This document shows positions 1-64,000 of a DNA stretch of 64,000 nucleotides, one piece after another (within the stretch, counting starts at the first letter, position 1; the number at the start of each line of letters is the position of its first letter). Source of the stretch: Herpetosiphon sp. NSE202 (lineage in GTDB: Bacteria > Chloroflexota > Chloroflexia > Chloroflexales > Herpetosiphonaceae); the NCBI RefSeq assembly GCF_042688385.1, contig NZ_JBHUPY010000007.1, forward strand, positions 322,110-386,109, written 5' to 3'. The notes under the pieces were generated by a model. That model had not been told where the DNA came from. It saw nothing but the letters and a program-made list of their open reading frames with translations, and did no database searches. The position numbers were made by a program, and so were the translations under genes.

Positions 1-707
1 GCAATTTGGCCAACCGTGGCTTCGTATTTCTTGGCAATCTGATCAAGTGTGCCGCCAGGCACGGTTAGTTTGCCAGCAGCCAACGGGAACCACGGAATAA
101 AGGCAATTTGTTGGGCTTCGCAAGCATCGACCATACTTTCCCATTCGTGGTCGCCAATGCTATAGCGATTTTGCACTGAAACGATTGGTACAACTTTTTG
201 AGCTTGGGCCAGTTGTTCATTGTTAACTTCGCTCAAGCCAATATGTCGAATCTTGCCTTCGTTGCGCAAATCGCTCAACGCGCCCAACGATTCTTCCAAA
301 GGCACTTCGGCATCGATGCGGTGCAATTGATAAAGGTCGATGCGCTCAAGTTTTAATTGGCGCAAGCTTTTTTCGAGCGAGATGCGCAAGTGTTCAGGCC
401 GCCCATTCGAGTACCAAATGTTTGGGCCGCCACGCAGCAAGCCGCCCTTGGTCGCAATCACCATATCTGATGAATATGGATGCAAGGCTTCGCCGATCAA
501 GCGTTCGCTCACATCGGGGCCATATGAATCAGCGGTATCGATAAAATTCACCCCAAGTTCGGCAGCGCGGCGCAAGACAGCCTTCGCTTGTTCGCGGTCG
601 TTTGGCTCGCCCCAAATTCCATCGCCAGTGATGCGCATCGCACCATAGCCCAACCGCCGAATTTCGAGATCGCCACCAAGCTTAAATGTTAGAGAACCGA
701 GGCTCAT
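1..707 (-). CDS. aldo/keto reductase family oxidoreductase; N-terminal part only, the C-terminus lies beyond the window start
   Basis: Minus-strand frame opens at ATG (complement 705-707) with GGAGG 6 nt upstream. It reads MSLGSLTFKLGGDLEIRRLGYGAMRITGDG...NFIDTADSYG...IATKGG...DLYQLHR, which contains the AKR IDTAxxYG signature. The frame stays open to position 1, so it is absent from the ORF track for lack of a stop. Confidence 0.8.
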   Translation of the reverse strand, partial: MSLGSLTFKLGGDLEIRRLGYGAMRITGDGIWGEPNDREQAKAVLRRAAELGVNFIDTADSYGPDVSERLIGEALHPYSSDMVIATKGGLLRGGPNIWYSNGRPEHLRISLEKSLRQLKLERIDLYQLHRIDAEVPLEESLGALSDLRNEGKIRHIGLSEVNNEQLAQAQKVVPIVSVQNRYSIGDHEWESMVDACEAQQIAFIPWFPLAAGKLTVPGGTLDQIAKKYEATVGQI

Positions 708-803
708 CGAGCTTCCTCCACAACACAATCAATACCGTTCAGTACGGAACTTCATCTATTGTACCCCCAAAAACCCTAAAATTCAGGCTTATCGCTGGGG
801 AAT

Positions 804-1439
804 TTAATCGATCAAGCGGGTGGCAATATCGGGAACTTGAAAAAAGACCTCGCGGGGCGCATACGGTGCAAAATCTTGGATGCGGCTCATGCCCCAACCA
901 ACCGCGCCAAAAGCCAATTGGGCTTGCTTAGCGGCTTCTGCATCGCGAATTTCGTCGCCAACACACAGAATTTTTTCGCGCTCGAGGTTTGCTTTGCGCA
1001 CAATTCGTTCAAAGCGCGCTCGTTTGCGCAAAATCGGCACACTACATTCATAAAACTCAATTACATTGGCTAAGGCATCGCCCAGCACATGGCGCACATT
1101 CTCCTCGCTATTGCTACTGACCACGCCCAAACGCACATCGGCGGCACTCAACTGAGCCAAAATTATTTCCATACCCTCAAACAGCTGAATCTGCCGAATA
1201 TTCTGAGCCGCTAGTTGGCGAACATGCCGAGCAATGAGTGGCACTTTCCACCAAGCAACCTGCATATAGTTCATCACCTCGCGCGGGCTGCGGCCCCGCA
1301 ATTCGCTAAATTCCTTCGGCGTAAGTTGACGAAATTTATATTTTTCGGCCACCCCGTTGATCGCCTTGACCAACCAAGGAATCGAATCGGCCAACGTGCC
1401 ATCAAAATCAAACAGAATCAATTCGTATTTTTTCATCAC
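804..1439 (-). CDS. HAD-superfamily hydrolase (phosphatase-like)
   Basis: 211-aa ORF. N-terminal LILFDFDGTLADS is HAD motif I (DxDGT); GDEIRD matches motif IV. Normal GC. Confidence 0.8.
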   Translation of the reverse strand: MMKKYELILFDFDGTLADSIPWLVKAINGVAEKYKFRQLTPKEFSELRGRSPREVMNYMQVAWWKVPLIARHVRQLAAQNIRQIQLFEGMEIILAQLSAADVRLGVVSSNSEENVRHVLGDALANVIEFYECSVPILRKRARFERIVRKANLEREKILCVGDEIRDAEAAKQAQLAFGAVGWGMSRIQDFAPYAPREVFFQVPDIATRLID

Positions 1440-1587
1440 ATCACACCACTAAAATTGCTCATTGCTAAGCATACCTTGTGCTGGGCTAGTTGCCAATTCG
1501 GATAAGGTTCAATCTGGATGGAAGCCTTAGAAGCATCATCCGAAAAGCTGAAATTATACTTCAGTACTTGGTATAATAGCCAGTATC

Positions 1588-2061
1588 ATGATTCAGAAGA
1601 GGCGTATATTTATGTCAAATAAACTATCAGTAAATACGGTAAATCGTCAACTAAAGGCAGCATTAAGTCGTTTATTAAGAAAAGATCTTTGTTTACTAAA
1701 GCAAGGACTTCATGAACGGACAATCGTTCACAAATTTGCTACCTATCTACAAATTAAATTTCCTGATTGGGATGTGGATGTTGAATATAACAGAAATATT
1801 AATGATATTAAAGAGATTGTTATAGATTTAGAAGAAAAGAGAATTATTCCTGATATTATCATCCATCATCGGCAAACACATGAAAATTTACTTGCAATTG
1901 AAGTTAAAGCGTTACAAAGGCCTAACCGCAAATCTATAGCTAAAGATAAGATAAAGCTTCAACGCTATAAAGATCAATTAGGCTATGATTATGCCTGTTT
2001 TATCTTATTCATCGTAAAAGATTCAACTAATCCTGAGCCTTATACCATTGAATGGATCTAA
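1588..2061 (+). CDS. orphan low-GC hypothetical protein with a PD-(D/E)xK nuclease-like motif
   Basis: 157-aa ORF in a strikingly AT-rich (about 30% GC) island. TATAAT at 1572-1577; an alternative start at 1612 has a GAAGAGG SD-like sequence. The protein contains IIPDIIIHH...LLAIEVKALQR, i.e. hPD...(E)xK with YraN/Hjc-like spacing. Confidence 0.6.
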   Translation: MIQKRRIFMSNKLSVNTVNRQLKAALSRLLRKDLCLLKQGLHERTIVHKFATYLQIKFPDWDVDVEYNRNINDIKEIVIDLEEKRIIPDIIIHHRQTHENLLAIEVKALQRPNRKSIAKDKIKLQRYKDQLGYDYACFILFIVKDSTNPEPYTIEWI

Positions 2062-2109
2062 GCATCCAAGATTTTGGGCACAGTTTGGGCCAAAGTTGCC
2101 AATGAAACC
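2055..2109. repeat. degenerate direct-repeat copy of the 3' end of the adjacent sensor kinase gene
   Basis: gatctaagcatccaagattttgggcacagtttgggccaaagttgccaatgaaacc is about 85% identical to 2279-2333, which encodes the kinase C-terminus (SLATLAQTVRNILDA on the minus strand). This copy carries an indel and no longer preserves the frame. Confidence 0.6.
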
Positions 2110-2278
2110 AGAATGTTTAACGGAGAGGCGCAGAGTGTTTTTTGCACGCGAAGCACCCAAAGTTTGGGAATTGGAACCCTAACAACAATCCAACAAACAA
2201 ACGTTAGGGGGTGTAGGGGGCTGAAAACCCCCGGCGTTTCCCTCCGGCGGAGGGACGGAAGGGTGGCGAACGATGCAA

Positions 2279-2333
2279 GATCTAAGCATCCAAGATATTG
2301 CGAACTGTTTGCGCTAAAGTTGCCAATGAAAAC
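2279..2333. repeat. direct-repeat partner; the authentic 3' terminus of the kinase gene
   Basis: gatctaagcatccaagatattgcgaactgtttgcgctaaagttgccaatgaaaacgg; see 2055-2109. Confidence 0.6.
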
Positions 2334-4438
2334 GGCTTGCTAAGCAACAACGGTTGCTGCGCAAATTGCTGTTGTTGGGCCAAACTATGTTCAGAATAGC
2401 CTGAAATAAACAAAATTTTGAGGCTTGGGTCACGCTCGCTCACCAGCTGGCCTAGCTCAAAACCACCCATTTGCGGCATAACCAGATCACTGATCAACAG
2501 CTTAATTGTGCCTGTAGCGTGAGCCTGCAAGACTTCCAAGGCAGCTGAGCCGTGAGCTGCTTCTAGCACCCGATAGCCCAAGCCTTGCAGCATGCGCACC
2601 AAAACCGCCCGCACCTGTGGCTCGTCCTCGCTGACCAAGATGGTTTCGTTGCCTCGAGGCAGGTTTTGGCTAGCATTTGGCGACTCAATGGCGGGCATTT
2701 GCTCCGAACGCGGCAAATAGATTTTGATTGTTGTGCCACGATCAACTTCACTATACAAACTAATATGGCCACCATGTTGTTTGATAATTCCATAACTGGT
2801 TGCCAAGCCCAAGCCAGTGCCTTCGTGATCGCTTTTGGTGGTAAAAAATGGCTCAAATGCGCGGCTTTGCACTGCTTGCGTCATTCCAACCCCGCTATCA
2901 CTTACTGCAAACACCACATACTGGCCAATCGGCACATCAACATGGCTACGCGCATAGGCTGCATCAACCACCAGATTATGGGTTTCAACCAACAAATGCC
3001 CACCATTGGGCATCGCATCGCGCGCATTGACCACAAGATTTAAAAGCACTTGCTCAATTTGGCCTGCATCAGCCACAACGACATCAATAGCAGGGTCAAG
3101 CACAGTTTTCCAGTGAATTGATTCAGGCAAGACGCGCTTAATTAATTTTTCCATGGCAATAATTAAATCGTTAAGATTAATGATTTTTGGTTGGAGCTGT
3201 TGCTTGCGGGCAAAGGTTAATAATTGACTTGTGAGTAATGCAGCGCGATTCGTTGCATGTTGAATTTCAGTTAATTCTTCGAGCACTGGCAAACCATGCT
3301 GAAAACTATCAATCGCCAGCGTGGTATAGCCACTAATTGCTGTTAGCAAATTATTAAAATCATGAGCTACACCACCAGCCAAGCGCCCAATACTTTCCAT
3401 CTTTTGAGCCTGAATTAATTGCATTTGCAATTGATTGCGATCAGTTCGATCTTCTGTATGCACCATAATTAAATCTGGCTCAATAAAAACATAGCTTACA
3501 TATAAATCTCTGAATTGCTCGCTAAATTTAAATTGATAGCGTAACTCTTGATGAATTGTACTTTTTGTCTGACAACAACGCTGAAAATGATCGATGATTT
3601 CCGGATCATGTTGATAGACAATTTTGGCTGATTGGTTGACAAATTTGGTAATTGTGCCTTGCGTGATGGCAATAGCTGCATCGTTGTAGCTTTCGAGAAT
3701 AAAATCATTATCAACCCAACGCCATGTATAGGTTGGAATCGGAATCCCAGCATATTGGGCGCGAAATTGGTTTTCGCTAGCGCTCAATTGGGCAACTGCC
3801 AAACGCTGTAAACTTGCCAAGCGATAGACTACGCCAGCAATCATAATCAAAAAGATCGACCAACCCACTAAGACCAACGAATAGCGTTCCGATTGGCGTT
3901 TAATCGCTATTTCCAAATCAAGATACAGCCGATTTTCCAACTGCTCTGCTTCTAACTCAAGTTGCGAGAAGGCGATACGCCGATCGATCGTGGTTTGAGC
4001 GTGATTTTGGGGGCGATTGAGATGCTGCAATAACAAGCCGCGAAAATTGGCTAAATCTTGGTGATATTGGCTGAGCGCTTGGGCCATGGGTGGGGCTGGC
4101 GGCAGCAATTGCTCAAATACGGCAACCGGATTTTGGCCTTGCTGCCAATCATCAACCGCCAAAATTGCCCAATCAAGGTAGGCGATTGCATCTTGGGCCA
4201 ACAAGGTTTGGTTGCCATTTAGCACTTGCTCGGCAATCAAATAGCCGCGTTGCATATTCAAGCGGGCTTGAGTCAGGCCATTGAATGCAGTAATTTGGGT
4301 TTGAATCATTGCGCGCATTTGGGCATAATTGGCCTGCAACAAGCCAATTGAAACCAAGGCCACGCTCAATAAGGCGATTAATGGGCGTAATTCTTTGCGC
4401 CGCAGCCAAGCCAAAGCCTTCATGAGCCATGCTCGCAC
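2282..4438 (-). CDS. hybrid sensor histidine kinase with a periplasmic sensor region, PAS-like segment, HisKA, HATPase_c and C-terminal receiver domain
   Basis: 718 aa. N-terminus has a TM helix, a roughly 180-aa extracytoplasmic region and a second TM helix. H-box VAHDFNNLLTAISGY; G-box GTGLGLATSYGI; C-terminal REC domain (ILVSEDE...LISDLVMPQMGG...). Overlaps the upstream SBP gene by 19 nt. Confidence 0.85.
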   Translation of the reverse strand: MRAWLMKALAWLRRKELRPLIALLSVALVSIGLLQANYAQMRAMIQTQITAFNGLTQARLNMQRGYLIAEQVLNGNQTLLAQDAIAYLDWAILAVDDWQQGQNPVAVFEQLLPPAPPMAQALSQYHQDLANFRGLLLQHLNRPQNHAQTTIDRRIAFSQLELEAEQLENRLYLDLEIAIKRQSERYSLVLVGWSIFLIMIAGVVYRLASLQRLAVAQLSASENQFRAQYAGIPIPTYTWRWVDNDFILESYNDAAIAITQGTITKFVNQSAKIVYQHDPEIIDHFQRCCQTKSTIHQELRYQFKFSEQFRDLYVSYVFIEPDLIMVHTEDRTDRNQLQMQLIQAQKMESIGRLAGGVAHDFNNLLTAISGYTTLAIDSFQHGLPVLEELTEIQHATNRAALLTSQLLTFARKQQLQPKIINLNDLIIAMEKLIKRVLPESIHWKTVLDPAIDVVVADAGQIEQVLLNLVVNARDAMPNGGHLLVETHNLVVDAAYARSHVDVPIGQYVVFAVSDSGVGMTQAVQSRAFEPFFTTKSDHEGTGLGLATSYGIIKQHGGHISLYSEVDRGTTIKIYLPRSEQMPAIESPNASQNLPRGNETILVSEDEPQVRAVLVRMLQGLGYRVLEAAHGSAALEVLQAHATGTIKLLISDLVMPQMGGFELGQLVSERDPSLKILFISGYSEHSLAQQQQFAQQPLLLSKPFSLATLAQTVRNILDA

Positions 4439-5295
4439 GCCTGGAGAATACTGGCAGTTGAACGATTGGGCAATTGTTCGCGCGCAAAACCAAACGGCGC
4501 AATCAAGCCATAATGTTCGTCGCTGCCAATAAATCCAAGCAACTGCTGATCGATTGCGCTGCGTAAATGGGTATCAGCAGGGCGCATCGCAAACGCCCCA
4601 TAGCCAATACTCAGATTACCATCGATGATTGGCGGCACAAATGGCTGAGCACGTTCAACCTGATTTGGCGCTTGCTGAACTAAGAGATCGACGCTAATGT
4701 CGGTTAAGGCTAAGCCATCGGCCCGCCCGGCGAGCACTGCCGCCAAGCCAGTTTGCACATCGGGCACAAATAATAATTGCTGAGCATCAATCCCAAGGAT
4801 TTGGGCGATTGTTGCTTCCTCAGCGCCGCGCATCACCGCCAACCACCGATCAGGTCGCCGAAAATCGCTAAAACTCTGAATACGCAGGGGATTGCCAAAC
4901 TGAACCAAGATCGCGGGACTCAGGGCAAAAGTTGGTTGACTAAAAGCCAACAGCTGGGCACGTTCGCAGGTAATAAACATGCCGCTAGCAATCAGATCAA
5001 ACTTGCCAGCCTGCAAGCCAGGAATTAAATCGGCCCACTCGGTCTGAACCCATTCAAGCTGAGGGATGCCTAAGCGCTGCATAACCCATGTCATTACCAC
5101 CGCCGCCTCGCCGTGCATCTCGCCGCTGGCACTACGATAAGCAAACGGAGCTTCGGGAGCATAGCCAATCCGGATCATGCCAGTGCGTTGGGCACGTTCT
5201 AAGGTTGTTTCCACCGGAGTTGTCAGCCACCAGATTAAAGCAGTGGTAACAATAATCAGCGTTAAACCAGCAAAGCTCCACCATGCTCGACGCAT
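4420..5295 (-). CDS. periplasmic substrate-binding protein (SBP_bac_3 / amino-acid ABC-type family), probably the ligand-binding partner of the downstream kinase
   Basis: 291 aa with an N-terminal signal/TM segment (WSFAGLTLIIVTTALIWWL). It has a type-II SBP-like two-lobe sequence pattern. Its 3' end overlaps the kinase start, indicating translational coupling. Confidence 0.75.
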   Translation of the reverse strand: MRRAWWSFAGLTLIIVTTALIWWLTTPVETTLERAQRTGMIRIGYAPEAPFAYRSASGEMHGEAAVVMTWVMQRLGIPQLEWVQTEWADLIPGLQAGKFDLIASGMFITCERAQLLAFSQPTFALSPAILVQFGNPLRIQSFSDFRRPDRWLAVMRGAEEATIAQILGIDAQQLLFVPDVQTGLAAVLAGRADGLALTDISVDLLVQQAPNQVERAQPFVPPIIDGNLSIGYGAFAMRPADTHLRSAIDQQLLGFIGSDEHYGLIAPFGFAREQLPNRSTASILQACEHGS

Positions 5296-5465
5296 GCCAA
5301 AACCTCCAGCGCAAGAGGTTGCAGCAAGCTCACCAATTGCGAACTGCGATCAGCGAGTCAAGCGCAAAGTGCCTGATACTATTGGGCTATAGTATAACGC
5401 AGCTAGTTGAGGATAGCACTAGTACTACGCCGTTATCCGTACTAAAGAACTAGTGCACAGAGCTG

Positions 5466-5506
5466 AGGCCAGCAAAAAGCCCGGACTCGTGTGAGTCCAG
5501 GCTTTG
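5466..5506 (-). terminator. putative intrinsic terminator downstream of the zinc-ribbon gene
   Basis: Inverted repeat cccggactc-gtgt-gagtccagg. On the minus strand the hairpin is followed by CTTTTTGCTG. Confidence 0.4.
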
Positions 5507-5539
5507 CTTATAAGAGTGAGGATTGATTCCCCAGGGTTC

Positions 5540-5950
5540 TTACCAGCGGTTCGAGCGTGATGATGATTGTTGGCTTTGGAAGCAATCGCGGCAGTAAACT
5601 GGCTTGTCGCCACGTGGTACGAATGGCACTTGTGCAGGGCCGCCACATGATGAACAGGTGGTGGTGTGCATTTCGCGTTGACCGCGATCTGAGCTGAAGC
5701 CACCACGATCTGAGCTGTAACCACCACGGTCTGAGCCATAGCTGCTGCGGCTGTAGCCACCACCGCCGCCACGGCTTGAGCTTTCGTAGCCACCGCCACC
5801 GCGATTTTGTTTGCGGGCTTGGCGGCAGTTTGAACAGCGAGTTGGCTCGTTGTCAAAGCCCTTTTGAGCGTAAAATTCTTGTTCGCCAGCGGTAAATACG
5901 AACTCGTTGCCACAATCGCGGCAGTTCAACGTCTTGTCGGTAAAGCTCAT
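5540..5950 (-). CDS. double zinc-ribbon (CxxC...CxxC) protein with a central Gly/Arg/Ser-rich RGG-like low-complexity linker
   Basis: 136 aa. N-terminal CRDCGNEFVFTAGEQEFYAQKGF...CSNCRQ and C-terminal CSSCGG...CRDCFQ, separated by (GGGGY/SSDRGG)n repeats. GGAGAAACAAGCTA precedes the ATG. The overlapping 5425-5913 ORF in the other frame is Ala-rich and judged spurious. Confidence 0.7.
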   Translation of the reverse strand: MSFTDKTLNCRDCGNEFVFTAGEQEFYAQKGFDNEPTRCSNCRQARKQNRGGGGYESSSRGGGGGYSRSSYGSDRGGYSSDRGGFSSDRGQREMHTTTCSSCGGPAQVPFVPRGDKPVYCRDCFQSQQSSSRSNRW

Positions 5951-6233
5951 TAGCTTGTTTCTCCAACTATGGTAAGGGATTCCAATTGTTTCAGGTTGGA
6001 GTCACGAAGCTCAGGGAAGAGATTGCATATCCACTCAGTCCGAGGTAATGTGAGGAACCAAACCATGTCAACGCAATCATTGTACCAAAACTATCTACAA
6101 TTTACAAGAGGCAAAATGTGCTTTTTTGCCACGAGTTTAATCATGCGGGGTAGCTAGGGGTGAAAAAGTGGTTAAACTATGGTGGCAAAGGGTAGGTAGC
6201 TAGTTAGCCCACCCTACCCTTTACCCAACATGC

Positions 6234-7370
6234 TTAGCTGCCGAAGATTTTGCTCCAGAAGCCACGCTCTTTTTGCTCGAAATGATCCATGCCCATGGTC
6301 TCGCCAAGTTTCTGGAACAGTTCGCGCTGGTCTTCGTTGAGTTTGGTTGGCACGCGCACTTTAACCACGACCATTTGATCACCACGGCGGCCTAAGTTGC
6401 GTCCCGATGAATCGATGTAGGGCACGCCTTTGCCGCGCAAGGTAAAGACTGTCCCATCTTGAGTGCCCGCTGGCACATTCAACGGCTCGTCGCCATCAAC
6501 GGTTGGCACGTTTAATTGTGCACCCAAGGCTGCTTGCACAATGTTAATTGGCAGTTGCAACAGAATATTGTTCTCTTCACGCACAAAGAAATCGTGTGGC
6601 TGCACCCGTAAATTAACATAGAGATCGCCAGCAGAGCCACCACTTGGCCCGCTATCGCCAGCACCACCAATTCGAATCCGCATGCCATCATCAACCCCAG
6701 CTGGTACGGTCAATTTGCGCTTGACGGTTTCACGAACGCGGCCTTCGCCGCGACAGGTTTTACATGGAATCGGAATAATCACGCCGCGCCCAGAACATTG
6801 ATCACAGGTGGTGACGGTGACCATATTCAGGAACGTGCGCACCCGCATCTCACCTGAGCCTTGGCATTTAGGACAGCGGGTTGGCTCGGTGCCAGGTTCA
6901 GCGCCGGTGCCGCCACAAGGCCCACACGATTCAAGCCGCCGGTAATCAAGCTCTTTTTCGGTGCCAAAAATTGCTTCTTCAAAGCTAATCACCAAATCGG
7001 CGCGTAAATCGGCTCCTTGGCGCGCGCCACCACGGTTGCCGCCGCGTGCACCTTGGCCAAAGAAGGCATCGAAGATGGTGCTAAATGGATCACCGCCAGC
7101 GCCACCAAAGCCCGAAAATGGGTCGAAGCCTTGGCCGCTACTGCCAGCGTGACCAAATTGATCGTACATGCGGCGCTTTTGATCGCTCGAAAGCACCTCG
7201 TAGGCTTCGGTTGCCTCTTTGAATTTGTTTTCGGCTTCTGCATTGCCGGGGTTGCGGTCGGGGTGATATTGCATGGCCAACTTGCGGTAGGCCTTTTTGA
7301 TCTCGTCAGGTGAGGCACTTTTGCCCACACCTAGTACTTCGTAGTAGTCGCGTTTTGCCTCAGTTGCCAT
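6234..7370 (-). CDS. dnaJ: molecular chaperone DnaJ
   Basis: J-domain (YYEVLGV...HPDRNP), G/F-rich region, four CxxCxGxG zinc-finger repeats and a C-terminal domain; 378 aa. Confidence 0.95.
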
Positions 7371-7615
7371 ACATATCCCTTATGTAGAAGGATGAAGGAT
7401 GAGGGATGAATTATGAACATCCCCAGCATCCACACCTTAGTTAATCTTGTAGAAGGATGAGGGATGAATTATGAACATCCCCAAACCTTTATACCTTAGG
7501 TTTGTAATGTAAGTTCTGCGCTTGATGTCTAAATTACATATTCAATAATAAAGAATGAAATAACCTTTCTAAATTCATAATTCGTCTATTTCATCCTTCA
7601 TAATTCATAATTCCG
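7371..7615 (-). promoter_or_regulatory. structured AT-rich dnaK-dnaJ intercistronic region with tandem and inverted repeats
   Basis: 245 nt at about 35% GC. Two tandem 35-42 nt repeats (gtagaagga[tgaagga]tgagggatgaattatgaacatcccca at 7384-7425 and 7449-7483), each holding a gggatg-N9-catccc hairpin. Complementary gaattatgaa / ttcataattc motifs lie near the dnaK stop (7588-7614). Confidence 0.4.
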
Positions 7616-9472
7616 TTAGAGTTCTACTTCGTCGGCGTTGCCTTGTTCTTGGCTGGAGGTTTCTGGCTCGATGCCAAAATCGGGTGCTGGCTTGAGCCGT
7701 TGCATTGCCACGCTCAATTCAGCAGTGCGATTGTTGATCGCTTCCATATCGTCGCCATCAAGCACCGCGCGCAGGGCCGCAATCCGATCTTCGACGGTGT
7801 TTCGAGCTGAGTAATCCACATTCTCATCTGCTTCGCGCAACATGCGATCGGCGGCGTAGATTACGCCATCGGCTTTGTTGCGAGTTGCAATTTGATCGCG
7901 ACGAAGGGCATCACTATCGGCGTGATCTTCAGCATCGCGAATCATCGAGGCAATTTCATCATCGTTTAGGCCCGATGATGGCGTGATGGTGATTTTTTGC
8001 TCTTTATTCGTCGCTTTATCGGTCGCGCTGACATTAACAATCCCATTGGCATCAATATCAAAAATAACTTCAATTTGCGGCACGCCACGCGGCGCGGCAG
8101 GAATGCCATCGAGGGTAAAGCGCGCCAACGATTTATTGTGACGGGCTTCAGCGCGTTCACCTTGCAACACATGAATTTCGACGCTATTTTGATTATCGCT
8201 CGCAGTTGAGAAAATTTGCGAGCGCTTGGTCGGAATCGTGGTGTTGCGATCAATCAGCGGAGTCATTACGCCGCCATAGGTTTCGATGCCCAAGGTTAAT
8301 GGCGTTACGTCAAGCAACAGCACATCGGTTACATCGCCCGAAAGCACGCCCGCCTGAATTGCCGCGCCAATCGCCACCACTTCATCGGGATTCACGCCTT
8401 TGTGTGGGTCTTTGCCAAAGAATTTTTTGACGGCTGCTTGCACAGCTGGCATGCGGGTTTGACCACCAACCAAAATCACTTCATCAACTTCGCTGGCCTT
8501 CAAACCAGCATCTTGCAAAGCGAGCTTGATTGGTTTGAGCGTGCGTTCGACCAAATCGGCGGTCAATTGCTCAAGTTTGGCGCGGGTTAAAGTCGTGTTC
8601 AAGTGTTTGGGGCCGCTAGCATCGGCGCTGATAAATGGAAGCGAAATATCGGTTTGCAGCACGCTCGAAAGTTCTTGCTTGGCCTTTTCGGCAGCTTCTT
8701 TCAAGCGTTGCAAGGCCATGCGGTCGCTGCGCAAATCGATATTATTTTCGCGTTGAAACTCACTTGCCAGCCAGTCGATAATCTTTTGATCGAAATCATC
8801 GCCGCCGAGGTGGGTATCGCCGTTGGTTGCGCGAACCTCGAATACCCCATCGCCAAGCTCCAAAATTGAAACGTCGAAGGTGCCGCCACCAAGGTCATAG
8901 ACGACAATTAATTCGTTGGTGTTGCGATCCAAGCCATAGGCCAAGGCGCTGGCGGTTGGCTCGTTGATGATGCGCAATACTTCGAGGCCAGCAATTTTGC
9001 CAGCATCTTTGGTCGCTTGACGCTGCGAATCATCAAAATAGGCCGGAACCGTAATCACAGCTTGGGTGACAGGCTCGCCCAAATAGGCTTCGGCATCGGC
9101 TTTGAGTTTTTGCAAAATCATGGCCGAAACTTCTTGGGGCGAATAATCGCGACCGCCCATCAAAACTCGCGCATCGCCATTGGGCGCGCTGGTCATGCGA
9201 TAGGGAATCAAATCTTTATCACGTTGAACGCTAGGATGATCTAATTTACGGCCAATAAAGCGCTTGACTGAGTAAATTGTATTTTCGGGATTGGTGACCG
9301 ATTGGCGCTTGGCCACTAAGCCAACCGTGCGTTCACCGTTTTTGCTCAAGGCGACAATTGAAGGCGTGGTGCGTGCGCCTTCAGCGTTGGGAATCACCAC
9401 CGCCTCGCCACCTTCCATGACCGCAACCACTGAATTGGTTGTTCCAAGGTCAATACCGATCACTTTACCCAT
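7616..9472 (-). CDS. dnaK: molecular chaperone DnaK (Hsp70)
   Basis: [18 protein letters not shown]...[10 protein letters not shown]...C-terminal EEVD-like end. The ORF-track start at 9505 is an upstream extension; the conserved N-terminus begins at ATG 9470-9472, preceded by GGAGCAATAGCAAT. Confidence 0.95.
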
Positions 9473-9497
9473 ATTGCTATTGCTCCACAGACAGCGA

Positions 9498-9556
9498 CAA
9501 AGCATCGTTAAGCGACAGCCACGAACGGCAGCGATGCCACTTATAACGATGCTTTG
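9498..9556 (-). promoter_or_regulatory. stable hairpin in the grpE-dnaK intergenic region, immediately 5' of the dnaK RBS
   Basis: caaagcatcgttaa (9498-9511) pairs with ttataacgatgctttg (9541-9556), giving a 13-bp stem around a roughly 30-nt loop. Confidence 0.4.
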
Positions 9557-9567
9557 CCTAGGTGCTC

Positions 9568-10083
9568 CTACTTGCCGACTTTGACGACCGTTGGACGCAA
9601 GACCCGTTCGCCGAGCTTGTAGCCGCGGCGCAATTCGGCCACGACTTTGTTTGATTGGGCTTCGTCGCCTTCTTCAAACATAATTGCTTCGTGAACATTG
9701 GGGTCGAATTCTTCATCAACGGCGGGAATTGGTTGCAGGCCAGCGCCCTCAAGCACCGTTTCAAATTTACGTTGTACTTGTTTAACGCCGCCAATCCACT
9801 GATTGTTTTCAATTTCAGCGGGAATTTGGCCCATCGCCAAGAGCAGGTCGTCGAGCACTGGAAGCAATTTCAACATCAAACCAGCGCTAGCATTGCGAAT
9901 CAACTCCTCGCGTTCGCTTTCGGTGCGGCGTTTGTAATTTTTGAAATCGGCAATTGCGCGCATCCAGTTGGTTTTATGTTCTTCAACTTCGCGTTCGAGC
10001 GTGGCGATCCGTTCGTTCAGGCTTTCTGCATCGCCTTCAGGATTGGTATCGTCAGTTGATTGTGCTTGCACTTCTTCCGTCAT
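9568..10083 (-). CDS. grpE: nucleotide exchange factor GrpE
   Basis: 171 aa with an N-terminal acidic coiled coil and a conserved GrpE C-terminal region (...[15 protein letters not shown]...VLRPTVVKV...). Confidence 0.9.
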
Positions 10084-10141
10084 GAGAACTCCATACCTCC
10101 GTAAAGATCAAATTTGTATTATCACAGTCTAGTGTGAGGCA

Positions 10142-11206
10142 CTATTCTGTTGGTTCTATTTTGCGTTCGCCGTATAAATCGCCCATCAGATCGCTCATAA
10201 CCCCAGCGATATAACGCACGCTAGAGATTGAGCGTGGATAGGCCATGCGGCGCGGCCCTAAAACTCCGACGACTCCGGCAACATCGCCATTAACTCCGTA
10301 GCGCGAAAGAATCACGCTATAATCGCGCAACTCATCGCGGCTATGCTCGCCGCCGATAATCACTTGCACGCCATCGGAGGCCAAAGCTTGGGGAATGAGC
10401 GATTCGAGCATCGTGCCGCCTTCGAGAATCGAAAGCACCTCGCGTACCCGCGTCACCTGGCCAAACTCTGGTTGATGCAGCATTTCAAGCAAGCCATCGT
10501 GATGAATTAATTCGTTGACATGCTCCTCGAATTGTTGCATTGCCCGCGCCACGCTCTCGATCACCAGCATTTCAAAACTGCTGAGCGGTGGCTGGGCCAC
10601 AGGCTGCGTCAACGCAAGCGCCGCAATCGCCTTGGCCGAAGCTTCATGACAAAGCTCGTTAATCCGGCCAGCGATTCTGCTAAGTTGCTCTTGGGTGGTG
10701 TTGGGGTCGGCGGGCAGCGTTTGTTGCTTAACCGAGCCTTCGTGCAACACCAACACCATCAACACCAAGGCATCGTTGATCGCAATCAATTCAATATGTT
10801 TAAAGCGACTTTCATAGGCGCGCGGTGGGGTAACCACGGCTGCGGTTTGGGCAGTTCGGGCCAAAACCGCTGCTGCCAAATGAATCCATTGGTTCAATTC
10901 CGAGCGGATTTGATAGAACTGATGTTGGATCATGCGCTGTTCTTGGGTGGAAAGCGCCGCCCGATCCATCAAATTTTCGACAAAGAAGCGATAGCCAGCA
11001 TCGGTGGGCAAGCGCCCTGCAGACGTATGCAAATGGGTCAAAAGGCCAGCATCTTCTAAGGCCGCCATTTCGTTGCGGACAGTTGCTGAGCTAACCCCTA
11101 AACTCCGCGCAAGATCTTGCGAGGCGACTGGTGTTGCCGTATCGATATATTGTTGGATCACTGCCTTAAGCACCCGTCGTCGCCGCTCATTGAGTTCTAG
11201 ATTCAT
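10142..11206 (-). CDS. hrcA: heat-inducible transcription repressor HrcA
   Basis: 354 aa. N-terminal winged helix ([70 protein letters not shown]) typical of HrcA. It is the first gene of the hrcA-grpE-dnaK-dnaJ operon. Confidence 0.9.
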
Positions 11207-11219
11207 CGCTCACCTCGCT

Positions 11220-11246
11220 TTAGCACTCTTGGCCGCCGAGTGCTAA
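11220..11246 (-). promoter_or_regulatory. CIRCE operator (HrcA binding site) upstream of hrcA
   Basis: Perfect match to the consensus: TTAGCACTC-ttggccgcc-GAGTGCTAA (N9 spacer), 14 nt upstream of the hrcA start. A -10-like TATAAC (complement of 11255-11260) lies just upstream on the transcribed strand. Confidence 0.85.
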
Positions 11247-11625
11247 CTCGGTAAGTTATAAGATTGGCGTGCTCGCCGCACGCCGCTGAATATTGTAACA
11301 CGCCGCGAAAGAGCTAGCAACGGGGCCACGCCAGCTCTTACATCGCTCTAACATTCAGCCAATTTAAACCAGTTGCGACTTAATCTCAAAAATTGGCTGA
11401 ATTTCCGTTAGAACTATATCGCAAGAACTATGCACATTTTGCCGAGAATCGGCTATAATCGCCAAACGCTATTGCAATATGATCATCAAGTGCTATGAGG
11501 AGGTTTCGAATTTGGGTCGGGGAGAAACTCTGCTGATTGAGGAGCAGGTAGCATCGGGGGGTCTGGCAACTCACCTTATAGCGTGATGCTGAATGTCAAT
11601 AGTTTTTAGTGTGTAAGGAAGGTCT

Positions 11626-14600
11626 ATGCGTTCGATGCGTATGCTGCGTTTGCTAGCAGCATTAATTGTGGTGAGCATGCTTCCATTGAGCCGAAGCAAC
11701 GCCCAAACTCCAACCACCAATGCCCCAATCAATCGCTTGCTCAACCAAGGAGCCAATCTTGCTCGCCACAGCCAAACAGGCTATGTGCGCTGGATTGGCG
11801 CGGCGGCAGGCACAACCCTCGATCAGCCAAGCGGCCTGAATCGAGCAGATACGGTTAATGTTGCCAACGCCTATGTGGCTGAATATGGCAGCTTGTTTGG
11901 CTTAGCTCAAGCCAGCGATGCAGCAGTTGCCAAAATGACCACCACCCAAGATGGTCGCCAAGTTGTGCGTTATCAACAACGCTACCAAGGCGTGCCAGTA
12001 GTAGCTGGTGAATTGCAAGTGCAATTGAACCAAGCAGGCGAATTGCTCAGCATGAATGGCGAAGTGTTGCCAAATCTCAATCTGAGCACCAGCGCCACAT
12101 TGAGCCAAGCCAACGCTAGCAGCATTGCCCAAAACTATGTTGCCGCCAAATACGATGCTAACACTGCCAACTTGAATGTGAGCAAAAACGAGCTTTCAAT
12201 TTACAACCCAGCCTTATTGGGTGGCACTGGTGTTCAAAAAAACAGCTTGGTTTGGTTGGTCACGGTTGAATCGGACACCAGCGAACCAATTCGCGAGTAT
12301 GTGTTTGTCAACGCCCATTCGGGCGAGATTAGCTTAGCCTTCAACCAAATTGGCTATGCCAAAAATCGCTTCGTCTGCGACGACGACAATGTAATTGATA
12401 ACGACAACACTCCCAATAATAACTGTGATGAAGCCAGCGAATATGTGCGTACCGAAGGCTCAGCTGCCAGTGGTGATGCAGATATTGATGCCGCCTACGA
12501 TTATTCGGGCGATACCTACGACTTCTACAACTTGTTCTTTGGCCGCAACAGCATCGACAACAACGGCATGAACTTGATTTCATTGGTCAAGCACTGCCCA
12601 CCTGGCGCTGGCTGTCCTTATGGCAATGCCTTCTGGAATGGCCGCCAAATGACCTATGGTGAAGGTTTTGCTGCTGCCGACGACGTGGTTGCCCACGAAT
12701 TGTCGCACGGCGTAACCGAATATACCTCAAACCTGTTCTACTACTTCCAATCAGGCGCAATCAACGAAGCCATGTCGGATATCTTCGGCGAATTCATGGA
12801 TCAAACCAATGGCAGCGCCGACGATGACGAAACCACTCGTTGGATTATGGGCGAAGATTTGGGCGGATTGCGTGATATGCAAGACCCACCGCAAGGCGGC
12901 CAGCCTGATAGCATGCTCAGCCCATTGTATGTGCTTGACGCAAGCTTGGCTGATAATGGTGGCGTGCACACCAACAGCGGGATTGCCAACAAGGCTTCCT
13001 ATCTGTTGACCGATGGCGACAGCTTCAACGGCCAAACGATCAACTCAATTGGCATCACCAAAACCGCACATTTATTCTATGAAACCCAAATTAGCTCGTT
13101 GACTTCGGGCAGCGACTATGCTGATTTAGCATCAGCTTTGCGCCAAGCTTGTAGCAGCCTGACTGGCGATCATGGGATTACGACAGCTGATTGTGCTGAA
13201 GTTAACAAAACCATTTTGGCCACCGAAATGGATTTGCAGCCAACCAACGCACCAGCCCCTGACATCAAAGCATGTAGCCCTGGCCAAACTCAGGTTAATG
13301 TTTTTGCCGATGATTTTGAAGCCTTGCCAAACACCAAATGGACTTCAAGCGCCTTGAGCGGCAGCAATGAAAGCTGGACGACCAATCCTGCTCAAATCGT
13401 TGGCGCATATGCAACCAGCGGCAATGGTTCGGCCACCAACGTCAATGGTGTGTATGGTGTGAATCAAGATGTTGAAGAATCGGCCTTCAGCCAAAATGCA
13501 GCTGTGACGGTTCCAGCCAATGGCTTTGCCCACTTCCGCCATGCCTACGATTTCTACTCGCCACTTGATGCTGGCGTGGTTGAATATAGCACCAACAACG
13601 GCAACAGCTGGCAATCGGCAGCAAACTTGTTTAGCTACAACGGGCCAAACAACATCGCTGCAGGCGGCGAATTTGCAGGCGAGCAAGCCTATGTTGGCAA
13701 CAGCAACGGCTACACCGCTAGCCGCTTGAATCTCTCAAGCTTGGCTGGCCAATCAGTTCGCTTCCGCTTCAAAGTGGCGCTTGGCGACAACCCAACCCCA
13801 AGCCGCTCGGTTACCTGGTCGATTGACGATTTCGCAATCTACAGCTGTAGCGGCGCAGTAACGCCAGCCGCACCAAGCCTGTTCGTCACCAGCGATGTCT
13901 TGGCCCAACAAGGCAAGATTAGCAGTGCTGTGATTGGGACGGCCTCTGATGATATTGATTTGGCTGGTTCGTTGGCCGTGAGCGTTGCTGGCGCGCCAGC
14001 AGGCTTGAACGTCAACGTCGCCAACCAAGCAGGCATCTTGAAAGCGACGGTCAATTGTGCTTGTGCCACCGAAGTTGGCAGCTACCCAATTACCGTAACC
14101 GTCCGCGACAGCGGCAACCGCACCGCTAGCCAAGTGTTCAATGTTGAAGTTGAAACCGCTGGCCAAAGCGTGATTGATGGTGGCTTTGAGCGCGGCGAGG
14201 GCTGGGAAGCCTTCTCAAGCTCGTTTGGCGACGTTTCACCGCCATTGTGTTTCTTGCCTGGCTGCGCTGGCGAGCCACGCACCGGCAATAGCTGGTTGCG
14301 CTTTGGCGCACGCGCTGGCAGCACCGAAACCGCGTTTGCAGAGCAAACCTTCACCTCAACCGCGAGCGACGCAACGCTTGAATTCTATCTTTCGATCTAT
14401 GAGCATAACGGTCGTGGCACGCAAGATTACGTCAAGCTCAGCATTGATGGCGAAGAAGTGTTCCGCGTCACCGATGCCAACACCGAATACGACAATGGCT
14501 ATGCCAAAGTGACGATTCCATTGACCGACCTTGAAGCAGGCGCGCATGTCTTGCGCTTCGATTCGGTCAATAATTCGACTGCGGAGATCATTCGCTTCAG

Positions 14601-14679
14601 CATTGACGACATCAGTTTGATTACTGAAACCAATCAATGCCGTGGCGTTGGCGTGTATCTGCCAGCCGTCACCAAATAA
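11626..14679 (+). CDS. secreted zinc metalloprotease, M4 (thermolysin) family, with a roughly 500-aa C-terminal extension
   Basis: 1017 aa. Signal peptide (MRSMRMLRLLAALIVVSMLPLSRSNAQ), propeptide-like region, HELSHGVTE (HExxH) and downstream NEAMSD (Glu third zinc ligand), then a long Ser/Thr/Gly/Asn-rich C-terminal region. TATAAT at about 11453 and a roughly 170-nt leader. Confidence 0.85.
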   Translation: MRSMRMLRLLAALIVVSMLPLSRSNAQTPTTNAPINRLLNQGANLARHSQTGYVRWIGAAAGTTLDQPSGLNRADTVNVANAYVAEYGSLFGLAQASDAAVAKMTTTQDGRQVVRYQQRYQGVPVVAGELQVQLNQAGELLSMNGEVLPNLNLSTSATLSQANASSIAQNYVAAKYDANTANLNVSKNELSIYNPALLGGTGVQKNSLVWLVTVESDTSEPIREYVFVNAHSGEISLAFNQIGYAKNRFVCDDDNVIDNDNTPNNNCDEASEYVRTEGSAASGDADIDAAYDYSGDTYDFYNLFFGRNSIDNNGMNLISLVKHCPPGAGCPYGNAFWNGRQMTYGEGFAAADDVVAHELSHGVTEYTSNLFYYFQSGAINEAMSDIFGEFMDQTNGSADDDETTRWIMGEDLGGLRDMQDPPQGGQPDSMLSPLYVLDASLADNGGVHTNSGIANKASYLLTDGDSFNGQTINSIGITKTAHLFYETQISSLTSGSDYADLASALRQACSSLTGDHGITTADCAEVNKTILATEMDLQPTNAPAPDIKACSPGQTQVNVFADDFEALPNTKWTSSALSGSNESWTTNPAQIVGAYATSGNGSATNVNGVYGVNQDVEESAFSQNAAVTVPANGFAHFRHAYDFYSPLDAGVVEYSTNNGNSWQSAANLFSYNGPNNIAAGGEFAGEQAYVGNSNGYTASRLNLSSLAGQSVRFRFKVALGDNPTPSRSVTWSIDDFAIYSCSGAVTPAAPSLFVTSDVLAQQGKISSAVIGTASDDIDLAGSLAVSVAGAPAGLNVNVANQAGILKATVNCACATEVGSYPITVTVRDSGNRTASQVFNVEVETAGQSVIDGGFERGEGWEAFSSSFGDVSPPLCFLPGCAGEPRTGNSWLRFGARAGSTETAFAEQTFTSTASDATLEFYLSIYEHNGRGTQDYVKLSIDGEEVFRVTDANTEYDNGYAKVTIPLTDLEAGAHVLRFDSVNNSTAEIIRFSIDDISLITETNQCRGVGVYLPAVTK

Positions 14680-14686
14680 CGGGAGG

Positions 14687-14728
14687 CCCTCACCCCCAGC
14701 CCCTCTCCCACTCAACGCGGGCGAGGGG
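14687..14728. repeat. half-copy (single arm) of the G-rich palindromic MITE/REP-like element family
   Basis: ccctcacccccagcccctctcccactcaacgcgggcgagggg is the reverse complement of the right arm found in the five full copies. Confidence 0.6.
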
Positions 14729-14770
14729 AGCACTGGTCTCGTGGTTAACCTGGTATATCATACGAATAAC

Positions 14771-14812
14771 CACAAAAGCGCCAGCTTGGCTTAGGCTAAG
14801 CTGGCGCTTTTG
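14771..14812. terminator. bidirectional intrinsic terminator between the convergent protease gene and paralog A0
   Basis: agcgccagctt-ggcttaggct-aagctggcgct (11-bp stem) is flanked by caaaa on the 5' side and ttttggttttta on the 3' side. Confidence 0.5.
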
Positions 14813-14816
14813 GTTT

Positions 14817-17117
14817 TTAGCGCCCAAATGCCGTCAAGGCGCGCTGGCTCAATAGTTCATCTGGCAGCGGAAACTGGGCAGTAAGCTGGCCATGGCTGCG
14901 CTCTTGAATCAAATTACCTGCCACCCCCACCAAAACCAGCGTTTCCGCATCGGCACTAACAACCGCATGATTATGCAATGGCAACTCATCGCTCCATTCC
15001 AAGGCCCCTGTTGCGGCGGCATAAACCCGATATTGCTTGCCGAGCACAGGCTGTTGCAAACTGCGTTGCCACCACAAGCGCGTGCCATCAGCCGACCAGC
15101 CGACAATTGGGGTGGTGGTTACCATCGGCCCACTTGGTTGTTGATCAAGCACGTGCCATGTTTGGCTAGCATGATCGTAACGCTGCAATTGAGCCATGCC
15201 CTGCGCCGAATCGACCGTCACGGCGGCCAAGGCTGAGCCATCGGGAGCGAAGGCAAGGGCATGGTCTGAGCTAAGCGGCAAACTGAGCGTGCTTGAGGTT
15301 TGGTTGGTTAAATCCCACCAAACCAGCTGTTGCTCAGTGGCAGTTTGACTTTGGCGATAGACCAAGGTTTGTTGGTTGGCACTAACCCACGTTTGCGGCT
15401 GATACGGCAATTCGGCCAACAGCTCAATTTTCGCTTGTTGGTTGAGTTTCATTGTGACAAAAAAAGACTTGCGGTTAACCATATTTGTTGGTTCATCGTG
15501 CAACAAGCCATAGATTGTTTGTGCCTGCCATGCAAGCGGCTCAAACTCTGGCGGATTAGCAAAAGAGACCATAGCTTGAATTAATGAATGCGGATTGGTC
15601 GTAAGATCCACATGAAATATCTGTGGGGCAAAGCGATAGGCTCCATTTGTAACAAGCAGTGCCTCTTGTCCATTAGGTGCAATTAAGCCATAGCTCGCAT
15701 ATGCTAAATCAGATTCTATCTTTGCATAATTAATTTCATGATGAGTTTGGGTTTGGGGATCATAGAGCCATAGTGTATCAGACGACTTGTCGCGGTAAAG
15801 CGCCAAAGCAGGGAGATTAGGCCGATTAATTAGTAAGCGTATATTAAGCTTTTCAATCTGTTGATCGCTCAGCACGGTTGAATAGATCGCGTATGTCGAG
15901 TTCCATTCTTCGGCTAAAAGTGCCATTTGATAGGCTGGTTGACTGGGTAACACCAGTTGGGTTGGTGATGGCTTCGCTATTGGCAAAGTCTCTGCTAAAC
16001 TAGGTTGTTCAGGCCAAAGCCACAACCGCTCAATACCTTCACCATAGCTTTGGTTCAGATCGAGCCATGTATGCTGCTGCGTAGCAGGATGCCAAAGATC
16101 AACAAAGTTGGTCATTTTGGTTTGCATTTCATAGGTATACCAATAGCCAGCTTGATAGCTAGGAACGAGGTTAATCCCTAGCCCAGAATGATAGTCTTCG
16201 AGTAATTGACCTGTTTTGAGGCTATACATTTGCCAATGATTATGTGGCGGATACTCATACCCAAACGCAATTTGATCGAGGTTAGGTGCAACTATCATAC
16301 TAAAGGGATCAAGTGCTAACGCTGGCGAAAGCTCAATCGTACGGATTGGCGAACCATCAAACGCATTCAACTCAATTACGGTTTGGCGATTGGCAAGCAC
16401 AAAAAGTCGTTGTTGGCTCGATGTGACTAAACCTTCAACGCTGGCCAAAGTTAAGTTGTGGTTGCGTGGTGCATACAGCCAAAGTTGATAACTATTGTGC
16501 GGTTGAAACCAAAAATCGCCAGTTGCGCTAAGCCAGCCTGATCTAATTGTTGAAACTTTCGTGAGGATTGTTTGCTCTAAAACGATCCCGTCACTTAATC
16601 GCACATGCAGCCAACCCATGGGCAGATCAAGTATTTTGCCACGCCGTCCATACACAATATAGACTCCTTGAGCATCCTGATCAAGAGTAACGAATGGATC
16701 AAGCGAGCCAAACAAATCGGGTGCGGCCACCTCCCACACGACCTTATTCTCTTCCAGATCAAACAAACACAATGTTTCATACTTAAAGCAAATCATCATT
16801 GAGGTGTTTGGAATCGCAGAAACTAGCCATGGTTCATACAAACGTTGGGCCGTTAACGTACCAGCCGTGGTTAGCCATGCATAATGCTTATCAAGCTCAG
16901 TTCCAGGCCGAGTTATCTTCATCAACACCCGCTCAGTGGTCGGTATGCTCAAGGCTTGGGTGGGCGTGGCAATTGGCTGGCTTGGGCTGGCTTGGGCTGC
17001 CGACGGCAAAGTTGGCGTAGCTTGCGGAATGACCGTTGGCGTGGACTGTTGCGCTTGGCAATTGCTCAACAACCCAACCAATACCCCCAATAAAAGCATT
17101 CGATAGACTTTTTGCAT
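14817..17117 (-). CDS. paralog A0 of the tandem family: large lipoprotein with beta-propeller (PD40/YVTN-like) repeats
   Basis: 766 aa. Lipoprotein signal MQKVYRMLLLGVLVGLLSNCQAQQ is nearly identical to that of 19624-21954. Pro/Thr/Ser-rich linker; repeated APDG/SADG motifs; the most divergent member. Confidence 0.75.
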   Translation of the reverse strand: MQKVYRMLLLGVLVGLLSNCQAQQSTPTVIPQATPTLPSAAQASPSQPIATPTQALSIPTTERVLMKITRPGTELDKHYAWLTTAGTLTAQRLYEPWLVSAIPNTSMMICFKYETLCLFDLEENKVVWEVAAPDLFGSLDPFVTLDQDAQGVYIVYGRRGKILDLPMGWLHVRLSDGIVLEQTILTKVSTIRSGWLSATGDFWFQPHNSYQLWLYAPRNHNLTLASVEGLVTSSQQRLFVLANRQTVIELNAFDGSPIRTIELSPALALDPFSMIVAPNLDQIAFGYEYPPHNHWQMYSLKTGQLLEDYHSGLGINLVPSYQAGYWYTYEMQTKMTNFVDLWHPATQQHTWLDLNQSYGEGIERLWLWPEQPSLAETLPIAKPSPTQLVLPSQPAYQMALLAEEWNSTYAIYSTVLSDQQIEKLNIRLLINRPNLPALALYRDKSSDTLWLYDPQTQTHHEINYAKIESDLAYASYGLIAPNGQEALLVTNGAYRFAPQIFHVDLTTNPHSLIQAMVSFANPPEFEPLAWQAQTIYGLLHDEPTNMVNRKSFFVTMKLNQQAKIELLAELPYQPQTWVSANQQTLVYRQSQTATEQQLVWWDLTNQTSSTLSLPLSSDHALAFAPDGSALAAVTVDSAQGMAQLQRYDHASQTWHVLDQQPSGPMVTTTPIVGWSADGTRLWWQRSLQQPVLGKQYRVYAAATGALEWSDELPLHNHAVVSADAETLVLVGVAGNLIQERSHGQLTAQFPLPDELLSQRALTAFGR

Positions 17118-17138
17118 AGCCTTCTTCCTCTCTGGCTC

Positions 17139-19574
17139 CTATGGTTGCGAATAGACATATTCAATAGTTGATAATTGCGATGAATAAATTGGCTCTAAAG
17201 CAGCGAATTTGGCCAACGGCAACCAGTGTTGATTGACCCGCTCTAGAACATACAGATCCTTGAACGTATCCAAAACTACGCGCTGGCCAAACCAATCACT
17301 TTTGCTTAGATTGAACGAATCAGCCAAGAGCAGCGCATGGCCAATTTGGCTGCTACGGCTAAACGTCAGCAAGCGCGAATTAATCATTTGATTGTCGGCA
17401 AGCAAGTAGTATTGACTATCACCCGACCATGTACCTTGAAAACTCTTCGACTGCGGCTGGCGCAGCAACTCCAAACCCGTTGCACTATCAAACATCAAGA
17501 GCGTGCCATAGTCCAAGGGATAGGTGCGCTCAAACAGCATAATCGTCTGGCCATCGGGCGCAATCTCAATTTTAAGCGCCTTGCTGGCACTGGTTGGCAT
17601 GAGCAATTGGGTCAGTTGGCTGACGATTGAATAGCGCTGAATTTGATCGTGGGGATCTTGATAGACAACAATTGGCGAGCCAACCGTATACCAAAGCTGC
17701 TGCACATCAGTCGAATCGAGCAAATCGGTGCCTTGGCTTGGATCATTGAATGCCGTTTGCCATAACAGATAGCTATCAGCACCAGAGTTCGAAGTAAGGC
17801 CAACAATCGTCAACTGGCGACCATCCCAATAGATTGGGGTTAAGTAGGTTGCGGCGGGCAGTTCGGCAAAAACACTCCTTTTGCCAGTTTGCAGATCAAG
17901 GGCAAGGCACCGATTGACCCGTGAACGTGTATTGCCATCGAAATAATAGCTATAGCAAAGCGCCACGCTGCGATTATCCGGCGCACTGACTCCCGCCACA
18001 TCACTCCACATTCGATTTTCGGCTGGTTCTAAATCAATAGTGATGGTAGTTTGGCTAGTAGGGTCAAATAGCGCCAAATCTTCATCATTAAGCCCAATCA
18101 GGAGCGGTGGTGCATGCTGCCGCGCAATGCTATAGCTATTTGCATGCTGCATCAATTCACTCCAGCCTTGAGGCCAAAGTTGCTTTATGCCCACACCATC
18201 ATTGGCCAATGCCAAAGGTTGATCTTCGACTGGCGCAGCAGCAAGCGGGGCATTCTCTGGCAGCGTTAGCCGTAAGGGTTCTAAGCGAGGAGTATCGACG
18301 ATGGGCAACAGGGAGAGCTTAGGAATAAGGGTAAACCTGCTATATTCTGGCTGCGTTGTTTCAGGTTGATGGACCGGTTCGATAGTTTGAGTTTGGTTGG
18401 TTGTCAGATCAATTGTTTCCAAGCTCCCATTGCGATTGAGCATAATTAAGCGTTGATCATCAAGAAAGCGAATGCGTTGGCTAAACCCAGTTTGATTCAG
18501 ATCTAGTGCTGCAAAGGCTAATAAGCGTTGCCAAAAGCCAAGCCCATTGCCAGCGCGATCGTAGGCAAAAATCTGCTGCGGTGAATCATAATCTTCGGAG
18601 GGGTCGATAATGACAACCACATAAGTGAGTTCGGGCGAAACCAGCATCTCCTGAATGCTAGTAGCGCGGGGTAAATGTAAAAATTCAGTTTGGTTGAGCG
18701 TTTGACGCGTGCGCAAATCGATTTCGCTGACCATGCCCGAACCAAAGACCAAGGCCCGCTGGCCGTCGGCGGCCACCGCAGCAAACTCAAGCTGACTAAA
18801 CCATGGTTCGGCAAAGCCTTCACTGGCAGCATCAAAGCCAAACAATTGACCGTCGGCCAAAAGCCATGGGCCAGCAGCGGTTGGCAAGACTTTGGGTTGT
18901 TGGCGCAGTAGCGGCGCTTGATATTGGCGCAATTCCAGACCACTGCGGCTATCCAGCCCACGCAAACGCACCGTCGCAGGCTGAAATGGGTCATTCGTGG
19001 CTTGCTTTTCGATTAACCAAACCACGTCCATAAACGGATCGTTGACCACATCCAAAATGCTGGTTTCAACGTGAGCTTGTTGGCTATAAATTGGCACTTG
19101 CCACAAACGCTGATCATCGCGCAAAGAACGGGCTTCGAGCCAGGCATAATTGCGCCCCAACAGCACTTCACGCTCGCGATCAATTGTGATTATCGGCTCT
19201 TGATCGATGAGCTTGCCTCGCGTTTGAGGCTGATTAACACCATCCCAGATTGTAAGTTCAGCCCCACTCCCAACCAACACGAGCTGCTGATCACCTAGAT
19301 CAAGCGTATCGCTGGTGGGAAGTGGCTGACTCGGCTGCGGCTGACTTGGCTGCGGCTGGGTTGCAATACTCGGGGTTACGATTGCTTCCGCAACCATGGT
19401 GGCGGTTGGAGCAGGTGCTGGGGGCGCTGGCGTTTGGGCCGCCAAAATCATGGCGATTAATAAGCCAATCCCAGCCAGCACCGGCAGAATTTGCCAGCGA
19501 CGGCCTGAACCGCCAATCTTGGCGCGCTGCGAATGTTCTTCCATCAGCAATACCTCTCGTAGGGTTGCCCTCAT
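17139..19574 (-). CDS. paralog A1: signal-anchored large beta-propeller-repeat protein
   Basis: 811 aa. Short cytoplasmic N-terminus plus TM (RRWQILPVLAGIGLLIAMILAA), PAPPAPAPT linker, conserved core LEARSLRDDQRLWQVPIYSQQAHVETSILDVVNDPF...KQATNDPFQPATVRLRGLDSRSG, APDGQ and WSGDS motifs, C-terminal ...YVYSQP. Confidence 0.75.
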   Translation of the reverse strand: MRATLREVLLMEEHSQRAKIGGSGRRWQILPVLAGIGLLIAMILAAQTPAPPAPAPTATMVAEAIVTPSIATQPQPSQPQPSQPLPTSDTLDLGDQQLVLVGSGAELTIWDGVNQPQTRGKLIDQEPIITIDREREVLLGRNYAWLEARSLRDDQRLWQVPIYSQQAHVETSILDVVNDPFMDVVWLIEKQATNDPFQPATVRLRGLDSRSGLELRQYQAPLLRQQPKVLPTAAGPWLLADGQLFGFDAASEGFAEPWFSQLEFAAVAADGQRALVFGSGMVSEIDLRTRQTLNQTEFLHLPRATSIQEMLVSPELTYVVVIIDPSEDYDSPQQIFAYDRAGNGLGFWQRLLAFAALDLNQTGFSQRIRFLDDQRLIMLNRNGSLETIDLTTNQTQTIEPVHQPETTQPEYSRFTLIPKLSLLPIVDTPRLEPLRLTLPENAPLAAAPVEDQPLALANDGVGIKQLWPQGWSELMQHANSYSIARQHAPPLLIGLNDEDLALFDPTSQTTITIDLEPAENRMWSDVAGVSAPDNRSVALCYSYYFDGNTRSRVNRCLALDLQTGKRSVFAELPAATYLTPIYWDGRQLTIVGLTSNSGADSYLLWQTAFNDPSQGTDLLDSTDVQQLWYTVGSPIVVYQDPHDQIQRYSIVSQLTQLLMPTSASKALKIEIAPDGQTIMLFERTYPLDYGTLLMFDSATGLELLRQPQSKSFQGTWSGDSQYYLLADNQMINSRLLTFSRSSQIGHALLLADSFNLSKSDWFGQRVVLDTFKDLYVLERVNQHWLPLAKFAALEPIYSSQLSTIEYVYSQP

Positions 19575-19623
19575 TGGAGCATACTATCGAACCTTCTCAC
19601 AATCATAGCAAACTATGCTGAGC

Positions 19624-21954
19624 TTATGGTTGCGGATATATATACACAATATTGAGCGGGCTGATCCTATAATTCGCAATTGTACTTAAGTGCTGCCAAC
19701 CAAGTTTGTCGCGCCTGAGCAGCGCGAGCGTATTAGCAACTTGCAGCACTACATGGCGAGCCGACCAATCGCTTCTGGCCCAACTTAGTGGTTGTGCAAC
19801 CTGGATTAACTCGCGCGCTTGGCCTTGCGCGTCGATCATTGCTAAACTTGAATTAACAATCTGCTCATGGTGGATTAGATACCATTGGCTATCGCCCGAC
19901 CAATGCCCTTGATAATTTTGCGCCATAGGATCGCGCCATAGCTCCAAGCCAGTCCTAGCATCGATCATTCGGGCAACCCCATAGCTAAATGGCAATTGCT
20001 GCTCGAACACCATAACCCGCTCGCCATTGGGTGCGATTTCAAGTTTAAGCGTATGGTTGGGGTTGGTCGCCAGCAGCAATTGGCGTTGCTGCGATTCGAT
20101 TGCATAGCTATACAGCTGATAATTCAGATCTTGATAGATGATCGTTGGCGAACCCAGCTTATACCAAAGTTGCTTGATTTCAGCAGTGTTGAGCAACCTT
20201 TGGGTTTGTGAACGATCCTCGGCCAAGGTTTGCCACAATCCATAAGCTTGATCACTATCTGGGTCGATGATGCCTGCCATGGTTAATTGACGACCATCCC
20301 AGTACATTGGAATGATTAAATTTGGCGCGGTTGGCATTTCACCAAAATCAGAGGTTTGGCCGGTTTGCAGATCAAGCGCAAGGCAGCGTTTCACCCGTGA
20401 ATCAGCTTTTGGCTCTGCATAATAGCGCGTGCAAATAACGACACTTTGATTATCGGACGCACTAACCGCGCCAAAATAATCCAAACAACACCGTTCATTT
20501 GTGCCCAAATTGAGGGTAATTGTGGTTTGGTTGGTTGGGTCATACAGATCGATACCAAAGTCTTGCACTGCCAGGATCAATGGTGGAGCATTCGAACGCG
20601 CAATCGTATGCCGAAATGGATCAACGATTGACGTATACGTGCCATCAGTTTTAATCTGGCGATATTCAGACCCAAGCCACCTCAAGAGCAAGGGTTGTGG
20701 CGCGGGTACGGGGCCAATCAGTTTGGTTTCTGGCTGGCTTAACGCTGCATCTGCAACCGCTGCTAGCTCTGGTTGAAAGAATGCTGGCAATAGATCGAGT
20801 TTGGGGATCACAATAAACCCATCAAATTGCGCAAACTGCTCACCATCAAGCCGATCGCTGGTTGCTAAAAACTGGTTCGATTTACCAGTTCGCAAATCAA
20901 AGAAATCGAGGTTGCCTGTCGATTCCAGCATTAAAAGCCGATGCTCATCGAGAAACTGAAGATAAAATTGGCTACCTGGCTCAGATCCGTCGTAGCCGTC
21001 AACCAACAACTTCCGCTCCCACGAGCCAACAATCTTACCTTCACGATCATAGGCCATAATCTGTTCTAAATTACTTGAGGAGCTATGTTCCAAGCCAATT
21101 AAAACAACATAGCTAAGATCTGCCGAAACCAACATTTGCCCAAGCCGATTGCGCTTTGGCATGGCTTCGAGGGTGGTTTGTTTGAGGATTTGCTTGGTTG
21201 CAAGATCAAGTTCTGTGATAATCCCATTGCTCAACGCTAATACTCGCTTGCCATCAGCTGCGACTTGGACAAACTCAACGCCACTTAATCTGGCTTCGCC
21301 AAAGCGCGCCTGATCCTGATCGAATGGCAATAACTGACCATCGGCCAAGAGCCACAAACCATATGCGGTTGGCAAAAGGCTGGGGTAAGCATTGACCAAT
21401 GGAGTCTCAAGCTGGCGCAAGGCTAGGCCACTGCGGCTATCCAGCCCGCGCAAACGCACCGTGGCTGGCTGAAATGGATCATTGGTCGCTTGTTTTTCAA
21501 TCAACCAAACTAGCTCATTAAACGGATCGTTGATCACATCTAAAATGGTGGTTTCGAACTGAGCTTGGCGGCTGATAATTGGCAGTTGCCACAAACGCTG
21601 ATTATCGCGCAACGAACGAGCTTCAAGCTGATAGGTATACTGGATAATCACAACTTCGCGTTCAGGATCAAGAGTTAACGCATAGCTTATGTCTACTGAA
21701 TCATGCGCCGTACCACGCGCTTTGAGCGGTTTGCGGCCATCCCAAAGGAACATATACCGATCAGAATCGATAAATAAAACATGGTTACCACCGAGATCAA
21801 CCCCAGCGCCGCCAAGACTTGCCCCGTTTGGCGTGGCGGAAACAGTGGGCGTAGTTGGCGATTGCTGGGCTGCTTGGCAATTGCTCAAGAGCGCTATCAA
21901 TCCGCCGAGCAAAAGCATTCGATACACCTTCTGCATAACTTCCTCATTCATCAA
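19624..21954 (-). CDS. paralog A2: lipoprotein form
   Basis: 776 aa. ...MQKVYRMLLLGGLIALLSNCQAAQQ lipobox (the start may be the internal MQKVYRM at 21936). Same conserved core as A1 and A3; C-terminal ...VYIYPQP. Confidence 0.75.
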   Translation of the reverse strand: MMNEEVMQKVYRMLLLGGLIALLSNCQAAQQSPTTPTVSATPNGASLGGAGVDLGGNHVLFIDSDRYMFLWDGRKPLKARGTAHDSVDISYALTLDPEREVVIIQYTYQLEARSLRDNQRLWQLPIISRQAQFETTILDVINDPFNELVWLIEKQATNDPFQPATVRLRGLDSRSGLALRQLETPLVNAYPSLLPTAYGLWLLADGQLLPFDQDQARFGEARLSGVEFVQVAADGKRVLALSNGIITELDLATKQILKQTTLEAMPKRNRLGQMLVSADLSYVVLIGLEHSSSSNLEQIMAYDREGKIVGSWERKLLVDGYDGSEPGSQFYLQFLDEHRLLMLESTGNLDFFDLRTGKSNQFLATSDRLDGEQFAQFDGFIVIPKLDLLPAFFQPELAAVADAALSQPETKLIGPVPAPQPLLLRWLGSEYRQIKTDGTYTSIVDPFRHTIARSNAPPLILAVQDFGIDLYDPTNQTTITLNLGTNERCCLDYFGAVSASDNQSVVICTRYYAEPKADSRVKRCLALDLQTGQTSDFGEMPTAPNLIIPMYWDGRQLTMAGIIDPDSDQAYGLWQTLAEDRSQTQRLLNTAEIKQLWYKLGSPTIIYQDLNYQLYSYAIESQQRQLLLATNPNHTLKLEIAPNGERVMVFEQQLPFSYGVARMIDARTGLELWRDPMAQNYQGHWSGDSQWYLIHHEQIVNSSLAMIDAQGQARELIQVAQPLSWARSDWSARHVVLQVANTLALLRRDKLGWQHLSTIANYRISPLNIVYIYPQP

Positions 21955-21957
21955 CGT

Positions 21958-24291
21958 CTATGGTTGTGGATAAACATAAATAACCTTAAAGACGTACAAC
22001 CAAGTGCTGCGTACAATGCCGCTGAAACTGGCCAACGCCAACCAATGCTGATCAATGCGCTCGACAAGATACAAATCAGCATTCAGTTGCAAGGCTAAAC
22101 GCTGGCCAAACCAATCGCTCTTGCGCAGCGTGAATTCATCAGCAAGCAGCAGTGATTCGCCCAACCGCCCTTGACGGCTCACACTAACCAAGCGTGAGTT
22201 AATCGCGTGGCTTTGGCCGATAAAGTAGACGTTACTATCGCCCGACCATTGGCCTTGAAATTGCCGCAACTGGTCGCGCCACAACTCCAAGCCCGTGCTG
22301 CTATCGAACATCAACAACGTGCCATAGCGCCAAGGGTAGCTTCGCTCAAACAGCATCATCGTTTGACCATCAGGCGCGATATCGATGCCAAGGGCCTTGG
22401 TATTACTGGTCGGCATCAGCATTTGGGCTTGGTGAGCCAAAATTGAATAGCTCTGAAGTTGATCGTCCCAATCGCGATAGACGACGGTGGGCGCACCAGC
22501 CATGTACCAAAGCTGGAGCATATCAGCCGAATCGAGCAAATGTGTGGCTTGGCTTGGCTCGTTGGCTGAGGCTTGCCACACCAAATAGCGATCATTCCCA
22601 AATCCAGGAGTGTAGCCAACAATCGTTGCCTGCTGCCCATCCCAGTAAATCGGTGTTAGGTAAGTTGCGTCGGGCAGCTCAGCAAAAATTCTGGTTTGGC
22701 CAGTTTGCAGATCGAAGGCAAGACATTGATTGAAGCGCGAATCTTCGTTCATATCGAAACGATAGCTGTAGCAGAGCAAAATACTGCGATTATCGGGCGC
22801 ACTGACCCCTTCCAAATCACTCCAACCCAGAACATTAGCAAGCTCCAAATCAAGGGTGATCGTCGTTTGGTTAGTCGGGTCAAGAATCTGCAAGCTTGCG
22901 TCTGCCCGCGCAATTAACAATGGCGCTGCATTCCAACGGGCAAGGCTATAGATATTCGCTTGCTGCCAAATGCCACGCAAACCTTCAGTCGTAAGCTGCC
23001 TGGTTTGCTCCTCGTCGTTCAGCAACGCCAAGGGTTGGACTGCTAACGGCACAGGCGCAAGCGGAGCCTTAGCCGCAATCGCGCTATCGACGGGTTTGAG
23101 CGCCGGTGGATCGACTGCTGGCATGAGCGAGCGCTTAGGAATAAGCGCAAAACTCGCATAATTTGGTTGCTCAGCCATAGGGCTAGTCGCCAGATCCATG
23201 AAGAAGCTTTGGTCGGTTGCCAGCTCGATAATTTCAAAGAGGTCAGTGTTATGCAGCAGGATTAAATGTTGATTATCGAGAAAGCGAATCCGTTGCCTAC
23301 CATCTCTATGCTCAGAATAATCCCCATAATAGACTAATGGGCGTTGCCACAAACCAAGCGGGTTGCCAGCCCGATCGTAGGCAAAAATCTCGAGCGCTGA
23401 ACCCAGGGTGTCGGAGCTATCGATAACCACAACTACAGTCTTGAGGTCAGGCGAAACTACTAGCTGTTGAAGCCGATCAAGCTGTGCTAGGTGCGAAAAT
23501 TCGGTTTGGTTGAGCGTTTGACGCTTGAGCAGATCGATCTCGCTGATTATGCCCGCGCCAAAAACCAGCGCCCGCTGCCCATCGGCTGCCACCGCAGCAA
23601 ACTCTAGTTGGCTAAAGAATGGTTCGCCAAAACCATCACGAGCTGCATCAAAGCCAAACAACTGGCCATCGGCCAAGAGCCATGGGCCAGCAGCGGTTGG
23701 CAAGACCTGCGGTTGTTCGTGTACCAACGGCGCTTGATACTGGCGCAATACCACGCCACTGCGGCTATCCAGCCCGCGCAAACGTACCGTTGCAGGCTGA
23801 AATGGGTCATTGGTGGTTTGTTTTTCCAGCAACCAGACCAGCTGCGCAAAAGGATCATGAACCACATCCACAATCGTGGTTTCGAATTGGGCTGCTTGGC
23901 TGTGAATGGGCACGTGCCATAAACGCTGATTATCGCGCAGCGAACGGGCTTCGAGCCAAACAGAATTGCGACTCAACAGCACCTCACGCTCGCGATCAAG
24001 TGTGATCGTCACATTCCAAGCGGCGAGCGTGCCTCTGGGTTCGGGCTGATTAACGCCATCCCAAAATTTAAGCTCCGCCTTGCTGCCAACCAATAAGAGC
24101 TGCTGATCGCCCAGCGGCGTACTTGGGGTTATGGCTGCCTGTTGCGTTGGCTCGGGCGCTGGCGATGCTGGAGTTTGGGTGGTTAACATCAGTGTGATCA
24201 ATAAACCAACCCCAGCCAGCACTGGCAATATGTACCAGTTGTGCCATGAACGACCAATTTTGGTGTGCTGCGAATGCTCTTCCATCAACAA
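21958..24291 (-). CDS. paralog A3: signal-anchored form
   Basis: 777 aa. MLMEEHSQHTKIGRSWHNWYILPVLAGVGLLITLML anchor; core about 75% identical to A1; C-terminal ...IYVYPQP. Only a 3-nt gap to A2. Confidence 0.75.
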   Translation of the reverse strand: MLMEEHSQHTKIGRSWHNWYILPVLAGVGLLITLMLTTQTPASPAPEPTQQAAITPSTPLGDQQLLLVGSKAELKFWDGVNQPEPRGTLAAWNVTITLDREREVLLSRNSVWLEARSLRDNQRLWHVPIHSQAAQFETTIVDVVHDPFAQLVWLLEKQTTNDPFQPATVRLRGLDSRSGVVLRQYQAPLVHEQPQVLPTAAGPWLLADGQLFGFDAARDGFGEPFFSQLEFAAVAADGQRALVFGAGIISEIDLLKRQTLNQTEFSHLAQLDRLQQLVVSPDLKTVVVVIDSSDTLGSALEIFAYDRAGNPLGLWQRPLVYYGDYSEHRDGRQRIRFLDNQHLILLHNTDLFEIIELATDQSFFMDLATSPMAEQPNYASFALIPKRSLMPAVDPPALKPVDSAIAAKAPLAPVPLAVQPLALLNDEEQTRQLTTEGLRGIWQQANIYSLARWNAAPLLIARADASLQILDPTNQTTITLDLELANVLGWSDLEGVSAPDNRSILLCYSYRFDMNEDSRFNQCLAFDLQTGQTRIFAELPDATYLTPIYWDGQQATIVGYTPGFGNDRYLVWQASANEPSQATHLLDSADMLQLWYMAGAPTVVYRDWDDQLQSYSILAHQAQMLMPTSNTKALGIDIAPDGQTMMLFERSYPWRYGTLLMFDSSTGLELWRDQLRQFQGQWSGDSNVYFIGQSHAINSRLVSVSRQGRLGESLLLADEFTLRKSDWFGQRLALQLNADLYLVERIDQHWLALASFSGIVRSTWLYVFKVIYVYPQP

Positions 24292-24323
24292 TCCTCTCAG
24301 GGTATACAGTTTTACGCATTGGC

Positions 24324-24419
24324 TTAGCGGGGATACACATAGCGTACCCTGCTTCTAGGCGTGGCTTCGAGTTGGATGCGCCAAGCAAGCTCCCAATCTG
24401 CATCAGTTAGCTCAAATTG
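24324..24419 (-). pseudogene. out-of-frame remnant of the canonical C-terminus of the family, downstream of truncated paralog B1
   Basis: Minus-strand translation gives QFELTDADWELAWRIQLEATPRSRVRYVYPR*. This aligns with the C-termini of B2 (...QIDWRISEDVGLSEEIYYVYPR*) and B3 (...TEWRMAPMEINIETIRYLYPR*) but is in a different frame from the B1 ORF, which ends at 24412. Confidence 0.55.
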
Positions 24420-25932
24420 GGCAATCGGTTGGCGGCGCTAAAGGCGCAGGAGTTGCCAAAGAGTCAAGCACATAATTTGGCGTGGGCGTTGGGTCGACTA
24501 TTGCGTGAAACGCTGGGCCTAAAGGCTCAACCGCTGCCCCAACGACTTCGCCCAGCCAATAAATCTGTTGGGTATGCGCTTCAATCGGAGCTACGAAACT
24601 CTCAGTTGTGTCGGTTGAGCTATTCCAGCGATACACCAACGAGTGGTAAAAAAGCAGCTCTACGCTGGTCGGCGCTTCAAGCCATTGGTCAGCAATGCTT
24701 GCTGGGTAAAATAAGGTAGACGAATTCTGAAAACGCCGTGTTTGCAGTTCACCATCGGTTAATCGGTAGACCGAATAGTAATTCCGCTGTTGATTAATAT
24801 CGACTTCTTTTGCATTTGTATCACTCTTAACCAGCAACATGGTCTGATCAAGCGCTAAGATACTCCCGAATATCTCGCCCTTGATCGGTTGCTTTAAGCG
24901 CACTCTGCGCTCGGCCCCAGTCGCCCAATTGATCAAGCCCAGCTCGTCGCTAGTGCGAAAAATAGCCAATTCAGTTTGTTGGCCATCGCCCATAAGCGTG
25001 TTGTTGTAGCTCATTCCAAAGCTGGTCTGCAGGTTGGTCGCCGTGTCTAAGCGATAGAGTTGGCGCTGCTGCACAAACCAAATCTGGCCAGCAGCGGTCA
25101 CCACTGGCGCGCTATCCGGCTGAAACTGAAGATCGTTGCTTGGAGCTAACGCCCGACCATCAGCCAAGGCCAAATAGCTTAAGTGCCAAAGATTGGGCTG
25201 TTCGCCTTGCTCAAGCAAATACATGCCAGTTTTGGCCTGATCAAGCGCAAGCTTGCCGCCAAATTGATTGGGCAATAGCTGGTAGCGCCAGCGCTCACGC
25301 TTGCTCAGCAAATCGATTGCAATCAATTGCCGATTGCGGGGGATCAGCACAGTTTGCTGGGCTGGCAACAGCGCAACCAAGCCCTCGCTATTGGCATCAA
25401 TCGCAGCAATTGGCACTAATTGATTGGGATCGGCACGGTTCAAATAAACCTGCGAGCCAGCAGTATCGCGATTGATTAGATAGATATGGCGCTCAAACGC
25501 AGGTTCTGGAATTGCGGTTACAGTTGGCAATGGCGAAGCAGTGGCAAAAATAGCACGGGTCGCGACCGCCAGCGGAACAGCATCTGGCTTAATCGGTTCG
25601 GGCTTAATCAGCTCAGGGTCAAGCGTGGCTAGTGGGCCAAGTTGGTTGATTGGCAGCGCTGTGCGAGCTTGAGCACTTGGCGTGGCACGAGGAGTTGTGC
25701 TTGGAAATAGAACAATCGTGGCGGTCGGGCTGGGTTTAATCGTGGGCGAGGCAGCAAGCGCCACGGCTGTTGGCTGCTTGGTAGGGCTAGGTTGGGCTTG
25801 ATCAACAGCGCTTAAACCAAACAGCATACGCAGAACTAAGCCAAGCCCAATTACTGTGCAACTCAGCAGCAAAACCTGCCAACGGCGCACGTCATTACGA
25901 GCCTTGGCGGCAGAACGATCATCCATCAGCAA
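24412..25932 (-). CDS. paralog B1: internally deleted, frameshifted derivative (possible pseudogene) of the B-type members
   Basis: 506 aa. Anchor RRWQVLLLSCTVIGLGLVL. Collinear with the N-terminal roughly 480 aa of B2 and B3 up to ...YWLGEVVGAAVEPLGPAFHAIVDPTPTP, then terminates. The roughly 400-aa C-terminal domain seen in B2 and B3 is missing except for the out-of-frame tail at 24324-24419. Confidence 0.6.
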   Translation of the reverse strand: MLMDDRSAAKARNDVRRWQVLLLSCTVIGLGLVLRMLFGLSAVDQAQPSPTKQPTAVALAASPTIKPSPTATIVLFPSTTPRATPSAQARTALPINQLGPLATLDPELIKPEPIKPDAVPLAVATRAIFATASPLPTVTAIPEPAFERHIYLINRDTAGSQVYLNRADPNQLVPIAAIDANSEGLVALLPAQQTVLIPRNRQLIAIDLLSKRERWRYQLLPNQFGGKLALDQAKTGMYLLEQGEQPNLWHLSYLALADGRALAPSNDLQFQPDSAPVVTAAGQIWFVQQRQLYRLDTATNLQTSFGMSYNNTLMGDGQQTELAIFRTSDELGLINWATGAERRVRLKQPIKGEIFGSILALDQTMLLVKSDTNAKEVDINQQRNYYSVYRLTDGELQTRRFQNSSTLFYPASIADQWLEAPTSVELLFYHSLVYRWNSSTDTTESFVAPIEAHTQQIYWLGEVVGAAVEPLGPAFHAIVDPTPTPNYVLDSLATPAPLAPPTDCPI

Positions 25933-26081
25933 ACCCTCTCACTCGTGCTTGACCATGGGGAATAGTACGATCAAGCCTAGCGTAAGCGTCATGGGTTGCA
26001 CAATGATAGCAAGCTGATGCCAAGCTGAGTCGGGGGCTGAGGATCATAACCTGTGATCCAATCCCCAGCCCCTCTATTCAA

Positions 26082-28784
26082 TTAACGTGGATACACATAA
26101 TAAATCTCTTCGGAAAGGCCAACATCCTCGCTAATCCGCCAATCAATCTGCAATGCTTGGCCATCCCAGCTAAGTTGTTCAAGGCTTGGTTGCCACAAAT
26201 GCTGGGCCAGTAGCGTTTTGCCATCGTTATACAAGGCTACTGGTTTTTTGAGCGGATCACGCTTTGTACTAAATACGAGGCTTGGTTGTTGGGCGTTATA
26301 AACGCCAAGCCGTTGTTCGCGGACAATATTCCCAAAATCCAGCAACAACCAACGGCCATCAGGCGACCATAAAAATGGGCTTTCGCTACTCTCGGAATAC
26401 GCGCCTGAATCTAGTTGATACCAGCGTTGCTGCTCAAGCTGGTATAAGGCCGGAGCACTACTGCCATCAGCTGTTGGCAACATAAAAGCAAAGCTATTGC
26501 CTTCGGGCGAAAAACTCAGCGCATCGGCGGCTAATGGCAGCAAGGGCAGAGCAATATCGTGGCTCTGCTGCTTAACCAAATCGAGCACTCGCAGCAGCAT
26601 CGTTTTATTAGCAGCCGCCAGCGGGTAGATGAGCCAGCGTTGATTGGGCGCAACATACACCCGGGCCAGAATCGCATTGCTCACATCAGGAATGTTGGCC
26701 ACAATCGCGGGAATTTCAGCGATTTTTTCGGCTTGGAATGGCGGCCCGAGCTGCACCCGCCAAAGCGGTTGCGGGTTTTTGCTGGTTTGCAGAAAATAGA
26801 TGCTATCGCCTTGCCAAGCAAGTGGCTTAGCCCATTTCAATTCTGGCCAGGTGCGTGAATCGGCGAGCACATTCCATTCGCCAGTTTGGGTATTGATTTG
26901 CAGCAGTTGACTTGCCCCGATAAATTGATCGTTGCTGCGCATATCTTGGCCTACCACCACCATGCTTTGATAATTTGGCGCAAGCATGCTGTCGATAAAA
27001 CTTTCGTCGTTCAGAATCTTTTCAAATTTCCATTCGACAATTTGCTGGCTCACCGGATCAAGCAATTGCCATGTTGTTAATTTGGGGTGTTGCAGCACTA
27101 AGGGCGGCTGATTATAGCGCTCAAACAGCCTAGCGCCTTCCTCAACCAATACTTCAAGCGTTTGATCAGACGATAGCCGTTGCAAGCGTAAATCTAGGCC
27201 AAGCCGATCGCCAAAAATTGCCACTGGCTGAATGCTTGGAGGCTGAATCGTTGGCAAATTCGGCTGATCATACATTGGCACCATGGTTGGTAATGGGGTA
27301 ACCGCCGCTTGATATTCGCTATTCGCCAGATTAATCGCCGGGCCAGCGATCTCACCCAGCCATGCGATGCGATGATCGCCCCACACTGAAGCCGGAACAA
27401 CCTCGGTCAAGCTATTGGTTGCTACATTCCAACGGCTAACCAACCGCTGCTCACGCTCCCAATCGAAGCTTGAGATGAACCATTGATCGGCAGTTATGCC
27501 GGGATAGATTGAGCTAAGGCTGTCAAATTCGCTAATCCCAAGCAACTGCCCAGTTCGCAGGTTGTAGACCGAGCTGAAATACCGATCGTCAACGCGTGGA
27601 TCATCGCTACTGATCATGCTCTTAACCACCAAGGTTTGTTGGTTATGCGAGAACATGGCGCTGAGCAGATTGCCTTGAAACGGCGGATTTAATGCTACTT
27701 GCTGCTCATTGCCACTCGCCCAATCGATCAGGCTCAACGTGGTTGGTGCACGAAACACGCCTAAGAATGGTTGTGTGCCATCACCAACAATCTCATTCTT
27801 ATTAAGCGCACCAACATCGCGTTTAGCCATGGTTATGGGGTCAAATTGAAACAGTTTATCCTCTTCGATGCCCCAAATCTTGCCATCGCTGGTCATGATA
27901 TGGCTATGGCCTGGGAGAGTTAATGAGCTTGGGCCAGCAAGCAGTTGAGCATCCTGAATTGTGTGATGGCTCCACGCCCAACTTGCATCAACGCTACTCT
28001 GATCAAGCACATAGACCCCGCTGCCAGTTTGATCGATCGTCAGCATCGCTTTATGTTCATACTGGTTTTTGGGCAATAATTGCATACTCCAACGCGGCTG
28101 GCCCGTTTTGATGTCAATTGCAAATAAGCTTTGATTGCGCGGCAGCAGCAAGGTTTGTTGCTCGGGCAACAGTGCCATAAAGCTTGCTGCATACTCATCG
28201 ACGGTCGCAATTGGCACAAAGCCTGTGGCCGCAACTCGTACCAATTGATATTGCTCTGTATCAGCACGCACAATAATTGCATAGCTATGAGTTTGGCCAA
28301 CTGGCGTAGCTTGCGCAGTGAGGGTTGGCAACGGCGTAGGCGTTTGAAGCCCAAGCGTTGCTGCGGGAATCGTCGTTGTTGGTTGTTGAATAACGGGCAC
28401 AATCGTTGGCAACAACTCAGCATCATGCAGATCCTTGGTTGGAACGCTGGTGAATGCTGGCTCAATCGTCGCTAAGCGAAACTCGCCTGGGTCTGCTGGC
28501 AAAACTTGGATTGGCGGCGCTGATTGCTCTGGTTGCCAGGCAGGAAATGGTGCAGCGATCAAGGTCGGGCTAGGTTGAATACTTGGCGTAGCTGAACCAA
28601 GCAAGGCCACCGCACTCGCTTCAACATGCGCTTCATCAAGCGTACTTGGCATGAATGTGAGCACCAGCATCAAGCCAATTAAGCCCAGCGCACCAAGCAC
28701 TGGCAATACCCGCCACCAATTACGATCCTTGCTCAGTTTCACTCGTTCCCGTTGTGGTTGCATCGATATTGCTCCTCTATTCAA
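26082..28784 (-). CDS. paralog B2: signal-anchored two-domain beta-propeller-repeat protein
   Basis: 900 aa. MQPQRERVKLSKDRNWWRVLPVLGALGLIGLMLVLT anchor (an alternative start lies at 28763). The C-terminal domain carries LWSPDGRWLL (PD40 motif) and ends ...YYVYPR. Confidence 0.75.
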   Translation of the reverse strand: MNRGAISMQPQRERVKLSKDRNWWRVLPVLGALGLIGLMLVLTFMPSTLDEAHVEASAVALLGSATPSIQPSPTLIAAPFPAWQPEQSAPPIQVLPADPGEFRLATIEPAFTSVPTKDLHDAELLPTIVPVIQQPTTTIPAATLGLQTPTPLPTLTAQATPVGQTHSYAIIVRADTEQYQLVRVAATGFVPIATVDEYAASFMALLPEQQTLLLPRNQSLFAIDIKTGQPRWSMQLLPKNQYEHKAMLTIDQTGSGVYVLDQSSVDASWAWSHHTIQDAQLLAGPSSLTLPGHSHIMTSDGKIWGIEEDKLFQFDPITMAKRDVGALNKNEIVGDGTQPFLGVFRAPTTLSLIDWASGNEQQVALNPPFQGNLLSAMFSHNQQTLVVKSMISSDDPRVDDRYFSSVYNLRTGQLLGISEFDSLSSIYPGITADQWFISSFDWEREQRLVSRWNVATNSLTEVVPASVWGDHRIAWLGEIAGPAINLANSEYQAAVTPLPTMVPMYDQPNLPTIQPPSIQPVAIFGDRLGLDLRLQRLSSDQTLEVLVEEGARLFERYNQPPLVLQHPKLTTWQLLDPVSQQIVEWKFEKILNDESFIDSMLAPNYQSMVVVGQDMRSNDQFIGASQLLQINTQTGEWNVLADSRTWPELKWAKPLAWQGDSIYFLQTSKNPQPLWRVQLGPPFQAEKIAEIPAIVANIPDVSNAILARVYVAPNQRWLIYPLAAANKTMLLRVLDLVKQQSHDIALPLLPLAADALSFSPEGNSFAFMLPTADGSSAPALYQLEQQRWYQLDSGAYSESSESPFLWSPDGRWLLLDFGNIVREQRLGVYNAQQPSLVFSTKRDPLKKPVALYNDGKTLLAQHLWQPSLEQLSWDGQALQIDWRISEDVGLSEEIYYVYPR

Positions 28785-28949
28785 TCATGAGTGGCTATAG
28801 GCTATGGGCTTTGGGAACCGCGAAGCACACGAAGGTTTCCTTTTTTAGCCACGAATTGCCCGAAGCATAGATTGTAGTCACAGATTTTTTGCCTTCTGCC
28901 TTTTGCCTTTTGCCTTCATCCCCGATCCCCAACCCCCGATCCCCAACCC

Positions 28950-31613
28950 TCAACGCGGATACAGATAGCGAATCGTCTCAATATTGATTTCCATTGGAGC
29001 CATGCGCCACTCAGTTTGCCATTCTTGCTCCCGCCATGTCAACTGGGTAAAGGCCGGATTCCAAGGTTGGCCAGTTATGAGCGTTTTTCCATCGTTATCT
29101 AAGGCTAATAATCGATGCTCAGTCGGCTCAATCTGCGAACGCAAAGCTAGGCTTGGTTGCTGCGTATTATAGATGCTCAGGCGACGTTTAAGCCCAACAT
29201 AACCAAAATTCACCGCTAGCCACTTACCATCAGGCGACCATAAAAACTGGTCTTGGCTATGAGCATAAAAGCCTGCATCAAGCTGATACCAGCGTTGCTG
29301 CGCAAATTCATACAAGCCAACATAGTGATCATGCTTGGGGTTCAAGCTTGGTAGAATTAACCCAAAACGCTCACCATCGGGCGCAAAGCTCAAGCCCACC
29401 AGATCGATCAATGGCAGCGTCAATTCATGGCTTTGTTGCGCGACCAAATCGAGCACCTTCACCAACATGGTTTGCTTATTCGCCGTTGCCAGGGGATAGA
29501 GCAACCAGCGTTGGTTGGGAGAAACAATGATCCTGGCATAGATTGGGGCACTTGTAACTGCTGGATCATTGGCAACAACGCTGGGAATTTCGGCCAGTTT
29601 TGTGGCTTGAAACGGTGGGCCTAATTGCACCCGCCAAAGCACCTGCGGGTTCGGCCCAGCTTGGAGAAAATAAGCGCTATCGCCGTGCCATGCAATTGGT
29701 TTAGCCCATTGCAACTCAGGCCATGTCCTTGAATCAGCGAGAATATTCCATGCGCCGGTTTGCACATTAATCTGAACTAACTGACTGGAGCCAGTAAATT
29801 GATCACTGCGCTGTAAATCTTGGCCCACAATCACCAGCAAGCTGCGATAATCGGGTGCCAGCAAGGGGTCAAAATCCAACTCACCAGTACTAACAATTTT
29901 TTCAAATTGCCATTCCACAGTTCGTTGGGTGCTTAGGTCGAGCATTTGCCACTGGCGTGATTGGGGGCGTTGTAGCACTAAGGGCAACTGATTGTAACGC
30001 GGAAACGTGCGCACCACAAAATCGGCAAGTAACTCCGTGTGCAAGTCGCTATCGATCCGCTGAATGCCACCGTTAGCAGCAATCAAGGCCACGGGCTTGG
30101 TCGTAGCAGGCACGATCGTTGGCAAAGCTGTCTGTTCATAGATCGAAACAGGGCTAGGCAAGGGCGTAACCGCTGCTTGAAATTCACTTGCAAGCGGTTC
30201 AATTGGCACACCGCTAACCTCGCCAAGCCACAGAATGCCATTATCGCCAATGATCGTTGGCTCAACCACTTGGGTCAACGTATTGGTTGCCATATTCCAA
30301 AGGCTAAGATCGCGTTTGGAACTCACATAATCAGGCGTGATTACTAACCATTGATCGGCACTATTGGTTGGATAGAGGCTGCTAAACATATCATGCTTGA
30401 TCGTGGCAATCAATCGGCCAGTTTGCAGATCATAGGCTAAATAGTCATCATTTGCGCTGAACGAACTGGTAGGCGGAGCCGCACTATCAATAACTAAGAT
30501 CGTTTGATCGTTGGATAAAAAGCCTGCTCTGGGCATCCACTCAAATGGGCTTGCGTCTAATTCAACTGAACGCTCATCGCCAGTTGCCCAATTGATCAGG
30601 CTCAATGTTGTTGGGCTACGAAATACGCCCAATAACGGTTGGCTGCCATCGCCCAAAATTGTAGCATTGGAGAGTGAACCAAATTCTTGGTAGGCTTGGG
30701 TTGCAGGGTCATAGTGAAATAGGGTTTCCGGTGTGGAAAACCAAATATGGCCAGTGCTAGTGCGCAACAGTTGATCAACTGCTGGCAATTTAAAATTTTG
30801 GGCTGGTTGCAGCAAAATTCCATCATTCAACCCAAGGTGACTTAAACGCCAGGTCATCGTTGCTTGATTAATTTCAATCAGATAGACCCCAGTGCCAGCC
30901 TGATCAAGCGTCAAGTGACTTGTATAATCAAGCGCCGTTTTGGGCAACAAACCATAGCGCCATAGTTCGCGACCAGTCGCCAAATCAAGCGCAACCAATT
31001 GCTGATTGCGCGGAATCAAGACACGTTGTTGCGCAGGCAACAAGGCCATAAAGCGGTCGGCATAGGCATCAACGGCAGCAATCGAAACCAAATTATTGGA
31101 GTCGATTCGCACGAGGTTATGGCCCGCAGGATTATGCACAATCGCATAGCGCTGACTTTGGCTGGCTGGCGTTGAGCGCGCAGTTGGCGCTGGCAACGGC
31201 GTAACGGTTGCGGCTGGTAGATTGGTTGGTGCTGGCTCAATCACTGGCACAATCGTAGGTAAGCGAGTCGGATCACCGGGCAAATTAGGAGGAACGGTTG
31301 TCAGCGCAAGTTCTGGTTGCACCGTCACCAAACGAATCTCGCCCAGTTTATCGGGCACGAGCCGAATTGATGGTGGCTCTGTAGGGCGGGTAGGAAACGG
31401 CGCAGCAATCAAGGTCGGGCTAGGTTGAATACTTGGCGTTGGCGAGCCAAGCAAGGCCACAGCGCTTGGTTCAATTGGTGGCGCATCAGGCTCATTGGGC
31501 ATCAATGTCAGCGCCAGCATCAAACCAATTAAGCCCAGCGCCCCCACCACTGGCAACACCCGCCACCAATTGCGATCCTTGCCAAGTTTGACTCGCTCTC
31601 GTTGTGGTTGCAT
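28950..31613 (-). CDS. paralog B3: signal-anchored two-domain beta-propeller-repeat protein
   Basis: 887 aa. N-terminus MQPQRERVKLGKDRNWWRVLPVVGALGLIGLMLALT is nearly identical to B2. FLWSPDGKWLAV and SFAPDGERF motifs; C-terminal ...RYLYPR. The 5' flank is duplicated with that of B2. Confidence 0.75.
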   Translation of the reverse strand: MQPQRERVKLGKDRNWWRVLPVVGALGLIGLMLALTLMPNEPDAPPIEPSAVALLGSPTPSIQPSPTLIAAPFPTRPTEPPSIRLVPDKLGEIRLVTVQPELALTTVPPNLPGDPTRLPTIVPVIEPAPTNLPAATVTPLPAPTARSTPASQSQRYAIVHNPAGHNLVRIDSNNLVSIAAVDAYADRFMALLPAQQRVLIPRNQQLVALDLATGRELWRYGLLPKTALDYTSHLTLDQAGTGVYLIEINQATMTWRLSHLGLNDGILLQPAQNFKLPAVDQLLRTSTGHIWFSTPETLFHYDPATQAYQEFGSLSNATILGDGSQPLLGVFRSPTTLSLINWATGDERSVELDASPFEWMPRAGFLSNDQTILVIDSAAPPTSSFSANDDYLAYDLQTGRLIATIKHDMFSSLYPTNSADQWLVITPDYVSSKRDLSLWNMATNTLTQVVEPTIIGDNGILWLGEVSGVPIEPLASEFQAAVTPLPSPVSIYEQTALPTIVPATTKPVALIAANGGIQRIDSDLHTELLADFVVRTFPRYNQLPLVLQRPQSRQWQMLDLSTQRTVEWQFEKIVSTGELDFDPLLAPDYRSLLVIVGQDLQRSDQFTGSSQLVQINVQTGAWNILADSRTWPELQWAKPIAWHGDSAYFLQAGPNPQVLWRVQLGPPFQATKLAEIPSVVANDPAVTSAPIYARIIVSPNQRWLLYPLATANKQTMLVKVLDLVAQQSHELTLPLIDLVGLSFAPDGERFGLILPSLNPKHDHYVGLYEFAQQRWYQLDAGFYAHSQDQFLWSPDGKWLAVNFGYVGLKRRLSIYNTQQPSLALRSQIEPTEHRLLALDNDGKTLITGQPWNPAFTQLTWREQEWQTEWRMAPMEINIETIRYLYPR

Positions 31614-31685
31614 CGAAATTCTTCCTCTCTATTCAATCATGAGTGGCGATGGGCTATGGGCTTTTGGCGTTAACCATAGCCTGAT

Positions 31686-31788
31686 CCCCTCACCCCCTAG
31701 CCCCCTCGCCCGCCCACGGGCGAGGGGGAACCACGCGGCACTTACTCCCCTCGCCCGCGTTCAGTGGGAGAGGGGCTGGGGGTGAGGG
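31686..31788. repeat. full copy (B) of the nested-palindromic G-rich MITE/REP-like element
   Basis: Left arm cccctcaccccctagccccctcgcccgcccacgggcgaggggg, spacer, then right arm cccctcgcccgcgttcagtgggagaggggctgggggtgaggg. The arms are mutual reverse complements. Confidence 0.7.
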
Positions 31789-31878
31789 CATGCTACTTAT
31801 TCCCAATCTAATGAACCCACATATAGCCGATAGCTCATAGCCCGATCCCCGATCCCCGATCCCCAGCCTCCATTCGCC

Positions 31879-32730
31879 TTACAAGCCTGCAAACAAATCG
31901 TGCTCGTGGCCGTTGGGGGCTGGCACAACCCGACTAAATTGCTCGCGGCCAAGAAAGCGCTGACGCAACAAACGTGGCAGTTTAAAGCTCAGCGCCATTT
32001 GGCCAAGTTGGCTGCGATGAGCCTGCCAAGCAGCAACTTTTTGGTCAATCACACTTGAGCAATCAACACTGGCGGTTGGCGGATTAACCGCATCCAAGAT
32101 CTTTACAAAATCAACATCGCCATTATTGCCACCCTTACGTGGGTCGCGGCCCGAAAGTCGCCATGCCCGCACCATCAATTTAATCATCAAGGGATTAAAG
32201 GTCGAGTAATAGAGTTTGCGCGGAGTCCAAGTTGGCAAGCCAGCATCAAGTTGTTCGGGCAACCACGAGCCAGCGCCAGCGCGCTCGAAGGCCATATGGG
32301 TCGCATGGTGGATGGCAATATGATCGGGATGGCCATAGCCGCCATATTCATTAAAGGTAATCACCACCTGTGGTTGAATTGCTCGAATTGCGGCGGTTAT
32401 TTTGGCGGCAACTGCTTCGACCGGGGCTTGCACCAAAGCTTCGGGGTGCTCGTTAGCGGGCGTGTTAGCCATACCCGAATCACGATAATTTAAAAAGTGA
32501 TAGGCGGCCAAACCCATCGCATTAGCTGCATCGCCCAACTCGGTTGCCCGCAGCGTAGCAATATCGCCGTAGCCATGCAACAAACTTTGGTCAACATCGC
32601 CAGCCTCGCCACGGGTGGCACAAATATAATGCACACTAACCCCGTGATGGGCATAATAGGCAATCGTGCCAGCGTTGCCAAAACTCTCGTCATCGGGGTG
32701 AGCATAGACAAACAGCAAGCGGCGGGTCAT
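31879..32730 (-). CDS. PIG-L / LmbE family N-acetylglucosaminyl deacetylase
   Basis: VYAHPDDE (LmbE motif), HPDH and a Zn-binding His/Asp pattern. The ORF-track start at 32874 is probably an extension; the likely start is MTRRLLFVYAHPDDE at 32730. Confidence 0.75.
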   Translation of the reverse strand: MTRRLLFVYAHPDDESFGNAGTIAYYAHHGVSVHYICATRGEAGDVDQSLLHGYGDIATLRATELGDAANAMGLAAYHFLNYRDSGMANTPANEHPEALVQAPVEAVAAKITAAIRAIQPQVVITFNEYGGYGHPDHIAIHHATHMAFERAGAGSWLPEQLDAGLPTWTPRKLYYSTFNPLMIKLMVRAWRLSGRDPRKGGNNGDVDFVKILDAVNPPTASVDCSSVIDQKVAAWQAHRSQLGQMALSFKLPRLLRQRFLGREQFSRVVPAPNGHEHDLFAGL

Positions 32731-32945
32731 TGGCGCAGTATTCAGCCAATGCGATTCAATCCCATAAGCGCGCAGATCGCATGGAAAATGCATGGGAGCG
32801 TTCCTCACACAAACAATAGGTATGGTCGGACGCTTTGGGCTGTTTGTCAAGAACGTGGCAATATTGGCCTGCAACGTATACCAAGCCTATAGTATACTTA
32901 AGCTACGCTGTTCTCCAACTAATCTAGCTTCGTTCCGGCCCAACA

Positions 32946-35366
32946 TTGCTCAATTACGCTAGTTTCGTTCATCCTATGGTGAGAGTTATGCATTGGTGCT
33001 CGTTGATTCCAAGCACATTAAGCGATGCTCAAGCACGCCAACAGTTATTGCTGGTGATGCTGAGGGGTGTCTTTTTTGTTTTTACGCCCGTTCAAATTCT
33101 GTTAAGTTTGATGCAGGCAAGCATTAGCTGGCCCCGCCTAGCAGTCATTGGGGTGGTCAATCTGATCTGTGTTTGGCTCTGGAGCTTAGTCAAACGCAAC
33201 CAGCTTGATCACGCAGCCAAGCTGTTTGTTGGCTTATTTTGGCTAGTATTTAGCGGTTTGATGCTCACCACTGGCGGAATTGCGTCGCCTTCGATCATTG
33301 CCTATTTTTTTGTTATTTTTGCTGCCAGCTTTTTGCTCAGCGAACGCGCTAGCTTGCTGGTTGCCCTGCTCAGTTTAGGTGTAACTTTAGCCGCAGTAGT
33401 GCTCGAAAGCCAGCAACTGCTGCCAAAGCCATTAATTGTTTATACGCCATTTTCGCGCTGGCTCAGCTATAGTTTTTACTTTGGCTTGATGCTGGTTTTT
33501 CAAATTGTCAGTGGGCGCTTGGTTTATAACGCCTTGCAAAAAGCCCAAACTGAGTTGAACGAACGCCAACGAATCGAAGCTGAATTACGCCATTCTGAAG
33601 CCCAATATCGCCTACTTTTCGAAACTACGCCAATTGGGATTGGTATGGCCAAAATGGATGGCACAGTCATCGCGGTCAATCCAACTGGCAGCCACATGCT
33701 GGGCTATAGCAATGAAGAATTTATGCAATTCAAGCTCGAACAGTTGTATGCTTATCCCAATCAGCGTGCCGACATCATTCAAATGGCCCAACAACACGGC
33801 AAAATTCGCGATTTTGAAATGGCGTTTCGCCACCGTGATGGTGATTTAGTGTGGGCCTTGGTCAATGTTGATCTGCAATCGATCAACGATGAGTTGGTGA
33901 CCATTTCGACCTTGCGCGACATTACCGGCCAACGCACTGCTGAACAGGCTTTACGTACCAACGAGGCTCGTTTTCGCGCAATGTTTGAGCACGCAGCAAT
34001 TGGCATTGTCCTAATTGATACCAATGGTGTGGCCTTCCGCGCCAACCCGACCGCCTGTATGTTGTTCAATTTTAGCGAACGCGATTTGCAACACGAGCCG
34101 TTTATCAACTTTACCCATCCCGATGACCGTGAATTTGAAATGAGCTTAAACCAAGAGTTGCTTGCTGGGCAGTGCGATTCGTATCAAATTGAAAAACGCT
34201 TTTTACGCTCCGATGGCGGGATTGTGTGGGGTCGTTTGTGTGCCTCGTTGGTGCAAGATAGCGACGATAACCCACTCTTTACCATCGCCATGATCGAGGA
34301 TCTTAGCTCATACAAAGCAACCCGTGAGCAGCTCGACCTGCAAATGCAAACCCTCACTGCGCTCTACTATAGCTCGCAACGCTTAACCACCAAGCTCAAA
34401 GTCGAAGAACTGGCCCGCGATGTTGCGGATAGCTGTGTTAATATTTTTGGCGCGCAACGGGCTTGGCTCACGCTCAATCAAAGCGATCAATTGCTTGACC
34501 ACACCAATCACAACGACCCGCAGCTCCCAAGCATCCAAATTGAAATAGAAACAGTCGAGCCGCTTGACGACAGTGTTAGCCAGACCATGGCTTTTCCATT
34601 GGTCAGCCATAATCACACCTTTGGCATGCTCAATTTGCAAAGCAACCAAGCCGATTTCTTTCAAGCTGAACGCAACGATATGCTGCAAACCTATGCCAGC
34701 CAAGTTGCCGCCGCCTTGGATAATGCGCTGCTCTTCCAGCATTTGCAACAGATCAATCATGAAGTTACCAGCGCCTACGATATGACGATTGAAGGCTGGT
34801 CGCGGGCCTTGGATCTGCGCGATCACGAGACCGAAGGCCATACCCAGCGCGTGACGTGGATGACCGAACAGCTTGCAGCAGCAATGGGCAAATTCAGCGC
34901 AGAGGAATTAATTCATGTGCGGCGCGGCGCGTTGCTCCACGATATTGGCAAAATGGGCGTGCCCGATGCAATTTTGCACAAGCCAGGCCCGCTCGATGAT
35001 GATGAATGGGTGATTATGCGCCGCCATCCAGTCTATGCCTACCAGTTACTCGCGCCAATTCTCTATTTGCAAGGCTCGCTCGATATTCCGCATTATCATC
35101 ATGAACGCTGGGATGGCACGGGCTATCCCAAGGGCTTGCAAGCAGAAGCGATTCCCTTGGCTGCACGGGTGTTTGCCGTGGTCGATGTTTGGGATGCCTT
35201 GCGCTCTGATCGTCCGTATCGCAAGGGCTGGTCGGATCAGCGGATTATGGAATATCTCGCAACGGAATCGGGCAAGCATTTTGATCCAATGGTGGTTGAG
35301 GTATTTTTGCAATTGCTTAAAACTATGAGCGTTGCCGAGGTACGCAACCCAGTCAGCGAGCAATGA
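32946..35366 (+). CDS. membrane-associated PAS/PAC-GAF sensor fused to an HD-GYP c-di-GMP phosphodiesterase domain
   Basis: 806 aa. N-terminal multi-TM region, two PAS/PAC-like segments, a GAF-like segment, and C-terminal HDIGKMGVPD...HHERWDGTGYPKGL (the HD...GYP signature). Confidence 0.85.
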   Translation: MLNYASFVHPMVRVMHWCSLIPSTLSDAQARQQLLLVMLRGVFFVFTPVQILLSLMQASISWPRLAVIGVVNLICVWLWSLVKRNQLDHAAKLFVGLFWLVFSGLMLTTGGIASPSIIAYFFVIFAASFLLSERASLLVALLSLGVTLAAVVLESQQLLPKPLIVYTPFSRWLSYSFYFGLMLVFQIVSGRLVYNALQKAQTELNERQRIEAELRHSEAQYRLLFETTPIGIGMAKMDGTVIAVNPTGSHMLGYSNEEFMQFKLEQLYAYPNQRADIIQMAQQHGKIRDFEMAFRHRDGDLVWALVNVDLQSINDELVTISTLRDITGQRTAEQALRTNEARFRAMFEHAAIGIVLIDTNGVAFRANPTACMLFNFSERDLQHEPFINFTHPDDREFEMSLNQELLAGQCDSYQIEKRFLRSDGGIVWGRLCASLVQDSDDNPLFTIAMIEDLSSYKATREQLDLQMQTLTALYYSSQRLTTKLKVEELARDVADSCVNIFGAQRAWLTLNQSDQLLDHTNHNDPQLPSIQIEIETVEPLDDSVSQTMAFPLVSHNHTFGMLNLQSNQADFFQAERNDMLQTYASQVAAALDNALLFQHLQQINHEVTSAYDMTIEGWSRALDLRDHETEGHTQRVTWMTEQLAAAMGKFSAEELIHVRRGALLHDIGKMGVPDAILHKPGPLDDDEWVIMRRHPVYAYQLLAPILYLQGSLDIPHYHHERWDGTGYPKGLQAEAIPLAARVFAVVDVWDALRSDRPYRKGWSDQRIMEYLATESGKHFDPMVVEVFLQLLKTMSVAEVRNPVSEQ

Positions 35367-35400
35367 AAAACAGGCGAGCTAGCACACTAGCCCGCCTGTT
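35367..35400 (-). terminator. putative intrinsic terminator for the minus-strand DUF4097-like gene; also lies 3' of the convergent HD-GYP gene
   Basis: caggcgagctag-cacac-tagcccgcctg hairpin, followed on the minus strand by TTTTTCA. Confidence 0.4.
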
Positions 35401-35409
35401 GAGCAAATT

Positions 35410-36972
35410 TTAGCCTAATGCTTCGAGCAAGAGCGCTGCTTCGTCGGCGCTAATCTTGCCACTTTGCACCATCTTCAAAATCGCCAAGCGTTCTTGGGTT
35501 TTATCAACTGCTGGAGCTTCGGCTGCTGGAGTTTCAGCTGCTTGGGCAACAGGTGCGGCCTGCGCTGCAGCTGCTGCTTGCTCTGGCGTAATCCGCACGG
35601 TATCGCCGGTGTAGGCCACGTGTTGGCTTGATGATGATCCATCATCTTCACTAATCGAGACGCGATGTGGCGCATTTGGCGCTGCTGGTGGCGCTGGCGC
35701 ATTTGGCGCTGCTGGTGGCGCTGGCGGGCGTGGCGCATTTGGCCGAGCAACATTTTTCTCGATATTGCCCAAGGCTTGGCCAATCGCCTCGTAAGCGCGG
35801 CTAATGCCTTCATCAGCAGCTCGTTTGGCTTGCTCTTTCAAGCGCTCGATTCGCTCAGGGTCGAAACGATATTCGCGTTCGTTGATCCGCACGCTGACAC
35901 GTTCGGCGGCTTTGGCAGCCCGTTCAGCAGCGCGTTCGGTGGCTTGGCGGGCGCGTTCAGCAGCCTTTTCGCCCTTGCCACCATGCCAATCGCGGCTGAG
36001 TTCGCTGAATTGGGCGGCAATATCACGGCCCATCGAGGCTAGGTCATCGGTGAAATCGCGAATTGCGCGGTTGAAATCATCGCTCTTCCAATTCCAGTTG
36101 CCGCCCCAATTGCCGCTGCCCACGCTCTTCGATTGGCCTGCTGCCGCAGCGCCACGAATGCTCAAATCGCCTTGTACATTGACTTCGAGCCGAGCCGAGC
36201 CATTGCCCCAGGTCAGGCTAATGCCACCAGGCTCACGGTCGGCCATGCCGGAAACATCGCCTTGCACAAAGCCGTTGACGGTCAAATTGGCATCGTCGGT
36301 AACTTCCAAAATCAGATCGCCACTCGCATTGGCGTGATAGACGTGCTCAGGGAACCAATTGACACCTAATTTCAAATCGCCATCAACGTGAATTGGCGCA
36401 AGGCTCTTGATTAGGCCACGCAAGGTTGCATCGCCACTCACCCGAGTAACTGCCACATCACCAGTAATATCGCTAGCGCTCAAATCGCCATGAATATTGC
36501 TAATCGTCAGGTTATGCACTTGGCCGATTTTTGCATCGCCATTGACATTTTTGACTACCACAGTATCAGCGTTCTCATAGATTTTGAGATCGCCATCAAT
36601 GTTGGCGATGGTAATGTTGGCGCTTTTGGTTAATACCGCATCGCCCTGCACCGAAGCACCTTCGAAGGTTTGCACATCGCGAATATTAAGATCGCCTTCA
36701 ATTTGGCGGGTGTGAACTGCCGCAATCCCACTAATATCCAGGTCGCCTTGCACTACTTCTAGGGTCAAGGTTGTGCCATGGGGCAAGCGCAATTCCAAAT
36801 CATCGGAGCAGCGCTCGATCGAAAGATGGCCTTCTTGGGCGCGAAAACTAATCTCATCTTCAGCAACATCAAACCAGGCTTCGGCGAGATCGTGGGCAAT
36901 AACCCGTAAGTTTCCTTCACAAATGCGAACCGCCACGGTTGGATTCGTACCAATATTAATACGTTGTTGCAT
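35410..36972 (-). CDS. DUF4097-like (toast-rack / putative adhesin beta-strand repeat) protein with a Pro/Ala-rich linker and a C-terminal SHOCT/DUF1707-like peptide module
   Basis: 520 aa. Many GDLxI / GDAxL beta-strand repeats (VVQGDLDISG, ANIDGDLKIY, NVNGDAKIG...), then a coiled ERAAERAAKAAER segment, a PAPPAAPNAPAPPAAPNAP linker, and a C-terminal QERLAILKMVQSGKISADEAALLLEALG. Confidence 0.7.
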   Translation of the reverse strand: MQQRINIGTNPTVAVRICEGNLRVIAHDLAEAWFDVAEDEISFRAQEGHLSIERCSDDLELRLPHGTTLTLEVVQGDLDISGIAAVHTRQIEGDLNIRDVQTFEGASVQGDAVLTKSANITIANIDGDLKIYENADTVVVKNVNGDAKIGQVHNLTISNIHGDLSASDITGDVAVTRVSGDATLRGLIKSLAPIHVDGDLKLGVNWFPEHVYHANASGDLILEVTDDANLTVNGFVQGDVSGMADREPGGISLTWGNGSARLEVNVQGDLSIRGAAAAGQSKSVGSGNWGGNWNWKSDDFNRAIRDFTDDLASMGRDIAAQFSELSRDWHGGKGEKAAERARQATERAAERAAKAAERVSVRINEREYRFDPERIERLKEQAKRAADEGISRAYEAIGQALGNIEKNVARPNAPRPPAPPAAPNAPAPPAAPNAPHRVSISEDDGSSSSQHVAYTGDTVRITPEQAAAAAQAAPVAQAAETPAAEAPAVDKTQERLAILKMVQSGKISADEAALLLEALG

Positions 36973-36984
36973 CGCTCAGACTCC

Positions 36985-37347
36985 TTATTCAACCACAATT
37001 TCAATACGTTCGCCGTCTTCAAGATCTTCCATATCAACGATTTTGCCAGTCATACCGCCGCGAATTGCTTCCAACATTTCGTCAAAGTTAAGCGTCGTAT
37101 GTTTGTTGGAAGCAAAGCGTGCACCGAGTTTCAAGCCAATGCTAATCAAGCCAACTGGAATATTGACATTGATTTTGTGATGGTTGGACTTCAAATCGGT
37201 TACCCGAATGCGCACCCATTGAGCACGCACTGGGCGAGAAATTCGATTGTTTGGCTCCATCACGCCAAGCAAACGTGCGCCTTCTTCGGCAGTCAATTGG
37301 CCATTTTCAATCAGGCGCAAAATGCGCATGCGTTCTTCGGTTGCCAT
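36985..37347 (-). CDS. small protein carrying the same N-terminal EERMRILRLIENGQLTAEEGARLL module
   Basis: 120 aa. Separated by 12 nt from the downstream DUF4097-like gene and by 11 nt from the upstream DUF2089-like gene, so a three-gene operon is likely. Confidence 0.6.
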   Translation of the reverse strand: MATEERMRILRLIENGQLTAEEGARLLGVMEPNNRISRPVRAQWVRIRVTDLKSNHHKINVNIPVGLISIGLKLGARFASNKHTTLNFDEMLEAIRGGMTGKIVDMEDLEDGERIEIVVE

Positions 37348-37358
37348 TGAATACCTTC

Positions 37359-37718
37359 CTAGCCTTGCAGCAGTTTGAGCGCTTCTTCAGCACTCAGTTC
37401 GCCGGTTTCAAGTTGCCGCAACACCTCGCGCGAATCAGGTCGCGAAATTGAGGGCGGCGCACCCAAAGCAGCAGCGATTTCGTCCATGCGCATTCGCGCT
37501 GTCGTATACGACACATTCAACGAGCCTGCGACTTGGTTGACGTTGCCCCGATGTTGGGCCAAGAGTTCCACAAAGCTGAGTTGTTCGCGGGTCAAACGTC
37601 CCAAGCGCCCGAGCGTAAATTGGCCTTCAATCGCCGTGTTGCAAATTGCACATTCCAACCGAGTGCTGGTGAGTTCGCCCATACAAACTGGACATTGAGT
37701 CAAGATAGGATTCATCAA
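37359..37718 (-). CDS. DUF2089-like zinc-ribbon plus HTH protein, putative regulator of the triad
   Basis: 119 aa. N-terminal CPVCMGEL...CAICN zinc ribbon, a central HTH-like segment (LSFVELLAQHRGNVNQVAGSLNVSYTTARMRMDEI), and C-terminal LRQLETGELSAEEALKLLQG. An AT-rich promoter region with TTGACA lies upstream. Confidence 0.65.
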   Translation of the reverse strand: MMNPILTQCPVCMGELTSTRLECAICNTAIEGQFTLGRLGRLTREQLSFVELLAQHRGNVNQVAGSLNVSYTTARMRMDEIAAALGAPPSISRPDSREVLRQLETGELSAEEALKLLQG

Positions 37719-37840
37719 TACCTCGCGAAGTATCAGTTCATCTACGAAAAAGTGTAACCTATCCTGATAATAATTGTCAATCTATCTTATATTAATTTTA
37801 GATTAGAAAGTTTTAGCTAAAAAATGGCTGGTATTAAGAT

Positions 37841-38022
37841 CCCCTCACCCCAACCCCTCTCCCGCCCAGCAGGCGAGGGGCTTTAACCGCGTGGTTCTCT
37901 CCCAATTCCTTGGTGCATCACGGATGCTCTCCCTCGCCCGCATTCAGTGGATGACGAAACTTCAACTATTTCGCTCCCCCTCGCCCGCGTTCAGTGGGAG
38001 AGGGGGCTGGGGGGTGAGGGAA
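37841..38022. repeat. full copy (C) of the MITE/REP-like element, with an internal partial duplication of the right arm
   Basis: cccctcaccccaacccctctcccgcccagcaggcgagggg ... ccctcgcccgcattcagtgg ... cccctcgcccgcgttcagtgggagagggggctggggggtgaggg. Confidence 0.7.
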
Positions 38023-38122
38023 TAAACCAAAATGAGACCTTCGATCGACTTGTTTTGAGGCCTAGAACAGGTATAATGGCAAAACATTTGAGCGACATCG
38101 AGCTTGCTAGCGAGGAGCATCT

Positions 38123-40906
38123 GTGGAACCGATATATATCGCCTTGGACTTGGAAACAACTGGCTTAGAACCAGGGCGCGATGAGATTATTGAAGTTGGG
38201 GCCGTTAAATTTCGTGGCAACGAGGTTCTCGAAACCTACCAAACCTTGGTCAAACCCAAACAGGTGCTACCAATCAAAATTGCTCGTTTAACTGGCATCG
38301 ATGCTCACGAATTAACCACCGCGCCAAGCTTTAATAGCATTGGTGGCCAAGTAGCCAAATTTCTCAAAAGCTATCCAATTATTGGTCATTCGGTTGATGG
38401 TGATTTGCGCTTTTTGCAGCAACAAGGGCTAAAAGTCACCCAGCCGCATTACGATACCTTCGATTTGGCGACCTTGTTGATTCCGCAATTGCCCAATTAT
38501 TCGCTTTCAACGATCGCCGAACATTTGCAAATTGCCCATCCTGATGCCCACCGCGCTTTGGCCGATGCCGAAGCGAGTCGCTTGGTGTTTACTGCGTTGC
38601 TCGATAAATTGGCTGAATTATCGGCTGCCGAATTGCATAACATCGCTCAAACTACCCAAAAATTGCAATGGCCGCTGGCTAAATTATTTGGCGAAATTGC
38701 CAAACGCCGCGTGCAAACGGTCTGGCAAGCACCAATTGAATTTCAGCCCAAACCAATTGTGCGTCCGATTGCGCTTGAACCAACTGGCAACCAACAATTG
38801 CTCGATAGCCAAGCGATTGGCGCAATGTTCGGGGCCGAAGGTGGCTTTAGCCGCATGTTTCCTGGCTACGAGCCACGCCAACCACAAATCGAAATGACGG
38901 TTGCTATCGCCGAAGCGCTCAATCAAGGCGATACCTTGATGATCGAAGCGCCAACCGGCACGGGCAAAAGCTTGGCCTACCTCGTGCCCGCCGCCCAATG
39001 GGCACGCCAACGCGGCGAACGGGTTGTCATCTCGACCAACACGATTAACTTGCAAGATCAGCTGTGTTCCAAAGATATTCCGACTGTGCAAGCGCTCTTG
39101 GCAGAGCATCCCGACCAAGCACCAGCGTTGCGCGCCGTGCAGCTCAAAGGTCGCAGCAACTACCTATGTTTGAAGCGCTACGAAGCCTTTCGCGCCCAAC
39201 CAGACCACAACGAAGATCAAACCCGTGGCTTGTTGAAGTTGCAACTGTGGTTGCCATCAACCAACAACGGCGACCGCTCGGAATTAATGCTGATTCAAGG
39301 CGAACAGCAGGTTTGGAATAATGTTAATGTTGATCCCGACCAATGTTTGCGCCAACGCTGCTCGCTCTACAACGAATGTTTCTTCTTCAAGGCCCGCGCT
39401 GAGGCCGAAAACGCCCATATTGTGGTTGCCAATCATGCCTTGTTGATGGCCGATGTTAAATCGCCTGGCATTTTGCCACGCTACGATCATTTGATTATCG
39501 ACGAAGCGCATAACCTCGAAGATGTTGCCACCGACCAATTGGGCTTTCGGATTTCGCAACACAGCTTAAACAGCTTGCTCAACGATATGCACAGCACAGG
39601 CGGCGCACGTTTAGCGAGCGGCGTGCTCAACGAGTGGCCGCAACTCTTCCGTTTGAGCACGGTCGACCATAAAGAGCAACGCAAACTCGAAGATATTAGC
39701 GCCGATGTGCGCCCGAATGTTGAAAAAGCCCGCGATGCAGCCCAACAATTGTTCAGCATTTTCAACGATATTATGGCCAAAGATCGCAGCGTAACCCAAT
39801 ACGATCCTCAATTGCGCATCACTACCAAAATTCGCCGCCATGCTGAATGGAGCCAAGTTGAGCAAACATGGGAAAATTTGAGCATTAATTTGCGCAAAAT
39901 TGGCGATGGTTTTGGCAAACTCCAAGCAATTTTGGATAATCTCGAAGGCCGCGATATTAATGGCTACGACGATTTGGTGATGCGGGTCAAGGGCATTGTC
40001 AATGCCTGCGGCGAATTACAACGCCAATTTGATCTGGTGATTTATGGCAACGAAGAGACCGTGGCCTGGCTCACCGCCGATCAACGCCGCCGCGAATTGT
40101 TGGTCCAAGCAGCGCCAATTCATGTTGGGCCGTTGCTCACCGAAGATCTTTGGATGAAGAAACGGGCCAATATTTTGGTTTCAGCCACGCTTTCGGTCAG
40201 TAATAGCTTCGATTACCCCAAGCAACGCTTGGGCTTAGATGAAGCCACAGCCATGCAGCTCGATTCGCCATTCGATTACAGCAAATCGACCTTAATCTAT
40301 TTGCCAACCGATATGCCCGAACCCAATGAGCGCAATTATCAACGCGCCATGGAAGACGCATTAATTAATTTATGTAAAGCGACTGGTGGCCGCACCTTAG
40401 CCTTGTTCACCGCCAATACATCGCTACGCCAAACCTACCATGGCATTAGCGAAAGCCTTGAGCAAGCGGATATTTCGACTTTAGCGCAAGGCATGGATGG
40501 CTCGCGGCGTTCGTTGATCCAACGCTTCAAATCTGACCCACGCACGGTTTTGTTGGGTACAGCCTCGTTTTGGGAAGGCGTGGATGTGGTTGGTGATGCC
40601 TTGAGCGTGTTGGTGATTACCAAGTTGCCCTTCAGCGTGCCCAACGACCCAGTGTTTTCGGCGCGATCCGAGGGGTTCGACGATGCTTTTGCTGAATACT
40701 CAGTGCCGCAAGCGATTTTGCGCTTCAAACAAGGCTTTGGCCGCCTCATTCGCTCCAAAGATGATCGCGGGATTGTGGTGGTGCTTGATCGGCGCTTGCT
40801 CAGCAAAAACTATGGTCGCCAATTCCTCGAATCATTGCCCGATTGCACCGTGCAGCGCAAGCCGCTTTCTGAGCTCGCAACTACTGCGGCCCGCTGGTTG
40901 GTTTAA
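38123..40906 (+). CDS. dinG: DinG-family ATP-dependent helicase with an N-terminal DnaQ-like 3'-5' exonuclease domain
   Basis: GTG start with GAGGAG 5 nt upstream. N-terminal IALDLETTGL (Exo I motif); Walker A APTGTGKSLAYL; DEAH box IIDEAHN; a Cys-rich segment (FeS-like CLKRYEAF...CSLYNECFFF); C-terminal helicase motifs. 927 aa. Confidence 0.85.
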   Translation: MEPIYIALDLETTGLEPGRDEIIEVGAVKFRGNEVLETYQTLVKPKQVLPIKIARLTGIDAHELTTAPSFNSIGGQVAKFLKSYPIIGHSVDGDLRFLQQQGLKVTQPHYDTFDLATLLIPQLPNYSLSTIAEHLQIAHPDAHRALADAEASRLVFTALLDKLAELSAAELHNIAQTTQKLQWPLAKLFGEIAKRRVQTVWQAPIEFQPKPIVRPIALEPTGNQQLLDSQAIGAMFGAEGGFSRMFPGYEPRQPQIEMTVAIAEALNQGDTLMIEAPTGTGKSLAYLVPAAQWARQRGERVVISTNTINLQDQLCSKDIPTVQALLAEHPDQAPALRAVQLKGRSNYLCLKRYEAFRAQPDHNEDQTRGLLKLQLWLPSTNNGDRSELMLIQGEQQVWNNVNVDPDQCLRQRCSLYNECFFFKARAEAENAHIVVANHALLMADVKSPGILPRYDHLIIDEAHNLEDVATDQLGFRISQHSLNSLLNDMHSTGGARLASGVLNEWPQLFRLSTVDHKEQRKLEDISADVRPNVEKARDAAQQLFSIFNDIMAKDRSVTQYDPQLRITTKIRRHAEWSQVEQTWENLSINLRKIGDGFGKLQAILDNLEGRDINGYDDLVMRVKGIVNACGELQRQFDLVIYGNEETVAWLTADQRRRELLVQAAPIHVGPLLTEDLWMKKRANILVSATLSVSNSFDYPKQRLGLDEATAMQLDSPFDYSKSTLIYLPTDMPEPNERNYQRAMEDALINLCKATGGRTLALFTANTSLRQTYHGISESLEQADISTLAQGMDGSRRSLIQRFKSDPRTVLLGTASFWEGVDVVGDALSVLVITKLPFSVPNDPVFSARSEGFDDAFAEYSVPQAILRFKQGFGRLIRSKDDRGIVVVLDRRLLSKNYGRQFLESLPDCTVQRKPLSELATTAARWLV

Positions 40907-40907
40907 A

Positions 40908-41075
40908 TTCCCTCACCCCAACCCCTCTCCCGCCCAGCGGGAGAGGGGCTTTTCATATGTTCTTGCACAATTCCAAGGGTCAGCTCCCCTCGCCCGCGCC
41001 GTGGGAGATTGGTAAACAAGGGTCGGCTCCCCCTCGCCCGCGTCCAGTGGGAGAGGGGGTTGGGGGGTGAGGGAA
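40908..41075. repeat. full copy (D) of the MITE/REP-like element, exactly filling the gap between the convergent dinG and PBP genes
   Basis: ttccctcaccccaacccctctcccgcccagcgggagagggg ... cccctcgcccgcgccgtgggag ... ccccctcgcccgcgtccagtgggagagggggttggggggtgagggaa. Confidence 0.7.
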
Positions 41076-41076
41076 C

Positions 41077-43935
41077 TTATTTCACGCTCAATACACTGAC
41101 GCTGCTGGTTACACGGTTGCCAGCTTGATCGATTGCTGTGGCGACAACGCGATAGGTTCCAGCTTGGGTTGGGCTAAAATCAAGGCTATAGGGCGCTTGA
41201 TCGCGCATAAACACCTCGCCATTGACCGTCCACTCAACCTTGGCAAGCTGGCGATCATCTTGGGCGTTGGCTTGAAACTGCACTGATTGGCCGCGCAAGG
41301 CCGTAGCTGGCACCGTGATGCTAATTGTTGGTGCAGTTCGATCAAGATAGATCGTGACTCGTTGCTCGTTCATGCCATTGCTTTGCTCAACCAACAAACG
41401 CAAACTATACTCGCCTTCGGGCAAGCCATCAGCATTCCAAATTGCCAACAAGCCATTGGAAATCCCGCCAAAGCCTTCGATAATCGTCGTCCAGCTGCTA
41501 GGATTCGCGCCAGTGCCCCAAGCAACCGTATAATCGCCAGCAGCGCTGCCGCGAATGCGAATTGGCGCGGCTAAGGCTGCACCATCTGTTGGCTCGATCA
41601 AGGCAATTGGAACATTGGCGTTGCCTGCATTGGTTGGATTCACCAAAGCACAAGGCTTGGTTGGCGGAGTTCCCAAGCCGCCAGTTTCGCCCCAATTGCC
41701 CGCCTCATCGGGATAGATTGCAAACACCCGATCTTCGCCTGGCTGGTCGGGCAAGGCCACACAATCGCCACTTGGGCCAACCCGAATCGTGCGATAGACA
41801 TTTTCGGTTTCGACTGGCTCAGTGCCATTAACAAAATATTCGCTGCGAATGTTGGGGCAGGCTTTCGATGGTTTGGTGCCAGTTGGAATACAAACTTCGT
41901 GCTCGGCAACATTCGCTGGTGGCGTAAATTGCTCGATTGGCAAGCCTTCGTGGAACTTGGTCATCAGGCGATTCCAAATCACGGCAGCACCAAATGAGCC
42001 AGGCACTGCATCCATTGGGCTATTATCGCTATTACCAACCCACGCGCCAATCACCACGCTCGGCGTATAGCCAACCGTCCAGCTATCACGGTCGTCGTCG
42101 GTCGTGCCGGTTTTGACCGCCGCAGGCCGATCGTTGGGCAATTCCATGGCATTGTCAGGCCCAAACATCCACTCGCGGGCTTGGTTATCGCTCAACATAC
42201 TTGAAACAATAAACGCCAAACCATTGCCATCTGGCCCCAAGGCTGGTTGGCTTGGTGGTTCGCTCCAAGCTTCGAGCACTTCGCCCCGCGTATTGACCAC
42301 CTTCAAAATCGTTGAGGCAGGTCGATAATTGCCCTCGTTGGCAAACACGCTGTAGGCAGTGGTCAATTCCATTAGGGTTACTTCGCCGCCGCCAAGCGCC
42401 AACGATAAACCATAGCGGGGGCGATCATCGAGGGTGCTGATGCCAACCCGCTGCATCAAACGCAAAAACTCATCAATACCCACATGATCGAGGGTTTTGA
42501 CCGCTGGCACGTTGAATGAATTGGCTAAGGCAACCCGAATCGAAACTGGCCCATGGAAATTACGATCATAATTTTTGGGCGCATAGACTTCGCCGCCAGC
42601 AAAGCGATATTCGGTGGGCACATCCCAAAGCACGCTGGCCGCCGTCCAATCGCGCATCATCGCCGCCGCATAGACAAACGGTTTGAGTGCCGAACCTGGT
42701 TGACGTTCGGCCAAAGCCACATTCACTTGGCCATCAATCGCCGCATTGTTGTAATCAGCCGAGCCGACCATCGCCAAGACTTGGTTGGTTTTGCGATCAA
42801 GCATCACTACCGCGCCGTTGGTTGCGTTTTGGGCAGTAATTTCGCTGACCCGTTGCTGCACCTCTTGCTGAGCGGTTGCCTGCCATTGCGGATCAAGCGT
42901 CGTGGTCACTCGCAAGCCGCCACGATAGAGCAATTCGGGGCCATAGCGCGCTTCAAGCAATTGGCGCACATAAAACACAAAGTGCGGTGCAGTTAAATTC
43001 ACTTGCGACGGCTTGACATACAATACTTCAGCAAAGGCTTGTTCAGCTTGCTGCTTGGTAATCATATTGTTGCGCACCATTGCTGCCAAGACGATCTCTT
43101 GGCGTTGTTTGGCGGCATCGGCATTAACCAAGGGATCAAGTTGCGATGGCGATTGAGGCAAGCCAGCCAACATCGCTGCTTGGGCCAAGCTTAAATCGCT
43201 CACGCTAACCCCAAAATAGGCTTGGGCAGCGGCCTCAGCGCCATAGGCATTATTGCCATAGGGAATTTCGTTCAAATACAAGGCCAAAATTTGATCTTTG
43301 GAATAGCGTTGGCTAATTTGATAGGCCAAAATTGCCTCGCGAATTTTGCGCTTGGGCGTTTGCTGGCCGCGTTCTTCTGGCGAAAGCAACACATTGCGCA
43401 CCAATTGCTGGGTAATCGTCGAAGCACCGCCTTGGCCAGTTTCTTGGTCGGTCAAATTGGCCAGCGCTGCACGGGCAATCGAAGGCAAATTAACCCCAGG
43501 ATTGGTATAGAAATTACTATCTTCGACCGCAATTGTGGCCTGTTTAAGATACTCGGAGAAGGCGCTGAACGGCACGACCGTGCGTTGGCCAGCGTTAGGA
43601 TCGAAAATCTCATACAGCAAGGTTGTGCCATCGCGGGCATAGAGTTTGGTGGTTTCAAAGGCGCGATGCGTGCCCAAATTATCAATCGAGGGCAAATTGC
43701 GGCTAAAATACCAATAGCCACCCAAGCCAGCTGCAAGGATGCAAAATACCCCAATCAGCAGCAGTTGCACCAAAAGAATCAGTGCTTTGAGCCACCATGG
43801 GCGCGCTTGACGGCGAGCAGCCCGCGCCGAACGCCGTTCCTGCCGAGTAGTTAATTGTGGTTGATCGCTGTTTGATTGTGCCATAGTCGTTTGGGGAATG
43901 GTCGCTGGGGAATGGGGGCTGGTTAAAATCAGCAT
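41077..43935 (-). CDS. class A penicillin-binding protein (glycosyltransferase GT51 plus transpeptidase) with a C-terminal Ig-like extension
   Basis: N-terminal TM; GT51 motifs (EDSNFYTNPGVN, GASTITQQLVRN); transpeptidase SxxK-like region and KTGTT. An alternative start is MAQSNSD at 43884. Confidence 0.85.
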   Translation of the reverse strand: MLILTSPHSPATIPQTTMAQSNSDQPQLTTRQERRSARAARRQARPWWLKALILLVQLLLIGVFCILAAGLGGYWYFSRNLPSIDNLGTHRAFETTKLYARDGTTLLYEIFDPNAGQRTVVPFSAFSEYLKQATIAVEDSNFYTNPGVNLPSIARAALANLTDQETGQGGASTITQQLVRNVLLSPEERGQQTPKRKIREAILAYQISQRYSKDQILALYLNEIPYGNNAYGAEAAAQAYFGVSVSDLSLAQAAMLAGLPQSPSQLDPLVNADAAKQRQEIVLAAMVRNNMITKQQAEQAFAEVLYVKPSQVNLTAPHFVFYVRQLLEARYGPELLYRGGLRVTTTLDPQWQATAQQEVQQRVSEITAQNATNGAVVMLDRKTNQVLAMVGSADYNNAAIDGQVNVALAERQPGSALKPFVYAAAMMRDWTAASVLWDVPTEYRFAGGEVYAPKNYDRNFHGPVSIRVALANSFNVPAVKTLDHVGIDEFLRLMQRVGISTLDDRPRYGLSLALGGGEVTLMELTTAYSVFANEGNYRPASTILKVVNTRGEVLEAWSEPPSQPALGPDGNGLAFIVSSMLSDNQAREWMFGPDNAMELPNDRPAAVKTGTTDDDRDSWTVGYTPSVVIGAWVGNSDNSPMDAVPGSFGAAVIWNRLMTKFHEGLPIEQFTPPANVAEHEVCIPTGTKPSKACPNIRSEYFVNGTEPVETENVYRTIRVGPSGDCVALPDQPGEDRVFAIYPDEAGNWGETGGLGTPPTKPCALVNPTNAGNANVPIALIEPTDGAALAAPIRIRGSAAGDYTVAWGTGANPSSWTTIIEGFGGISNGLLAIWNADGLPEGEYSLRLLVEQSNGMNEQRVTIYLDRTAPTISITVPATALRGQSVQFQANAQDDRQLAKVEWTVNGEVFMRDQAPYSLDFSPTQAGTYRVVATAIDQAGNRVTSSVSVLSVK

Positions 43936-44045
43936 ATTCCCGATCCCTGACCCCTAATCCCTGACCCCCACAAATAAATTTTGCGATAAAATTATAGCAT
44001 GCAGCCTACACCATTTTCGGTGATTATGCAGAAAGGATGTTTTGC

Positions 44046-45260
44046 ATGAAGCAACGCAGCATGCGTGTTTTGATTCCAGCATTTCTTATTCCACTAGGGC
44101 TTTGTATTCTGGGCAGTATCTTGATTTGGATTTTTGCGCCAAATGAGCAAGCAACTCCTGAGCAAAGTACAAATCCTAATACAACTCTGTCAGCTGAGCC
44201 AACGCCAGTTGCCGTCAGCCCGGTTAATACCACCCCAAGCAATGATCTTAGCGATGAGCAAGCTCGTATCGATTTGTACAAGCGGGTTGGGCCTGCTGTC
44301 GTGAGCATCGATACTGAAGTTGCTGGCGAAAGCAGCCAAGAAGTAACCCAAGAGGCGCTTGGCTCAGGCTTTTTGGTCGACGATCAAGGCCATATCGCCA
44401 CCAACAACCATGTCATCGAAGGCGCTACCCGCATTTTTGTCACCTTCTCCGATGGTCGCCAAGTGCCAGCAAGCTTGCGCGGCGCTGATCAAGATAACGA
44501 TATTGCGGTGATTAAGGTTGAGGCCGAGGAAGTAAGCAGCATCGCGCCCATGGTTTTTGGCAACTCGCGCGAGGTGCAAGTTGGCCAAGATACGATTGCA
44601 ATTGGCAATCCTTTTGGCTTGCAAAATACCATGACCTTGGGGATTGTCAGCGCGGTCGAAGGGCGTTCGTTGCCTGGGCGCACCTTGGCCAATGGCGGCC
44701 AATTTCGCATCAGCCGCATCATTCAGACCGACGCGGCCATTAACCCTGGCAATAGCGGCGGCCCTTTGCTCAACAGCAACGGCGAAGTGATTGGCATCAA
44801 TACCGCGATTCGGGTCAGCGATCCGACGGCTGCACCAGCCTTTGCTGGGGTTGGCTATGCTGTACCTGCAAATACGGTCAAAATCATTGTTGAAGATTTG
44901 ATTAAAACTGGCAAGCACGATTCGGCCTATTTGGGCGTGAGCATGCTCACGATTAGCTCGCAATTGGCGGAAGAATTGAAATTGCCAGTCAATCAAGGTG
45001 CACTCGTCACCAATGTGGTTGTCGATGGCCCCGCCGATCAGGCAGGCATTCGCTTGGGCACCAACAGCATCCAAGTTGAAGGCGCTGAATTGATTATTGA
45101 TAGCGATATTGTGACCGCCTTCAATGGCGAACGCATTCGCTCAAGCGACGATCTGATTGCTCATATCAACGATTCGCGGGTTGGCGATAAAGTTAATTTG
45201 ACGATTATTCGGGGTGAGCAAGAGCAAACAGTCGAGGTAACCTTGGGGGCACGCCCTTAA
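44046..45260 (+). CDS. HtrA/DegP-family serine protease (trypsin-like domain plus PDZ)
   Basis: Catalytic triad context NNHVI (His), DIAVIKV (Asp) and GNSGGPLLN (Ser); a C-terminal PDZ-like region. AAAGGA SD precedes ATG 44046; the ORF track begins at 44037. Confidence 0.85.
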   Translation: MKQRSMRVLIPAFLIPLGLCILGSILIWIFAPNEQATPEQSTNPNTTLSAEPTPVAVSPVNTTPSNDLSDEQARIDLYKRVGPAVVSIDTEVAGESSQEVTQEALGSGFLVDDQGHIATNNHVIEGATRIFVTFSDGRQVPASLRGADQDNDIAVIKVEAEEVSSIAPMVFGNSREVQVGQDTIAIGNPFGLQNTMTLGIVSAVEGRSLPGRTLANGGQFRISRIIQTDAAINPGNSGGPLLNSNGEVIGINTAIRVSDPTAAPAFAGVGYAVPANTVKIIVEDLIKTGKHDSAYLGVSMLTISSQLAEELKLPVNQGALVTNVVVDGPADQAGIRLGTNSIQVEGAELIIDSDIVTAFNGERIRSSDDLIAHINDSRVGDKVNLTIIRGEQEQTVEVTLGARP

Positions 45261-45384
45261 AACGCAGTGGTTAGCCCAATCTTATCACCCCAAGGGGTGA
45301 TCTTTCGAGATTCTGGATCGCGAGCCGTATCTTTTTTGCAGGCTGCACGGTTTCCCTTATGCCAGACCTCTCCACACAGCAAAC

Positions 45385-45420
45385 ACGGGCGGGTGCAATC
45401 GACTGATAGCACCCGCCCGA
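45385..45420. terminator. GC-rich hairpin between convergent genes, a putative bidirectional terminator
   Basis: cgggcgggtgc-aatcgactgata-gcacccgcccg (11-bp stem) followed by atgttttta. An additional hairpin atcacccc-aa-ggggtgat lies at 45286-45303, directly after htrA. Confidence 0.45.
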
Positions 45421-45425
45421 TGTTT

Positions 45426-46238
45426 TTAGCTATTAACCCATATCAGCCCACGTTGCTGTTGCATGGCTAAAAGCGCCAGATTACGGATAAACGCTAAACC
45501 CAATGCCTCAAACGCCACATTCGGAAAATATTCTGCGCGCAAATCTTGATTCCAAAATGTTTTTAGGGCTTGCTGCATCGCTTCTAAGCTTGGTTTGATC
45601 GCTGGTAGCTCAAGTTTTGATAGGTGGTAGGCTAAACGTGCAGTTTCTGCTGGATCAAGCCAGCCATGAATCCCTTCTGCTGAGCCACCCCAACCATAGC
45701 CAATAACCCAGCCCCGTTGGCCCAAACGATTCAATAATTGATAGGCTGGATGTGCAGGCTCCATGCCTTGTTGCTCCAACCAAGCCTGATAAAAGCGCAT
45801 GGTAACGGTGCGCCCAACAAACATGCTTGGCCCTAAACACAGCAGATCAACAACTTCAGCGAAGAGCAACATCAGATCATCAGCCACGCCCTGCTGCCGA
45901 CTCGTGTGCAGCGGACATTGATTGATCTCAACACAGTTGCTTGAACGACAAGCACGCTCTTTCCATTCGACAAACCATGCTTTAGCGCTTTGATGCTGGC
46001 CATTCCAAGCCCAATCGTGATCAAGGTAGCTGCAATGCGCTTGGAAATCAGCGCCATGCAAAAATTTAGCCGCATAGTGCTCACGATAGGCAGGAAGCAT
46101 CACGTTATTGCTGCCCTGAATAATCGCGCCCAGCCATGGGGCCGCAACGCCCGTTTTGATAAAGGCTTGGATAGCGGGCACAACCAATTCACGATAAACC
46201 TGATAATCAAAAAGATGTACCTCTGCATCAGATCCCAT
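45426..46238 (-). CDS. hypothetical protein with no recognisable domain
   Basis: AAGGAG RBS 6 nt upstream of ATG 46238 (MGSDAEVHLFDYQ...); the ORF-track extension to 46358 is unlikely. 270 aa, Trp- and His-rich. Confidence 0.55.
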   Translation of the reverse strand: MGSDAEVHLFDYQVYRELVVPAIQAFIKTGVAAPWLGAIIQGSNNVMLPAYREHYAAKFLHGADFQAHCSYLDHDWAWNGQHQSAKAWFVEWKERACRSSNCVEINQCPLHTSRQQGVADDLMLLFAEVVDLLCLGPSMFVGRTVTMRFYQAWLEQQGMEPAHPAYQLLNRLGQRGWVIGYGWGGSAEGIHGWLDPAETARLAYHLSKLELPAIKPSLEAMQQALKTFWNQDLRAEYFPNVAFEALGLAFIRNLALLAMQQQRGLIWVNS

Positions 46239-46397
46239 CTGCTTCTCCTTTCTAGCCGAGCAACCAATCACAAAAATTTGCCTAGCTTTTGGCGATTCTC
46301 GCGCTATAATTAAACACTCAAACGTCGCAACCTTGATCAGCCCAACGCCCAATTCCACCCTACGCGAAAACCCCTAACTAGCATCCTGGAGTTCATT

Positions 46398-48599
46398 ATG
46401 CAGCATCTCCCCCAGTATTCGACCAGTTTAATTGGCCGCAGCCGCGTCGTTGCCGCCCTCGCTGACCTATTTCAACAGCAAGCTCAGCGCTTAGTTAGTT
46501 TGATTGGAGCCAGCGGCACTGGCAAAACGCGGCTTGGGCTTGAAGCTGCCGAAACTATTCGCGATAGTTTTGTTGATGGCTGCTACTTTATCAATCTTGC
46601 CCCAGTTGATGATGCTGTGTTTGTGCTGCCAACGATTGCCCACACTTTGGGCGTGCATGAAACCGCCAATCAATCGTTGCTTGATAGTTTGATTAATTTT
46701 TTGCAGGGCAAGCGGGTGTTGTTAATGCTCGATAATTTCGAGCAGGTTAAACAAGCTGCGACTGAGCTAAATCTCTTGATCGAAGGCACCGATCAAGCCC
46801 AATTTATGGTAACTAGCCAAGTGGCCTTGGGCTTGGCGAATGAATATGAGTTCAATGTGCCGCCGCTGGAAGTGCCCGACCAAGCGCAGCTGCCTGCAAG
46901 TGAATTATTGGCATATTCAGCAATTAGCTTGTTTGTTGATCGAATGCAAGCGATCCAGCCGCGCTTTGTGTTGAGCGATACCCAAGCCAAAGCTGTGGTC
47001 GAAATTTGTCGGCTGGTGCATGGCTTGCCCTTGGCGATTGAATTAATTGCCGCTCATAGCTCAGCGCTCTCACCAAGCGACTTATTGCTTTTGGTCCGCA
47101 ACTATTTGGCTCTAGGGCGCGGCGCAACGATTGCCAAACCAAGCAGACATCATGTGCTTTATCCAGTGCTCGATTGGTGCTTTAGCCGTTTATCTGCGCC
47201 CCAACAAACCTTATTTAGTCGCTTGGGAGCCTTTAATGGCGGTTTTTCCAGCGATGCGGTGATGGCGCTGTACCAAACCGCAGGCGAATTTCCCACAGCG
47301 GTTGATTCGGGGCTTGCCAGTTTGCAGCAAAAACATTTGCTGTTGCAAGAAACAATGCCTGGCCAACAGCCACGCTACATCATGCTCGATGCAGTGCGTA
47401 AATATGCCCATCAGCGTTTGCGCAAACGCAAAGAGGCCCAGCAAATCGAACTTTATCACGCCACCTACTACCGCGATTTGAGCGTGAGCGCCAAAGAAGA
47501 GTTGGGCGGCCCCAACAACGAATTCTGGACCAATCGGCTGCTCAGCGAGATTCATAATATTCGGGCGGCGCTGCAATGGGCCTTGAGCCACAACCAAGCG
47601 AATCTGGCCTTGCAACTCAGCAGCAATTTGGTGCGCTTTTGGATTCGCCAAGGCTACTTAAGCGAAGGCCGGCGCTGGATCAGTACCGCATTGGAACAGC
47701 AAACCAATGCCGAGCCAGCGACGGTGCGCACAGGTTTGGCTTCAGTCGGCGCGATCGCTTGGGTTCAAGGCAGTTATCGTGAGGCCAATACCTATCTCGA
47801 AACCGCCTTAGCAATTGAATCAACTAATCAGCATGAAACCGCCCGTTTGCTCAATACCTTGGGTTTGGTAGCCTACAACCAAGGACTTCACGAGCAAGCT
47901 AGTGCCTATTTTGAGCAAACCTTAGCCCTCTATCTAGAACTCTATCGAGAACGTGATGATCAAGCAATGATTGGAATTACGCTCAACAATCTGGGCTTGA
48001 TCGAAATTGATCGCGGCAATTTAGCGGCGGCGCGCCAAATTTATGCTGAAGTTTTAGCCCTTCTTCGCCCAGCCAATAACCCGTTTAATCTCATCATGCC
48101 GCTGAGCAACCTTGGCTTGATCGCGATTCTCGAAGAACGCTATGCTGAGGCCGAGCCATTGCTCGAAGAAGGCTTGGCGCTTTGCCGCGCGCATCGCGAT
48201 TACAACGGCTTAGGCTATTTTCTGACCAACTTAGCTGCCTGTTTGGCTGGCCAAGGCCGCTTTGAGCGTGCGCGCGATTGTTTGATTGAAGCCTTGGTTG
48301 TGCGTAACAATGCACAATCACAAAGTGGCATCGTGGAGGGAGCCAAAACCGCCAGCGAAATCTTGCTTAAGGCTGGCTTGGCGGAAGCGGCAGCACTGGC
48401 ATGGGGCTATGCCAGCGCCAGATTTGCCGAACTGCAAGCAAATCCAGTTTGGTACGACGAGCGCCAACAAACCATGATCGAAACTGGATTAACCACGACT
48501 CTTGGCAGTGAGCGCTTTGCAAGCCTCAAACACACTGGCGCGCAACAAACGATCGACGAGCTGATTAATCTGCTGCAAACTGCGAAGTTTATGCAGTAA
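46398..48599 (+). CDS. STAND-class P-loop NTPase (NB-ARC-like) fused to C-terminal TPR repeats, with no N-terminal effector or DNA-binding domain
   Basis: 733 aa. Walker A GASGTGKT at residues 37-44; Walker B hhhhLDN (VLLMLDNFEQ); a winged-helix-like middle region; a C-terminal roughly 350 aa of TPR-like repeats (LNTLGLVAYNQGLHEQA, LNNLGLIEIDRGNLAAA, LSNLGLIAILEERYAEA...). Confidence 0.75.
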   Translation: MQHLPQYSTSLIGRSRVVAALADLFQQQAQRLVSLIGASGTGKTRLGLEAAETIRDSFVDGCYFINLAPVDDAVFVLPTIAHTLGVHETANQSLLDSLINFLQGKRVLLMLDNFEQVKQAATELNLLIEGTDQAQFMVTSQVALGLANEYEFNVPPLEVPDQAQLPASELLAYSAISLFVDRMQAIQPRFVLSDTQAKAVVEICRLVHGLPLAIELIAAHSSALSPSDLLLLVRNYLALGRGATIAKPSRHHVLYPVLDWCFSRLSAPQQTLFSRLGAFNGGFSSDAVMALYQTAGEFPTAVDSGLASLQQKHLLLQETMPGQQPRYIMLDAVRKYAHQRLRKRKEAQQIELYHATYYRDLSVSAKEELGGPNNEFWTNRLLSEIHNIRAALQWALSHNQANLALQLSSNLVRFWIRQGYLSEGRRWISTALEQQTNAEPATVRTGLASVGAIAWVQGSYREANTYLETALAIESTNQHETARLLNTLGLVAYNQGLHEQASAYFEQTLALYLELYRERDDQAMIGITLNNLGLIEIDRGNLAAARQIYAEVLALLRPANNPFNLIMPLSNLGLIAILEERYAEAEPLLEEGLALCRAHRDYNGLGYFLTNLAACLAGQGRFERARDCLIEALVVRNNAQSQSGIVEGAKTASEILLKAGLAEAAALAWGYASARFAELQANPVWYDERQQTMIETGLTTTLGSERFASLKHTGAQQTIDELINLLQTAKFMQ

Positions 48600-48605
48600 G
48601 CAATG

Positions 48606-49190
48606 TTATGGGTGATAATTTAATGTTGTGCCATCAGCAAGCCAGCGACAACGATTCCATTTGGCTTTAATTGCTGCGACTTTTGGCTTATTAGGCACAT
48701 ATTCAGCATCCTGAATAAAATAAGCCCCAGTTGCATAGCATTCTTCGATTGCCGCCAACATCGTCGTTAATGAATCATAGATCTGTGCAGAACTATGATG
48801 GCAGAACCAGATTGAGCCATAAGCATCACGGGTTGCATCCATTTGAACCATATAGTATTCGCCCATAAAATCAAATAATGGGAATAAAAATGGTTCATAG
48901 GCTTCAGATCCAATTTCTCGATTGGTTTACATCAAGTCCTGATAAATTTGATAAGCAGCTTCGATCGAGAGAAAGTGATGATAATAGAATAATTGGGTAT
49001 CTTCATTATTCGTTCCGTTATGCCAGGCATAGAGTTCGAGAATCTCTGCTGGTAGAAGAAACGGTATCACACTGGCAATTTGTTCAGGGCTATAGGCTGG
49101 CTGTAAGGCAGTTAATAATTCAGGATCAACTTGCGCCGTATAGTTGGTAATTGATTCAAGCAACTGTTGAATACTTGCTGTTTGCGCCAT
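48606..49190 (-). pseudogene. SUKH (SMI1/KNR4)-family gene interrupted by a single in-frame TAA, either a pseudogene or a split gene
   Basis: Two ORFs (49190-48930 MAQTASIQQLL...QIYQDLM* and 48866-48606 MGEYYMVQMDATRDAYGSIWFCHH...) lie in the same frame, separated only by TAA (complement of 48927-48929) plus 60 nt that encode TNREIGSEAYEPFLFPLFDF. The junction reconstructs the SUKH core motif. Confidence 0.55.
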
Positions 49191-49191
49191 A

Positions 49192-50070
49192 CTAGATCTC
49201 AACCTCCAGCGTTTGCATAACTTTGGCCTGCCCACCAGCCAATAAACTCTGAATTGCTCCATCAGCCAGTTTGATTTGCACTTCGATCACGCTTGGCGAA
49301 GCTGGTTGCATCAGCCAACCTTGCTCGATCAAAAAGTTGGTTTGCTGCAAGCCTAGTTTATCGTACAAATAACAGGCCAGCGGGCCAGCAGCCATGCCAG
49401 TGCCTGCCTCCTCGCGAATGCCATAGCGCGGCGCGAACATACGCGTGCCCGCCGAGCGGCCAGCCTGTTTGGTCGCGGGCGTAAACACATAGTAGCCAAT
49501 CAAATCGAGTTGCTCGCTGATGTGTTGGATTTGCACAAAATTTGGTTGCAATTCGGCAAGGGTTTGCTCGCTCGCCAGCCCAATAATCAAAAAGCTATTG
49601 CCGGTATTGACCAAGGTTGGCAAACTCCCGCTCAGCAAGGCATCGCTGCCGAGATTGAGCGATTGCAAGGCTTGTTGCGCGATGGAGTCGCTTAGCTCAA
49701 ACTGCTGGTAGCGCGGTGCTACTTGCTGCATAAAAGCCTGATCATCAGCCACAATAATCTCGCGCAGCCCATCGATGGTTTCTTTGGAAAGCTGGCCCGC
49801 AGGCACGCGTTTGAGCTGGCGCAAAAGGCTAAATGTGGCGATTGTGGCGTGGCCGCAATGGGCAATTTGGCGAGTTGGGGTAAAAAATTCAAGTTTAATC
49901 GTGGCAACATCCGATGCGCTGACAAAGGCTGTTTCCGATAAACCAACCTGCTGCGCAACCGCCAATTTCTGTTCGGTCGTTAGGCCATCGGCCTGCAACA
50001 CGACCCCTGCTGGATTTCCGCCGCGAGCGCCATCAATAAACGCATTGACAATCTGAACTTCAAGCTGCAT
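49192..50070 (-). CDS. PhzF-family (phenazine biosynthesis-like) isomerase
   Basis: N-terminus QIVNAFIDGARGGNPAGVVL and the GLSETAFV motif typical of PhzF/YHI9; 293 aa. Its stop lies 2 nt from the SUKH-like start, suggesting translational coupling. Confidence 0.8.
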   Translation of the reverse strand: MQLEVQIVNAFIDGARGGNPAGVVLQADGLTTEQKLAVAQQVGLSETAFVSASDVATIKLEFFTPTRQIAHCGHATIATFSLLRQLKRVPAGQLSKETIDGLREIIVADDQAFMQQVAPRYQQFELSDSIAQQALQSLNLGSDALLSGSLPTLVNTGNSFLIIGLASEQTLAELQPNFVQIQHISEQLDLIGYYVFTPATKQAGRSAGTRMFAPRYGIREEAGTGMAAGPLACYLYDKLGLQQTNFLIEQGWLMQPASPSVIEVQIKLADGAIQSLLAGGQAKVMQTLEVEI

Positions 50071-50196
50071 GTGGTTCCTCAATCAACACAAGAATTTTAA
50101 AATGAGTATACATCAAACGCACGCAGCCACGCCGATCTAGCCTGCGGCGCTAATCGGCGTGCGGCAATCTCCATTTTGAAGCTAGGTGGGTTTTGG

Positions 50197-52281
50197 CTAA
50201 TGGCGGGTTTTGGTGGACGAAACGCTATTGATTGTGCGTTGCAAATCGCTGAGTGTAAATGGTTTTTGCAAAAAGCCAGCCAAACCGTCATTCAACAAGG
50301 GATCAAGCATCGAATCGACGCTATAGCCACTCATTAACACAATCGACACATCGTTGCGAATGGCGCGCAAGCCATGGGCCGTATCGATGCCATTAAAGTG
50401 GGGCATCGTCAGATCGAGCAACACCAACTGATATTCGTTGGCATGCTCGCGAAAGGCCTTAATTGCACTCTGGCCATCACCAAATCCGCGCACAGTTAGG
50501 CCTAAACGTTGCAGCATGCGCTCAGTGACCATCCGAACTGCTGGTTCATCGTCGATCAGCATAACCAGATTGTGCACTGATTGAACAACATCGTTCGATG
50601 CTGCGGGGGTTGGCTGTAAAATCGAATGTGGTGGTAATAACACCGTAACCTCCGTTCCCATTTGGGGTTGGCTCCACACGGCAATCGAGCCATGATGAGC
50701 GCGTACCATGCCTAAGACTGCGGCTAAGCCAAGCCCGCGTCCGGCAAATTTTGTGCTGAAATAGGGATCAAACATCAGCCCTTGGGTGTGGGCATCCATG
50801 CCAACGCCGTTATCACGAATACTCAGGGTGATATAGCTGCCTGCGGGAAGTTTGGGCAAGCCAGTAGCGGTATGCGGAGCTTGAGCATAGGTTTGGAGCT
50901 TGCTGGTAATTTGAATTGCGCCAAACCGATGATCGATCGCCTCAATACTATTTTTGAAGATACTCAAGATGATTTGGTTCATTTGATTAACATCGCCCTT
51001 GAGTAGCCCCAATTGATCATCAAGCTCATAGGTTATGTTGGTCGTCGGGTGCGCCTGCTCACTAAACGTCGGGGTTAGCTCACGCAGTTGCGCATTCAGA
51101 TCGACAGGACTACTGACAAAGAGGCTGCTTCCGGTATAGGCGACAATTTGCTGGGTTAGCTCTGTAGCACGAATTGCGAGGGCTTCGATCTCTTGCAGTT
51201 GCTGGTAGATTGGGTGGGTTGGAATGAGATCGAGCAATCCTAGGCTAACATTGCCCCGAATGCCCATCAAAATATTATTGAAATCGTGGGCAATTCCGCC
51301 GGCGAGCAGGCCAAGACTTTTGCGTTTTTCGCGTTCGTTGGCAAGTTGTTGGGCAGCTTCACGTTGTTGGATGGCCGTATGATCGCGAATTACTATCTGT
51401 ACCGCTGAGTTACCAGCAAAAGTTATGGGAATAATCGTCAACCTTAGGGGGATTTCTGAGCTTTTAGTTGGGTCGTAGCGCAGTTCATGGCTCAGCGGCT
51501 GTTTGGTTGCCAGTGCTTGCTCAAACAGTTTTTGCACGGTATTCGAGCTTGGTTCAAGCATGCGCGCGAGATCGCTACCAAGAATTTGATAGCAGTTTTC
51601 AAAGCCAAGCAAGGCGATGCCAATCGCATTGATATAGACAATTCGGCCTGCCTGTTGTACCACAATCCCATCGGGCATGGCATCGAGCATGGCCCGATAA
51701 TGTTGGTCAATCAGGCTATTTGGTCGCCAGAGCGCCGCTTGACCAAGCGCATTGCTCACTTGGCGACACACATTGATCAACAGTGCAGCATCTGCTTGAT
51801 TAAAGGTATCAACGATGCTCTCAATCATCAACACGCCCAATAATTGCTGTCCAACCATCAGGGGAACGCAAATCGACGATTGGATATGCGGATGACTGCG
51901 AATAAAATCGGGATCTTGATCAACATAGGCCACCAAATAGGCTTGTTTGGTGCGAGCGCAACGGCCAACAATCCCCTGTTGAAAGCTCAATTGCTCAGGA
52001 TTATGGCCAAAACCATGCTGGCATTGGAGTTGCAGCATATCGGTGTGCGCTGCATAAATGCAAATGAAACTATTCGCAAAGCGCTCAGCAAGCACCGTTA
52101 CAAGCTGGCGATAGAGCATATCCAACGGCAAGTTTTGACCTAAAATTGATTCAATCTGTTCCAGCAGTCCATTACGATCAACGTCGGGCTGAACAGCGTC
52201 GGCGGCATATTCATATTCATGGCGAGCAGGATTAGGATGTGGGGCTACAGTCGGCTGTTCGCTGGCGTGGTGCGAGTCCAT
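50197..52281 (-). CDS. hybrid sensor histidine kinase (GAF, PAS, HisKA, HATPase_c, C-terminal REC)
   Basis: Start chosen at ATG 52281 (GGGAGGACGT upstream; MDSHHASEQ...). H-box IAHDFNNILMGIRGN; G-box GRGLGLAAVLG; C-terminal receiver (LIDDEP...VLLDLTMPHFNG). Confidence 0.8.
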   Translation of the reverse strand: MDSHHASEQPTVAPHPNPARHEYEYAADAVQPDVDRNGLLEQIESILGQNLPLDMLYRQLVTVLAERFANSFICIYAAHTDMLQLQCQHGFGHNPEQLSFQQGIVGRCARTKQAYLVAYVDQDPDFIRSHPHIQSSICVPLMVGQQLLGVLMIESIVDTFNQADAALLINVCRQVSNALGQAALWRPNSLIDQHYRAMLDAMPDGIVVQQAGRIVYINAIGIALLGFENCYQILGSDLARMLEPSSNTVQKLFEQALATKQPLSHELRYDPTKSSEIPLRLTIIPITFAGNSAVQIVIRDHTAIQQREAAQQLANEREKRKSLGLLAGGIAHDFNNILMGIRGNVSLGLLDLIPTHPIYQQLQEIEALAIRATELTQQIVAYTGSSLFVSSPVDLNAQLRELTPTFSEQAHPTTNITYELDDQLGLLKGDVNQMNQIILSIFKNSIEAIDHRFGAIQITSKLQTYAQAPHTATGLPKLPAGSYITLSIRDNGVGMDAHTQGLMFDPYFSTKFAGRGLGLAAVLGMVRAHHGSIAVWSQPQMGTEVTVLLPPHSILQPTPAASNDVVQSVHNLVMLIDDEPAVRMVTERMLQRLGLTVRGFGDGQSAIKAFREHANEYQLVLLDLTMPHFNGIDTAHGLRAIRNDVSIVLMSGYSVDSMLDPLLNDGLAGFLQKPFTLSDLQRTINSVSSTKTRH

Positions 52282-52364
52282 ACGTCCTCCCCAAATCAGG
52301 ATGGGACACAACGACAGAGTATAGAGGCATGGTTCCCGACAGTCTATAGTTCTTTTAGTGAGTC

Positions 52365-53573
52365 TTACCCATGACTTATTTCGCCCCACGCTTGTTGTAA
52401 GCGCATCGTAATTGCCTGCCAATCGTAGTTAGCGGCCACGAAGCTGCGCGCAGCAATGGCGAGGCGTTGCGCCAATTGGCGATCGTGGAGCAGTTTGAGG
52501 GTTGCTTGGGCAAATGCAGGGGGCGTATCGGCCAGCAAACAATGCTGATTTGGCACTAAGCCAGTTACGCCATCAGCGCCCATGGTGGTGGAAACGAGGG
52601 GAGTTTCGGTGGCCAAGGCTTCGAGCAATTTGAGCCGCACGCCGCCACCCATGCGCATTGGCAGCACAAACACCGCAGCTTGGTTGAAATAGGGCTGCAC
52701 GCTTGGCACATTTGGCATAATGTCGATCACGCCAGGCTGAGCCAGTTGCAACACCGCCGCAGTTGGTGCTCGCCCAACAATTACTAATTTGGTTGCTGGC
52801 CGTTCAGCGCGAATTAATGGCAGAACTTCCTGCACAAACCAGCGCAATGCATCGACGTTTGGCCGAAAATCTAAGCTACCAGTAAAAAGCAACGTATTCG
52901 GGTCGAATTCGCGGGGCTGGCTTGGGCTAAATTGCTGGCTATCAACGCCATTCGGAACCACATGCAGCTGCTTGGTAACGCCTATTTTTTGCAACATCGT
53001 GCGATCTTCTGGCGAAACCACATAGGTTTGATCAAGCTGGTTGCAAACCAGCCGTTCGTAGCGCGCCAATTTGCGCCATTGAATCGCCGAATAGAGCGCA
53101 GCATGCCAGCGCTTGGGCTGTTGGCGGTCGGTTTGGGCCGCACGTTGTTGCAACAGATATTCAGCATTCCATTGATCGAGGGTTGCGGGCACGCCCCAGC
53201 GTTGCGCTTGCAAAGCATATTGCGCCATTTCGATGCTTTCAGCTTGGACTAAATCGAAGCGATTGGTATTGAGCAAGCTGGCCAAGGCCGAGCGAAACAT
53301 CGCCGAAGGCGCGCGCAAGGCCATATCAGGCAACGGTGAAGCGAGCGTCGTCCAAGCGCGTTTGGCAAGGCTGCGTTGCGGCGCAGGAATCAACGTTAAG
53401 TGGCAATATTGATTGAGTGGTTGGGAGGCGGCACTAGCTTTATGGCTTGGCGAGAGGCTTAAACACCATAATTCATGCTGGCTGCTCAGCTCGCGCATCA
53501 GCTGAAACATGCGTTGGGTGCCACCACTATTGGCGGGGTAAGCAGGATATGGCGTGAGAAATAAAATCCGCAT
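52365..53573 (-). CDS. glycosyltransferase, GT4 family
   Basis: MRILFLTPYPAYPANSGGTQR N-terminus and a C-terminal GT4-like region; 402 aa. Confidence 0.75.
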   Translation of the reverse strand: MRILFLTPYPAYPANSGGTQRMFQLMRELSSQHELWCLSLSPSHKASAASQPLNQYCHLTLIPAPQRSLAKRAWTTLASPLPDMALRAPSAMFRSALASLLNTNRFDLVQAESIEMAQYALQAQRWGVPATLDQWNAEYLLQQRAAQTDRQQPKRWHAALYSAIQWRKLARYERLVCNQLDQTYVVSPEDRTMLQKIGVTKQLHVVPNGVDSQQFSPSQPREFDPNTLLFTGSLDFRPNVDALRWFVQEVLPLIRAERPATKLVIVGRAPTAAVLQLAQPGVIDIMPNVPSVQPYFNQAAVFVLPMRMGGGVRLKLLEALATETPLVSTTMGADGVTGLVPNQHCLLADTPPAFAQATLKLLHDRQLAQRLAIAARSFVAANYDWQAITMRLQQAWGEISHG

Positions 53574-53576
53574 AGG

Positions 53577-53993
53577 TTACTCTGGGGTATTACACAAAAA
53601 GAACTGACGATCGCGGCCTGCATGATAGGCAAATTGCTCGCCACCCACCTCTAACACCACGCGAAAACCAGGTGTAAGCACCGCCTTGCCAATCCCGCCA
53701 TTATCGGCACAGCCAAGATTGCTCGCAGGCCAGGTAACGGCTTCATCAACCAGCACCTTAATTTGCGCGCTAGAAGCACCAAATTGAGTCTGATGCAGGC
53801 TGATCACAGTTTGCGAGTTAATAGACTCAGGCCCACTGGTCATGACTGGCTCCTGAATAGTAACAAATGGTGGGTTAATCGGTGGTAAGCGTTGATCAAC
53901 ATTGCCACAGCCAAATAAAAGCCATGGGCTTGCCAGCAGAGCGATGGTACAATTGAGTCGCTGTCGCCAACGACGAGAGCATGGATTTTTCAT
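53577..53993 (-). CDS. small lipoprotein of unknown function
   Basis: 138 aa. Signal plus lipobox ...LLASPWLLFGCGN. It ends 3 nt before the GT4 start, consistent with an operon. Confidence 0.55.
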   Translation of the reverse strand: MKNPCSRRWRQRLNCTIALLASPWLLFGCGNVDQRLPPINPPFVTIQEPVMTSGPESINSQTVISLHQTQFGASSAQIKVLVDEAVTWPASNLGCADNGGIGKAVLTPGFRVVLEVGGEQFAYHAGRDRQFFLCNTPE

Positions 53994-54012
53994 AGCCCAA
54001 AGGATACCACAA

Positions 54013-54777
54013 ATGCGAAGTCATGCGATTGCCATTGCCAAAGCAGCAGGTCAAATTCTGCGCGATGGATTACGCAATGAGCGTCAAATTCAACATAAAA
54101 GTGCCAGCATTGATTTGGTGACCAATATCGATTTAGCCAGCGAAAAATTGATTGTCAGCAGCATCCACGAACACTTTCCCGAGCATCGGATTGTGGCCGA
54201 AGAATCAGGCGACGATGGCCGTAGCGCCGAATATTGCTGGGTGATCGATCCGCTTGATGGCACAACCAATTATGCCCACGGCTTTCCCTTCTTCGCGGTT
54301 TCAATCGCCTTGTTGCATAACAATCAACCAACAATCGGCGTGGTTTACGACCCCTGGCGCGATGAATGTTTTGTCGGCGAGCGCGGGGTTGGCGCATGGC
54401 TCAACGATCAACCATTGCATGTCACCAGCACCAACACGGTTGATGCAGCCTTGCTCAGCACTGGCTTTCCCTACACAATTCGCAGCAATCCCGATAACAA
54501 TATCGCTGAATTTACCAAGATTGTGCTCAAAGCCCAAGCAATTCGGCGCGGCGGGGCAGCGGCCTTAGATATTTGCTACGTGGCGGCTGGGCGTAGCGAA
54601 GGCCATTGGGAACTTGGCCTCAAGCCGTGGGATACCGCAGCAGCAGCGGTTATTTTGACTGAAGCTGGCGGCAAACTCAGCACATGGACTGGCGCAGAAT
54701 GGAATCCATGGATTGATCGCTTGGTGGCGACCAACGGCGCGGTGCATGCCGAGTTGGTTGGGCTGCTACAAGCTTAA
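54013..54777 (+). CDS. inositol monophosphatase family protein (SuhB/IMPase-like)
   Basis: Motifs VAEESG, WVIDPLDGTTNY and WDTAAA; AAGGA RBS before ATG 54013; the ORF-track start at 53902 overlaps the divergent lipoprotein gene. Confidence 0.8.
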   Translation: MRSHAIAIAKAAGQILRDGLRNERQIQHKSASIDLVTNIDLASEKLIVSSIHEHFPEHRIVAEESGDDGRSAEYCWVIDPLDGTTNYAHGFPFFAVSIALLHNNQPTIGVVYDPWRDECFVGERGVGAWLNDQPLHVTSTNTVDAALLSTGFPYTIRSNPDNNIAEFTKIVLKAQAIRRGGAAALDICYVAAGRSEGHWELGLKPWDTAAAAVILTEAGGKLSTWTGAEWNPWIDRLVATNGAVHAELVGLLQA

Positions 54778-54798
54778 TTCAATATTTTAGCCGACAAA

Positions 54799-54829
54799 GC
54801 TCTTGCGCGGTGCAAGAGCTTTTTTATTT
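54799..54829 (+). terminator. Rho-independent terminator of the IMPase gene
   Basis: gctcttgc-gcggt-gcaagagc (8-bp stem) followed by TTTTTTATTT. Confidence 0.65.
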
Positions 54830-55043
54830 CAACCAAGCCTAATCACCGGAAAAGCCGATAAAACACAATTCATGCGGCTGCTCGTTTTCGTAGGCAGTGA
54901 TGATAAAGCCTTGCCAGCGCTCGTGATGGTCTTAAATAGCCGACTCGTGGGCGATAATTTGGGCTTTGGTCGGGCGGGTCGTGCCAAAAATTTCGCGTTG
55001 GGCTATTAGACTATTTGTAATGGTTCATTTTAACGACGGTTTG

Positions 55044-55149
55044 CCCTCTCACCCCCTAGCCCCCTCTCCCGCCCGCGGGCGAGGGGGAACCGCTGAATCA
55101 GTGCTCCCCTCGCCCGCGTTTAGTGGGAGAGGGGCTGGGGGTGAGGGAA
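55044..55149. repeat. full copy (E) of the MITE/REP-like element
   Basis: ccctctcaccccctagccccctctcccgcccgcgggcgaggggg-aaccgctgaatcagtgct-cccctcgcccgcgtttagtgggagaggggctgggggtgagggaa. Confidence 0.7.
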
Positions 55150-55244
55150 TAACGTATTCAAGCTATTAAATTATTTGTTGTTCACGTTAAACTGTGCGAT
55201 CATCGAGCGTAATGGTGATGAGATTTTCACTCTGAGGAGTTTGC

Positions 55245-55817
55245 ATGCAGATTCAAGGGCAACGCTGTATGTTGCGCGATTGGCAGCTGAATGATTTGGC
55301 GCTTTGGGGCGATTGGCTACGGCCTGAACACGAGTGGCAACGTTGGGATGGCCCCTATTATCCAGGCCCAACGCTGGCTGAAATTCCAGAGTTGGTGGCC
55401 CAGAAGCGGGCAATAATTGAGGCCGCCGAATGGCCCAACCCACGCATGAATTTGGTGATCGCCGACCCAGCAACCGACCAATTGTTGGGCACAGTCACCA
55501 GCTATTGGGAAAGCATCGAGACCAACTGGCTGTGCTTGGGCATTGCGATTTACGATCCGGCGTGGTGGCAACGTGGGATTGGCCGCGAAGCCTTCGGCTT
55601 ATGGATCGATTATCAATTTGCTCAACGCCCGGAGCTTGTGCGGCTCGATTTGCGCACATGGTCGGGCAACCAGCGCATGGTCAAATTAGCAACTACGCTT
55701 GGTTTTCGCCAAGAAGCCTGTTTTCGCAAAGCGCGGATCGTCGAAGGCCACTATTACGATGGCTTAGGCTTTGGCATCTTGCGCGAGGAATGGCACGATT
55801 TTATTAAAAGCATGTAA
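55245..55817 (+). CDS. GNAT-family N-acetyltransferase
   Basis: 190 aa with an acetyl-CoA binding-type segment, QRGIGREAFGLWIDYQF. Confidence 0.7.
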   Translation: MQIQGQRCMLRDWQLNDLALWGDWLRPEHEWQRWDGPYYPGPTLAEIPELVAQKRAIIEAAEWPNPRMNLVIADPATDQLLGTVTSYWESIETNWLCLGIAIYDPAWWQRGIGREAFGLWIDYQFAQRPELVRLDLRTWSGNQRMVKLATTLGFRQEACFRKARIVEGHYYDGLGFGILREEWHDFIKSM

Positions 55818-55901
55818 AAATAGTTCTAAAGATCTATAGCCAATTCAGCCTAGCTCTGTGATAGTACCCTGCATCATTCTTTATTCTTCAGGAGTATTTG
55901 T

Positions 55902-56906
55902 ATGCAGGGTATTTCGGCTTGGTTGCGCGCAAACCAGCGTTGGGTCATTATTAGTGCGCTTATGTTTGGCTTGGTTGGTTCTGTTGCGGGACAAGCTCCA
56001 CAAACGATTGCTGGCGGCAGCATGAACTATCTGCCAGTTGTCATGTCCAACCCGCTGCTTGATATTCACAATCGCCAATCAGTGGTCAATTTTTATACCA
56101 ATTATTATAAAGTTGGCATGGCTACAGGCTGGACGGGCAATGCCAGCACCTGCACGCCTGGCACGACCAGCCAAGCCTTCCGCGACAATGTGCTAGCCCG
56201 CGTTAATTATTTTCGGCTTTTAGCAGGCATGGGCACTGTTACTTTTGATCCAGTGTTGAATGCCAAAGCGCAGCAAGCAGCCTTGATGATGAGCCGCAAC
56301 CGCACCCTCAACCACTATCCGCCAAGCACATGGCTGTGTTATACGGCCGAGGGCAAAGAAGCAGCTGGTAAATCAAATTTAGCTGGCGGAATTACGGCCA
56401 ATGGTGTTACCGCGATTGAGCTATATATGGACGATAGTGATGAGCCAACTGTGGGGCATCGGCGTTGGTTGCTGTACACGCCAACCCGCAAAATGGGCAC
56501 TGGCGATGTCGATGGCCAAAACGGCACAATTGACGCTAACAGTTTGTGGGTCGTTGGCAATACTGGCCCGCGCCCAGCCACCCGCACCGAATATATCGCT
56601 TGGCCGCCGGCAGGCTTTGTGCCATTTAGCCATGTCGTCAAACGCTGGTCATTTAGCTTGCCTAGCGCTAATTTCGCCAATGCAACGGTTACGATGCAAA
56701 AAGCCAATCAACCGCAAGCCACCACGATTGTTTCGCGCAGCAGTGGCAGCGGTGATAATGCACTTGTGTGGGATGTTGCAGGCTATATCCACTGGCCTGC
56801 GCCTGCAACCGACGTTACCTACACGGTCAATGTAAGCAATGTGGTGCATAACGGCCAAACGCGCTCATTTAGCTACCAAGTCACCGTAATTGACCCAAAT
56901 CGTTAG
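55902..56906 (+). CDS. secreted CAP-domain (SCP/PR-1-like, YkwD-type) protein, paralog 1
   Basis: Signal peptide; ...VNYFRLLAGMGTVTFDPVLNAKAQQAALMMSRNRTLNHYPP...GHRRWLLY, a bacterial CAP pattern. Confidence 0.65.
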   Translation: MQGISAWLRANQRWVIISALMFGLVGSVAGQAPQTIAGGSMNYLPVVMSNPLLDIHNRQSVVNFYTNYYKVGMATGWTGNASTCTPGTTSQAFRDNVLARVNYFRLLAGMGTVTFDPVLNAKAQQAALMMSRNRTLNHYPPSTWLCYTAEGKEAAGKSNLAGGITANGVTAIELYMDDSDEPTVGHRRWLLYTPTRKMGTGDVDGQNGTIDANSLWVVGNTGPRPATRTEYIAWPPAGFVPFSHVVKRWSFSLPSANFANATVTMQKANQPQATTIVSRSSGSGDNALVWDVAGYIHWPAPATDVTYTVNVSNVVHNGQTRSFSYQVTVIDPNR

Positions 56907-56979
56907 GGCAGATGGGCTATAGCCAAAATGCCAAATATTTGTCAAAATTCATTAACGAATCAATCAATGGAGGCATGGT

Positions 56980-58008
56980 ATGCAAGTGGCACACGACAGG
57001 CCGCGCAAGCGCTGGCTGGGTTTGGTTATTGCAAGTTTGGTGTTTTTGGGCATCGTTGCCCCGCTTGCAGCCCAAGAACCCCAAGCAATTACTGGTGGCA
57101 GCAAAACCTATTTTCCAGTCGTCACCTCGAACCCTGAGCTTGATATTCACAATCGCCAATCGGTTGTCAATTTTTATACCAATTTCTATTTGCCCAGCAA
57201 TAATGTTACCGATGGCTGGACTGGCAATCAAGCCACATGTGATGCTGGCACAACGAGCCAAGCCTATCGCGATGCGATTCTGCTACGGGTCAATTATTTT
57301 CGTAAAATGGCTGGCCTCGCCGCCGTCACCCTCAACGCAAGCTACAACAGCCAAGCTCAACAAGCAGCATTAATGATGAGTCGCAACAATAGCCTCAACC
57401 ACAATCCGCCAACCTCGTGGGCTTGTTATACCACCACTGGCAAAAATGCCGCTGGTAAATCGAATCTCTATTTAGGCCAACTCGGGCCAGGCGCAATCAC
57501 GGGCTATATGCTCGATCCTGGTGCTGGCAATAGCTCTGCTGGGCATCGGCGCTGGATTCTGTATCCCCAAACCAAATCGATTGGCACTGGCGATGTGCCA
57601 AGCCGCAGCGGCTACGCTGGCTCGAACGCCTTATATGTGATTACCAGCGATTTTGGCACAGCACGGCCTGCCACCCGCACCGAGTATGTGCCTTGGCCGC
57701 CTGAAGGTTTTGTGCCCTATCAAGTCGTGTTTGGGCGCTGGTCGTTCGCCTTGCATAATGGCAATTTTACCAATGCGACTATTAGCATGCGCCAAGGCAG
57801 CACGACGATTCCAGTTACCAAAGAAACCGTTGCCAATGGCTACGGCGAAAATACCATCGTTTGGATTCCGCAGGGCTATAACCATAGCTCAAGTTGGGGC
57901 AATCCGGGTGCAGACACAACCTACACAATTACAATTGGCAATGTGATTGTCAATTCGCAAACACTCAGCTTCACCTATAATGTGACCGTGATTAATCCAA
58001 ATCAATAG
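56980..58008 (+). CDS. secreted CAP-domain protein, paralog 2 (tandem duplicate)
   Basis: Collinear with 55902-56906: ...VNYFRKMAGLAAVTLNASYNSQAQQAALMMSRNNSLNHNPP...GHRRWILYPQ. Confidence 0.65.
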   Translation: MQVAHDRPRKRWLGLVIASLVFLGIVAPLAAQEPQAITGGSKTYFPVVTSNPELDIHNRQSVVNFYTNFYLPSNNVTDGWTGNQATCDAGTTSQAYRDAILLRVNYFRKMAGLAAVTLNASYNSQAQQAALMMSRNNSLNHNPPTSWACYTTTGKNAAGKSNLYLGQLGPGAITGYMLDPGAGNSSAGHRRWILYPQTKSIGTGDVPSRSGYAGSNALYVITSDFGTARPATRTEYVPWPPEGFVPYQVVFGRWSFALHNGNFTNATISMRQGSTTIPVTKETVANGYGENTIVWIPQGYNHSSSWGNPGADTTYTITIGNVIVNSQTLSFTYNVTVINPNQ

Positions 58009-58076
58009 TTACCTTTTCAAATTAAAATCGCCAATTCAGACCGACAGTAGCCATTGGTTGCTGTCGGTCGTGATCT

Positions 58077-59213
58077 ATGTTGGAGGTAGGTGTGGCTGCT
58101 AAAATTGCCTTTATTCGCAAGGGTCGCTGGCCGCTGGCCAATGTGCGAACTGCCGAAACCTTACGTACTCAATTTCCCGAATATGAACTGCGTGAGATCG
58201 ATTTAATTCCTATCATTCGTCGCAAGCCTGCACTGGTTGCATTAAACGGCTGGTGGACGTTACGTCAATACGCTGGCGATTTGGCCTTGCGTCGGCGCGG
58301 CCCCAAAGATGCCTTTTTAATTACCAGTTATATTTTTAAAGCTGTCAAGCATTTGGTTGCCGATTTGCTGCGCGATGATGAGTATGTATTCAGTTTTCAG
58401 ATGCAATCATTATTTGATGCCAGCGTGCCAAATATCCCTCATTTTGTCTATACCGACCATACCTTGTTGGCAAATCGCCAATATCCGGGCTTTAATCCAG
58501 CCTCACTCTATCACCCAGACTGGATGAAATTAGAGCCAACAATTTATCAAAATGCCAAGATAGTCTTTACACGTTCGAATCATGTTTCGCGTTCGTTGAT
58601 CGAGGATTATCATTGCGAGCCGGAGAAAGTGCGCTGTGTTTATGCTGGCAGCAATGCACCAGTCATCAGCGAAGCGCCAGATCCTGCGCGCTATGCTAGC
58701 CAAAATATCGTCTATGTTGGGATAGATTGGGAGCGCAAAGGTGGCCCCGAATTGCTGCAAGCCTTCGCCCAAGTGCGGGCGGTTTATCCCAATGCAACCC
58801 TGACAATCATCGGCGCAACCCCGCAAACCAACCAACCTGGCGTTGAGGTCATTGGGCGAATTCCGGTGGAGCAATTGCCGCAGTATTACCAACGAGCTGC
58901 CGTTTTTTGCATGCCCACCAAACTTGAGCCATTTGGGATCGTGACGATTGAAGCGATGAATTATTGGCTGCCGGTAGTTTCGACCAACCTTGGAGCCATG
59001 CCCGACTTTATTGAGCACGATCGCAATGGCTATTTGGTCGAGCCAGGCACCGTTGATCAACTAGCAACCGCCTTGATCAAGTTGGTCGGCGATCCTGAAC
59101 GCTGTCGGCGTTTTGGCGCGCGCAGTGTCGAAATTGCGGCCCGCTATCGCTGGGAAGCGGTCGGTTCGGCCATGCGCGAGGCGATTATCCAGAACATAGA
59201 GCATAGAGCATAG
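58077..59213 (+). CDS. glycosyltransferase, GT4 family
   Basis: The C-terminal ...CMPTKLEPFGIVTIEAMNYWLPVVSTNLG region matches the GT4 ExFG..E motif context. Confidence 0.7.
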   Translation: MLEVGVAAKIAFIRKGRWPLANVRTAETLRTQFPEYELREIDLIPIIRRKPALVALNGWWTLRQYAGDLALRRRGPKDAFLITSYIFKAVKHLVADLLRDDEYVFSFQMQSLFDASVPNIPHFVYTDHTLLANRQYPGFNPASLYHPDWMKLEPTIYQNAKIVFTRSNHVSRSLIEDYHCEPEKVRCVYAGSNAPVISEAPDPARYASQNIVYVGIDWERKGGPELLQAFAQVRAVYPNATLTIIGATPQTNQPGVEVIGRIPVEQLPQYYQRAAVFCMPTKLEPFGIVTIEAMNYWLPVVSTNLGAMPDFIEHDRNGYLVEPGTVDQLATALIKLVGDPERCRRFGARSVEIAARYRWEAVGSAMREAIIQNIEHRA

Positions 59214-59228
59214 AACATAGAACATAAA

Positions 59229-59699
59229 CCGCGAAGGACACGAAGAGCACGAAGGGCGAGGGGTCAGGAATTTGCTTTTAACGCAGAGGCGCAGAGAGTA
59301 AGGATTGGGAGCTGGGGATCAGGGGTCGGGACGCTTGGCTATCGGCTTTTGGCTGAAGGCTATGGGATTAGGAGCCGGGGGTCAGGGGTCGCTTACAAGG
59401 GTAGGTTGTTAAGATCCCCTCACCCCAACCCCTCTCCCGTGGCGCGGGCGAGGGGCTTTAACGTGCTGGTTCTCCCACAATTCCTTGGCGAAACATGGTC
59501 GGCTCCCCCTCGCCCGCGTTCAGTGGGAGAGGGGGTTGGGGGTGAGGGAACGCTCCACTGCCGACCAATCGCTCAAAACCTACCCTTGTAAGGTCAGGGG
59601 TCGGGGATCGGGACGCTTGGCTTTGGGCGAACGGAAGCATAATCCCCATAATCTGTGGCGAAAAAAACTCATCCTTCGCGATCTTCGCGTCCTTCGCGG
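59229..59699. repeat. roughly 470-bp multi-layer palindromic repeat region containing MITE copy F (59416-59550)
   Basis: Outer inverted repeat ccgcgaaggacacgaagagcacgaagg (59229-59255) versus ccttcgcgatcttcgcgtccttcgcgg (59673-59699). Inner perfect 16-bp inverted repeat cttacaagggtaggtt (59392-59407) versus aacctacccttgtaag (59577-59592). Direct repeats gggacgcttggct and G-rich (ggggtc/ggggatc) tracts. Core element copy F carries its own two arms. Confidence 0.6.
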
Positions 59700-59769
59700 T
59701 TTCAGCCATGCGTGAATCAAAACTCCCTAGCCCCTGAATCCTGCTCCCTGAACCCTCGGAAAATCATCA

Positions 59770-59800
59770 CTTGACAAACTGAAATCTGCCTGCTATGCTT
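59770..59800 (+). promoter_or_regulatory. candidate sigma-70-type promoter of the lysine/leucine-type operon
   Basis: TTGACA-17 nt-TATGCT. Confidence 0.3.
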
Positions 59801-59835
59801 CGGCGCAGAACTTTTGATTTGTGGAGTTTGTTGCT

Positions 59836-59922
59836 ATGTTCAGTCAACAATTGATTCTGAACTTGAAAAAACGCAGCGCAAAGAAGCCAGGCAGCGAGTC
59901 TGGTTTATTGCGTCGCGTCTAA
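59836..59922 (+). CDS. candidate Lys-rich leader peptide (28 aa)
   Basis: GGAG 9 nt upstream. MFSQQLILNLKKRSAKKPGSESGLLRRV*, with four Lys in eight residues. Followed at 59952-59984 by a terminator hairpin. Confidence 0.35.
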   Translation: MFSQQLILNLKKRSAKKPGSESGLLRRV

Positions 59923-59951
59923 ACAACACTCCACGCGCTCAATAAACTCAA

Positions 59952-59984
59952 GGCTCGCCGCCATAAACGGCGAGTCTTTTTTTG
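59952..59984 (+). terminator. intrinsic terminator / putative attenuator between the leader ORF and the LeuA-like gene
   Basis: ggctcgccg-ccataaa-cggcgagtc followed by TTTTTTTG. Confidence 0.5.
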
Positions 59985-60119
59985 TACCAAACGTCGGTTT
60001 TGAAAGGATTTTCCCATGGCCACACTCAAGCAACTTAAACGGATTAGCCATCTTCACCGCCCTGCGGCAGTTCGCCCTGAATTGTTCACCGGATGTTCTT
60101 GCGGAAGGATTGTGCTTTC

Positions 60120-61253
60120 ATGACCCGTCAGTTTGCAATTGTTGATACCACCTTGCGCGAAGGCGAACAATGGGCCAACGCCCACTTCAGCAGCGCAGAT
60201 CGCCTAGCCATCGCCAATTTGCTGGTTCAGTTTGGCGTTGAATACATCGAAATGACCTCGCCCTGCGCCTCGCCGCAAAGTGCGGCAGATTTGCGCAGCA
60301 TCGCAGCCTTGCCACTCGGCAATACCAAGCTGCTGACCCATACCCGTTGTAACCTTGAAGACGTACAGCTTGCTGCTGAATGTGGCGTTGCTGGCGTAAA
60401 TATCCTCTTTGGCACCTCACCCTATCTGCGCCAATGGAGCCATGGTCGCTCAATTGAAGCGATTTTGGCCGAAGTTGGCCCGGTTGTGCGTTTCCTCCAA
60501 GAACGGCAGATCGAAGTCCGTTTCTCCTGCGAAGATTCTTTCCGCACTCCCTTGCCCGATTTGTTGCGCGTCTACCAAGCTGTCGATTTGCTTGGCGTGC
60601 AGCGAGTTGGCATCGCCGACACCGTGGGCATTGCCACGCCGCGCGATGTTGAGCGCGTGGTTGGGGCGGTGCGGAATGCAGTTCGCTGCGACATTGAATT
60701 TCACGGCCACAACGATGGCGGCTGTGCAATTGCCAATGCCTATGCAGCACTCGAAGCAGGCGCAACTCACATCGACACAACGATTCTTGGCATTGGCGAA
60801 CGCAACGGCATCGCCGCCCTCAGCGGCCTGATTGCCCGCCTCTACCTCTCCGAACCTGAAAGTGTTGCAGGCTACGCCTTGCCAATGTTGGCCCAACTTG
60901 ATCACACAGTTGCGGCAATCTTGGGCATTCAAGTGCCGTTCAATGCCTGTATCACCAGCGAAACCGCCTTTGCTCACAAAGCAGGCCTGCATACCAAGGC
61001 AGTTTTGGCCAATCCCAGCACCTACGAAGCGATCGATCCCAATGCTTTTGGGCGTGAACGCAACGTGCTTATTGGCCATCGCCTAACTGGCCGCCATGCT
61101 TTGCAAAGCCGCGCTAACGCTCTCGGTTTGGAGCTGAGCGACAGCACGATCGTCGCACTTGCAGCCCAACTCAAAGCTGCCGCCGATGATCAGCCGTTGA
61201 CGCTCGACGAGGTGGATGCGCTGCTGCGCTCAAGCACCCTCCAAGCAGCCTAA
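60120..61253 (+). CDS. homocitrate synthase / 2-isopropylmalate synthase family enzyme (catalytic domain only, no C-terminal regulatory domain)
   Basis: AIVDTTLREGEQ N-terminus, the HxH metal motif (EFHGHND) and the TIM-barrel DRE-TIM pattern. 378 aa, the size typical of HCS/NifV-like enzymes rather than LeuA. GGAAGGA RBS. Confidence 0.8.
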   Translation: MTRQFAIVDTTLREGEQWANAHFSSADRLAIANLLVQFGVEYIEMTSPCASPQSAADLRSIAALPLGNTKLLTHTRCNLEDVQLAAECGVAGVNILFGTSPYLRQWSHGRSIEAILAEVGPVVRFLQERQIEVRFSCEDSFRTPLPDLLRVYQAVDLLGVQRVGIADTVGIATPRDVERVVGAVRNAVRCDIEFHGHNDGGCAIANAYAALEAGATHIDTTILGIGERNGIAALSGLIARLYLSEPESVAGYALPMLAQLDHTVAAILGIQVPFNACITSETAFAHKAGLHTKAVLANPSTYEAIDPNAFGRERNVLIGHRLTGRHALQSRANALGLELSDSTIVALAAQLKAAADDQPLTLDEVDALLRSSTLQAA

Positions 61254-61349
61254 CGATTTTTCGAGCAGGTAATTGAAATTGCTATTTCAATGCCTTGGCT
61301 TGCTATACCTTGATGTGCCATTTTTCAGCAATTTTTGGGAGTTTTTGCA

Positions 61350-62615
61350 ATGGGTCAGACATTTGCCGAGCAAATTTTGGGGCATGCTTCCGGTCGCAAC
61401 GACGTGCAAGCAGGCGATATGGTAGTAGTCAATGTCGATTTGGTGATGATGCACGATAGCCTCTCGCCAAGCATTATCGAGACCTTGCACAACGAATTGG
61501 GCGCTGAACACGTGTGGGATCGCGACAAAGTTGCGGTGGTCATCGACCACGTTGCGCCAGCCGCCACCGTGCGCCAAGCAGAACAACAACAACATGTGCG
61601 ACGTTGGGTCGCGCAACAAGGCATTTCGCATTTGTTTGATGTTGGGCGTGGCATCTCACACCCTGTTTTGATTGAAGAAGGCCTTGTGCAGCCGGGCATG
61701 CTGGTAGTTGGCAGCGATTCGCATAGCACTGGCTATGGCGCGGCGGCGGCATTTGGCTCCGGCATGGGCACAACCGACATCGCACTGGCGCTGGCGACAG
61801 GCCAAACATGGTTTCGGGTGCCAGAAACGGTGCGGGTTAATGCAGTTGGTAATTTTCAACCAGGCGTAAGCGTCAAAGATTTTGGCTTGTGGGCGGCGCG
61901 CACGCTACGAGCTGATGGCGCAACCTATCAAAGCGTCGAGTGGCACGGGGTTGATTTTCTTTCGTGGCGCGAACGCATGACCTTGGCAACCTTGTCGATC
62001 GAGGTCGGAGCCAAGGCCGGAATTGTTGCACCAACAGGCTTGGGCGCTGAACATCCAGTACCAGCGTGGTTGCGAGTCGAGAATGATGCAAGCTATAGCC
62101 GCGTGGTTGAATGCGATTTGAGCACCCTTGAACCCCAAGTCAGCGTGCCACATTATGTCGATAACGTGGTCAATTTGGCTGAGCTTGGGCGAGTCGCGGT
62201 CGATGTGGTTTATCTTGGCACCTGCACCAACGGCCACTACGAAGATATGGCCGCCGCCGCCAGCATTCTCAAGGGGCGGCGTTTGGCTCCGAATGTGCGC
62301 ATGATTGTGGTGCCAGCTTCGAGCGAAAGCCTGCACCGCGCCGCCAGCGATGGCACGTTGGCAACCTTAATTGCTGCAGGGGCGACGATCGGCACGCCTG
62401 GTTGTGGCGCATGCATTGGGCGGCATATGGGCGTGTTGGCTCCCGATGAGGTGTGTGTTTTTACTGGCAATCGCAATTTCCGCGGACGGATGGGCAGTCC
62501 AGGGGCCAACATCTACTTGGCCTCGCCCGAAGTAGCCGCCGCCACCGCCATCACCGGCTACATCACCCACCCGCGCAATGTGCTGCAAAGCACTGAGCAA
62601 GCAGTTTTCGCCTAA
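61350..62615 (+). CDS. 3-isopropylmalate dehydratase / homoaconitase large subunit (aconitase family)
   Basis: MGQTFAEQILGHASG...VVNVDLVMMHD...GSDSHS...CTNG...PGCGACIG, the Fe-S cluster Cys ligands. GGGAG RBS before ATG 61350. Confidence 0.85.
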   Translation: MGQTFAEQILGHASGRNDVQAGDMVVVNVDLVMMHDSLSPSIIETLHNELGAEHVWDRDKVAVVIDHVAPAATVRQAEQQQHVRRWVAQQGISHLFDVGRGISHPVLIEEGLVQPGMLVVGSDSHSTGYGAAAAFGSGMGTTDIALALATGQTWFRVPETVRVNAVGNFQPGVSVKDFGLWAARTLRADGATYQSVEWHGVDFLSWRERMTLATLSIEVGAKAGIVAPTGLGAEHPVPAWLRVENDASYSRVVECDLSTLEPQVSVPHYVDNVVNLAELGRVAVDVVYLGTCTNGHYEDMAAAASILKGRRLAPNVRMIVVPASSESLHRAASDGTLATLIAAGATIGTPGCGACIGRHMGVLAPDEVCVFTGNRNFRGRMGSPGANIYLASPEVAAATAITGYITHPRNVLQSTEQAVFA

Positions 62616-62643
62616 TTTTTGCAATTGCACAGGAGTCAGCACT

Positions 62644-63141
62644 ATGCCACGGATTTGGGTTTTTGGAAATGATGTCAACACCGACCAGATGGTTCCAGGC
62701 CGCTATGCCCCCTACATGCTGGGCGCAAACGACGATGTGCGGCGCTATGCCTTTATCGAAGCGCGGCCCGATTTCGCTCCCAATGTTCAGCCAGGCGATT
62801 TGATTATTGCTGGGCCAAATTTTGGCTGTGGCTCAAGCCGCGAGTATGCGCCCTTGGCCTTGAAGCGCTGCGGAGTTGGTGCAGTAATCGCTCCACTGTT
62901 TGCCCGCATTTTCTTCCGCAACGCCTTGAATTTGGGCATTCCCTGCTTTACCGCCGATATTCGCGAGCAAGTTGCCGATGGCGATGTTGTCGATTTTGAT
63001 TTGGCTGCTGGCATGATCAGTAACAATGGCAGCCAGATTCAATTGCCACCACCAGAAAGCTGGATGCGTGAAGTTTGGGCTGAAGGCGGAATTGTGCCGT
63101 TCTATCGTCGCCATGGTCGCTTTCCGACGACAGGAGCCTAA
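62644..63141 (+). CDS. 3-isopropylmalate dehydratase / homoaconitase small subunit
   Basis: MPRIWVFGNDVNTDQMVPGRY (LeuD-type N-terminus) and the GxNFGCGSSRE motif. AGGAG RBS. Confidence 0.8.
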   Translation: MPRIWVFGNDVNTDQMVPGRYAPYMLGANDDVRRYAFIEARPDFAPNVQPGDLIIAGPNFGCGSSREYAPLALKRCGVGAVIAPLFARIFFRNALNLGIPCFTADIREQVADGDVVDFDLAAGMISNNGSQIQLPPPESWMREVWAEGGIVPFYRRHGRFPTTGA

Positions 63142-63143
63142 GC

Positions 63144-64000
63144 ATGACCAGCTTGTGTTTGATTGCCGGCGATGGGATTGGCCGCGAAGTGGTGCAGGCA
63201 GCGCGTCAAGTGCTCGAAGCGTTGGCAGTTCCTGCTGAATTTGTTGAGGCCGAAGCAGGCTGGGAAACCTTCCAGCGCACTGGCAACGCCTTGCCCGAAC
63301 AGACTTTAGCCGCTGTCCAAGCGGCCAATGCAACCTTGTTTGGCGCGGTTAGCTCGCCATCGCAACGAGTTGCTGGCTATCGCAGCCCAATCGTTGGCAT
63401 GCGCAAAGCGCTTGATTTGTATGCCTGTGTGCGGCCAGTTCAAACGCCGCCGTTGGCCAATGCGCGGGCTGGAGTTAATTTGGTGGTGGTACGCGAAAAC
63501 ACCGAAGGGTTGTATAGCGGCCAAGAAACCCGCGAGGGCGATGAACGGGCAACAGCGCAACGGATTATCACGTGTGAAGCCAGCGAGCGGATTGTGCAAT
63601 GGGCAGTGCATTATGCTCAGCGCACTGGCCGCCGCAAAATCACCATCGTGCACAAAGCCAATGTGCTACGCGAAACCTGTGGTTTGTTCCGCGAAACCGC
63701 GCTGCGGGTGTTGTCCGATGCGCCCGATTTGCAGGTTGAAGAAATGTTGGTCGATAACGCAGCCTATCAATTGGCGCGTGCTCCCGAACGTTTTGAAGTG
63801 CTGGTTACCACTAATTTGTTTGGCGATATTCTCTCGGATGTAGCCAGCGTGTGGGGTGGCGGGCTGGGCTTAGCAGCATCGGCCAATTATGGCACCCGCA
63901 CGGCGGTGTTCGAGCCAGTGCACGGCAGCGCCCCAGATATTGCCGGCCAAGGCAGCGCTAATCCATTGGCAACGTTGAGCGCTAGCGTGCTGATGCTGGA
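63144..64000 (+). CDS. isopropylmalate / homoisocitrate dehydrogenase family enzyme (5' part; continues beyond the window end)
   Basis: AGGAG RBS. MTSLCLIAGDGIGREV...LFGAVSSP...NLFGDILSD, the beta-decarboxylating dehydrogenase signature. No stop in the window. Confidence 0.8.
   Translation, partial: MTSLCLIAGDGIGREVVQAARQVLEALAVPAEFVEAEAGWETFQRTGNALPEQTLAAVQAANATLFGAVSSPSQRVAGYRSPIVGMRKALDLYACVRPVQTPPLANARAGVNLVVVRENTEGLYSGQETREGDERATAQRIITCEASERIVQWAVHYAQRTGRRKITIVHKANVLRETCGLFRETALRVLSDAPDLQVEEMLVDNAAYQLARAPERFEVLVTTNLFGDILSDVASVWGGGLGLAASANYGTRTAVFEPVHGSAPDIAGQGSANPLATLSASVLML

Follow-up and report, generated by a model that had tools for sequence, protein, structure and literature searches.

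A genus-wide family of short extragenic repeats in Herpetosiphon with a unit of the BoxC/PIT/TMECO triplex-motif type

Herpetosiphon carries a genus-wide family of short, non-coding repeats that lie outside genes. Their unit is a three-part triplex motif like that of the BoxC/PIT/TMECO elements, which have been known in Escherichia coli since the 1990s. Hence, the family is a denser variant of a known repeat and not a new kind of element. BoxC/PIT elements are reportedly also treated by Bachellier et al. and Hoyne & Maher 2000. We put the probability of the whole reading, a non-autonomous family of triplex motifs whose turnover is driven by structures that stall polymerases, at about 70%.

We analyzed a stretch of 64,000 nucleotides from Herpetosiphon sp. 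NSE202 (the window). A profile built from the units finds six clusters in the window, with 11 full and 2 partial units (Table 1). This corresponds to a density of about one unit per 6 kb. An earlier note on this DNA had listed six copies, and all six are found where it placed them. In the window there are 12 matches to the left-arm pattern when shuffled sequences predict 0.08, and 19 matches to the core CCCCTCGCCCGCG when 2.1 are expected. The earlier note took elements of 100–180 nt as the basic repeat. These elements are real, but the basic repeat is a unit of about 42 nt, and the longer elements are dimers or composites of it. The two arms were correctly described as reverse complements of each other: the dimers fold into hairpins of −40.7 to −45.3 kcal/mol as DNA (z = −6.4 to −7.8). 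Copy A is indeed a half, since it consists of one R-type unit and the spacer of a B/E-type dimer. It is 89–90% complementary over 60 nt to 31729–31789 and 55088–55147. A plasmid origin of the window was considered and dropped, as PLSDB gave no match.

Table 1. Units, spacers and outer arms of the six copies in the window.
Feature	Positions	Strand	Remarks
Copy A, single R-type unit	14687..14728	-	C-rich on + strand; profile match
Copy A, third-strand complement	14687-14697
Copy A, loop 2	14698-14699
Copy A, purine-arm complement	14700-14709
Copy A, loop 1	14710-14718
Copy A, C-arm complement	14719-14728
Copy A, remnant	14729..14773	.	B/E-type dimer spacer (AGCACTGGTCTCGTGGTT) and GGTTAAC-type outer arm; L unit missing
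Copy B, left outer arm	31668..31685	.	GCGTTAACCATAGCCTGAT; truncated left end of TIR-bearing extended subfamily
Copy B, L2-type unit	31686..31727	-	short loop, CTA in loop 2
Copy B, spacer (19 nt)	31728..31746	.	AACCACGCGGCACTTACT
Copy B, R-type unit	31747..31788	+	CCCCTCGCCC-GCGTTCAGT-GGGAGAGGGG-CT-GGGGGTGAGGG
Copy B, right outer arm	31789..31822	.	CATGCTACTTATTCCCAATCTAATGAACCCACA; extended MITE-like subfamily
Copy C, L1-type unit	37841..37880	-	preceded by the element's TTAAGAT end
Copy C, conserved linker	37881..37925	.	CTTTAACCGCGTGGTTCTCTCCCAATTCCTTGG...
Copy C, truncated R' unit	37926..37950	+	cut after GTGG
Copy C, full R-type unit	37977..38022	+	added distal to R'
Copy D, L1-type unit	40908..40948	-	perfect hairpin 40922-40948, then CTTTTCATAT
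Copy D, linker	40949..40985	.
Copy D, truncated R' unit	40986..41013	+	CCCCTCGCCCGCGCCGTGGGAGATTGGT
Copy D, full R-type unit	41030..41075	+	ends 1-3 nt before stop of convergent PBP gene (41077)
Copy E, left outer arm	55016..55043	.	TIR-like end TGTAATGGTTCAT...; right arm missing
Copy E, L2-type unit	55044..55086	-
Copy E, spacer (19 nt)	55087..55105	.	AACCGCTGAATCAGTGCT
Copy E, R-type unit	55106..55149	+
Copy F, left outer arm	59392..59415	.	CTTACAAGGGTAGGTTGTTAAGAT; inverted repeat of 59577-59592
Copy F, L1-type unit	59416..59455	-
Copy F, spacer (50 nt)	59456..59505	.	commonest dimer type: CTTTAA..GGTTCT..AATTCCTTGG..GGTCGGCT
Copy F, R-type unit	59506..59550	+
Copy F, right outer arm	59577..59592	.	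AACCTACCCTTGTAAG

The unit reads CCCCTCGCCC–loop–GGGAGAGGGG–CT–GGGGGTGAGGG. The first segment is a C-arm (CCCCTCGCCC), which pairs with a purine arm (GGGAGAGGGG) and leaves one conserved G·A mismatch. After a loop of 2–3 nt follows a G-rich third strand (GGGGGTGAGGG), the mirror image of the purine arm, with a T opposite the A-T pair and an A opposite the mismatch. The mismatch is retained in 188 of 224 units, and in the same units the loop-proximal pairs vary on both sides (GC..GT, GT..AC, AT..AT). The lengths of the C-run, the purine-arm G-run and the third-strand G-run covary as (5,5,6), (4,4,5), (4,4,4) and (5,5,5) with r = 0.73; because the C-arm also pairs with the third strand through G·T wobble, this covariation could come from alternative hairpins or shared descent and not from a triplex. 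In a set of 30 dimers, conservation is at least 90% in the stem columns and 30–70% in the spacers, a pattern also expected if some enzyme recognizes the stems. In Rfam no family reaches its gathering threshold anywhere in the window. At E-value thresholds only miRNA precursors and the antizyme FSE appear, which are chance matches to hairpins.

The kinship with the E. coli motif holds over the whole unit. The Herpetosiphon profile can be aligned from one end to the other with the E. coli sequences listed in PMC4666352 (Table 1). A BLAST search of E. coli genomes with the unit gave no match, probably owing to masking by the low-complexity filter, and does not count as absence. A relaxed form of the published TMECO pattern (PMC4666352; Holder 2015), CCCTCNCCC-N3-10-GGGNGAGGG-N2-7-GGGNGAGGG, matches 9 of the 11 full units in the window and 162 units in 647 kb of Herpetosiphon sequence around clusters, and nothing in 200 shuffles. 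The strict pattern (loops N3-6 and N3) matches no unit in the 647 kb, since the Herpetosiphon loops are longer. For the E. coli motif, triplex formation, polymerase stops and excess local variability have been shown experimentally, and DMS footprinting did not detect the triplex in vivo (PMC4666352). In the literature we searched, no paper connects Herpetosiphon with REPs, with RAYTs or with intrastrand triplex motifs, and the earlier note overlooked the relationship with BoxC/PIT/TMECO.

That note read the G-tracts of each arm as a G-quadruplex (G4) motif. As a sequence pattern this is correct: GGG-AGA-GGGG-CT-GGGGG-TGA-GGG is canonical. One could thus suppose that four G-tracts per arm fold as G4 DNA or RNA and regulate the neighboring genes. 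The isolated G-rich part does fold as a G4 in silico (−9.6 kcal/mol), and the longer G-runs of Herpetosiphon could favor such a fold. However, the complementary C-arm accompanies the G-tracts in every case, and with it the hairpin wins at −22 to −27 kcal/mol (ViennaRNA, whose model cannot represent a triplex). The E. coli equivalent gave 18 imino signals by NMR, which identify a class II intrastrand triplex and not a G4 (PMC4666352). Furthermore, the third strand has its T and A where a mirror image of the purine arm would have them, something a G4 has no need of. The G-rich strand is also usually antisense near genes, so that the mRNA carries the C-rich strand. We consider regulation by G4s extremely unlikely. 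In E. coli BoxC/PIT/TMECO the G-rich tail likewise mirrors the hairpin's purine arm, and by this analogy a triplex third strand is the likelier reading of the G-tracts.

The family is dispersed, as the earlier note supposed, and further copies exist well beyond the window. A genome scan finds at least 76 loci, and among the matches listed all come from Herpetosiphon or from a Chloroflexia MAG. The 647 kb contain 250 units in 127 clusters, and every Herpetosiphon species sampled has the family. The same core is also present on one Cupriavidus megaplasmid and on at least 120 IMG/VR contigs with GC contents of 33–71%. Spacer identity averages 0.52 within species and 0.50 between them, with few pairs at 0.9 or above. 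By this comparison we see neither subfamilies confined to one species nor recent bursts.

Units stand alone or form head-to-head heterodimers, an L with an R unit, whose tails point outward. Among the 127 clusters, 51 are pure dimers of this polarity ('<>') and none has the opposite one ('><'). Nearly every typed dimer joins one L-type and one R-type unit. Dimer spacers have modes at 19 and about 48 nt, and different loci and species conserve both the L/R asymmetry and the motifs of the spacers. The dimer behaves as the unit of copying. Some dimers sit within longer palindromic, MITE-like elements of about 170–195 nt with terminal inverted repeats (TIRs). In the subfamily of copies B and E, the outer TIR TGTACTGGTWCAT... 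occurs at many loci in pairs 157–182 nt apart. Elsewhere the outer arms are different, as in copy F (CTTACAAGGGTAGG), or absent. Copy F lies in a nested palindrome (59226–59702) with outer arms at 59226–59260 and 59668–59702.

Copies are gained, lost and remodeled between species. Over 24 kb, a relative whose genes are 83–90% identical has no unit. The alignment with this relative is broken in all four gaps that carry the motif and in none of nine gaps that do not, with the motif-bearing gaps being longer and not length-matched. Presence and structure vary among species at sites A, C and D and between hrcA and grpE. Copy A has an ortholog in H. giganteus and H. llansteffanensis but not in H. 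geysericola, where the terminator stands alone. The alignment with H. geysericola indicates that copy A and its remnant were inserted together, upstream of a retained intrinsic terminator hairpin (about 14774–14812) that is not element sequence. At site C, H. giganteus has a simple dimer with an intact R unit where the window has the truncated R'. The gap of copy D holds classic bidirectional intrinsic terminators in H. giganteus and a JGI relative. In NSE202, H. aurantiacus and H. llansteffanensis it holds motif composites of different subtypes that are flush from stop to stop. Exact empty sites were not recovered between species because intergenic DNA is too remodeled.

The earlier note pointed to a resemblance with MITEs and REP-type elements. 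The resemblance is there in the REP/BIME/REPIN-like dimers, in the TIRs of one subfamily and in the polymorphism between species. Within the 647 kb it does not extend to a tag sequence or a RAYT gene, nor do we see a consistent target-site duplication. If the elements were ordinary MITEs, the outer TIRs would be the functional ends, a DDE transposase would move them and the triplex motif would be mere cargo. The TIR-bearing subfamily fits this view, and so does a possible 4–5-bp duplication (TAACG / ATACG) at site A, the only candidate for the target-site duplications that the earlier note proposed to look for. Yet in most clusters (C, D, F and the majority of singlets) these TIRs are missing or the outer arms are different, and the 647 kb contain no TIR pair at the distance of an IS (500–4000 nt). 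At C, D, E, F and hrcA-grpE the junctions resemble replacements and not clean insertions. The most conserved part is the triplex stems, which are common across phyla, and not the outer arms. We find it highly doubtful that these are ordinary MITEs.

Alternatively, the units could be REPs and the dimers REPINs, mobilized by a single-copy RAYT (an HUH Y1 transposase) elsewhere in the genome. The units have the size of REPs, are imperfectly palindromic and lie outside genes in many copies. They form inverted doublets of fixed polarity with modal spacers, and singlets such as copy A look like decayed dimers. The conserved stem mismatch is also typical of REP hairpins that a protein recognizes. However, no more than 5 of 250 units (2%) have a GTAG/CGTC tag (as defined in PMC3733652; Di Nocera 2013) within 14 nt of an end, whichever tag and side is counted. 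To look for the cognate TnpA(REP)/IS200-like transposase, as the earlier note had proposed, we ran tblastn and phmmer with IS608 TnpA and with E. coli TnpA-REP, whose sequence we checked against 4ER8. There is no credible RAYT or IS200 TnpA in the 647 kb of unit-enriched sequence around the 127 clusters, nor does any gene family recur beside these clusters. The repeat population also lacks a dominant master sequence, with spacers only about 50% identical. Moreover, the same motif in E. coli is distinct from the RAYT-linked REPs and has no association with transposons (PMC4666352). We consider a classical REP/REPIN system very unlikely. Weak IS608 matches at two loci (L003 and L030) are spurious, as they fall inside a MATE-like transporter gene and a large hypothetical gene. 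L030 also has a DUF559 endonuclease ORF nested between clusters, the sole such case in the 647 kb.

The copies are extragenic, as had been claimed: only 4 of 127 clusters overlap called ORFs, all of them short and probably spurious. The ORFs of Herpetosiphon that translate to "...PLSLNAGEGE..." are artefacts, as the earlier note said, and this serves annotators of the whole genus as a warning. The claim that copies typically lie at convergent 3' ends holds for 30 of 103 classified clusters, but 58 are in tandem and 15 in divergent gaps. Within the window only copies A and D lie in convergent gaps. Copy A begins 8 nt past the stop of an M4 peptidase gene. Copy D begins 2 nt past the stop of a DnaQ/DinG gene and does take up precisely the space from one stop codon to the other (the genes end at 40906 and 41077). 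The genes flanking the window copies are unrelated housekeeping genes. Across clusters, 31% of stop-facing sides are within 18 nt of the stop (17 ± 2.6% under random placement), and 2% of start-facing sides are within 18 nt of the start (9.5% under random placement).

This enrichment directly after stop codons would also be expected if the elements were primarily transcriptional 3'-end signals, that is, bidirectional terminators or mRNA-stabilizing hairpins that the host spreads or retains for this purpose. The exchange of intrinsic terminators in two relatives for composites in three species at the gap of copy D points the same way. The L hairpin of copy D with its CTTTTCATAT is the top terminator-like match in 14 kb. 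Furthermore, 14 of 15 singlets within 25 nt of a stop have the C-rich strand in sense direction, a bias that geometry would produce if each singlet is one half of a stop-flush dimer. However, a T-tract follows the hairpin in only about 10% of units: TTTT occurs within 10 nt after the hairpin in 4 of 41 singlets and 6 of 56 L units but in none of 53 R units, the L hairpin of copy D being an exception to the general lack of a T-tract. Termination as a general function is rejected on this ground. There is no overall orientation bias with respect to transcription (singlets 10:7, L→R dimers 8:13). At site A the element coexists with the retained terminator, 15 clusters including copy C lie in divergent promoter regions, and some lie inside an operon (hrcA-grpE). 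For E. coli, PMC4666352 cites Hoyne & Maher 2002 for PIT elements having neither terminator nor promoter activity. We regard a primary role as 3'-end signals as unlikely.

We return to turnover driven by structure, for which we propose the following course. Whenever replication, transcription or repair exposes single-stranded DNA, the G-rich strand would fold as a hairpin or a triplex, and dimers would form long hairpins or cruciforms. Such folded structures may stall polymerases and so lead to local deletion, replacement, template switching or duplication. Stalling provoked by structure would account for the spread of the elements, their fast turnover and the way they mark breakpoints of rearrangements. 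The only place where selection would put up with them is the dispensable DNA that directly follows stop codons, and there a composite may even substitute for an intrinsic terminator.

A bolder version treats the Herpetosiphon composites as a replicator that needs no transposase and is driven by structure alone. Stalling followed by template switching would copy the L-spacer-R dimer into dispensable sequence behind stops, where its long GC palindrome could do the work of intrinsic terminators. E. coli, Chloroflexota and phage contigs would then have the 27-nt three-stem core in common owing to universal host machinery that acts on it (for example, DinG/RecG-type helicases or replication restart), and neither through common descent nor through a dedicated enzyme. 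We hold this version to be distinctly unlikely.

E. coli K-12 has only 23 copies of its motif, which limits what genomics can show there. Herpetosiphon offers the same three-stem core in another phylum, where unit types stand out clearly and dimers, composites and decayed halves all occur. At many sites a copy present in one species is missing from another. These sites are natural experiments on how the motif is copied, on local instability and on a role as a 3'-end signal.

Compared with known systems, the family is closest in its unit to BoxC/PIT/TMECO. The 9-mers CCCTCGCCC, GGGAGAGGG and GGGTGAGGG are identical and follow in the same order on one strand. Both motifs have an optional G·A mismatch (E. 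coli types A mm and B mm) and a third strand whose T and A positions mirror the purine arm. Both are strictly intergenic, without a tie to the function of neighboring genes and without a linked transposase (for Herpetosiphon, within the 647 kb). Inverted pairs always join two different unit types in E. coli, as do nearly all typed dimers in Herpetosiphon. Copy number differs sharply between close relatives, and the surrounding DNA is locally variable, although the control gaps in Herpetosiphon are not length-matched.

The differences lie in detail and scale. In Herpetosiphon loop 1 has 6–10 nt with 1–2 extra pairs, loop 2 has 2–3 nt between longer G-runs (4–7 nt counted between 9-mers), and stems have 10–11 triads compared to 9 in E. 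coli. Dimers are head-to-head by 51 to 0, whereas 4 of 5 E. coli pairs are tail-to-tail (PMC4666352, Table 1). Conserved spacers of 19 or about 48 nt and outer arms turn Herpetosiphon dimers into BIME/MITE-like composites. The density in the window, about one unit per 6 kb, is roughly 35-fold that of MG1655 (23 per 4.6 Mb). Herpetosiphon units are enriched behind stop codons, and E. coli units are more often upstream of ORFs. Finally, the host belongs to the phylum Chloroflexota, while TMECO was reported in Proteobacteria only.

REP, BIME and REPIN-RAYT systems, reportedly described by Stern 1984, Nunvar 2010 and Bertels & Rainey 2011, likewise consist of short imperfect palindromes in hundreds of extragenic copies. 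They share mosaic clusters, two unit types in alternating orientation, and an inverted doublet as the copied unit with singlets as decayed doublets. Herpetosiphon differs from them in having no GTAG/CGTC tag, no RAYT (in the 647 kb) and no master-sequence population structure. Its units also carry a conserved G-rich third segment that REPs lack. With bacterial MITEs (Correia, ERIC, RUP and the cyanobacterial Nezha) the family shares non-coding elements of 100–200 nt with long hairpin potential, TIRs in one subfamily, insertion near gene 3' ends and presence/absence variation among relatives. Unlike MITEs, it shows no consistent target-site duplication and no matching autonomous IS in the 647 kb, and its outer arms vary by subfamily while the internal triplex motif stays constant.

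All six copies of the repeat family lie where the earlier note had placed them (see table), and they far exceed chance: the window contains 12 matches to the left-arm pattern (0.08 expected) and 19 to the core CCCCTCGCCCGCG (2.1 expected). The observation of a six-copy repeat family is confirmed. The repeat size first proposed is too large. The basic unit is only ~42 nt long (CCCCTCGCCC-GCGTTCAGT-GGGAGAGGGG-CT-GGGGGTGAGGG) and consists of a C-arm, a purine arm and a G-rich third strand, the tail. A profile built from these units recovers 11 full units in the six clusters.

Features in the window and in comparison loci (labels beginning with L; L078 and L081 belong to the close JGI relative). 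TM, triplex motif.
Feature	Window position	Comparison locus	Description
hrcA-grpE gap (heat-shock operon)	10084-10141	L209 939-976; L211 ~950-1001	Filled: H. llansteffanensis, H. giganteus; empty: NSE202, H. geysericola
Copy A	14687-14728		One unit
Site A (after M4 peptidase stop)			Element upstream of retained terminator: NSE202, H. giganteus, H. llansteffanensis; empty, terminator alone: H. geysericola
Retained bidirectional terminator downstream of copy A	~14774-14812	L211 ~5650-5690	Compensatory stem changes: NSE202 GCGCCAGCTT/AAGCTGGCGC, H. giganteus GCGCCACCAT/ATGGTGGCGC
Seven tandem paralogous genes	14817-31613 (- strand)		766-900 aa
Word repeats	28921-28962, 31841-31868, 43939-43966, 59203-59233, 59279-59297, 59226-59260 / 59668-59702		
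Copy B	31686-31788		Short dimer, 19-nt spacer
DUF2089 three-gene cluster beside copy C	35410-37718	L078	L078: not upstream of DinG; four named species have it
Copy C	37841-38022		L unit, linker, truncated R unit (R'), full R unit
Truncated units (two in window)	37926-37950, 40986-41013		
Site C (upstream of DinG)			H. giganteus: simple L-R dimer; NSE202: same R unit truncated, then new R unit; H. aurantiacus: no element; H. llansteffanensis: a different repeat
Repeat family filling site C in H. llansteffanensis		L068 ~4690-4790; L207 ~2800-2900	GGGGGTGCAGGGGGATTAAAGCCCC...GCGTTTCCC...GGGACGGAAGGG
DnaQ-exonuclease/DinG-helicase fusion gene	38123-40906		Flanked by copies C and D
Copy D	40908-41075		L unit, linker, R', full R unit
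D gap (convergent, DinG stop to PBP stop)			NSE202, H. aurantiacus, H. llansteffanensis: TM composites of differing subtypes, flush stop to stop; H. giganteus, JGI relative: classic bidirectional terminators
Copy E	55044-55149		Short dimer, 19-nt spacer
GNAT gene beside copy E	55245-55817	L081	Lacks a positional counterpart in L081
Nested palindrome, F locus	59226-59702		
Copy F	59416-59550		Dimer, 50-nt spacer; commonest dimer type
Tandem arrays		L003 1680-2095; L030 1192-1407	187-nt period
DUF559-like (Vsr-type endonuclease) ORF		L030 600-968	Between two element clusters; sole case in sequence examined
Tail-to-tail pair, Cupriavidus sp. EM10		L077 1417-1539	Megaplasmid NZ_CP076061, ~1,091,500

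Units come in two types. L-type units have a short loop and TT or CTA in loop 2, R-type units have the loop GCGTTCAGT, and nearly all typed dimers combine one of each. In every pair the units stand head-to-head, their G-rich tails pointing outward: we count 51 pure dimers in this orientation and none tail-to-tail. Folded as DNA, dimers reach -40.7 to -45.3 kcal/mol (z = -6.4 to -7.8). The L/R asymmetry, together with spacer motifs that recur across loci and species, argues for copying of whole dimers. The subfamily containing copies B and E carries outer terminal inverted repeats (TGTACTGGTWCATTGCGTTAACC... / ...GGTTGCCAATCCAATGAACCAGTACA, paired at 157-182 nt), and copy A is a decayed half of such an element. 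F-type copies have outer arms of another kind (CTTACAAGGGTAGG). In one of the tandem arrays (L003) the R unit lacks loop 2 and one G-run (GGGAGAGGGGGTGAGGG), a loss that looks like a slippage deletion between its two G-arms.

Copying of the dimer as a unit and the outer inverted repeats of B and E speak for the REP- or MITE-like elements proposed in the earlier note. However, the GTAG/CGTC tag of a REP/RAYT system is absent from the units, and neither a RAYT nor a recurrent neighbouring gene turned up in the 647 kb of sequence examined. The REP/MITE-like reading has partial support.

All three strands of the unit are constrained. The G·A mismatch is retained in 188 of 224 units, loop-proximal pairs vary on both sides, and run length covaries among C-run, purine-arm G-run and third-strand G-run (r = 0.73). 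Across 30 dimers, stem conservation is at least 90% and spacer conservation 30-70%. Spacer identity is only ~50%, within and between species alike. Conserved stems beside such spacers imply that the copies are mostly old or fast-evolving and that the three stems are nonetheless maintained. In all of this evidence, R hairpins were partly selected by the scan pattern; L units and all tails were not.

The family is abundant. A pattern scan over species-representative genomes returned at least 76 loci; the matches listed belong, without exception, to three species (H. llansteffanensis, H. giganteus and H. geysericola) or to a Chloroflexia MAG. The 647 kb examined hold 127 clusters with 250 units, or ~1 cluster per 15 kb once the clusters that seeded each locus are left out; the window has ~1 per 11 kb. 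Extrapolated to a ~6 Mb genome, this would amount to several hundred clusters. The same triplex-motif core is present in at least 120 IMG/VR contigs (33-71% GC), and a pair of the same units lies on a megaplasmid of the betaproteobacterium Cupriavidus.

Classified by flanking genes, 58 clusters are tandem, 30 convergent and 15 divergent. Their placement is biased: 31% of stop-facing sides lie within 18 nt of the stop (17 ± 2.6% at random placement), and start codons are avoided (2% versus 9.5%). Lone units within 25 nt of a stop turn their tail towards it in 14 of 15 cases, the orientation predicted for halves of stop-flush dimers. Could the elements be terminators? Copy D exactly occupies the interval from one stop codon to the other, as first noted, and this gap shows that a composite can take a terminator's place. 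However, a T-tract follows only ~10% of hairpins, and site A retains its own terminator.

Elements are rapidly gained, lost and remodelled between species (see table). The relative JGI Ga0209460 (83-90% gene identity) has no units in 24 kb. The alignment to it breaks four times in all, each time at an element (copy C, D, E or F), whereas nine gaps free of the motif are crossed intact. Site junctions mostly resemble replacements; the lone candidate 4-5-bp duplication is TAACG/ATACG at site A. The NSE202 hrcA-grpE gap contains ...TGTGAGGCA..., perhaps left over from a unit tail.

Two gene-content differences from the JGI relative, the DUF2089 cluster and the GNAT gene, adjoin elements. Two of the seven tandem paralogs were tested against Pfam and matched no family. 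In a close relative, two paralogs lie directly upstream of DinG instead, hence the paralog array is being rearranged. The window encodes a DinG-type protein that matches one of Herpetosiphon sp. NSE202 at every residue. Helicases of the DinG family act on unusual DNA structures; the position of such a gene between copies C and D is probably a coincidence. Several other short word repeats also make up Herpetosiphon intergenic DNA, namely (CCCCGAT)n-like runs, (CATAGAG/CATAGAA)n, TTAACGCAGAGGCGCAGAG and the inverted pair CGCGAAGGACACGAAG, which are shared with other species and with the close relative.

On single-stranded DNA a hairpin or triplex would form from a unit, and long hairpins or cruciforms from the dimers. 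Such structures may stall polymerases and so lead to local deletion, replacement or duplication.

The G-quadruplex motif proposed in the earlier note is the least supported reading and probably wrong. For the E. coli equivalent, BoxC (also PIT or TMECO), CD and NMR showed an intrastrand triplex of the class II purine-motif type and explicitly ruled out a G-quadruplex (Holder et al. 2015, PMC4666352). That motif forms a triplex in vitro, stops polymerase and is reported to show excess local variability (PMC4666352). The TMECO pattern is 5'-CCCTCNCCC N3-6 GGGNGAGGG N3 GGGNGAGGG-3' (PMC4666352). All three 9-mers recur in the Herpetosiphon unit in identical order, as does the G·A mismatch ("mm" type); the unit's third strand has its T facing the A-T pair and its A facing the mismatch. 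When loop lengths are relaxed, the pattern matches 9 of the 11 window units and 162 units in the 647 kb (0 in 200 shuffles), but with the published loop lengths it matches none of the Herpetosiphon units examined. Hence, the family is of the BoxC/TMECO kind without being a strict member. Both are strictly intergenic, unrelated to gene function and without a linked transposase; pairs combine two differing unit types, and copy number differs strongly among relatives. No paper in the literature searched reports the motif from Herpetosiphon or Chloroflexota. As a variant of the known BoxC/PIT/TMECO triplex-motif repeats, the Chloroflexota family from Herpetosiphon is new and very dense. The kind of element is already known, and the many polymorphic Herpetosiphon sites allow us to study how these long-puzzling motifs spread and act.

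Follow-up and report, generated by a model that had tools for sequence, protein, structure and literature searches.

A Herpetosiphon operon whose DUF2089 regulator, toast-rack protein and small two-domain protein each carry one SHOCT-like module

Genes A, B and C form a tight three-gene operon on the minus strand of a Herpetosiphon genome (Chloroflexota), and each of their products carries one copy of the same module of ~28 amino acids. As far as the sequence can tell, the most likely function of this arrangement would be the stress-controlled sequestration and release of the regulator A by means of the shared tags. Taken as a whole, the explanation that we judge best, a DUF2089/Toastrack/SHOCT-like stress-signalling cluster with a tag-docked regulator, is put forward tentatively, with slightly less than even confidence. 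To our knowledge, SHOCT and SHOCT-like domains are very widespread and no molecular function has been shown for them.

A compact minus-strand operon

The sequence-only reading of the window (the whole 64-kb stretch of DNA that was analysed) had listed three ORFs and quoted a peptide from each. All three were found on the minus strand at the positions in Table 1, and the quoted peptides match exactly. The intergenic gaps are 11 nt (A to B) and 12 nt, and an RBS lies ahead of each gene. For A, the ATG at 37715 (giving 118 aa) is probably the true start rather than the TTG at 37718, being preferred on account of its RBS spacing and the family alignment.

Table 1. Features of the operon and its surroundings, with the evidence for each.
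Feature	Position	Strand	Evidence or description
Intrinsic terminator	35369..35400	-	14-bp stem (8 GC pairs), 4-nt loop, T-tract; directly after C
Gene C, 520-aa soluble toast-rack protein	35410..36972	-	AF2, fold matches, homologues
SHOCT-like module of C, C-terminal	35413..35502	-	PF22746 6e-10, 38.8 bits
Pro/Ala-rich disordered linker of C, aa 409-488	35509..35748	-	pLDDT < 50; duplicated PAPPAAPNA
Conserved helical middle region of C, aa 299-407	35752..36078	-	charged AF2 helices
Toast-rack β-solenoid of C, aa 1-275	36148..36972	-	AF2 pLDDT about 90-97
Gene B, 120 aa: SHOCT-like module, disordered linker, B-core	36985..37347	-	PF22746 and AF2
B-core, ~80-aa ββααββ domain	36988..37218	-	without Pfam or NCBIfam model
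SHOCT-like module of B, N-terminal	37258..37344	-	PF22746 5.4e-10, 39.0 bits, aa 4-33
Gene A, DUF2089-type regulator	37359..37718	-	119 aa as listed; Pfam PF22747, PF09862, PF22746
SHOCT-like module of A, C-terminal	37362..37439	-	PF22746 match and reciprocal searches
Promoter-like site	37751..37780	-	-35 TTGACA, 18-nt spacer, -10 TACACT; consensus scan 10/12 matches

Upstream of A, six Herpetosiphonaceae loci share the hexamers TTGACA and TAnACT without variation despite diverged flanks, and one conserved sigma-70-type promoter would drive transcription of the whole operon. A 6-bp inverted repeat, AATCTA-N14-TAGATT, abuts the -35 element in Herpetosiphon species and is a weak operator candidate; it was the only element returned by the operator search upstream of A, and it shows no conservation beyond the genus.

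The operon is flanked by an HD-GYP sensor gene and a DinG-like helicase gene. The HD-GYP gene had been pointed out as a neighbour of the module, and it is indeed present, but it lies on the opposite strand in convergent orientation, with the terminator between it and C, and the adjacency is kept in three close Herpetosiphon loci only. No functional link is therefore indicated, and we rejected one. A defence-system reading was likewise rejected for want of a PADLOC match, the anti-phage defence HMMs yielding a 13.5-bit LmuB fragment match for A only and none for B or C.

One SHOCT-like module in every product

The module stands at the C-terminus of A (EVLRQLETGELSAEEALKLLQG), at the N-terminus of B (EERMRILRLIENGQLTAEEGARLLGVM) and at the C-terminus of C (QERLAILKMVQSGKISADEAALLLEALG). 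That the three peptides are related, as the sequence-only reading had proposed, held up in a reciprocal test in which every single module was searched in turn with phmmer against the full set of 259 six-frame ORFs from the window: the other two copies were in every case the best non-self matches (E = 2.3e-5 to 0.034), with noise at 0.62 or above. An HMM built exclusively from B-family modules of organisms other than Herpetosiphon found C at 3.6e-10 and A at 0.071, the latter being the top match above noise (0.35).

Pfam models this module as PF22746, SHOCT-like_DUF2089-C, named after its position in DUF2089 proteins; InterPro calls it the YvlB/LiaX N-terminal domain. With a gathering threshold of 27 bits, the copies in B (39.0 bits) and C (38.8 bits) are above it, while that of A is below (1.1e-4, 22.1 bits). 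The earlier description of the module as SHOCT/DUF1707-like is essentially right as to SHOCT-like, through PF22746; the models of canonical SHOCT (PF09851) and DUF1707 (PF08044) give no match at E <= 1 in A, B or C (HMMER filters drop most matches above about 0.1). Canonical SHOCT (PF09851, Eberhardt et al. 2013) is nevertheless alike in form, with two helices in ~30 aa, a turn glycine, a conserved acidic residue and no indels, and many unrelated proteins bear it at a terminus.

In the AF2 models of B and C, the module folds as two short helices joined by a Gly-containing turn, whose glycine is at least 90% conserved. In B the helices span residues 2-14 and 20-30, and E21, E22, G23, A24, R25 and L26 are invariant in 28 homologues; in C they span 491-503 and 509-519, with pLDDT > 90. 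The helices show hydrophobic stripes. In each of the three classes the modules carry a net negative charge (mean -2.2 to -2.8, range down to -7), and they have no basic or aromatic patch. Their acidity speaks for docking between proteins rather than for electrostatic attachment to anionic lipid.

Cross-class identity of the modules is 0.35-0.41 within the same locus and 0.34-0.42 between different loci. Homogenisation of the tags by gene conversion or concerted evolution was rejected since same-locus identity is no different from that between loci. By this comparison, the three module classes are old, class-specific and free of gene conversion, which implies that each copy is maintained separately.

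Regulator A

Protein A consists of a Zn ribbon (aa 9-38), an HTH (aa 42-87) and the SHOCT-like module (aa 94-119). The first two parts match PF22747, Zn_ribbon_DUF2089 (2.7e-10, 40.6 bits, cut-off 27.6), and PF09862, DUF2089-HTH (3.8e-13, 49.3 bits, cut-off 33.4). Across 60 A-family members, the CPxC...CxxC motif (C9, C12, C23 and C26 of A) and the HTH residues are at least 90% conserved. Both matches exceed their Pfam cut-offs, and by them A is a genuine DUF2089 regulator, as had been supposed.

Two-domain protein B

B had been described as a small adaptor-sized protein. It is more than that, as the protein has a second conserved domain, here called B-core, which defines a family of about 1,900 clusters. 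The AF2 model of B (mean pLDDT 78) places a linker at residues 33-38 and, within B-core, strands at 44-51 and 57-64, helices at 65-78 and 88-96, and strands at 101-108 and 113-119. A Pfam search over B-core in 22 members returned noise only, and a sequence search of solved structures with profiles of B, C and the module found nothing significant, the marginal best match being 8raj_B (1.4e-3 over 17 residues).

Long B paralogues carry two TM helices between tag and core in 24 of 26 cases, which puts the system of those lineages at the cytoplasmic face of the membrane. This 2-TM paralogue is frequent among the Chloroflexota loci.

Toast-rack protein C

The sequence-only reading had called C a DUF4097-like protein. 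C itself has no Pfam match to PF13349 (DUF4097) at E <= 1, but 17 of the 31 C-family members match this model (best 3.4e-12), and homologues of C at 40-43% identity carry it. The fold agrees: the best PDB fold matches of the predicted solenoid are 4QRK (3.9e-5), 3LYC, 3PET, 4YGU, 4OPW and 3LJY, all of them DUF4097/DUF2807 crystal structures. On the basis of the PF13349 matches of its relatives and of these fold matches to a modelled structure, C is classed as a divergent member of the DUF4097 toast-rack family. Resemblance to bactofilin or T2SS-N was dismissed as sub-threshold Pfam noise (E = 0.18 and 9e-4), and no bactofilin is among the fold matches.

The middle region of C is modelled as helices at 299-329, 334-356 and 372-407, with pLDDT 50-79; it recurs in 68 ORFs of the surveyed loci, and W293, R374 and A386 are nearly invariant in the family. 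C has no TM segment (maximum KD19 1.03), and neither signal peptide nor TM segment was found in A, B or C. The older label of DUF4097 proteins as secreted adhesins was rejected for C, which lacks both and shares an operon with a DNA-binding protein bearing the same tag.

Conservation of the gene set in Chloroflexota

The neighbourhood survey covered 80 loci around Chloroflexota B homologues, 51 of them with full flanks. All typed genes (263/263) lie on one strand. B is accompanied by both A and C in 35 of the full-flank loci, by A alone in 7, by C alone in 3 and by neither in 6. The trio, whose co-occurrence had been named as a check on the proposal, therefore recurs in other genomes; it is not obligatory, as 16 of the 51 lack A and/or C within about 5 kb. 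The module is carried by 60 of 61 A, 123 of 132 B and 58 of 66 C proteins, and over 240 orthologous positions show it conserved.

Gene order varies (ABCB, ACBB, ACB, ABC) while the gene set is kept, which points to selection on the set. A GNAT gene is often found upstream of B in the Chloroflexota loci; the GNAT and MFS genes of the extended clusters are absent from the 64-kb window. That the operon represents in Herpetosiphon a gene cluster spread throughout the Chloroflexota forms part of the best explanation, which in its joint form we hold at just under an even chance.

Proposed mechanism and alternatives

The cluster would be one of the predicted Psp/Lia-like modules for stress signalling, of the DUF2089/Toastrack/SHOCT-like class. 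Mechanistically, A would act as a Zn-ribbon and HTH DNA-binding regulator, C as a cytoplasmic toast-rack β-solenoid offering a protein-docking platform, with its SHOCT-like tag hanging on a long flexible Pro/Ala tether, and B as a small protein that joins the same tag to a separate globular domain not modelled before. The two-helix hairpins would be a common docking tag through which the three proteins gather in a single complex, the tags binding one another or else all sitting on one shared surface. Held inactive in this complex, A would be set free when a perturbation is sensed by the toast-rack or B-core, and would go on to control its own operon along with other targets. The 2-TM B paralogue of related clusters would tie the complex to the membrane. 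The Lia/Psp-type link to envelope stress is a published prediction, as is the proposal that the Toastrack forms a platform for assembly beneath the membrane, coupled to transcription (PMC11237479); for the Herpetosiphon operon, which has soluble parts only and no membrane component, the envelope link would come through homology only.

A more specific form of docking, in which the hairpins of A, B and C build a defined heteromeric helical bundle, an "assembly code", would make the operon a soluble, membrane-independent partner-switching device. The toast-rack scaffold and the unmodelled B-core as sensor, a domain that goes together with a GNAT acetyltransferase in most Chloroflexota, would then control the Zn-ribbon/HTH regulator. 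We consider this version unlikely; if true, it would provide the first defined molecular function for the SHOCT-like superfamily.

Instead of docking to one another, the hairpins could each bind the inner leaflet of the cytoplasmic membrane as independent anchors, with A, B and C merely co-localised. This role for the SHOCT-like domain was predicted by Ravi et al. (PMC11237479), and it agrees with the hydrophobic stripes on the helices and with the 2-TM B paralogue of related clusters, which indicates membrane operation in some lineages. The same paralogue also speaks against it, because it keeps the tag although already anchored, so that a tag serving as anchor only would be redundant; furthermore, acidic modules without a basic or aromatic patch are a poor fit to anionic bacterial lipids, and A has to reach DNA. 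On balance we regard independent anchoring as rather unlikely. Self-association of each protein through its tag, for example dimerisation of A, with the sharing due to domain shuffling without cross-talk, draws on the fact that HTH regulators usually act as dimers and that A has no other obvious dimerisation element. Oligomerisation was also the original SHOCT hypothesis, and the sequence-only reading had named the peptide an oligomerisation or partner-recognition module; oligomerisation is doubtful, as a canonical SHOCT domain did not self-oligomerise in vitro in the sole experiment made on one (PMC3581485) and the PF09851 and DUF1707 models are unmatched here. Moreover, across the phylum three to four genes with the tag stay side by side on a single strand despite rearrangement, which would be difficult to account for if the tags had no function in common, and we hold homo-oligomerisation alone to be quite improbable.

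The acidity of the modules would also suit a LiaX-like ligand sentinel, that is, modules binding cationic amphipathic antimicrobials, with C or a fragment of it acting outside the cell. In LiaX, the helical N-terminal domain, of which this domain type forms part, shows charge-dependent binding of daptomycin and LL-37, and LiaX is surface exposed though it has no secretion signals (PMC6936494). Against such a role, which seems to us highly unlikely, stand the presence of the same tag on the DNA-binding protein A, the lack of signal peptide or TM segment in A, B and C, an NCBIfam LiaX score of 15.5 bits versus a cut-off of 350, the reversed domain order, and the absence of PspC or holin-like partners. 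Finally, short Ala/Glu/Leu-rich helices might resemble one another by chance, with no real shared domain; the module is short and the copy in A falls below the Pfam gathering threshold. Yet the reciprocal single-sequence searches set the three copies apart from all other ORFs, a curated Pfam model matches all three, and the orthologues conserve the module, which together refute chance similarity and leave it a negligible probability.

Comparison with known systems

Pfam/InterPro and a comparative-genomics paper of 2024 had already covered the domain, the architecture of the regulator and this type of neighbourhood, and the discovery is accordingly incremental. What is added here are the B-core family, for which no model existed, its 2-TM paralogue, the linkage to a GNAT and the acidic character of the tags. 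The clinical relevance of toast-rack proteins such as LiaX lies in daptomycin resistance, and Herpetosiphon is a culturable bacterium. The operon, being compact, all-soluble and provided with exactly one tag per component, offers a clean model for tag function, one that could distinguish heterotypic assembly, binding to a common partner and membrane targeting.

That paper (Ravi et al., mSystems 2024, PMC11237479) split DUF2089 into ZnR, HTH and SHOCT-like parts, the same regulator architecture as in A, and noted that Toastrack and other globular domains may bear the SHOCT-like domain N- or C-terminally. It lists a dyad "DUF2089 -> SHOCT-like+X", matched here by A followed directly by B (SHOCT-like plus B-core), a match of gene arrangement only. 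Its four-gene context, on the other hand, comprises a sigma factor, a zf-HC2 anti-sigma receptor and membrane-anchored Toastracks, none of which occurs in the Herpetosiphon operon, which has A, B and C only and whose Toastrack is soluble with a C-terminal tag. The rows covered from its supplement include neither a Herpetosiphon nor a Toastrack+SHOCT-like entry (PMC11237479).

The logic proposed here, a regulator held by a stress-sensing partner from the same operon, is that of PspA-PspF, of anti-sigma/sigma pairs and of partner switching, as a functional analogy without homology to A, B and C. Unlike in the PspA-PspF and anti-sigma systems, the docking element would be a two-helix tag on every component.

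There is a resemblance in composition to LiaX of Enterococcus and YvlB of Bacillus subtilis, each of which, like C, is a single soluble protein devoid of secretion signals and built from a SHOCT-like domain, a helical region and a DUF4097 toast-rack. Their toast-rack part is a negative regulator of the stress pathway, that of LiaX acting on LiaFSR (PMC6936494). The order is reversed, however: LiaX and YvlB have the tag first and the toast-rack last, C the toast-rack first and the tag last, and C scores below the NCBIfam equivalog cut-offs for both LiaX (15.5 bits, cut-off 350) and LiaG (24.6 bits, cut-off 285). Their partners PspC (LiaY/YvlC), the holin-like protein (LiaZ/YvlD) and LiaFSR have no counterpart here, the PspC and holin-like genes being absent from operon and flanks. 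In place of LiaFSR, the regulator is a DUF2089 protein encoded in the same operon.

Organization and control signals of the operon

The sequence-only reading described a three-gene module whose products share one peptide, and we recovered all three ORFs exactly there, on the minus strand and each with the quoted peptide: a DUF2089-type regulator (A), a 120-aa protein (B) and a 520-aa toast-rack protein (C). The genes are separated by 11 nt (A-B) and 12 nt (B-C), with a GGAG/GAAGG-type RBS 5' of each downstream gene, and the spacing, the promoter-like site upstream of A and the terminator directly 3' of C support a single transcription unit. Both promoter hexamers are unchanged across six Herpetosiphonaceae loci in which the flanking sequence has diverged. 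Both RBS spacing and alignment of the family point to the ATG at 37715 as the most likely start of A. B is 99% identical to its H. giganteus counterpart and 98% to that of H. aurantiacus DSM 785.

Two symmetric elements lie in front of A. A candidate operator through which A could regulate its own expression is the inverted repeat abutting the -35 hexamer; H. aurantiacus has the counterpart AATCTAA-N12-TTAGATT, and more distant Herpetosiphonaceae loci do not keep it. The second element, ATACYTCGCGARGTAT, is a near-perfect palindrome of 16 nt in the 5' UTR that overlaps the RBS of A and is also kept in H. aurantiacus (locus L002, 4613-4628); it could be a protein-binding site or an RBS-occluding hairpin.

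Features of the operon, its flanks and related loci (window coordinates, or those of numbered loci kept around B homologues)
Feature	Coordinates	Strand	Remarks
Gene A	37359-37718	-	119 aa
Gene B	36985-37347	-	120 aa
Gene C	35410-36972	-	520 aa
Promoter-like site	37780-37751	-	TTGACA, 18 nt, TACACT
Terminator	35400-35369	-	14-bp stem
Inverted repeat	37779-37804		AATCTA-N14-TAGATT
Palindrome ATACYTCGCGARGTAT	37718-37733	-
Tandem Pro/Ala unit	35680-35745		PAPPAAPNA x2, C aa 410-432
PAS-PAS-GAF-HD-GYP sensor	32946-35366	+	convergent with C
DinG-like helicase	38123-40906	+	N-terminal RNase T-type exonuclease domain; divergent from A
GGGGTGAGGG copies	14687, 31687/31779, 37842/38011, 40910/41064, 55138, 59417/59539
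GCTCyCCCTCGCCCGCrTTCAGTGG	37926, 37973		A/DinG divergent region
GNAT upstream of short B	L016 3967-4953; L008 4058-4996; L020 3994-4971
MFS upstream of short B	L041 3710-4981; L053 3674-4957
2-TM B paralogue	L036 4300-4923; L052 4348-4977; L053 3002-3664; ~20 other loci		~210 aa; Anaerolineae-type clusters

Domain architecture of the three proteins

We are highly confident in the identities of the three proteins. By its domain content A is a full DUF2089 regulator, as had been proposed: its Zn ribbon (2.7e-10) and HTH (3.8e-13) both exceed the Pfam cut-offs and are accompanied by the shared peptide, and the CPxC...CxxC and HTH residues are at least 90% conserved among 60 relatives.

C itself gave no Pfam DUF4097 match, and its homologues at 40-43% identity do match; of 31 family members, 17 match "Toastrack DUF4097" and every one matches PF22746. 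In the AlphaFold2 model, aa 1-275 form a β-solenoid (pLDDT about 95). Three long charged helices come next with moderate confidence (299-407), residues 409-488 are Pro/Ala-rich and disordered, and a two-helix hairpin predicted with confidence follows (491-519). The top Foldseek matches in the PDB, 4QRK (3.9e-5), 3LYC, 3PET, 4YGU, 4OPW, 3JX8 and 3LJY, are DUF4097/DUF2807 "putative adhesin" crystal structures, so that family, predicted solenoid and fold all bear out a DUF4097-like β-repeat protein. The H. aurantiacus orthologue has 514 aa, and since orthologues differ in length at the duplicated PAPPAAPNA unit in the disordered linker, the length of this linker appears unconstrained. In L003 (MAG MFD03066) the C orthologue is split into ORFs of 58 aa (5376-5552) and 452 aa (5555-6913), which is the result of either an assembly error or a frameshift or stop that made it a pseudogene.

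In B, a short disordered linker joins the peptide (helices 2-14 and 20-30) to a compact ββααββ domain (aa 44-119), which we call B-core; W44, R46, D51, K58, P64, G71, G101 and a C-terminal D-x-EDGE[RH]-VE motif are conserved. An exhaustive profile search returned 1,918 representative clusters (777 at E <= 1e-10), with B-core always C-terminal in hosts of 71-273 aa and every match with a source name from Chloroflexota. A SHOCT-like module precedes it in 127 of 148 representatives with sequences, taken from the best 150 of the 1,918. No TM segment was predicted in A, B or C.

A shared SHOCT-like tag

The peptide common to the three products, a two-helix module of about 28 aa (the tag), is shared beyond chance. 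When each copy was searched by itself with phmmer against the window's 259 six-frame ORFs, all of them included, its best non-self matches were the other two copies (E = 2.3e-5 to 0.034, with noise no better than 0.62). An HMM made from non-Herpetosiphon B modules only found C at 3.6e-10 and A at 0.071, still above noise, and the curated Pfam family PF22746 "SHOCT-like_DUF2089-C" scored 39.0 bits in B, 38.8 in C and 22.1 in A (gathering threshold 27). The earlier description as SHOCT/DUF1707-like holds as far as PF22746 is concerned, but the canonical SHOCT and DUF1707 models gave no match at E <= 1 in any of the three. UniRef labels the H. aurantiacus B and C orthologues "YvlB/LiaX N-terminal domain-containing protein".

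Across 241 aligned modules the class consensuses are Rr.iL.dL..G.isaeeA..lL (A), eERm.ILkmie.GkI.AeEga.LL (B) and eErl.ILkMle.gkIs.eeA..LL.ALeg (C), all net acidic (mean charge -2.8, -2.2 and -2.8). Tags of different classes are no more alike inside one genome (identity 0.35-0.41) than across genomes (0.34-0.42), and tags of one class are more alike (0.45-0.51). This pattern marks the three tags as old, separately maintained lineages and rejects recent duplication or gene conversion.

PDB 8raj chain B (49 residues, deposited as 'Trimethylamine monooxygenase') matches the tag profile in its second helix (ADGEISADEALSMLDAI; E = 1.4e-3) and, if genuine, would be the sole solved structure with part of this module.

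Conservation of the cluster

Scanning genomes with the B profile gave 352 confirmed loci, of which 80 were kept, all labelled Chloroflexota except one Methanosarcinales MAG. Genes were typed with tag-less queries to avoid false links through the common tag. Genes resembling A, B and C are grouped in these loci, and every one of the 263 that were typed lies on the strand of B. Where the flanks reach at least 4 kb upstream of B and 2 kb downstream (51 loci), both A and C are present in 35, only A in 7, only C in 3 and neither in 6, so co-occurrence in other genomes is confirmed. The gene set is retained despite lineage-dependent orders (ABCB in 15 loci, ACBB in 12, ACB in 9, ABC in 4, the last in Herpetosiphonaceae), and the tag is carried by 60/61 A, 123/132 B and 58/66 C proteins.

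Most clusters have a second B paralogue. The long form runs tag, acidic linker, two TM helices (in 24 of 26 long forms) and B-core, which places tag and B-core on one side of the membrane together. The gene immediately before the short B encodes a GNAT acetyltransferase of about 330 aa, on the same strand, in 31/80 loci and an MFS transporter in 6/80. This suggests a functional GNAT-B pairing, in which B may be substrate or regulator. Unlike the Anaerolineae-type clusters, the Herpetosiphon operon has no membrane-embedded B paralogue, and neither GNAT nor MFS gene was found in the 64-kb window; the operon is therefore the minimal, all-soluble version of the cluster.

The Methanosarcinales MAG locus (L061, JAIWHF010000009.1) holds a complete A-C-B'-B cluster laid out nearly as in an Anaerolineales MAG (L065); this probably reflects wrong binning of a Chloroflexota contig and not a transfer to archaea.

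Proposed mechanism and relation to known systems

DUF2089 has been divided into ZnR, HTH and SHOCT-like parts by Ravi et al. (mSystems 2024, PMC11237479), who proposed Toastrack as an intracellular sub-membrane assembly platform. Mechanistically, A would bind DNA, as its domain family suggests, C would present a large β-sheet docking surface, in keeping with its fold and that proposal, and the tags would gather the three proteins, holding A inactive until a signal sensed by C or B sets it free. We offer this sequestration by shared tags tentatively, as plausible and somewhat short of probable.

Ravi et al. also proposed that SHOCT-like domains tether proteins to the inner leaflet, and the tags could accordingly be lipid anchors. 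We favour protein-protein docking over lipid anchoring because the tags are acidic, A must reach DNA, and the 2-TM B paralogues, already embedded in the membrane, retain the tag. Counting against simple tag-tag contacts, a canonical SHOCT domain assayed for self-oligomerisation showed none (Eberhardt et al. 2013, PMC3581485).

The module would work like the LiaX/YvlB systems and is homologous to them in parts. LiaX uses its helical N-terminal domain to bind daptomycin and cationic peptides, depending on charge, and its β-rich C-terminal domain to inhibit LiaFSR (PMC6936494). Orthology to LiaX, LiaG or YvlB is rejected, since NCBIfam scores fall far under the cut-offs, the domain order is reversed, and the module has no PspC partner, holin-like partner or LiaFSR. 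The four-gene DUF2089 context of PMC11237479 includes a sigma/anti-sigma pair and a membrane-anchored Toastrack, which the Herpetosiphon operon lacks; the part of that paper's supplement covered here lists no Herpetosiphon example and no Toastrack-then-SHOCT-like architecture. DUF2089 genes also occur in leaderless-bacteriocin loci, with no known role there.

The sequence-only reading was largely right. The shared tag and this type of neighbourhood are already catalogued, and the operon is a lineage-specific addition; the modest added value is the B-core family, which had no existing model, the membrane-embedded B paralogue, the GNAT linkage and the tag-chemistry argument.

Flanking genes and intergenic repeats

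The neighbouring HD-GYP gene, noted before, encodes a genuine PAS-PAS-GAF-HD-GYP protein, but a functional link to the operon is not indicated: it is convergent, separated from C by the terminator, and adjacent only in three close Herpetosiphon loci, that is, at genus level. Adjacency of DinG reaches a 67%-identical Herpetosiphonaceae MAG (L005).

Ten copies of the decamer GGGGTGAGGG lie in the window against 0.06 expected, mostly as intergenic inverted pairs 90-170 nt apart, including one in the A/DinG divergent region, which also holds two copies of a longer sequence (Table). The picture resembles a REP/MITE-like family of palindromic repeats dispersed between genes in Herpetosiphon.

Follow-up and report, generated by a model that had tools for sequence, protein, structure and literature searches.

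A probable recent single-base pseudogene of the SUKH-1 family behind a PhzF-family gene in Herpetosiphon sp. NSE202

Has a SUKH-family gene that is interrupted by a single in-frame stop codon been lost by recent mutation, does the stop reflect an error in the assembled sequence, or do the two halves still yield a working protein, and was that protein ever part of an immunity system? These questions are raised by two adjacent minus-strand ORFs in a 64-kb stretch of DNA from Herpetosiphon sp. NSE202 (hereafter the window), which directly follow a PhzF-family gene. The initial annotation had described them as one SUKH (SMI1/KNR4) immunity-type gene broken by one in-frame TAA, and had left open a recent nonsense mutation, a sequencing error, and a readthrough or split arrangement.

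Translation of the minus strand from 49190 to 48606 gave a single frame that starts with MAQTAS, runs to IYQDLM, meets a TAA, continues through TNREIGSEAYEPFLFPLFDF into MGEYYMVQMD and ends with NYHP and a terminal TAA (48608..48606). The disrupted SUKH-1 (SMI1/KNR4) gene (48606..49190, minus strand) thus comprises 194 codons, including one internal TAA at codon 88 (48927..48929, minus strand), and the terminal stop. It begins with an N-terminal ORF of 87 codons (48930..49190, minus strand). Between the internal TAA and the next ATG, 20 sense codons (TNREIGSEAYEPFLFPLFDF; 48867..48926, minus strand) are stranded, and they are followed by a C-terminal ORF of 86 amino acids plus stop (48606..48866, minus strand), which begins at the internal Met109 (ATG 48866). 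The two ORFs therefore do share a frame, with a gap of 63 nt (TAA plus 20 codons; TAA 48929..48927 to ATG 48866) between them, as had been claimed. The length of 217 residues originally given for the fused product has to be corrected to 194 codons; the higher figure counts from 49262, where the PhzF gene contains an ATG that neither the orthologues nor the NCBI annotation use as start. We found no second stop or frameshift in the SUKH frame, the rest of which is undamaged.

The fused translation matched Pfam family PF09346 (SMI1_KNR4) at 30.9 bits (E 4.6e-7; gathering score 25.4 bits) over residues 43-146, a region that spans the stop. When the halves were compared separately, the N-terminal one scored 14.1 bits and the C-terminal one gave no match, so that neither passes the threshold. 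By its match across the stop, the fused frame is a SUKH-1 sequence above the curated cut-off, in agreement with the family originally assigned to it, and the profile comparison that might have removed it from that family did not do so; the window copy itself lacks the uninterrupted coding sequence of a functional member, owing to the TAA at codon 88. The 63-nt stretch had further been credited with the most conserved motif of the family. It does hold the subfamily-invariant LFP, but LYxWHNG and LFYYH are equally invariant and lie in the N-terminal ORF. In the NCBI annotation, only the 87-residue piece is present, as a "hypothetical protein" of Herpetosiphon sp. NSE202 (WP_382291831.1 / MFD3164500.1). 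An exact-sequence look-up of the 86-residue C-terminal sequence in the protein collection found no entry, and the C-terminal ORF is therefore unannotated.

A search of 5.8 billion proteins returned nine relatives: P0002 (187 aa, 88% identical), which matches locus L008 of H. giganteus DSM 589; P0001 from H. llansteffanensis (194 aa, 85% identical); P0003 from a Chloroflexota metagenome-assembled genome (195 aa, 77% identical); five further proteins of 46-51% identity; and P0009, a truncated fragment. Every full-length relative is one uninterrupted protein that aligns end to end with the fused frame, which places the match of the frames beyond chance, and the orthologues carry a precomputed PF09346 match. 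In the DNA alignment (A2), ATGTAAACC of the window corresponds to ATGCAAAC in the Herpetosiphon loci L001 and L005, the codons at the lesion reading ATG-TAA-ACC in the window versus ATG-CAA-AC(C/A) in the other two. The codon-88 column is occupied by Gln or Arg in the eight homologues that have it, while P0002 is without this column. Because the intact orthologues read CAA (Gln) at codon 88, the lesion amounts to one C-to-T transition. Comparison with intact orthologues, which the initial annotation had advised, thus revealed one continuous gene and ruled against two independent genes at this position; with continuous orthologues that carry CAA, a recent nonsense mutation and a sequencing error were the right options to consider. 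Met109 is ancestral rather than a new start, as it is present in P0002, P0004, P0006 and P0007 in the protein alignment. The fragment P0009 (120 aa, from a 909-bp Logan contig) closely follows P0005 as far as the LFP motif but not beyond; it is the second copy of this SUKH subfamily to be truncated or frameshifted, and belongs to a different lineage.

The missing column in P0002 reflects a 21-nt in-frame deletion of codons 85-91 (DLMQTNR) in the H. giganteus lineage, so that the codon at which the window has TAA is missing there. The deletion is present in four independent contigs (L002, L003, L004 and L008) and is flanked by AG/AG microhomology; the chance that it would cover this very codon is about 3.6%. 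Its tolerance is plausibly explained by the modeled structure of the orthologue, in which the seven residues would correspond to two turns of a long helix (residues 76-93).

A PDB sequence search with the family profile gave marginal matches only (Knr4, E 0.86), and a fold search was therefore needed. The AlphaFold2 model of P0001 (pLDDT 80.8, pTM 0.81) shows helices at residues 7-19, 25-28, 35-41, 48-56, 76-93 (the long helix), 141-153 and 168-178, a short strand at 71-73, and further strands at 102-108, 111-116, 127-130 and 134-138 as well as 157-160 and 163-166. In Foldseek searches against the PDB, the best match was the core of yeast Knr4 (E 1e-7, TMq 0.74), followed by the SUKH domain of human FBXO3 (TMq 0.62) and then by BF1740, YobK and Syd (TMq about 0.4). 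The SUKH core fold has been defined by conserved helices, a β-hairpin and a four-stranded β-meander (PMC3113570), all of which are seen in the P0001 model; judged from this model, P0001 is a long SUKH form of the Knr4/FBXO3 type. The Herpetosiphon protein resembles the long-form structures (Knr4 core, PDB 5j1b and 8aj2; FBXO3, PDB 9kbf) in its PF09346 match, in superposition and in the order of helices followed by the meander. Points of difference are a sequence identity to Knr4 of only 13-14%, a stand-alone architecture in a bacterium, lacking both the disordered arms found in Knr4 and the F-box context seen for FBXO3, and, for the window copy, the interruption at codon 88. Transferred from the P0001 model, the N-terminal ORF would cover helices 1-4 and the first short strand and extend through most of the long helix. 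As codon 88 lies within that helix, the window's own 87-residue product would end before the four-stranded meander, lacking all of it and everything that comes after, and would thus, according to the model, miss more than half of the SUKH fold.

The gene upstream encodes an intact PhzF-family isomerase of 292 residues (49192..50070, minus strand; ATG at 50070, TAG at 49194..49192), which is 100% identical to the protein that NCBI likewise names a PhzF family protein of Herpetosiphon sp. NSE202. It scores 157.5 bits against Pfam PF02567, covering positions 1-279 of the 281 in the profile, and 172.9 bits against NCBIfam TIGR00654 (cut-off 76.2). It is thus a full-length member of the PhzF/YddE isomerases, with no phenazine-biosynthesis genes around it. 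That a PhzF-family gene directly abuts the SUKH gene, as first described, was borne out by the PF02567 match, except that the spacer is 1 nt rather than 2 nt long (49191..49191, minus strand; TAG-T-ATG, with the SUKH ATG at 49190). Further upstream follows a hybrid sensor kinase gene (GAF-PAS-HATPase-receiver; 50197..52281, minus strand), which encodes 694 residues if the Met of the orthologues is the start; the orthologue carries these Pfam domains in L001 and L002.

At the other SUKH-bearing Herpetosiphon loci (L001, L002/L008 and L005), the spacer between PhzF and SUKH is likewise 1-2 nt, and we detected no minus-strand promoter-like or terminator-like site between the two genes. The pair thus has the strand, the stop-start spacing of a few nucleotides and the uninterrupted junction of coupled genes. 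Because the spacer is this short wherever SUKH is present, and because no promoter or terminator intervenes, co-transcription and translational coupling of PhzF and SUKH are plausible from the sequence. A functional PhzF-SUKH module was rejected on co-occurrence across lineages: PhzF is found without SUKH at four other loci (L049, L052, L053 and L054) and in Halomonas and Oceanisphaera, and at 42 of 42 distant loci (L006, L007 and L009-L048) the SUKH relatives have no PhzF gene within about 6 kb. Along its entire length, the PhzF protein shares 60-65% identity with homologues that stand alone in Gammaproteobacteria (Halomonas, Oceanisphaera, Marinobacter and Pseudomonas taeanensis), and no SUKH neighbor was found beside the homologues in Halomonas and Oceanisphaera. 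For this reason, neither a phenazine pathway nor a partnership with SUKH can be deduced from the PhzF gene. The identity of 60-65% across phyla is unusually high and suggests horizontal transfer. A literature search for joint mention of "SUKH" and "PhzF" returned general reviews only, and a search for mention of strain NSE202 found none.

The four Herpetosiphon loci without SUKH sequence after PhzF (L052, from the H. llansteffanensis type strain, GCA_003205875.1, as well as L049, L053 and L054) carry in its place a gene of 32% GC on the opposite strand (L052:3884-4477, L049:4909-5505, L053:1543-2136, L054:1824-2417). Its product of 197-198 residues is a predicted multi-pass membrane protein that is unrelated to SUKH and gave no match in Pfam, NCBIfam or PADLOC. 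The SUKH-bearing H. llansteffanensis locus L001 shares 96.3% identity with L052 across 3.9 kb that run to the final base of the PhzF stop, where homology ends; the swap of cassettes thus starts exactly at the PhzF stop codon, and it separates two assemblies of one named species. Likewise, L005 (with SUKH) and L052 (with the membrane protein gene) share PhzF and psyrA as flanks around different cassettes of about 630-660 nt. The GC content is 40% for the SUKH gene, compared to 53% for PhzF and 51% for the window. By these comparisons, the region after PhzF is a variable slot, of which SUKH is one dispensable occupant. As this slot holds alternative cassettes in different strains, the junction of SUKH with PhzF looks positional.

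On the other side of the SUKH gene lies a convergent gene for a STAND-type NTPase (AAA_16/NB-ARC) with TPR repeats, assigned by Pfam and NCBIfam (733 aa, intact; 46398..48599, plus strand), the stop of which is 6 nt from the SUKH stop and which is syntenic in L001 and L008. Its product measures 729 residues in L001, and in H. giganteus DSM 589 two overlapping ORFs of 395 and 353 residues take the place of the single gene (L008:6571-8771); this split looks like a frameshift, and would be another pseudogene or an assembly error in H. giganteus. At L005 and L052, a PsyrTA (RqlHI) pair separates the cassette from the STAND NTPase gene (L005:6602-9918, L052:4515-6879), its two members being PsyrA, which is DprA/SLOG-like (509 bits), and PsyrT, a RecQ-like helicase-PRTase (954 bits); the pair is absent from the window. 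PsyrTA (RqlHI) has been named as a toxin-antitoxin/anti-phage system (bioRxiv 10.1101/2022.05.11.491447). An imperfect 24-nt inverted repeat (48618-48641 and 49174-49197; 71% complementary) at the ends of the SUKH gene lies inside coding sequence and was treated as probably due to chance.

A rival reading to an ordinary accessory pseudogene is that the SUKH gene is the remnant of an orphan immunity or defense cassette. The SUKH gene and the membrane protein gene would then be interchangeable protective genes in a hot spot of conflict genes, and the TAA would mark turnover once the selective agent had been lost. Immunity proteins are known from the SUKH superfamily (PMC3113570), and the Herpetosiphon gene shares with such proteins (e.g. 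B. subtilis YobK, PDB 2prv) the superfamily, the small cytoplasmic product, the low GC content and a patchy distribution, here down to presence/absence polymorphism inside one named species. The slot adjoins PsyrTA in L005 and L052, and in L005 and L049 an McrA-like HNH gene is close by. In addition, P0001 weakly matched the PADLOC candidate-defense profile PDC-M40A (E 2.5e-6); the match is confined to the N-terminal half and keeps a defense-related role possible.

The immunity inference for SUKH proteins rests, however, on three contexts, i.e. tandem SUKH arrays, linkage to nuclease genes, and linkage to giant repeat proteins whose C-terminal toxin domains are polymorphic, with the immunity gene coming after the toxin gene (PMC3113570). 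None of the three was encountered here or at 18 related loci. No Rhs-type, nuclease-toxin or filamentous-haemagglutinin gene was found in the 64 kb, and tblastn of the orthologue against the whole window gave a single match, i.e. there is no tandem SUKH array or other paralogue. Pfam searches of 30 further ORFs across the window, together with PADLOC and NCBIfam searches of the neighbors, revealed no toxin-type domain, as had been noted before, a result that proteins without Pfam match, such as that of the 310-aa ORF 45426..46358, could escape. Instead, the Pfam matches comprise dnaK, dnaJ, hrcA, a penicillin-binding protein, HtrA, a DinG-like helicase, glycosyltransferases, CAP-domain proteins, leucine-biosynthesis-type enzymes, an M4 peptidase, sensor kinases and the STAND NTPase-TPR protein. 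At these 18 loci, which carry more distant relatives (Chloroflexota, cyanobacteria and others), no toxin family recurs among 36 flanking or fused proteins, and the neighbors are housekeeping-type genes. The gene adjoining SUKH upstream is a PhzF isomerase, not a toxin gene as for SUKH immunity proteins, and the orthologue model is closest to Knr4 and FBXO3, its similarity to YobK being weak (TMq 0.40, E 0.03). We therefore regard the immunity label as a family-level prior that is not supported at the NSE202 locus. Of the phrase "orphan immunity gene remnant" in the initial annotation, a loose "orphan accessory gene remnant" is a fair description, and the immunity part lacks support. As an explanation of the locus, an orphan immunity or defense cassette is unlikely. 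Its more far-reaching version, in which the slot would be a hot spot where low-GC protective cassettes (SUKH or the 197-aa membrane protein, with or without PsyrTA) replace one another by recombination in predatory Herpetosiphon, SUKH an orphan immunity or defense factor against toxins or phages met in predation, and the NSE202 TAA a snapshot of cassette turnover, is speculative and appears more doubtful still.

Elsewhere in the window, seven consecutive large minus-strand ORFs (14817..31613; 766, 811, 776, 777, 506, 900 and 887 aa) have no Pfam match at E <= 1e-5. They are paralogous, with some pairs 41-59% identical and others 22-38%, and their N-termini resemble signal, lipoprotein or membrane anchor sequences that are followed by linkers rich in Pro, Thr, Ser and Gln. 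They adjoin a gene for an M4 thermolysin-like peptidase (11626..14679). Toxins with variable C-termini were considered and rejected for these paralogues, as they look membrane-anchored or lipoprotein-type with Pro/Thr-rich linkers; they may be surface or secreted proteins of a predatory bacterium. Two tandem genes of the CAP/cysteine-rich secretory protein family (334 and 342 aa) lie at 55902..58008.

How old is the stop? Nei-Gojobori dN/dS values were 0.15-0.27 in all SUKH pairs, with the window included or not, and 0.07-0.10 for PhzF. By these ratios, purifying selection acts on the intact SUKH gene, and no relaxation is detectable for the window copy. Parsimony assigned 10 silent and 11 replacement changes in SUKH privately to the window branch, and neutrality over the branch was rejected (p = 0.005), which makes the stop recent relative to the split from H. 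giganteus. An ancestral TAA that was rescued in H. giganteus by the 21-nt deletion is disfavored by this signature of purifying selection on the window branch. Three of the private replacements (G32A, V137I and D167N) fall at otherwise invariant columns, a weak hint of slight relaxation in a number too small to weigh. The rate of SUKH on the window branch is 3.2 times that of PhzF (p = 0.002), with silent changes also raised and the divergences discordant between the two genes; this pattern more likely reflects separate histories of the cassettes than old decay.

With no second lesion and an unchanged dN/dS, the stop should be either recent or a base-call error, and both fit equally. In the latter case, the true genome would read CAA, and the gene would be intact and encode a normal SUKH-1 protein of 194 residues. 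A difference of one base with no further lesion and with dN/dS indistinguishable from that of the intact orthologues is what such a sequencing or assembly error would leave behind. Moreover, a look-up of the 87-residue fragment traced the TAA allele to one assembly only, and an exact-pattern scan of metagenome contigs found neither this allele nor the intact one. Against an error, the window is otherwise clean, with 91% covered by ORFs, more than ten ORFs of 700-1017 residues and no other split gene; this argues for a low assembly error rate, which makes an erroneous stop in this one gene of 585 bp unlikely a priori. In addition, C-to-T is the commonest spontaneous mutation, and real decay would be expected of a gene that is dispensable in the genus. 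On balance, we consider an error rather improbable and a real mutation likely.

That the TAA is instead read through, or that the halves are made separately and reassembled into a working SUKH domain, is highly improbable: both halves are in frame and undamaged, and an ATG lies 60 nt beyond the stop, but the stop is not conserved, the full-length relatives having Gln or Arg at this position or the seven-residue in-frame deletion; TAA is the commonest stop in the window, ending 21 of 37 long ORFs and also the SUKH gene itself; ATG 48866 is not preceded by a purine-rich ribosome-binding motif and encodes the ancestral, internal Met109; and a product starting there would miss the first meander strand (residues 102-108), with the invariant LFP remaining in the 20 stranded codons. 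The stop conserved among orthologues that would mark programmed readthrough is thus not seen, and the readthrough or split arrangement that the initial annotation had entertained finds no support.

Based on these results, we suggest that the NSE202 region corresponds to the gene for a small cytoplasmic protein of the SUKH-1 (SMI1/KNR4) family, 194 residues long, and that this orthologue has probably been inactivated by a single C-to-T change at codon 88 (CAA to TAA). The SUKH gene would be transcribed with the upstream PhzF-family gene, translation would probably be re-initiated at the stop-start junction between them, ribosomes would terminate at codon 88 of SUKH, and the truncated product, going by the model of the orthologue, would be non-functional. 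Since the next gene is convergent, the stop would have no polar effect. SUKH constitutes a low-GC accessory cassette, dispensable in the genus, in a variable slot that begins exactly at the PhzF stop; the TAA would therefore represent the first step in the decay of a non-essential gene. The intact protein is, by analogy with other SUKH domains, probably a protein-binding module, with a partner other than a linked toxin.

In all, the locus holds an accessory SUKH-1 gene that has undergone ordinary, recent single-base pseudogenization, unless the consensus is in error, which is less likely. It shares with ordinary bacterial pseudogenes of the single-nonsense type the one substitution, the premature stop, the otherwise intact accessory gene and the tendency of pipelines to call only the first fragment; the sole curiosity is the sister lineage of H. 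giganteus, with its 21-nt in-frame deletion over the same codon. Proper annotation would be one SMI1/KNR4 pseudogene with an internal stop, not a hypothetical protein of 87 residues, and the locus should not serve to illustrate split genes, readthrough or immunity systems associated with PhzF. Beyond annotation, the finding matters little. The clean swap of cassettes at the PhzF stop within one species, near PsyrTA in some strains, is of modest value for mapping variable and defense islands in Chloroflexota.

Follow-up and report, generated by a model that had tools for sequence, protein, structure and literature searches.

Mobile insertion cassettes, such as MIC231 of Bacillus, are derived from the IS4 family and, together with IS4-related MITEs, share with the element family of Herpetosiphon sp. 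NSE202 described here a variable cargo between conserved ends. The IS4 family is marked by a DDE transposase with Y(2)R(3)E(6)K and the spacing D(60-110)D(100-150)E, and by a target-site duplication (TSD) of about 10-13 bp (PMC2266710). Across IS4 subgroups the TSD spans 7-13 bp, versus 4-6 bp in IS701, ISH3 and IS1634 (PMC2266710, Table 1). The NSE202 element resembles the IS4-derived MITEs and the IS4 family (De Palmenaer et al., 2008; PMC2266710) in being a short non-coding unit with IS4 TIRs and a TSD in the range of about 10-13 bp, while its TIR clade, CTTWCAAGGGTAGGTTTTT, starts with CT and the IS231, ISH8 and IS4Sa subgroups start with CAT or CA. Anabaena and Nostoc contain the Nezha MITE, which ISNpu3-like transposases mobilise (Zhou et al., 2008, as cited in PMC3184786); according to the outline given there, the unit measures 130-170 bp, has its TIRs and direct repeats in common with the IS, folds into a stable hairpin and shows empty and filled sites in sister species (PMC3184786). 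As far as that outline goes, the NSE202 element is likewise a small IS-related hairpin MITE with empty and filled sites, a likeness at the level of the description. A further link is that transposases homologous to those of the present clade occur in Nostoc.

BoxC/PIT elements, or triplex motifs (TMs), are found in more than 260 genomes, singly or in inverted tandem (Holder et al., 2015; PMC4666352). In E. coli, TMs form an intrastrand triplex in vitro, rearrangement is locally raised in their vicinity, and no mobility genes were found close to them (PMC4666352). PMC4666352 also summarises work in E. coli in which PIT/BoxC acted neither as a promoter nor as a terminator. The NSE202 units have the identical architecture (CCCTC(G/T)CCC, loop, GGGAGAGGG, 2-3 nt, GGGGTGAGGG) with the same "mm" G/T stem mismatch, and likewise occur as inverted tandem pairs in intergenic, variable or rearranged loci; they differ in having longer loops (7-9 nt) and, for the pair described here, in lying within a MITE bounded by TIRs and a TSD. 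To our knowledge, the mobility of BoxC/PIT has been an open question since these elements were described, and we know of no means by which they spread.

Two other classes of intergenic repeat are relevant. In Xanthomonas (GGGAATC) and Nostoc (GGGGA(C/T)T), G-rich heptamers form SSRs, some of them as inverted pairs able to fold into stem-loops or cruciforms (Rehm et al., 2015; PMC4692102). Cyanobacteria more generally have heptanucleotide tandem repeats. The NSE202 arrays resemble them as intergenic tandem heptamers with G4 runs that vary among relatives, and differ in their units (GGGGTCA/GGGGATC, GARCATA and a 9-mer CGCGAAGGA box), in their host phylum (Chloroflexota) and in that an array served as the target of a MITE insertion. 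Similarity to the BIMEs and REPINs of E. coli lies in a spacer that is a mosaic of short dispersed motifs and in an inverted hairpin doublet that is REPIN-like; the NSE202 mobile unit has classical TIRs and a TSD, whereas REPs and REPINs do not.

Repeats in the spacer upstream of the lysine operon

The locus lies in a 64-kb stretch of Herpetosiphon sp. NSE202 DNA (the window). An initial annotation, made from the letters alone, had described positions 59229-59699 as a palindrome of three concentric layers around one MITE copy, between a GT4 gene and the promoter of a lysine-type operon. Repeat finding recovered all of the noted features at their coordinates, and the gene and promoter-site assignments were confirmed. 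The upstream ORF (58077-59213) encodes a GT4-type glycosyltransferase, homocitrate synthase and homoaconitase genes lie downstream of the spacer, a promoter scan gave a promoter-like TTGACA-17-TATGCT at 59771-59799, and a strong terminator (59950 to 59978-59985) follows a 28-codon lys leader ORF. The features of the region are as follows.

59191-59226, plus strand: GARCATA heptamer tandem repeat, 5.1 copies, covering the last codons and stop of GT4 (TRF, regex)
59226-59260, plus strand: outer repeat, left arm; one copy of a dispersed 9-mer box (AAACCRCGAAGGACRCGAAG...) (repeat finding, box census)
59280-59296, plus strand: AACGCAGAGGCGCAGAG box, a dispersed short spacer repeat, also at window position 2119 and at other Herpetosiphon loci
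59302-59364, plus strand: unit 1 of a tandem duplication of about 63 bp, with the first GGGACGCTTGGCT and G-rich heptamers; H. giganteus has one unit
59365-59391, plus strand: 5' part of tandem duplication unit 2, which is split by the MITE; its last 11 nt are the left TSD
59381-59391, no strand: left target-site duplication, GTCAGGGGTCG, 11/11 against the right copy, in a GGGGTCA-type heptamer array
59392-59592, no strand: MITE of 201 bp, derived from or mobilisable by an IS4-family IS (empty sites, shared TIRs, parent-type IS)
59392-59407, plus strand: left TIR, CTTACAAGGGTAGGTT; the Stanieria IS end starts with the same 16 nt
59417-59455, minus strand: BoxC/PIT/intrastrand triplex motif unit, CCCCTCGCCC-loop-GGGAGAGGGG-TT-GGGGTGAGGG in the minus-strand reading (regex)
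59505-59548, plus strand: second BoxC/triplex motif unit, inverted with respect to the first (regex, inverted repeats)
59577-59592, minus strand: right TIR, AACCTACCCTTGTAAG (repeat finding)
59593-59603, no strand: right target-site duplication, GTCAGGGGTCG, 11/11 against the left copy
59604-59646, plus strand: 3' part of tandem duplication unit 2, with the second GGGACGCTTGGCT; colinear with H. giganteus
59668-59702, minus strand: outer repeat, right arm; second 9-mer box copy, in opposite orientation (repeat finding, TRF, box census)
59719-59799, plus strand: conserved promoter-proximal block, C-rich heptamers followed by TTGACA-17-TATGCT, outside the palindrome (alignment, promoter scan)

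The inner inverted repeat (cttacaagggtaggtt / aacctacccttgtaag, 59392-59407 / 59577-59592) is 16 nt long and perfect, as had been claimed, and the innermost element arms (59416-59438 / 59525-59547), the direct repeats (copies of GGGACGCTTGGCT at 59328 and 59610) and the simple motifs are likewise in place. For the outer 27-nt core (59229-59255 / 59673-59699) the existence of the repeat holds and the quoted identity of about 92% does not, with 24 of 27 positions complementary (89%); the repeat reaches 35 nt (59226-59260 / 59668-59702) at 86% complementarity. Tandem Repeats Finder additionally reported AGAACAT in 5.1 copies at 59191-59226 and a 9-mer array at 59673-59698. The layers do not share an axis and are not concentric, with centres at about 59464 (outer repeat), 59492 (16-bp inverted repeat) and 59482 (core arms).

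The inverted repeats stand above the background for this G-rich composition: the top ungapped inverted-repeat score in 59181-59760 was 21, versus 10.3 +/- 1.5 (maximum 16) in 200 dinucleotide-preserving shuffles. Predicted folds are also unusually stable, both for RNA over 59185-59760 (576 nt; -252.8 kcal/mol, z = -6.7 versus shuffles) and for DNA of the 201-bp unit (-60.5 kcal/mol, z = -8.3), for which none of the shuffles was equally stable.

Variability of the spacer among Herpetosiphon species

A search with the GT4 protein yielded five Herpetosiphon loci, namely H. giganteus (L001, 98% amino acid identity), H. llansteffanensis (L002), H. geysericola (L003), H. aurantiacus DSM 785 (L004) and a MAG (L005). 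In the flanks, DNA identity is 92-96% with H. giganteus and 82-91% with H. aurantiacus and the MAG, and the GT4-lys spacer is the sole stretch that does not align between these 82-96% identical flanks. Insertions in the spacer differ from species to species, in agreement with the earlier suggestion of a recombination hotspot, and two of the five contigs, both from drafts, terminate within it. Alignment picks up again at 59719 with the MAG and at 59760 with H. aurantiacus. The H. giganteus spacer retains only heptamer and 9-mer arrays, and the other species keep some hairpin-forming repeat; in H. aurantiacus, GAGCATA / TATGCTC and GGGGTCA / TGACCCC arrays occur in inverted arrangement. Variation also reaches the copy number of the GARCATA array and the C-terminus of GT4. 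The lys promoter, leader ORF and terminator begin about 120 bp past the MITE and are conserved with or without the structure; in H. giganteus all three are identical to those of NSE202 though the inner 201 bp and the left outer arm are absent.

A 201-bp MITE in a heptamer array

The inner layer is a discrete element of 201 bp with perfect 16-bp TIRs and a perfect 11-bp TSD. ORFs across it are repeat-derived frames with no family match, and no transposase gene lies within the 201 bp. H. giganteus lacks exactly 59392-59592 and has a single target-like sequence (..TTCAGGGGTCAGG..); H. geysericola is likewise empty and unduplicated as far as its own separate insertion. This comparison with related strains, which the initial annotation had proposed as a check, found the orthologous site unfilled in both species, and the shared empty state favours, by parsimony, an insertion in the NSE202 lineage. 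Together with an interior made of a BoxC/triplex-motif pair, the TIR/TSD-bounded unit and its empty site in H. giganteus bear out the idea of a composite insertion. Shifted-register controls for direct flanking repeats at the MITE site gave at most 4/11.

The target is a periodic heptamer array, which alone raises the odds of flanking direct repeats.

The window contains one copy of the MITE, and two related copies lie in 17 kb of H. giganteus DNA. One of these (L001:16288-16466) has the same TIRs at a non-orthologous site, measures 179 bp and has an unrelated interior; its flanks are GGGTCAGGGGC / GGGTCAGGAGC, and it too lies inside a GGGGTCA array. The other (L001:4916-5073) is a partial chimeric copy, also non-orthologous and 82.6% identical to the window element, with which it shares the left TIR, the spacer GTTAAGAT and the core. 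Its chimeric make-up shows that exchange by recombination between such elements does occur.

Elements with the same ends in other phyla and a parent-type IS4 element

The paired ends of the MITE family (CTTWCAAGGGTAG...CTACCCTTGWAAG) occur widely. A metagenome scan with the pattern CAAGGGTAGRTT-N(145-175)-AACCTACCCTTG returned 18 contigs of 37-68% GC, with elements of 180-207 bp that have the ends YTNNCAAGGGTAGGTTTTT in common and unrelated interiors. Among 20 distinct elements, the 11-nt flanks matched at a mean of 8.1/11 positions, versus 3.5 +/- 0.46 for permuted partners; the match was perfect in 9 and at least 9/11 in 12. A scan of viral contigs for the paired TIRs gave no matches, and a BLAST search of the whole 201-bp unit against plasmids gave a sole match, in Cupriavidus, to one triplex-motif unit.

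When the joined MITE ends were compared with plasmids by BLAST, they matched the end of a transposase gene in Stanieria cyanosphaera pSTA7437.02. The IS at this position (L025:1737-3029) is 1293 bp long, has a perfect 24-bp TIR starting CTTACAAGGGTAGGTT, of which the first 16 nt are the TIR of the NSE202 MITE, and is flanked by an 11-bp target duplication, GATTATACATC. Its transposase (391 aa) matches PF01609 at 7e-8, above the cut-off, and carries D115/D178/E280 with Y(2)R(3)E(6)K at residues 273-287 (YGFRSWIECSYRDVK). The best NCBIfam model is an IS4-family one (1.5e-25), at 90 bits versus a cut-off of 152, and the protein is not an equivalog member. Because of the PF01609 match, the DDE/YREK motif and the 11-bp TSD, the parent element is placed in the IS4 family. 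The transposase has 1814 homologs at E <= 1e-10, with cyanobacterial proteins ranking first, and plasmid-borne homologs include proteins of Nostoc (50-57% identity) and of the gammaproteobacterium Methylomagnum (41%). The IS copies of Nostoc CENA543 (L029; ends CTTTCAAGGGTAGGGG, perfect TSD AGGGGCCACCG) and Methylomagnum (ends CTTACAAGTGTAGGTTTTT) have ends near-identical to those of the MITE. A tblastn search with the Stanieria transposase gave no match in the ~134 kb of Herpetosiphon DNA or the metagenome loci examined.

Since the MITE carries TIRs and a TSD, mobilisation of the DDE type is argued for over RAYT, and the element was presumably mobilised in trans, an IS4-family transposase cutting the target with an 11-bp stagger. 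In a full-text literature search the TIR string returned unrelated eukaryotic primers only, and the CTTWCAAGGGTAGGTTTTT clade was not found described. A search of the literature on Herpetosiphon repeats likewise yielded nothing specific to this element. A "mobile promoter" common to H. aurantiacus and three further phyla has been reported (PMC3488235); no link between it and the MITE was found.

The core of the MITE

By its architecture, the core of the MITE is a BoxC/PIT triplex-motif pair, the triplex itself being predicted. Its two units together correspond to what had been called the MITE arms, and the "MITE" copies noted across the window each consist of units of the form CCCTC(G/T)CCC-loop-GGGAGAGGG-NN-GGGGTGAGGG. 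A regex modelled on the E. coli TMECO architecture, which matches the sequences in Table 1 of Holder et al. (2015), found 10 sites in the window and none in shuffles. Only copy F, the pair within the 201-bp unit, has the IS4-type TIR and TSD; the BoxC pair as a general IS4-type MITE was rejected, the other window pairs lacking the same TIR and TSD. Triplex motifs also occur inside MITEs of unrelated metagenome hosts (L012, L015/L022).

BoxC pairs of the MAG and of H. aurantiacus are bordered by what looks like another type of end (CTGTAATGGTTCAT...), with no clean TSD.

We think that the triplex pair rode as cargo rather than entering at this locus, a reading drawn from the recurrence of the TIR, GTTAAGAT and core, 82.6% identical, at L001:4916-5073. 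The pair may have been in the MITE before it spread, or may have been gained by recombination.

The outer repeat, the tandem duplication and dispersed boxes

The 9-mer box AAACCRCGAAGGACRCGAAG, of which each outer arm holds a copy, has 15 matches in ~134 kb of Herpetosiphon DNA, in both orientations. At the orthologous spacers, H. giganteus has the right arm and lacks the left, H. geysericola has the left arm, and neither arm is present in H. aurantiacus or the MAG. The outer arms were also considered as TIRs of a larger element of ~477 bp, a candidate that was rejected on the lack of a flanking duplication and the independence of the arms in sister species.

The AACGCAGAGGCGCAGAG box is found elsewhere at L001:9192 and 16529, L003:9201, L004:13990 and L005:16146. 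Without the MITE and one of the TSD copies, the second unit of the tandem duplication is colinear with the sole H. giganteus unit, and the two direct repeats of gggacgcttggct are accordingly traced to the duplication of about 63 bp, later split by the MITE.

Origin of the structure and alternative explanations

The three layers (the MITE, the BoxC/triplex pair and the outer 9-mer boxes) are independent and of unrelated kinds, each of them known. The 470-bp "palindrome" is very probably a historical stack of selfish and slippage-generated repeats in a hypervariable spacer, and not one structure with a function. Its history would have begun with a spacer that already held short tandem arrays (GARCATA, GGGGTCA-type heptamers, the 9-mer box). 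A segment of about 63 bp was then duplicated in tandem, as the comparison with H. giganteus shows, and the 201-bp MITE (TIR CTTACAAGGGTAGGTT) would have entered the GGGGTCA heptamer array of the second unit through an IS4-family DDE transposase acting in trans, whose 11-bp staggered cut would have left the perfect GTCAGGGGTCG duplication. The element, the TSD, the empty site and the parent-type IS document this insertion; no source of the transposase was found in ~134 kb of Herpetosiphon DNA. The inverted BoxC/PIT pair lies inside the MITE as cargo and forms the innermost arms, and the outer repeat is made of two opposed 9-mer box copies, each gained or lost independently, as the distribution in sister species shows. 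The outcome would be hairpin-, cruciform- or triplex-prone DNA and RNA and an unstable spacer. A preference of the MITE for G-run targets is suggested by where its copies lie.

Several other explanations were weighed. Were the whole ~470 bp one selected palindrome, regulating or insulating the lysine promoter through a cruciform or a bound factor, its very stable predicted fold and its position 69-180 bp upstream of the -35 box would be expected, but its three layers have three centres, in the closest species promoter, leader ORF and terminator are identical even though neither the left outer arm nor the inner 201 bp is present, and the H. aurantiacus and MAG spacers hold entirely different repeats; we consider this very improbable. 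Since promoter, leader and terminator are conserved with and without the structure, a regulatory role in the lysine operon is unlikely, and the structure probably has no dedicated part in its control. The structured non-coding RNA proposed earlier, for which the RNA fold (z = -6.7) could be cited, is if anything harder to uphold: Rfam covariance models found no family at the gathering threshold anywhere in the window (matches up to E = 1 were at chance level, well below gathering), the promoter scan found nothing promoter-like within the region, the outer arms come and go separately among species, a terminal stem common to elements with unrelated interiors is the pattern of transposon ends and not of an RNA family, and the flanking 11-bp duplications are a signature of DNA transposition. 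That the inverted repeats are chance products of a low-complexity, G-rich region made of short periodic motifs is scarcely credible, given that dinucleotide-preserving shuffles never matched the observed inverted-repeat score or fold energy and that the 16-bp repeat recurs as element ends in 18 unrelated contigs and in IS copies.

Exapted roles as transcription barriers have been reported for some REP and MITE elements. The stack might similarly be a factor-independent barrier or a 3'-end stabiliser of the GT4 mRNA that shields the lys operon, an exapted MITE: its hairpin is very strong, a hairpin-forming repeat is kept in the spacer of all five species except H. giganteus, and a search for intrinsic terminators (GC-rich stem plus T-run) between the GT4 stop and the lys promoter (59213-59771, plus strand) found no other terminator-like site, the sole good one being the lys leader terminator. 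However, a T-run is missing after every stem, H. giganteus manages without the MITE, and PIT/BoxC was inactive as promoter or terminator in E. coli according to the summary in PMC4666352, which leaves such a role unlikely. Nesting in situ, in which an empty IS4-type MITE came first and the BoxC/triplex pair was transposed into it at this locus, would fit with same-ended MITEs that carry unrelated interiors (e.g., L001:16288-16466) and with BoxC pairs elsewhere in the window that lack these ends. It is nonetheless quite improbable, as the non-orthologous L001:4916-5073 has the same left TIR, GTTAAGAT and core, pointing to a combination propagated as a unit, and MITEs of unrelated hosts (L012, L015/L022) hold triplex motifs too.

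Implications

With the stack of independent repeats as the preferred reading, a striking 470-bp "palindrome" beside a biosynthetic operon would be accumulated repeat DNA and not a regulatory device, the lysine promoter and leader being untouched. Mildly new are a cross-phylum MITE/IS4 TIR clade, whose ends are unusually conserved and whose 11-bp duplication is clean, and the presence of BoxC/triplex motifs inside a TIR-bounded mobile unit, which bears on the question of their mobility. Ends that are nearly identical are found in Chloroflexota, Cyanobacteria and Gammaproteobacteria as well as in metagenome hosts of 37-68% GC, triplex motifs are carried by three unrelated MITE lineages (the window, L012 and L015), and both full Herpetosiphon MITE copies lie in GGGGTCA arrays. 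As a speculation that we hold to be rather doubtful, BoxC/PIT pairs might owe at least part of their spread to transport inside IS4-family MITEs of a cross-phylum clade, one that may prefer G-run heptamer arrays. In the manner of cyanobacteria, Herpetosiphon combines heptamer arrays, triplex motifs and MITEs in mosaic spacers, which break draft assemblies and mark hypervariable sites.

Insertions in Heptamer Arrays

G-heptamer arrays (GGGGTCA-type tandem repeats), one of which was the target of the F-type MITE, a 201-bp element with IS4-type terminal inverted repeats (TIRs) in the spacer between the glycosyltransferase gene GT4 and the lys operon, carry other insertions in related species.

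Other insertions in G-heptamer arrays
L003:9255-9379, separate element, H. geysericola
L001:16288-16466, second MITE, H. giganteus

The H. geysericola element occupies the same array as the F-type MITE and starts CATAGGTGGTAACTTAAG, consistent with the end consensus of the IS231 subgroup, CAT-------AA--TAA. Its contig terminates 130 bp beyond it, and that of H. llansteffanensis likewise terminates within the GT4-lys spacer. The H. giganteus MITE, flanked by GGGTCAGGGGC and GGGTCAGGAGC within a GGGGTCA array, has the ends of the F-type MITE and an unrelated interior that includes a GGGGGTGCAGGGGG...CCCCCTGC hairpin resembling that at window 2205-2250.

Heptamer arrays (GGCTATG, TGCCTTC, ATCCCCG, CCCGATC, and TGGGGAA) also occur in further window spacers, at 28793-28949, 31645-31864, and 43892-43968. 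Often one side is G-rich and the opposite side C-rich, and imperfect long inverted repeats therefore arise; this organisation appears to hold for spacers of the Herpetosiphon sp. NSE202 genome in general. A dispersed box, TTTTAACGCAGAGGCGCAGAG, was found in spacers of every species (window 2119-2135 and 59280-59296; L001:16529, H. giganteus; L004:13990, H. aurantiacus; L005:16146, a MAG), in constant orientation across the examined loci.

Genes Bordering the Spacer

Upstream, a GARCATA heptamer array (59191-59226) contains the GT4 stop codon; because this repeat varies, the GT4 C-terminus and stop differ between species (QNIEHRA*, QNIE*, and QNIEHRT*). Downstream lies the leader region of the lysine (alpha-aminoadipate pathway) operon.

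Lysine operon leader
59771-59985, promoter-like site, leader ORF and terminator
59837-59923, leader ORF of 28 codons
59950-59985, strong intrinsic terminator, 3′ of the ORF

The ORF reads MFSQQLILNLKKRSAKKPGSESGLLRRV, with two KK pairs, and all three components are kept in H. giganteus, H. aurantiacus, and the MAG. The arrangement looks like lysine-responsive leader-peptide attenuation.

Dispersed Triplex-Motif Units

The interior of the F-type MITE is an inverted pair of G/C-rich BoxC/triplex-motif units, of which the window holds additional examples (four inverted pairs and one single unit).

Additional triplex-motif sites and replaced-gene locus
14687-14728, 31687-31788, 37842-38020, 40910-41073, 55046-55147, triplex-motif units
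Window 55000-55172, L001:4840-5090 (H. giganteus), L002:4359-5095 (H. llansteffanensis), replaced-gene locus as compared across species

The IS4-type TIR and 11-bp duplication flank none of these five additional window sites. Both the window and H. giganteus have a triplex-motif pair region in place of approximately 740 bp of a minus-strand gene that three other species possess. The resident H. giganteus pair is a chimera: fused into it are the left TIR of the F-type MITE and that element's interior, evidence that dispersed copies have recombined. One window unit has an 89% match on a Cupriavidus sp. EM10 plasmid (NZ_CP076061.1, 1091552-1091598), an example of cross-phylum conservation of the triplex motif.
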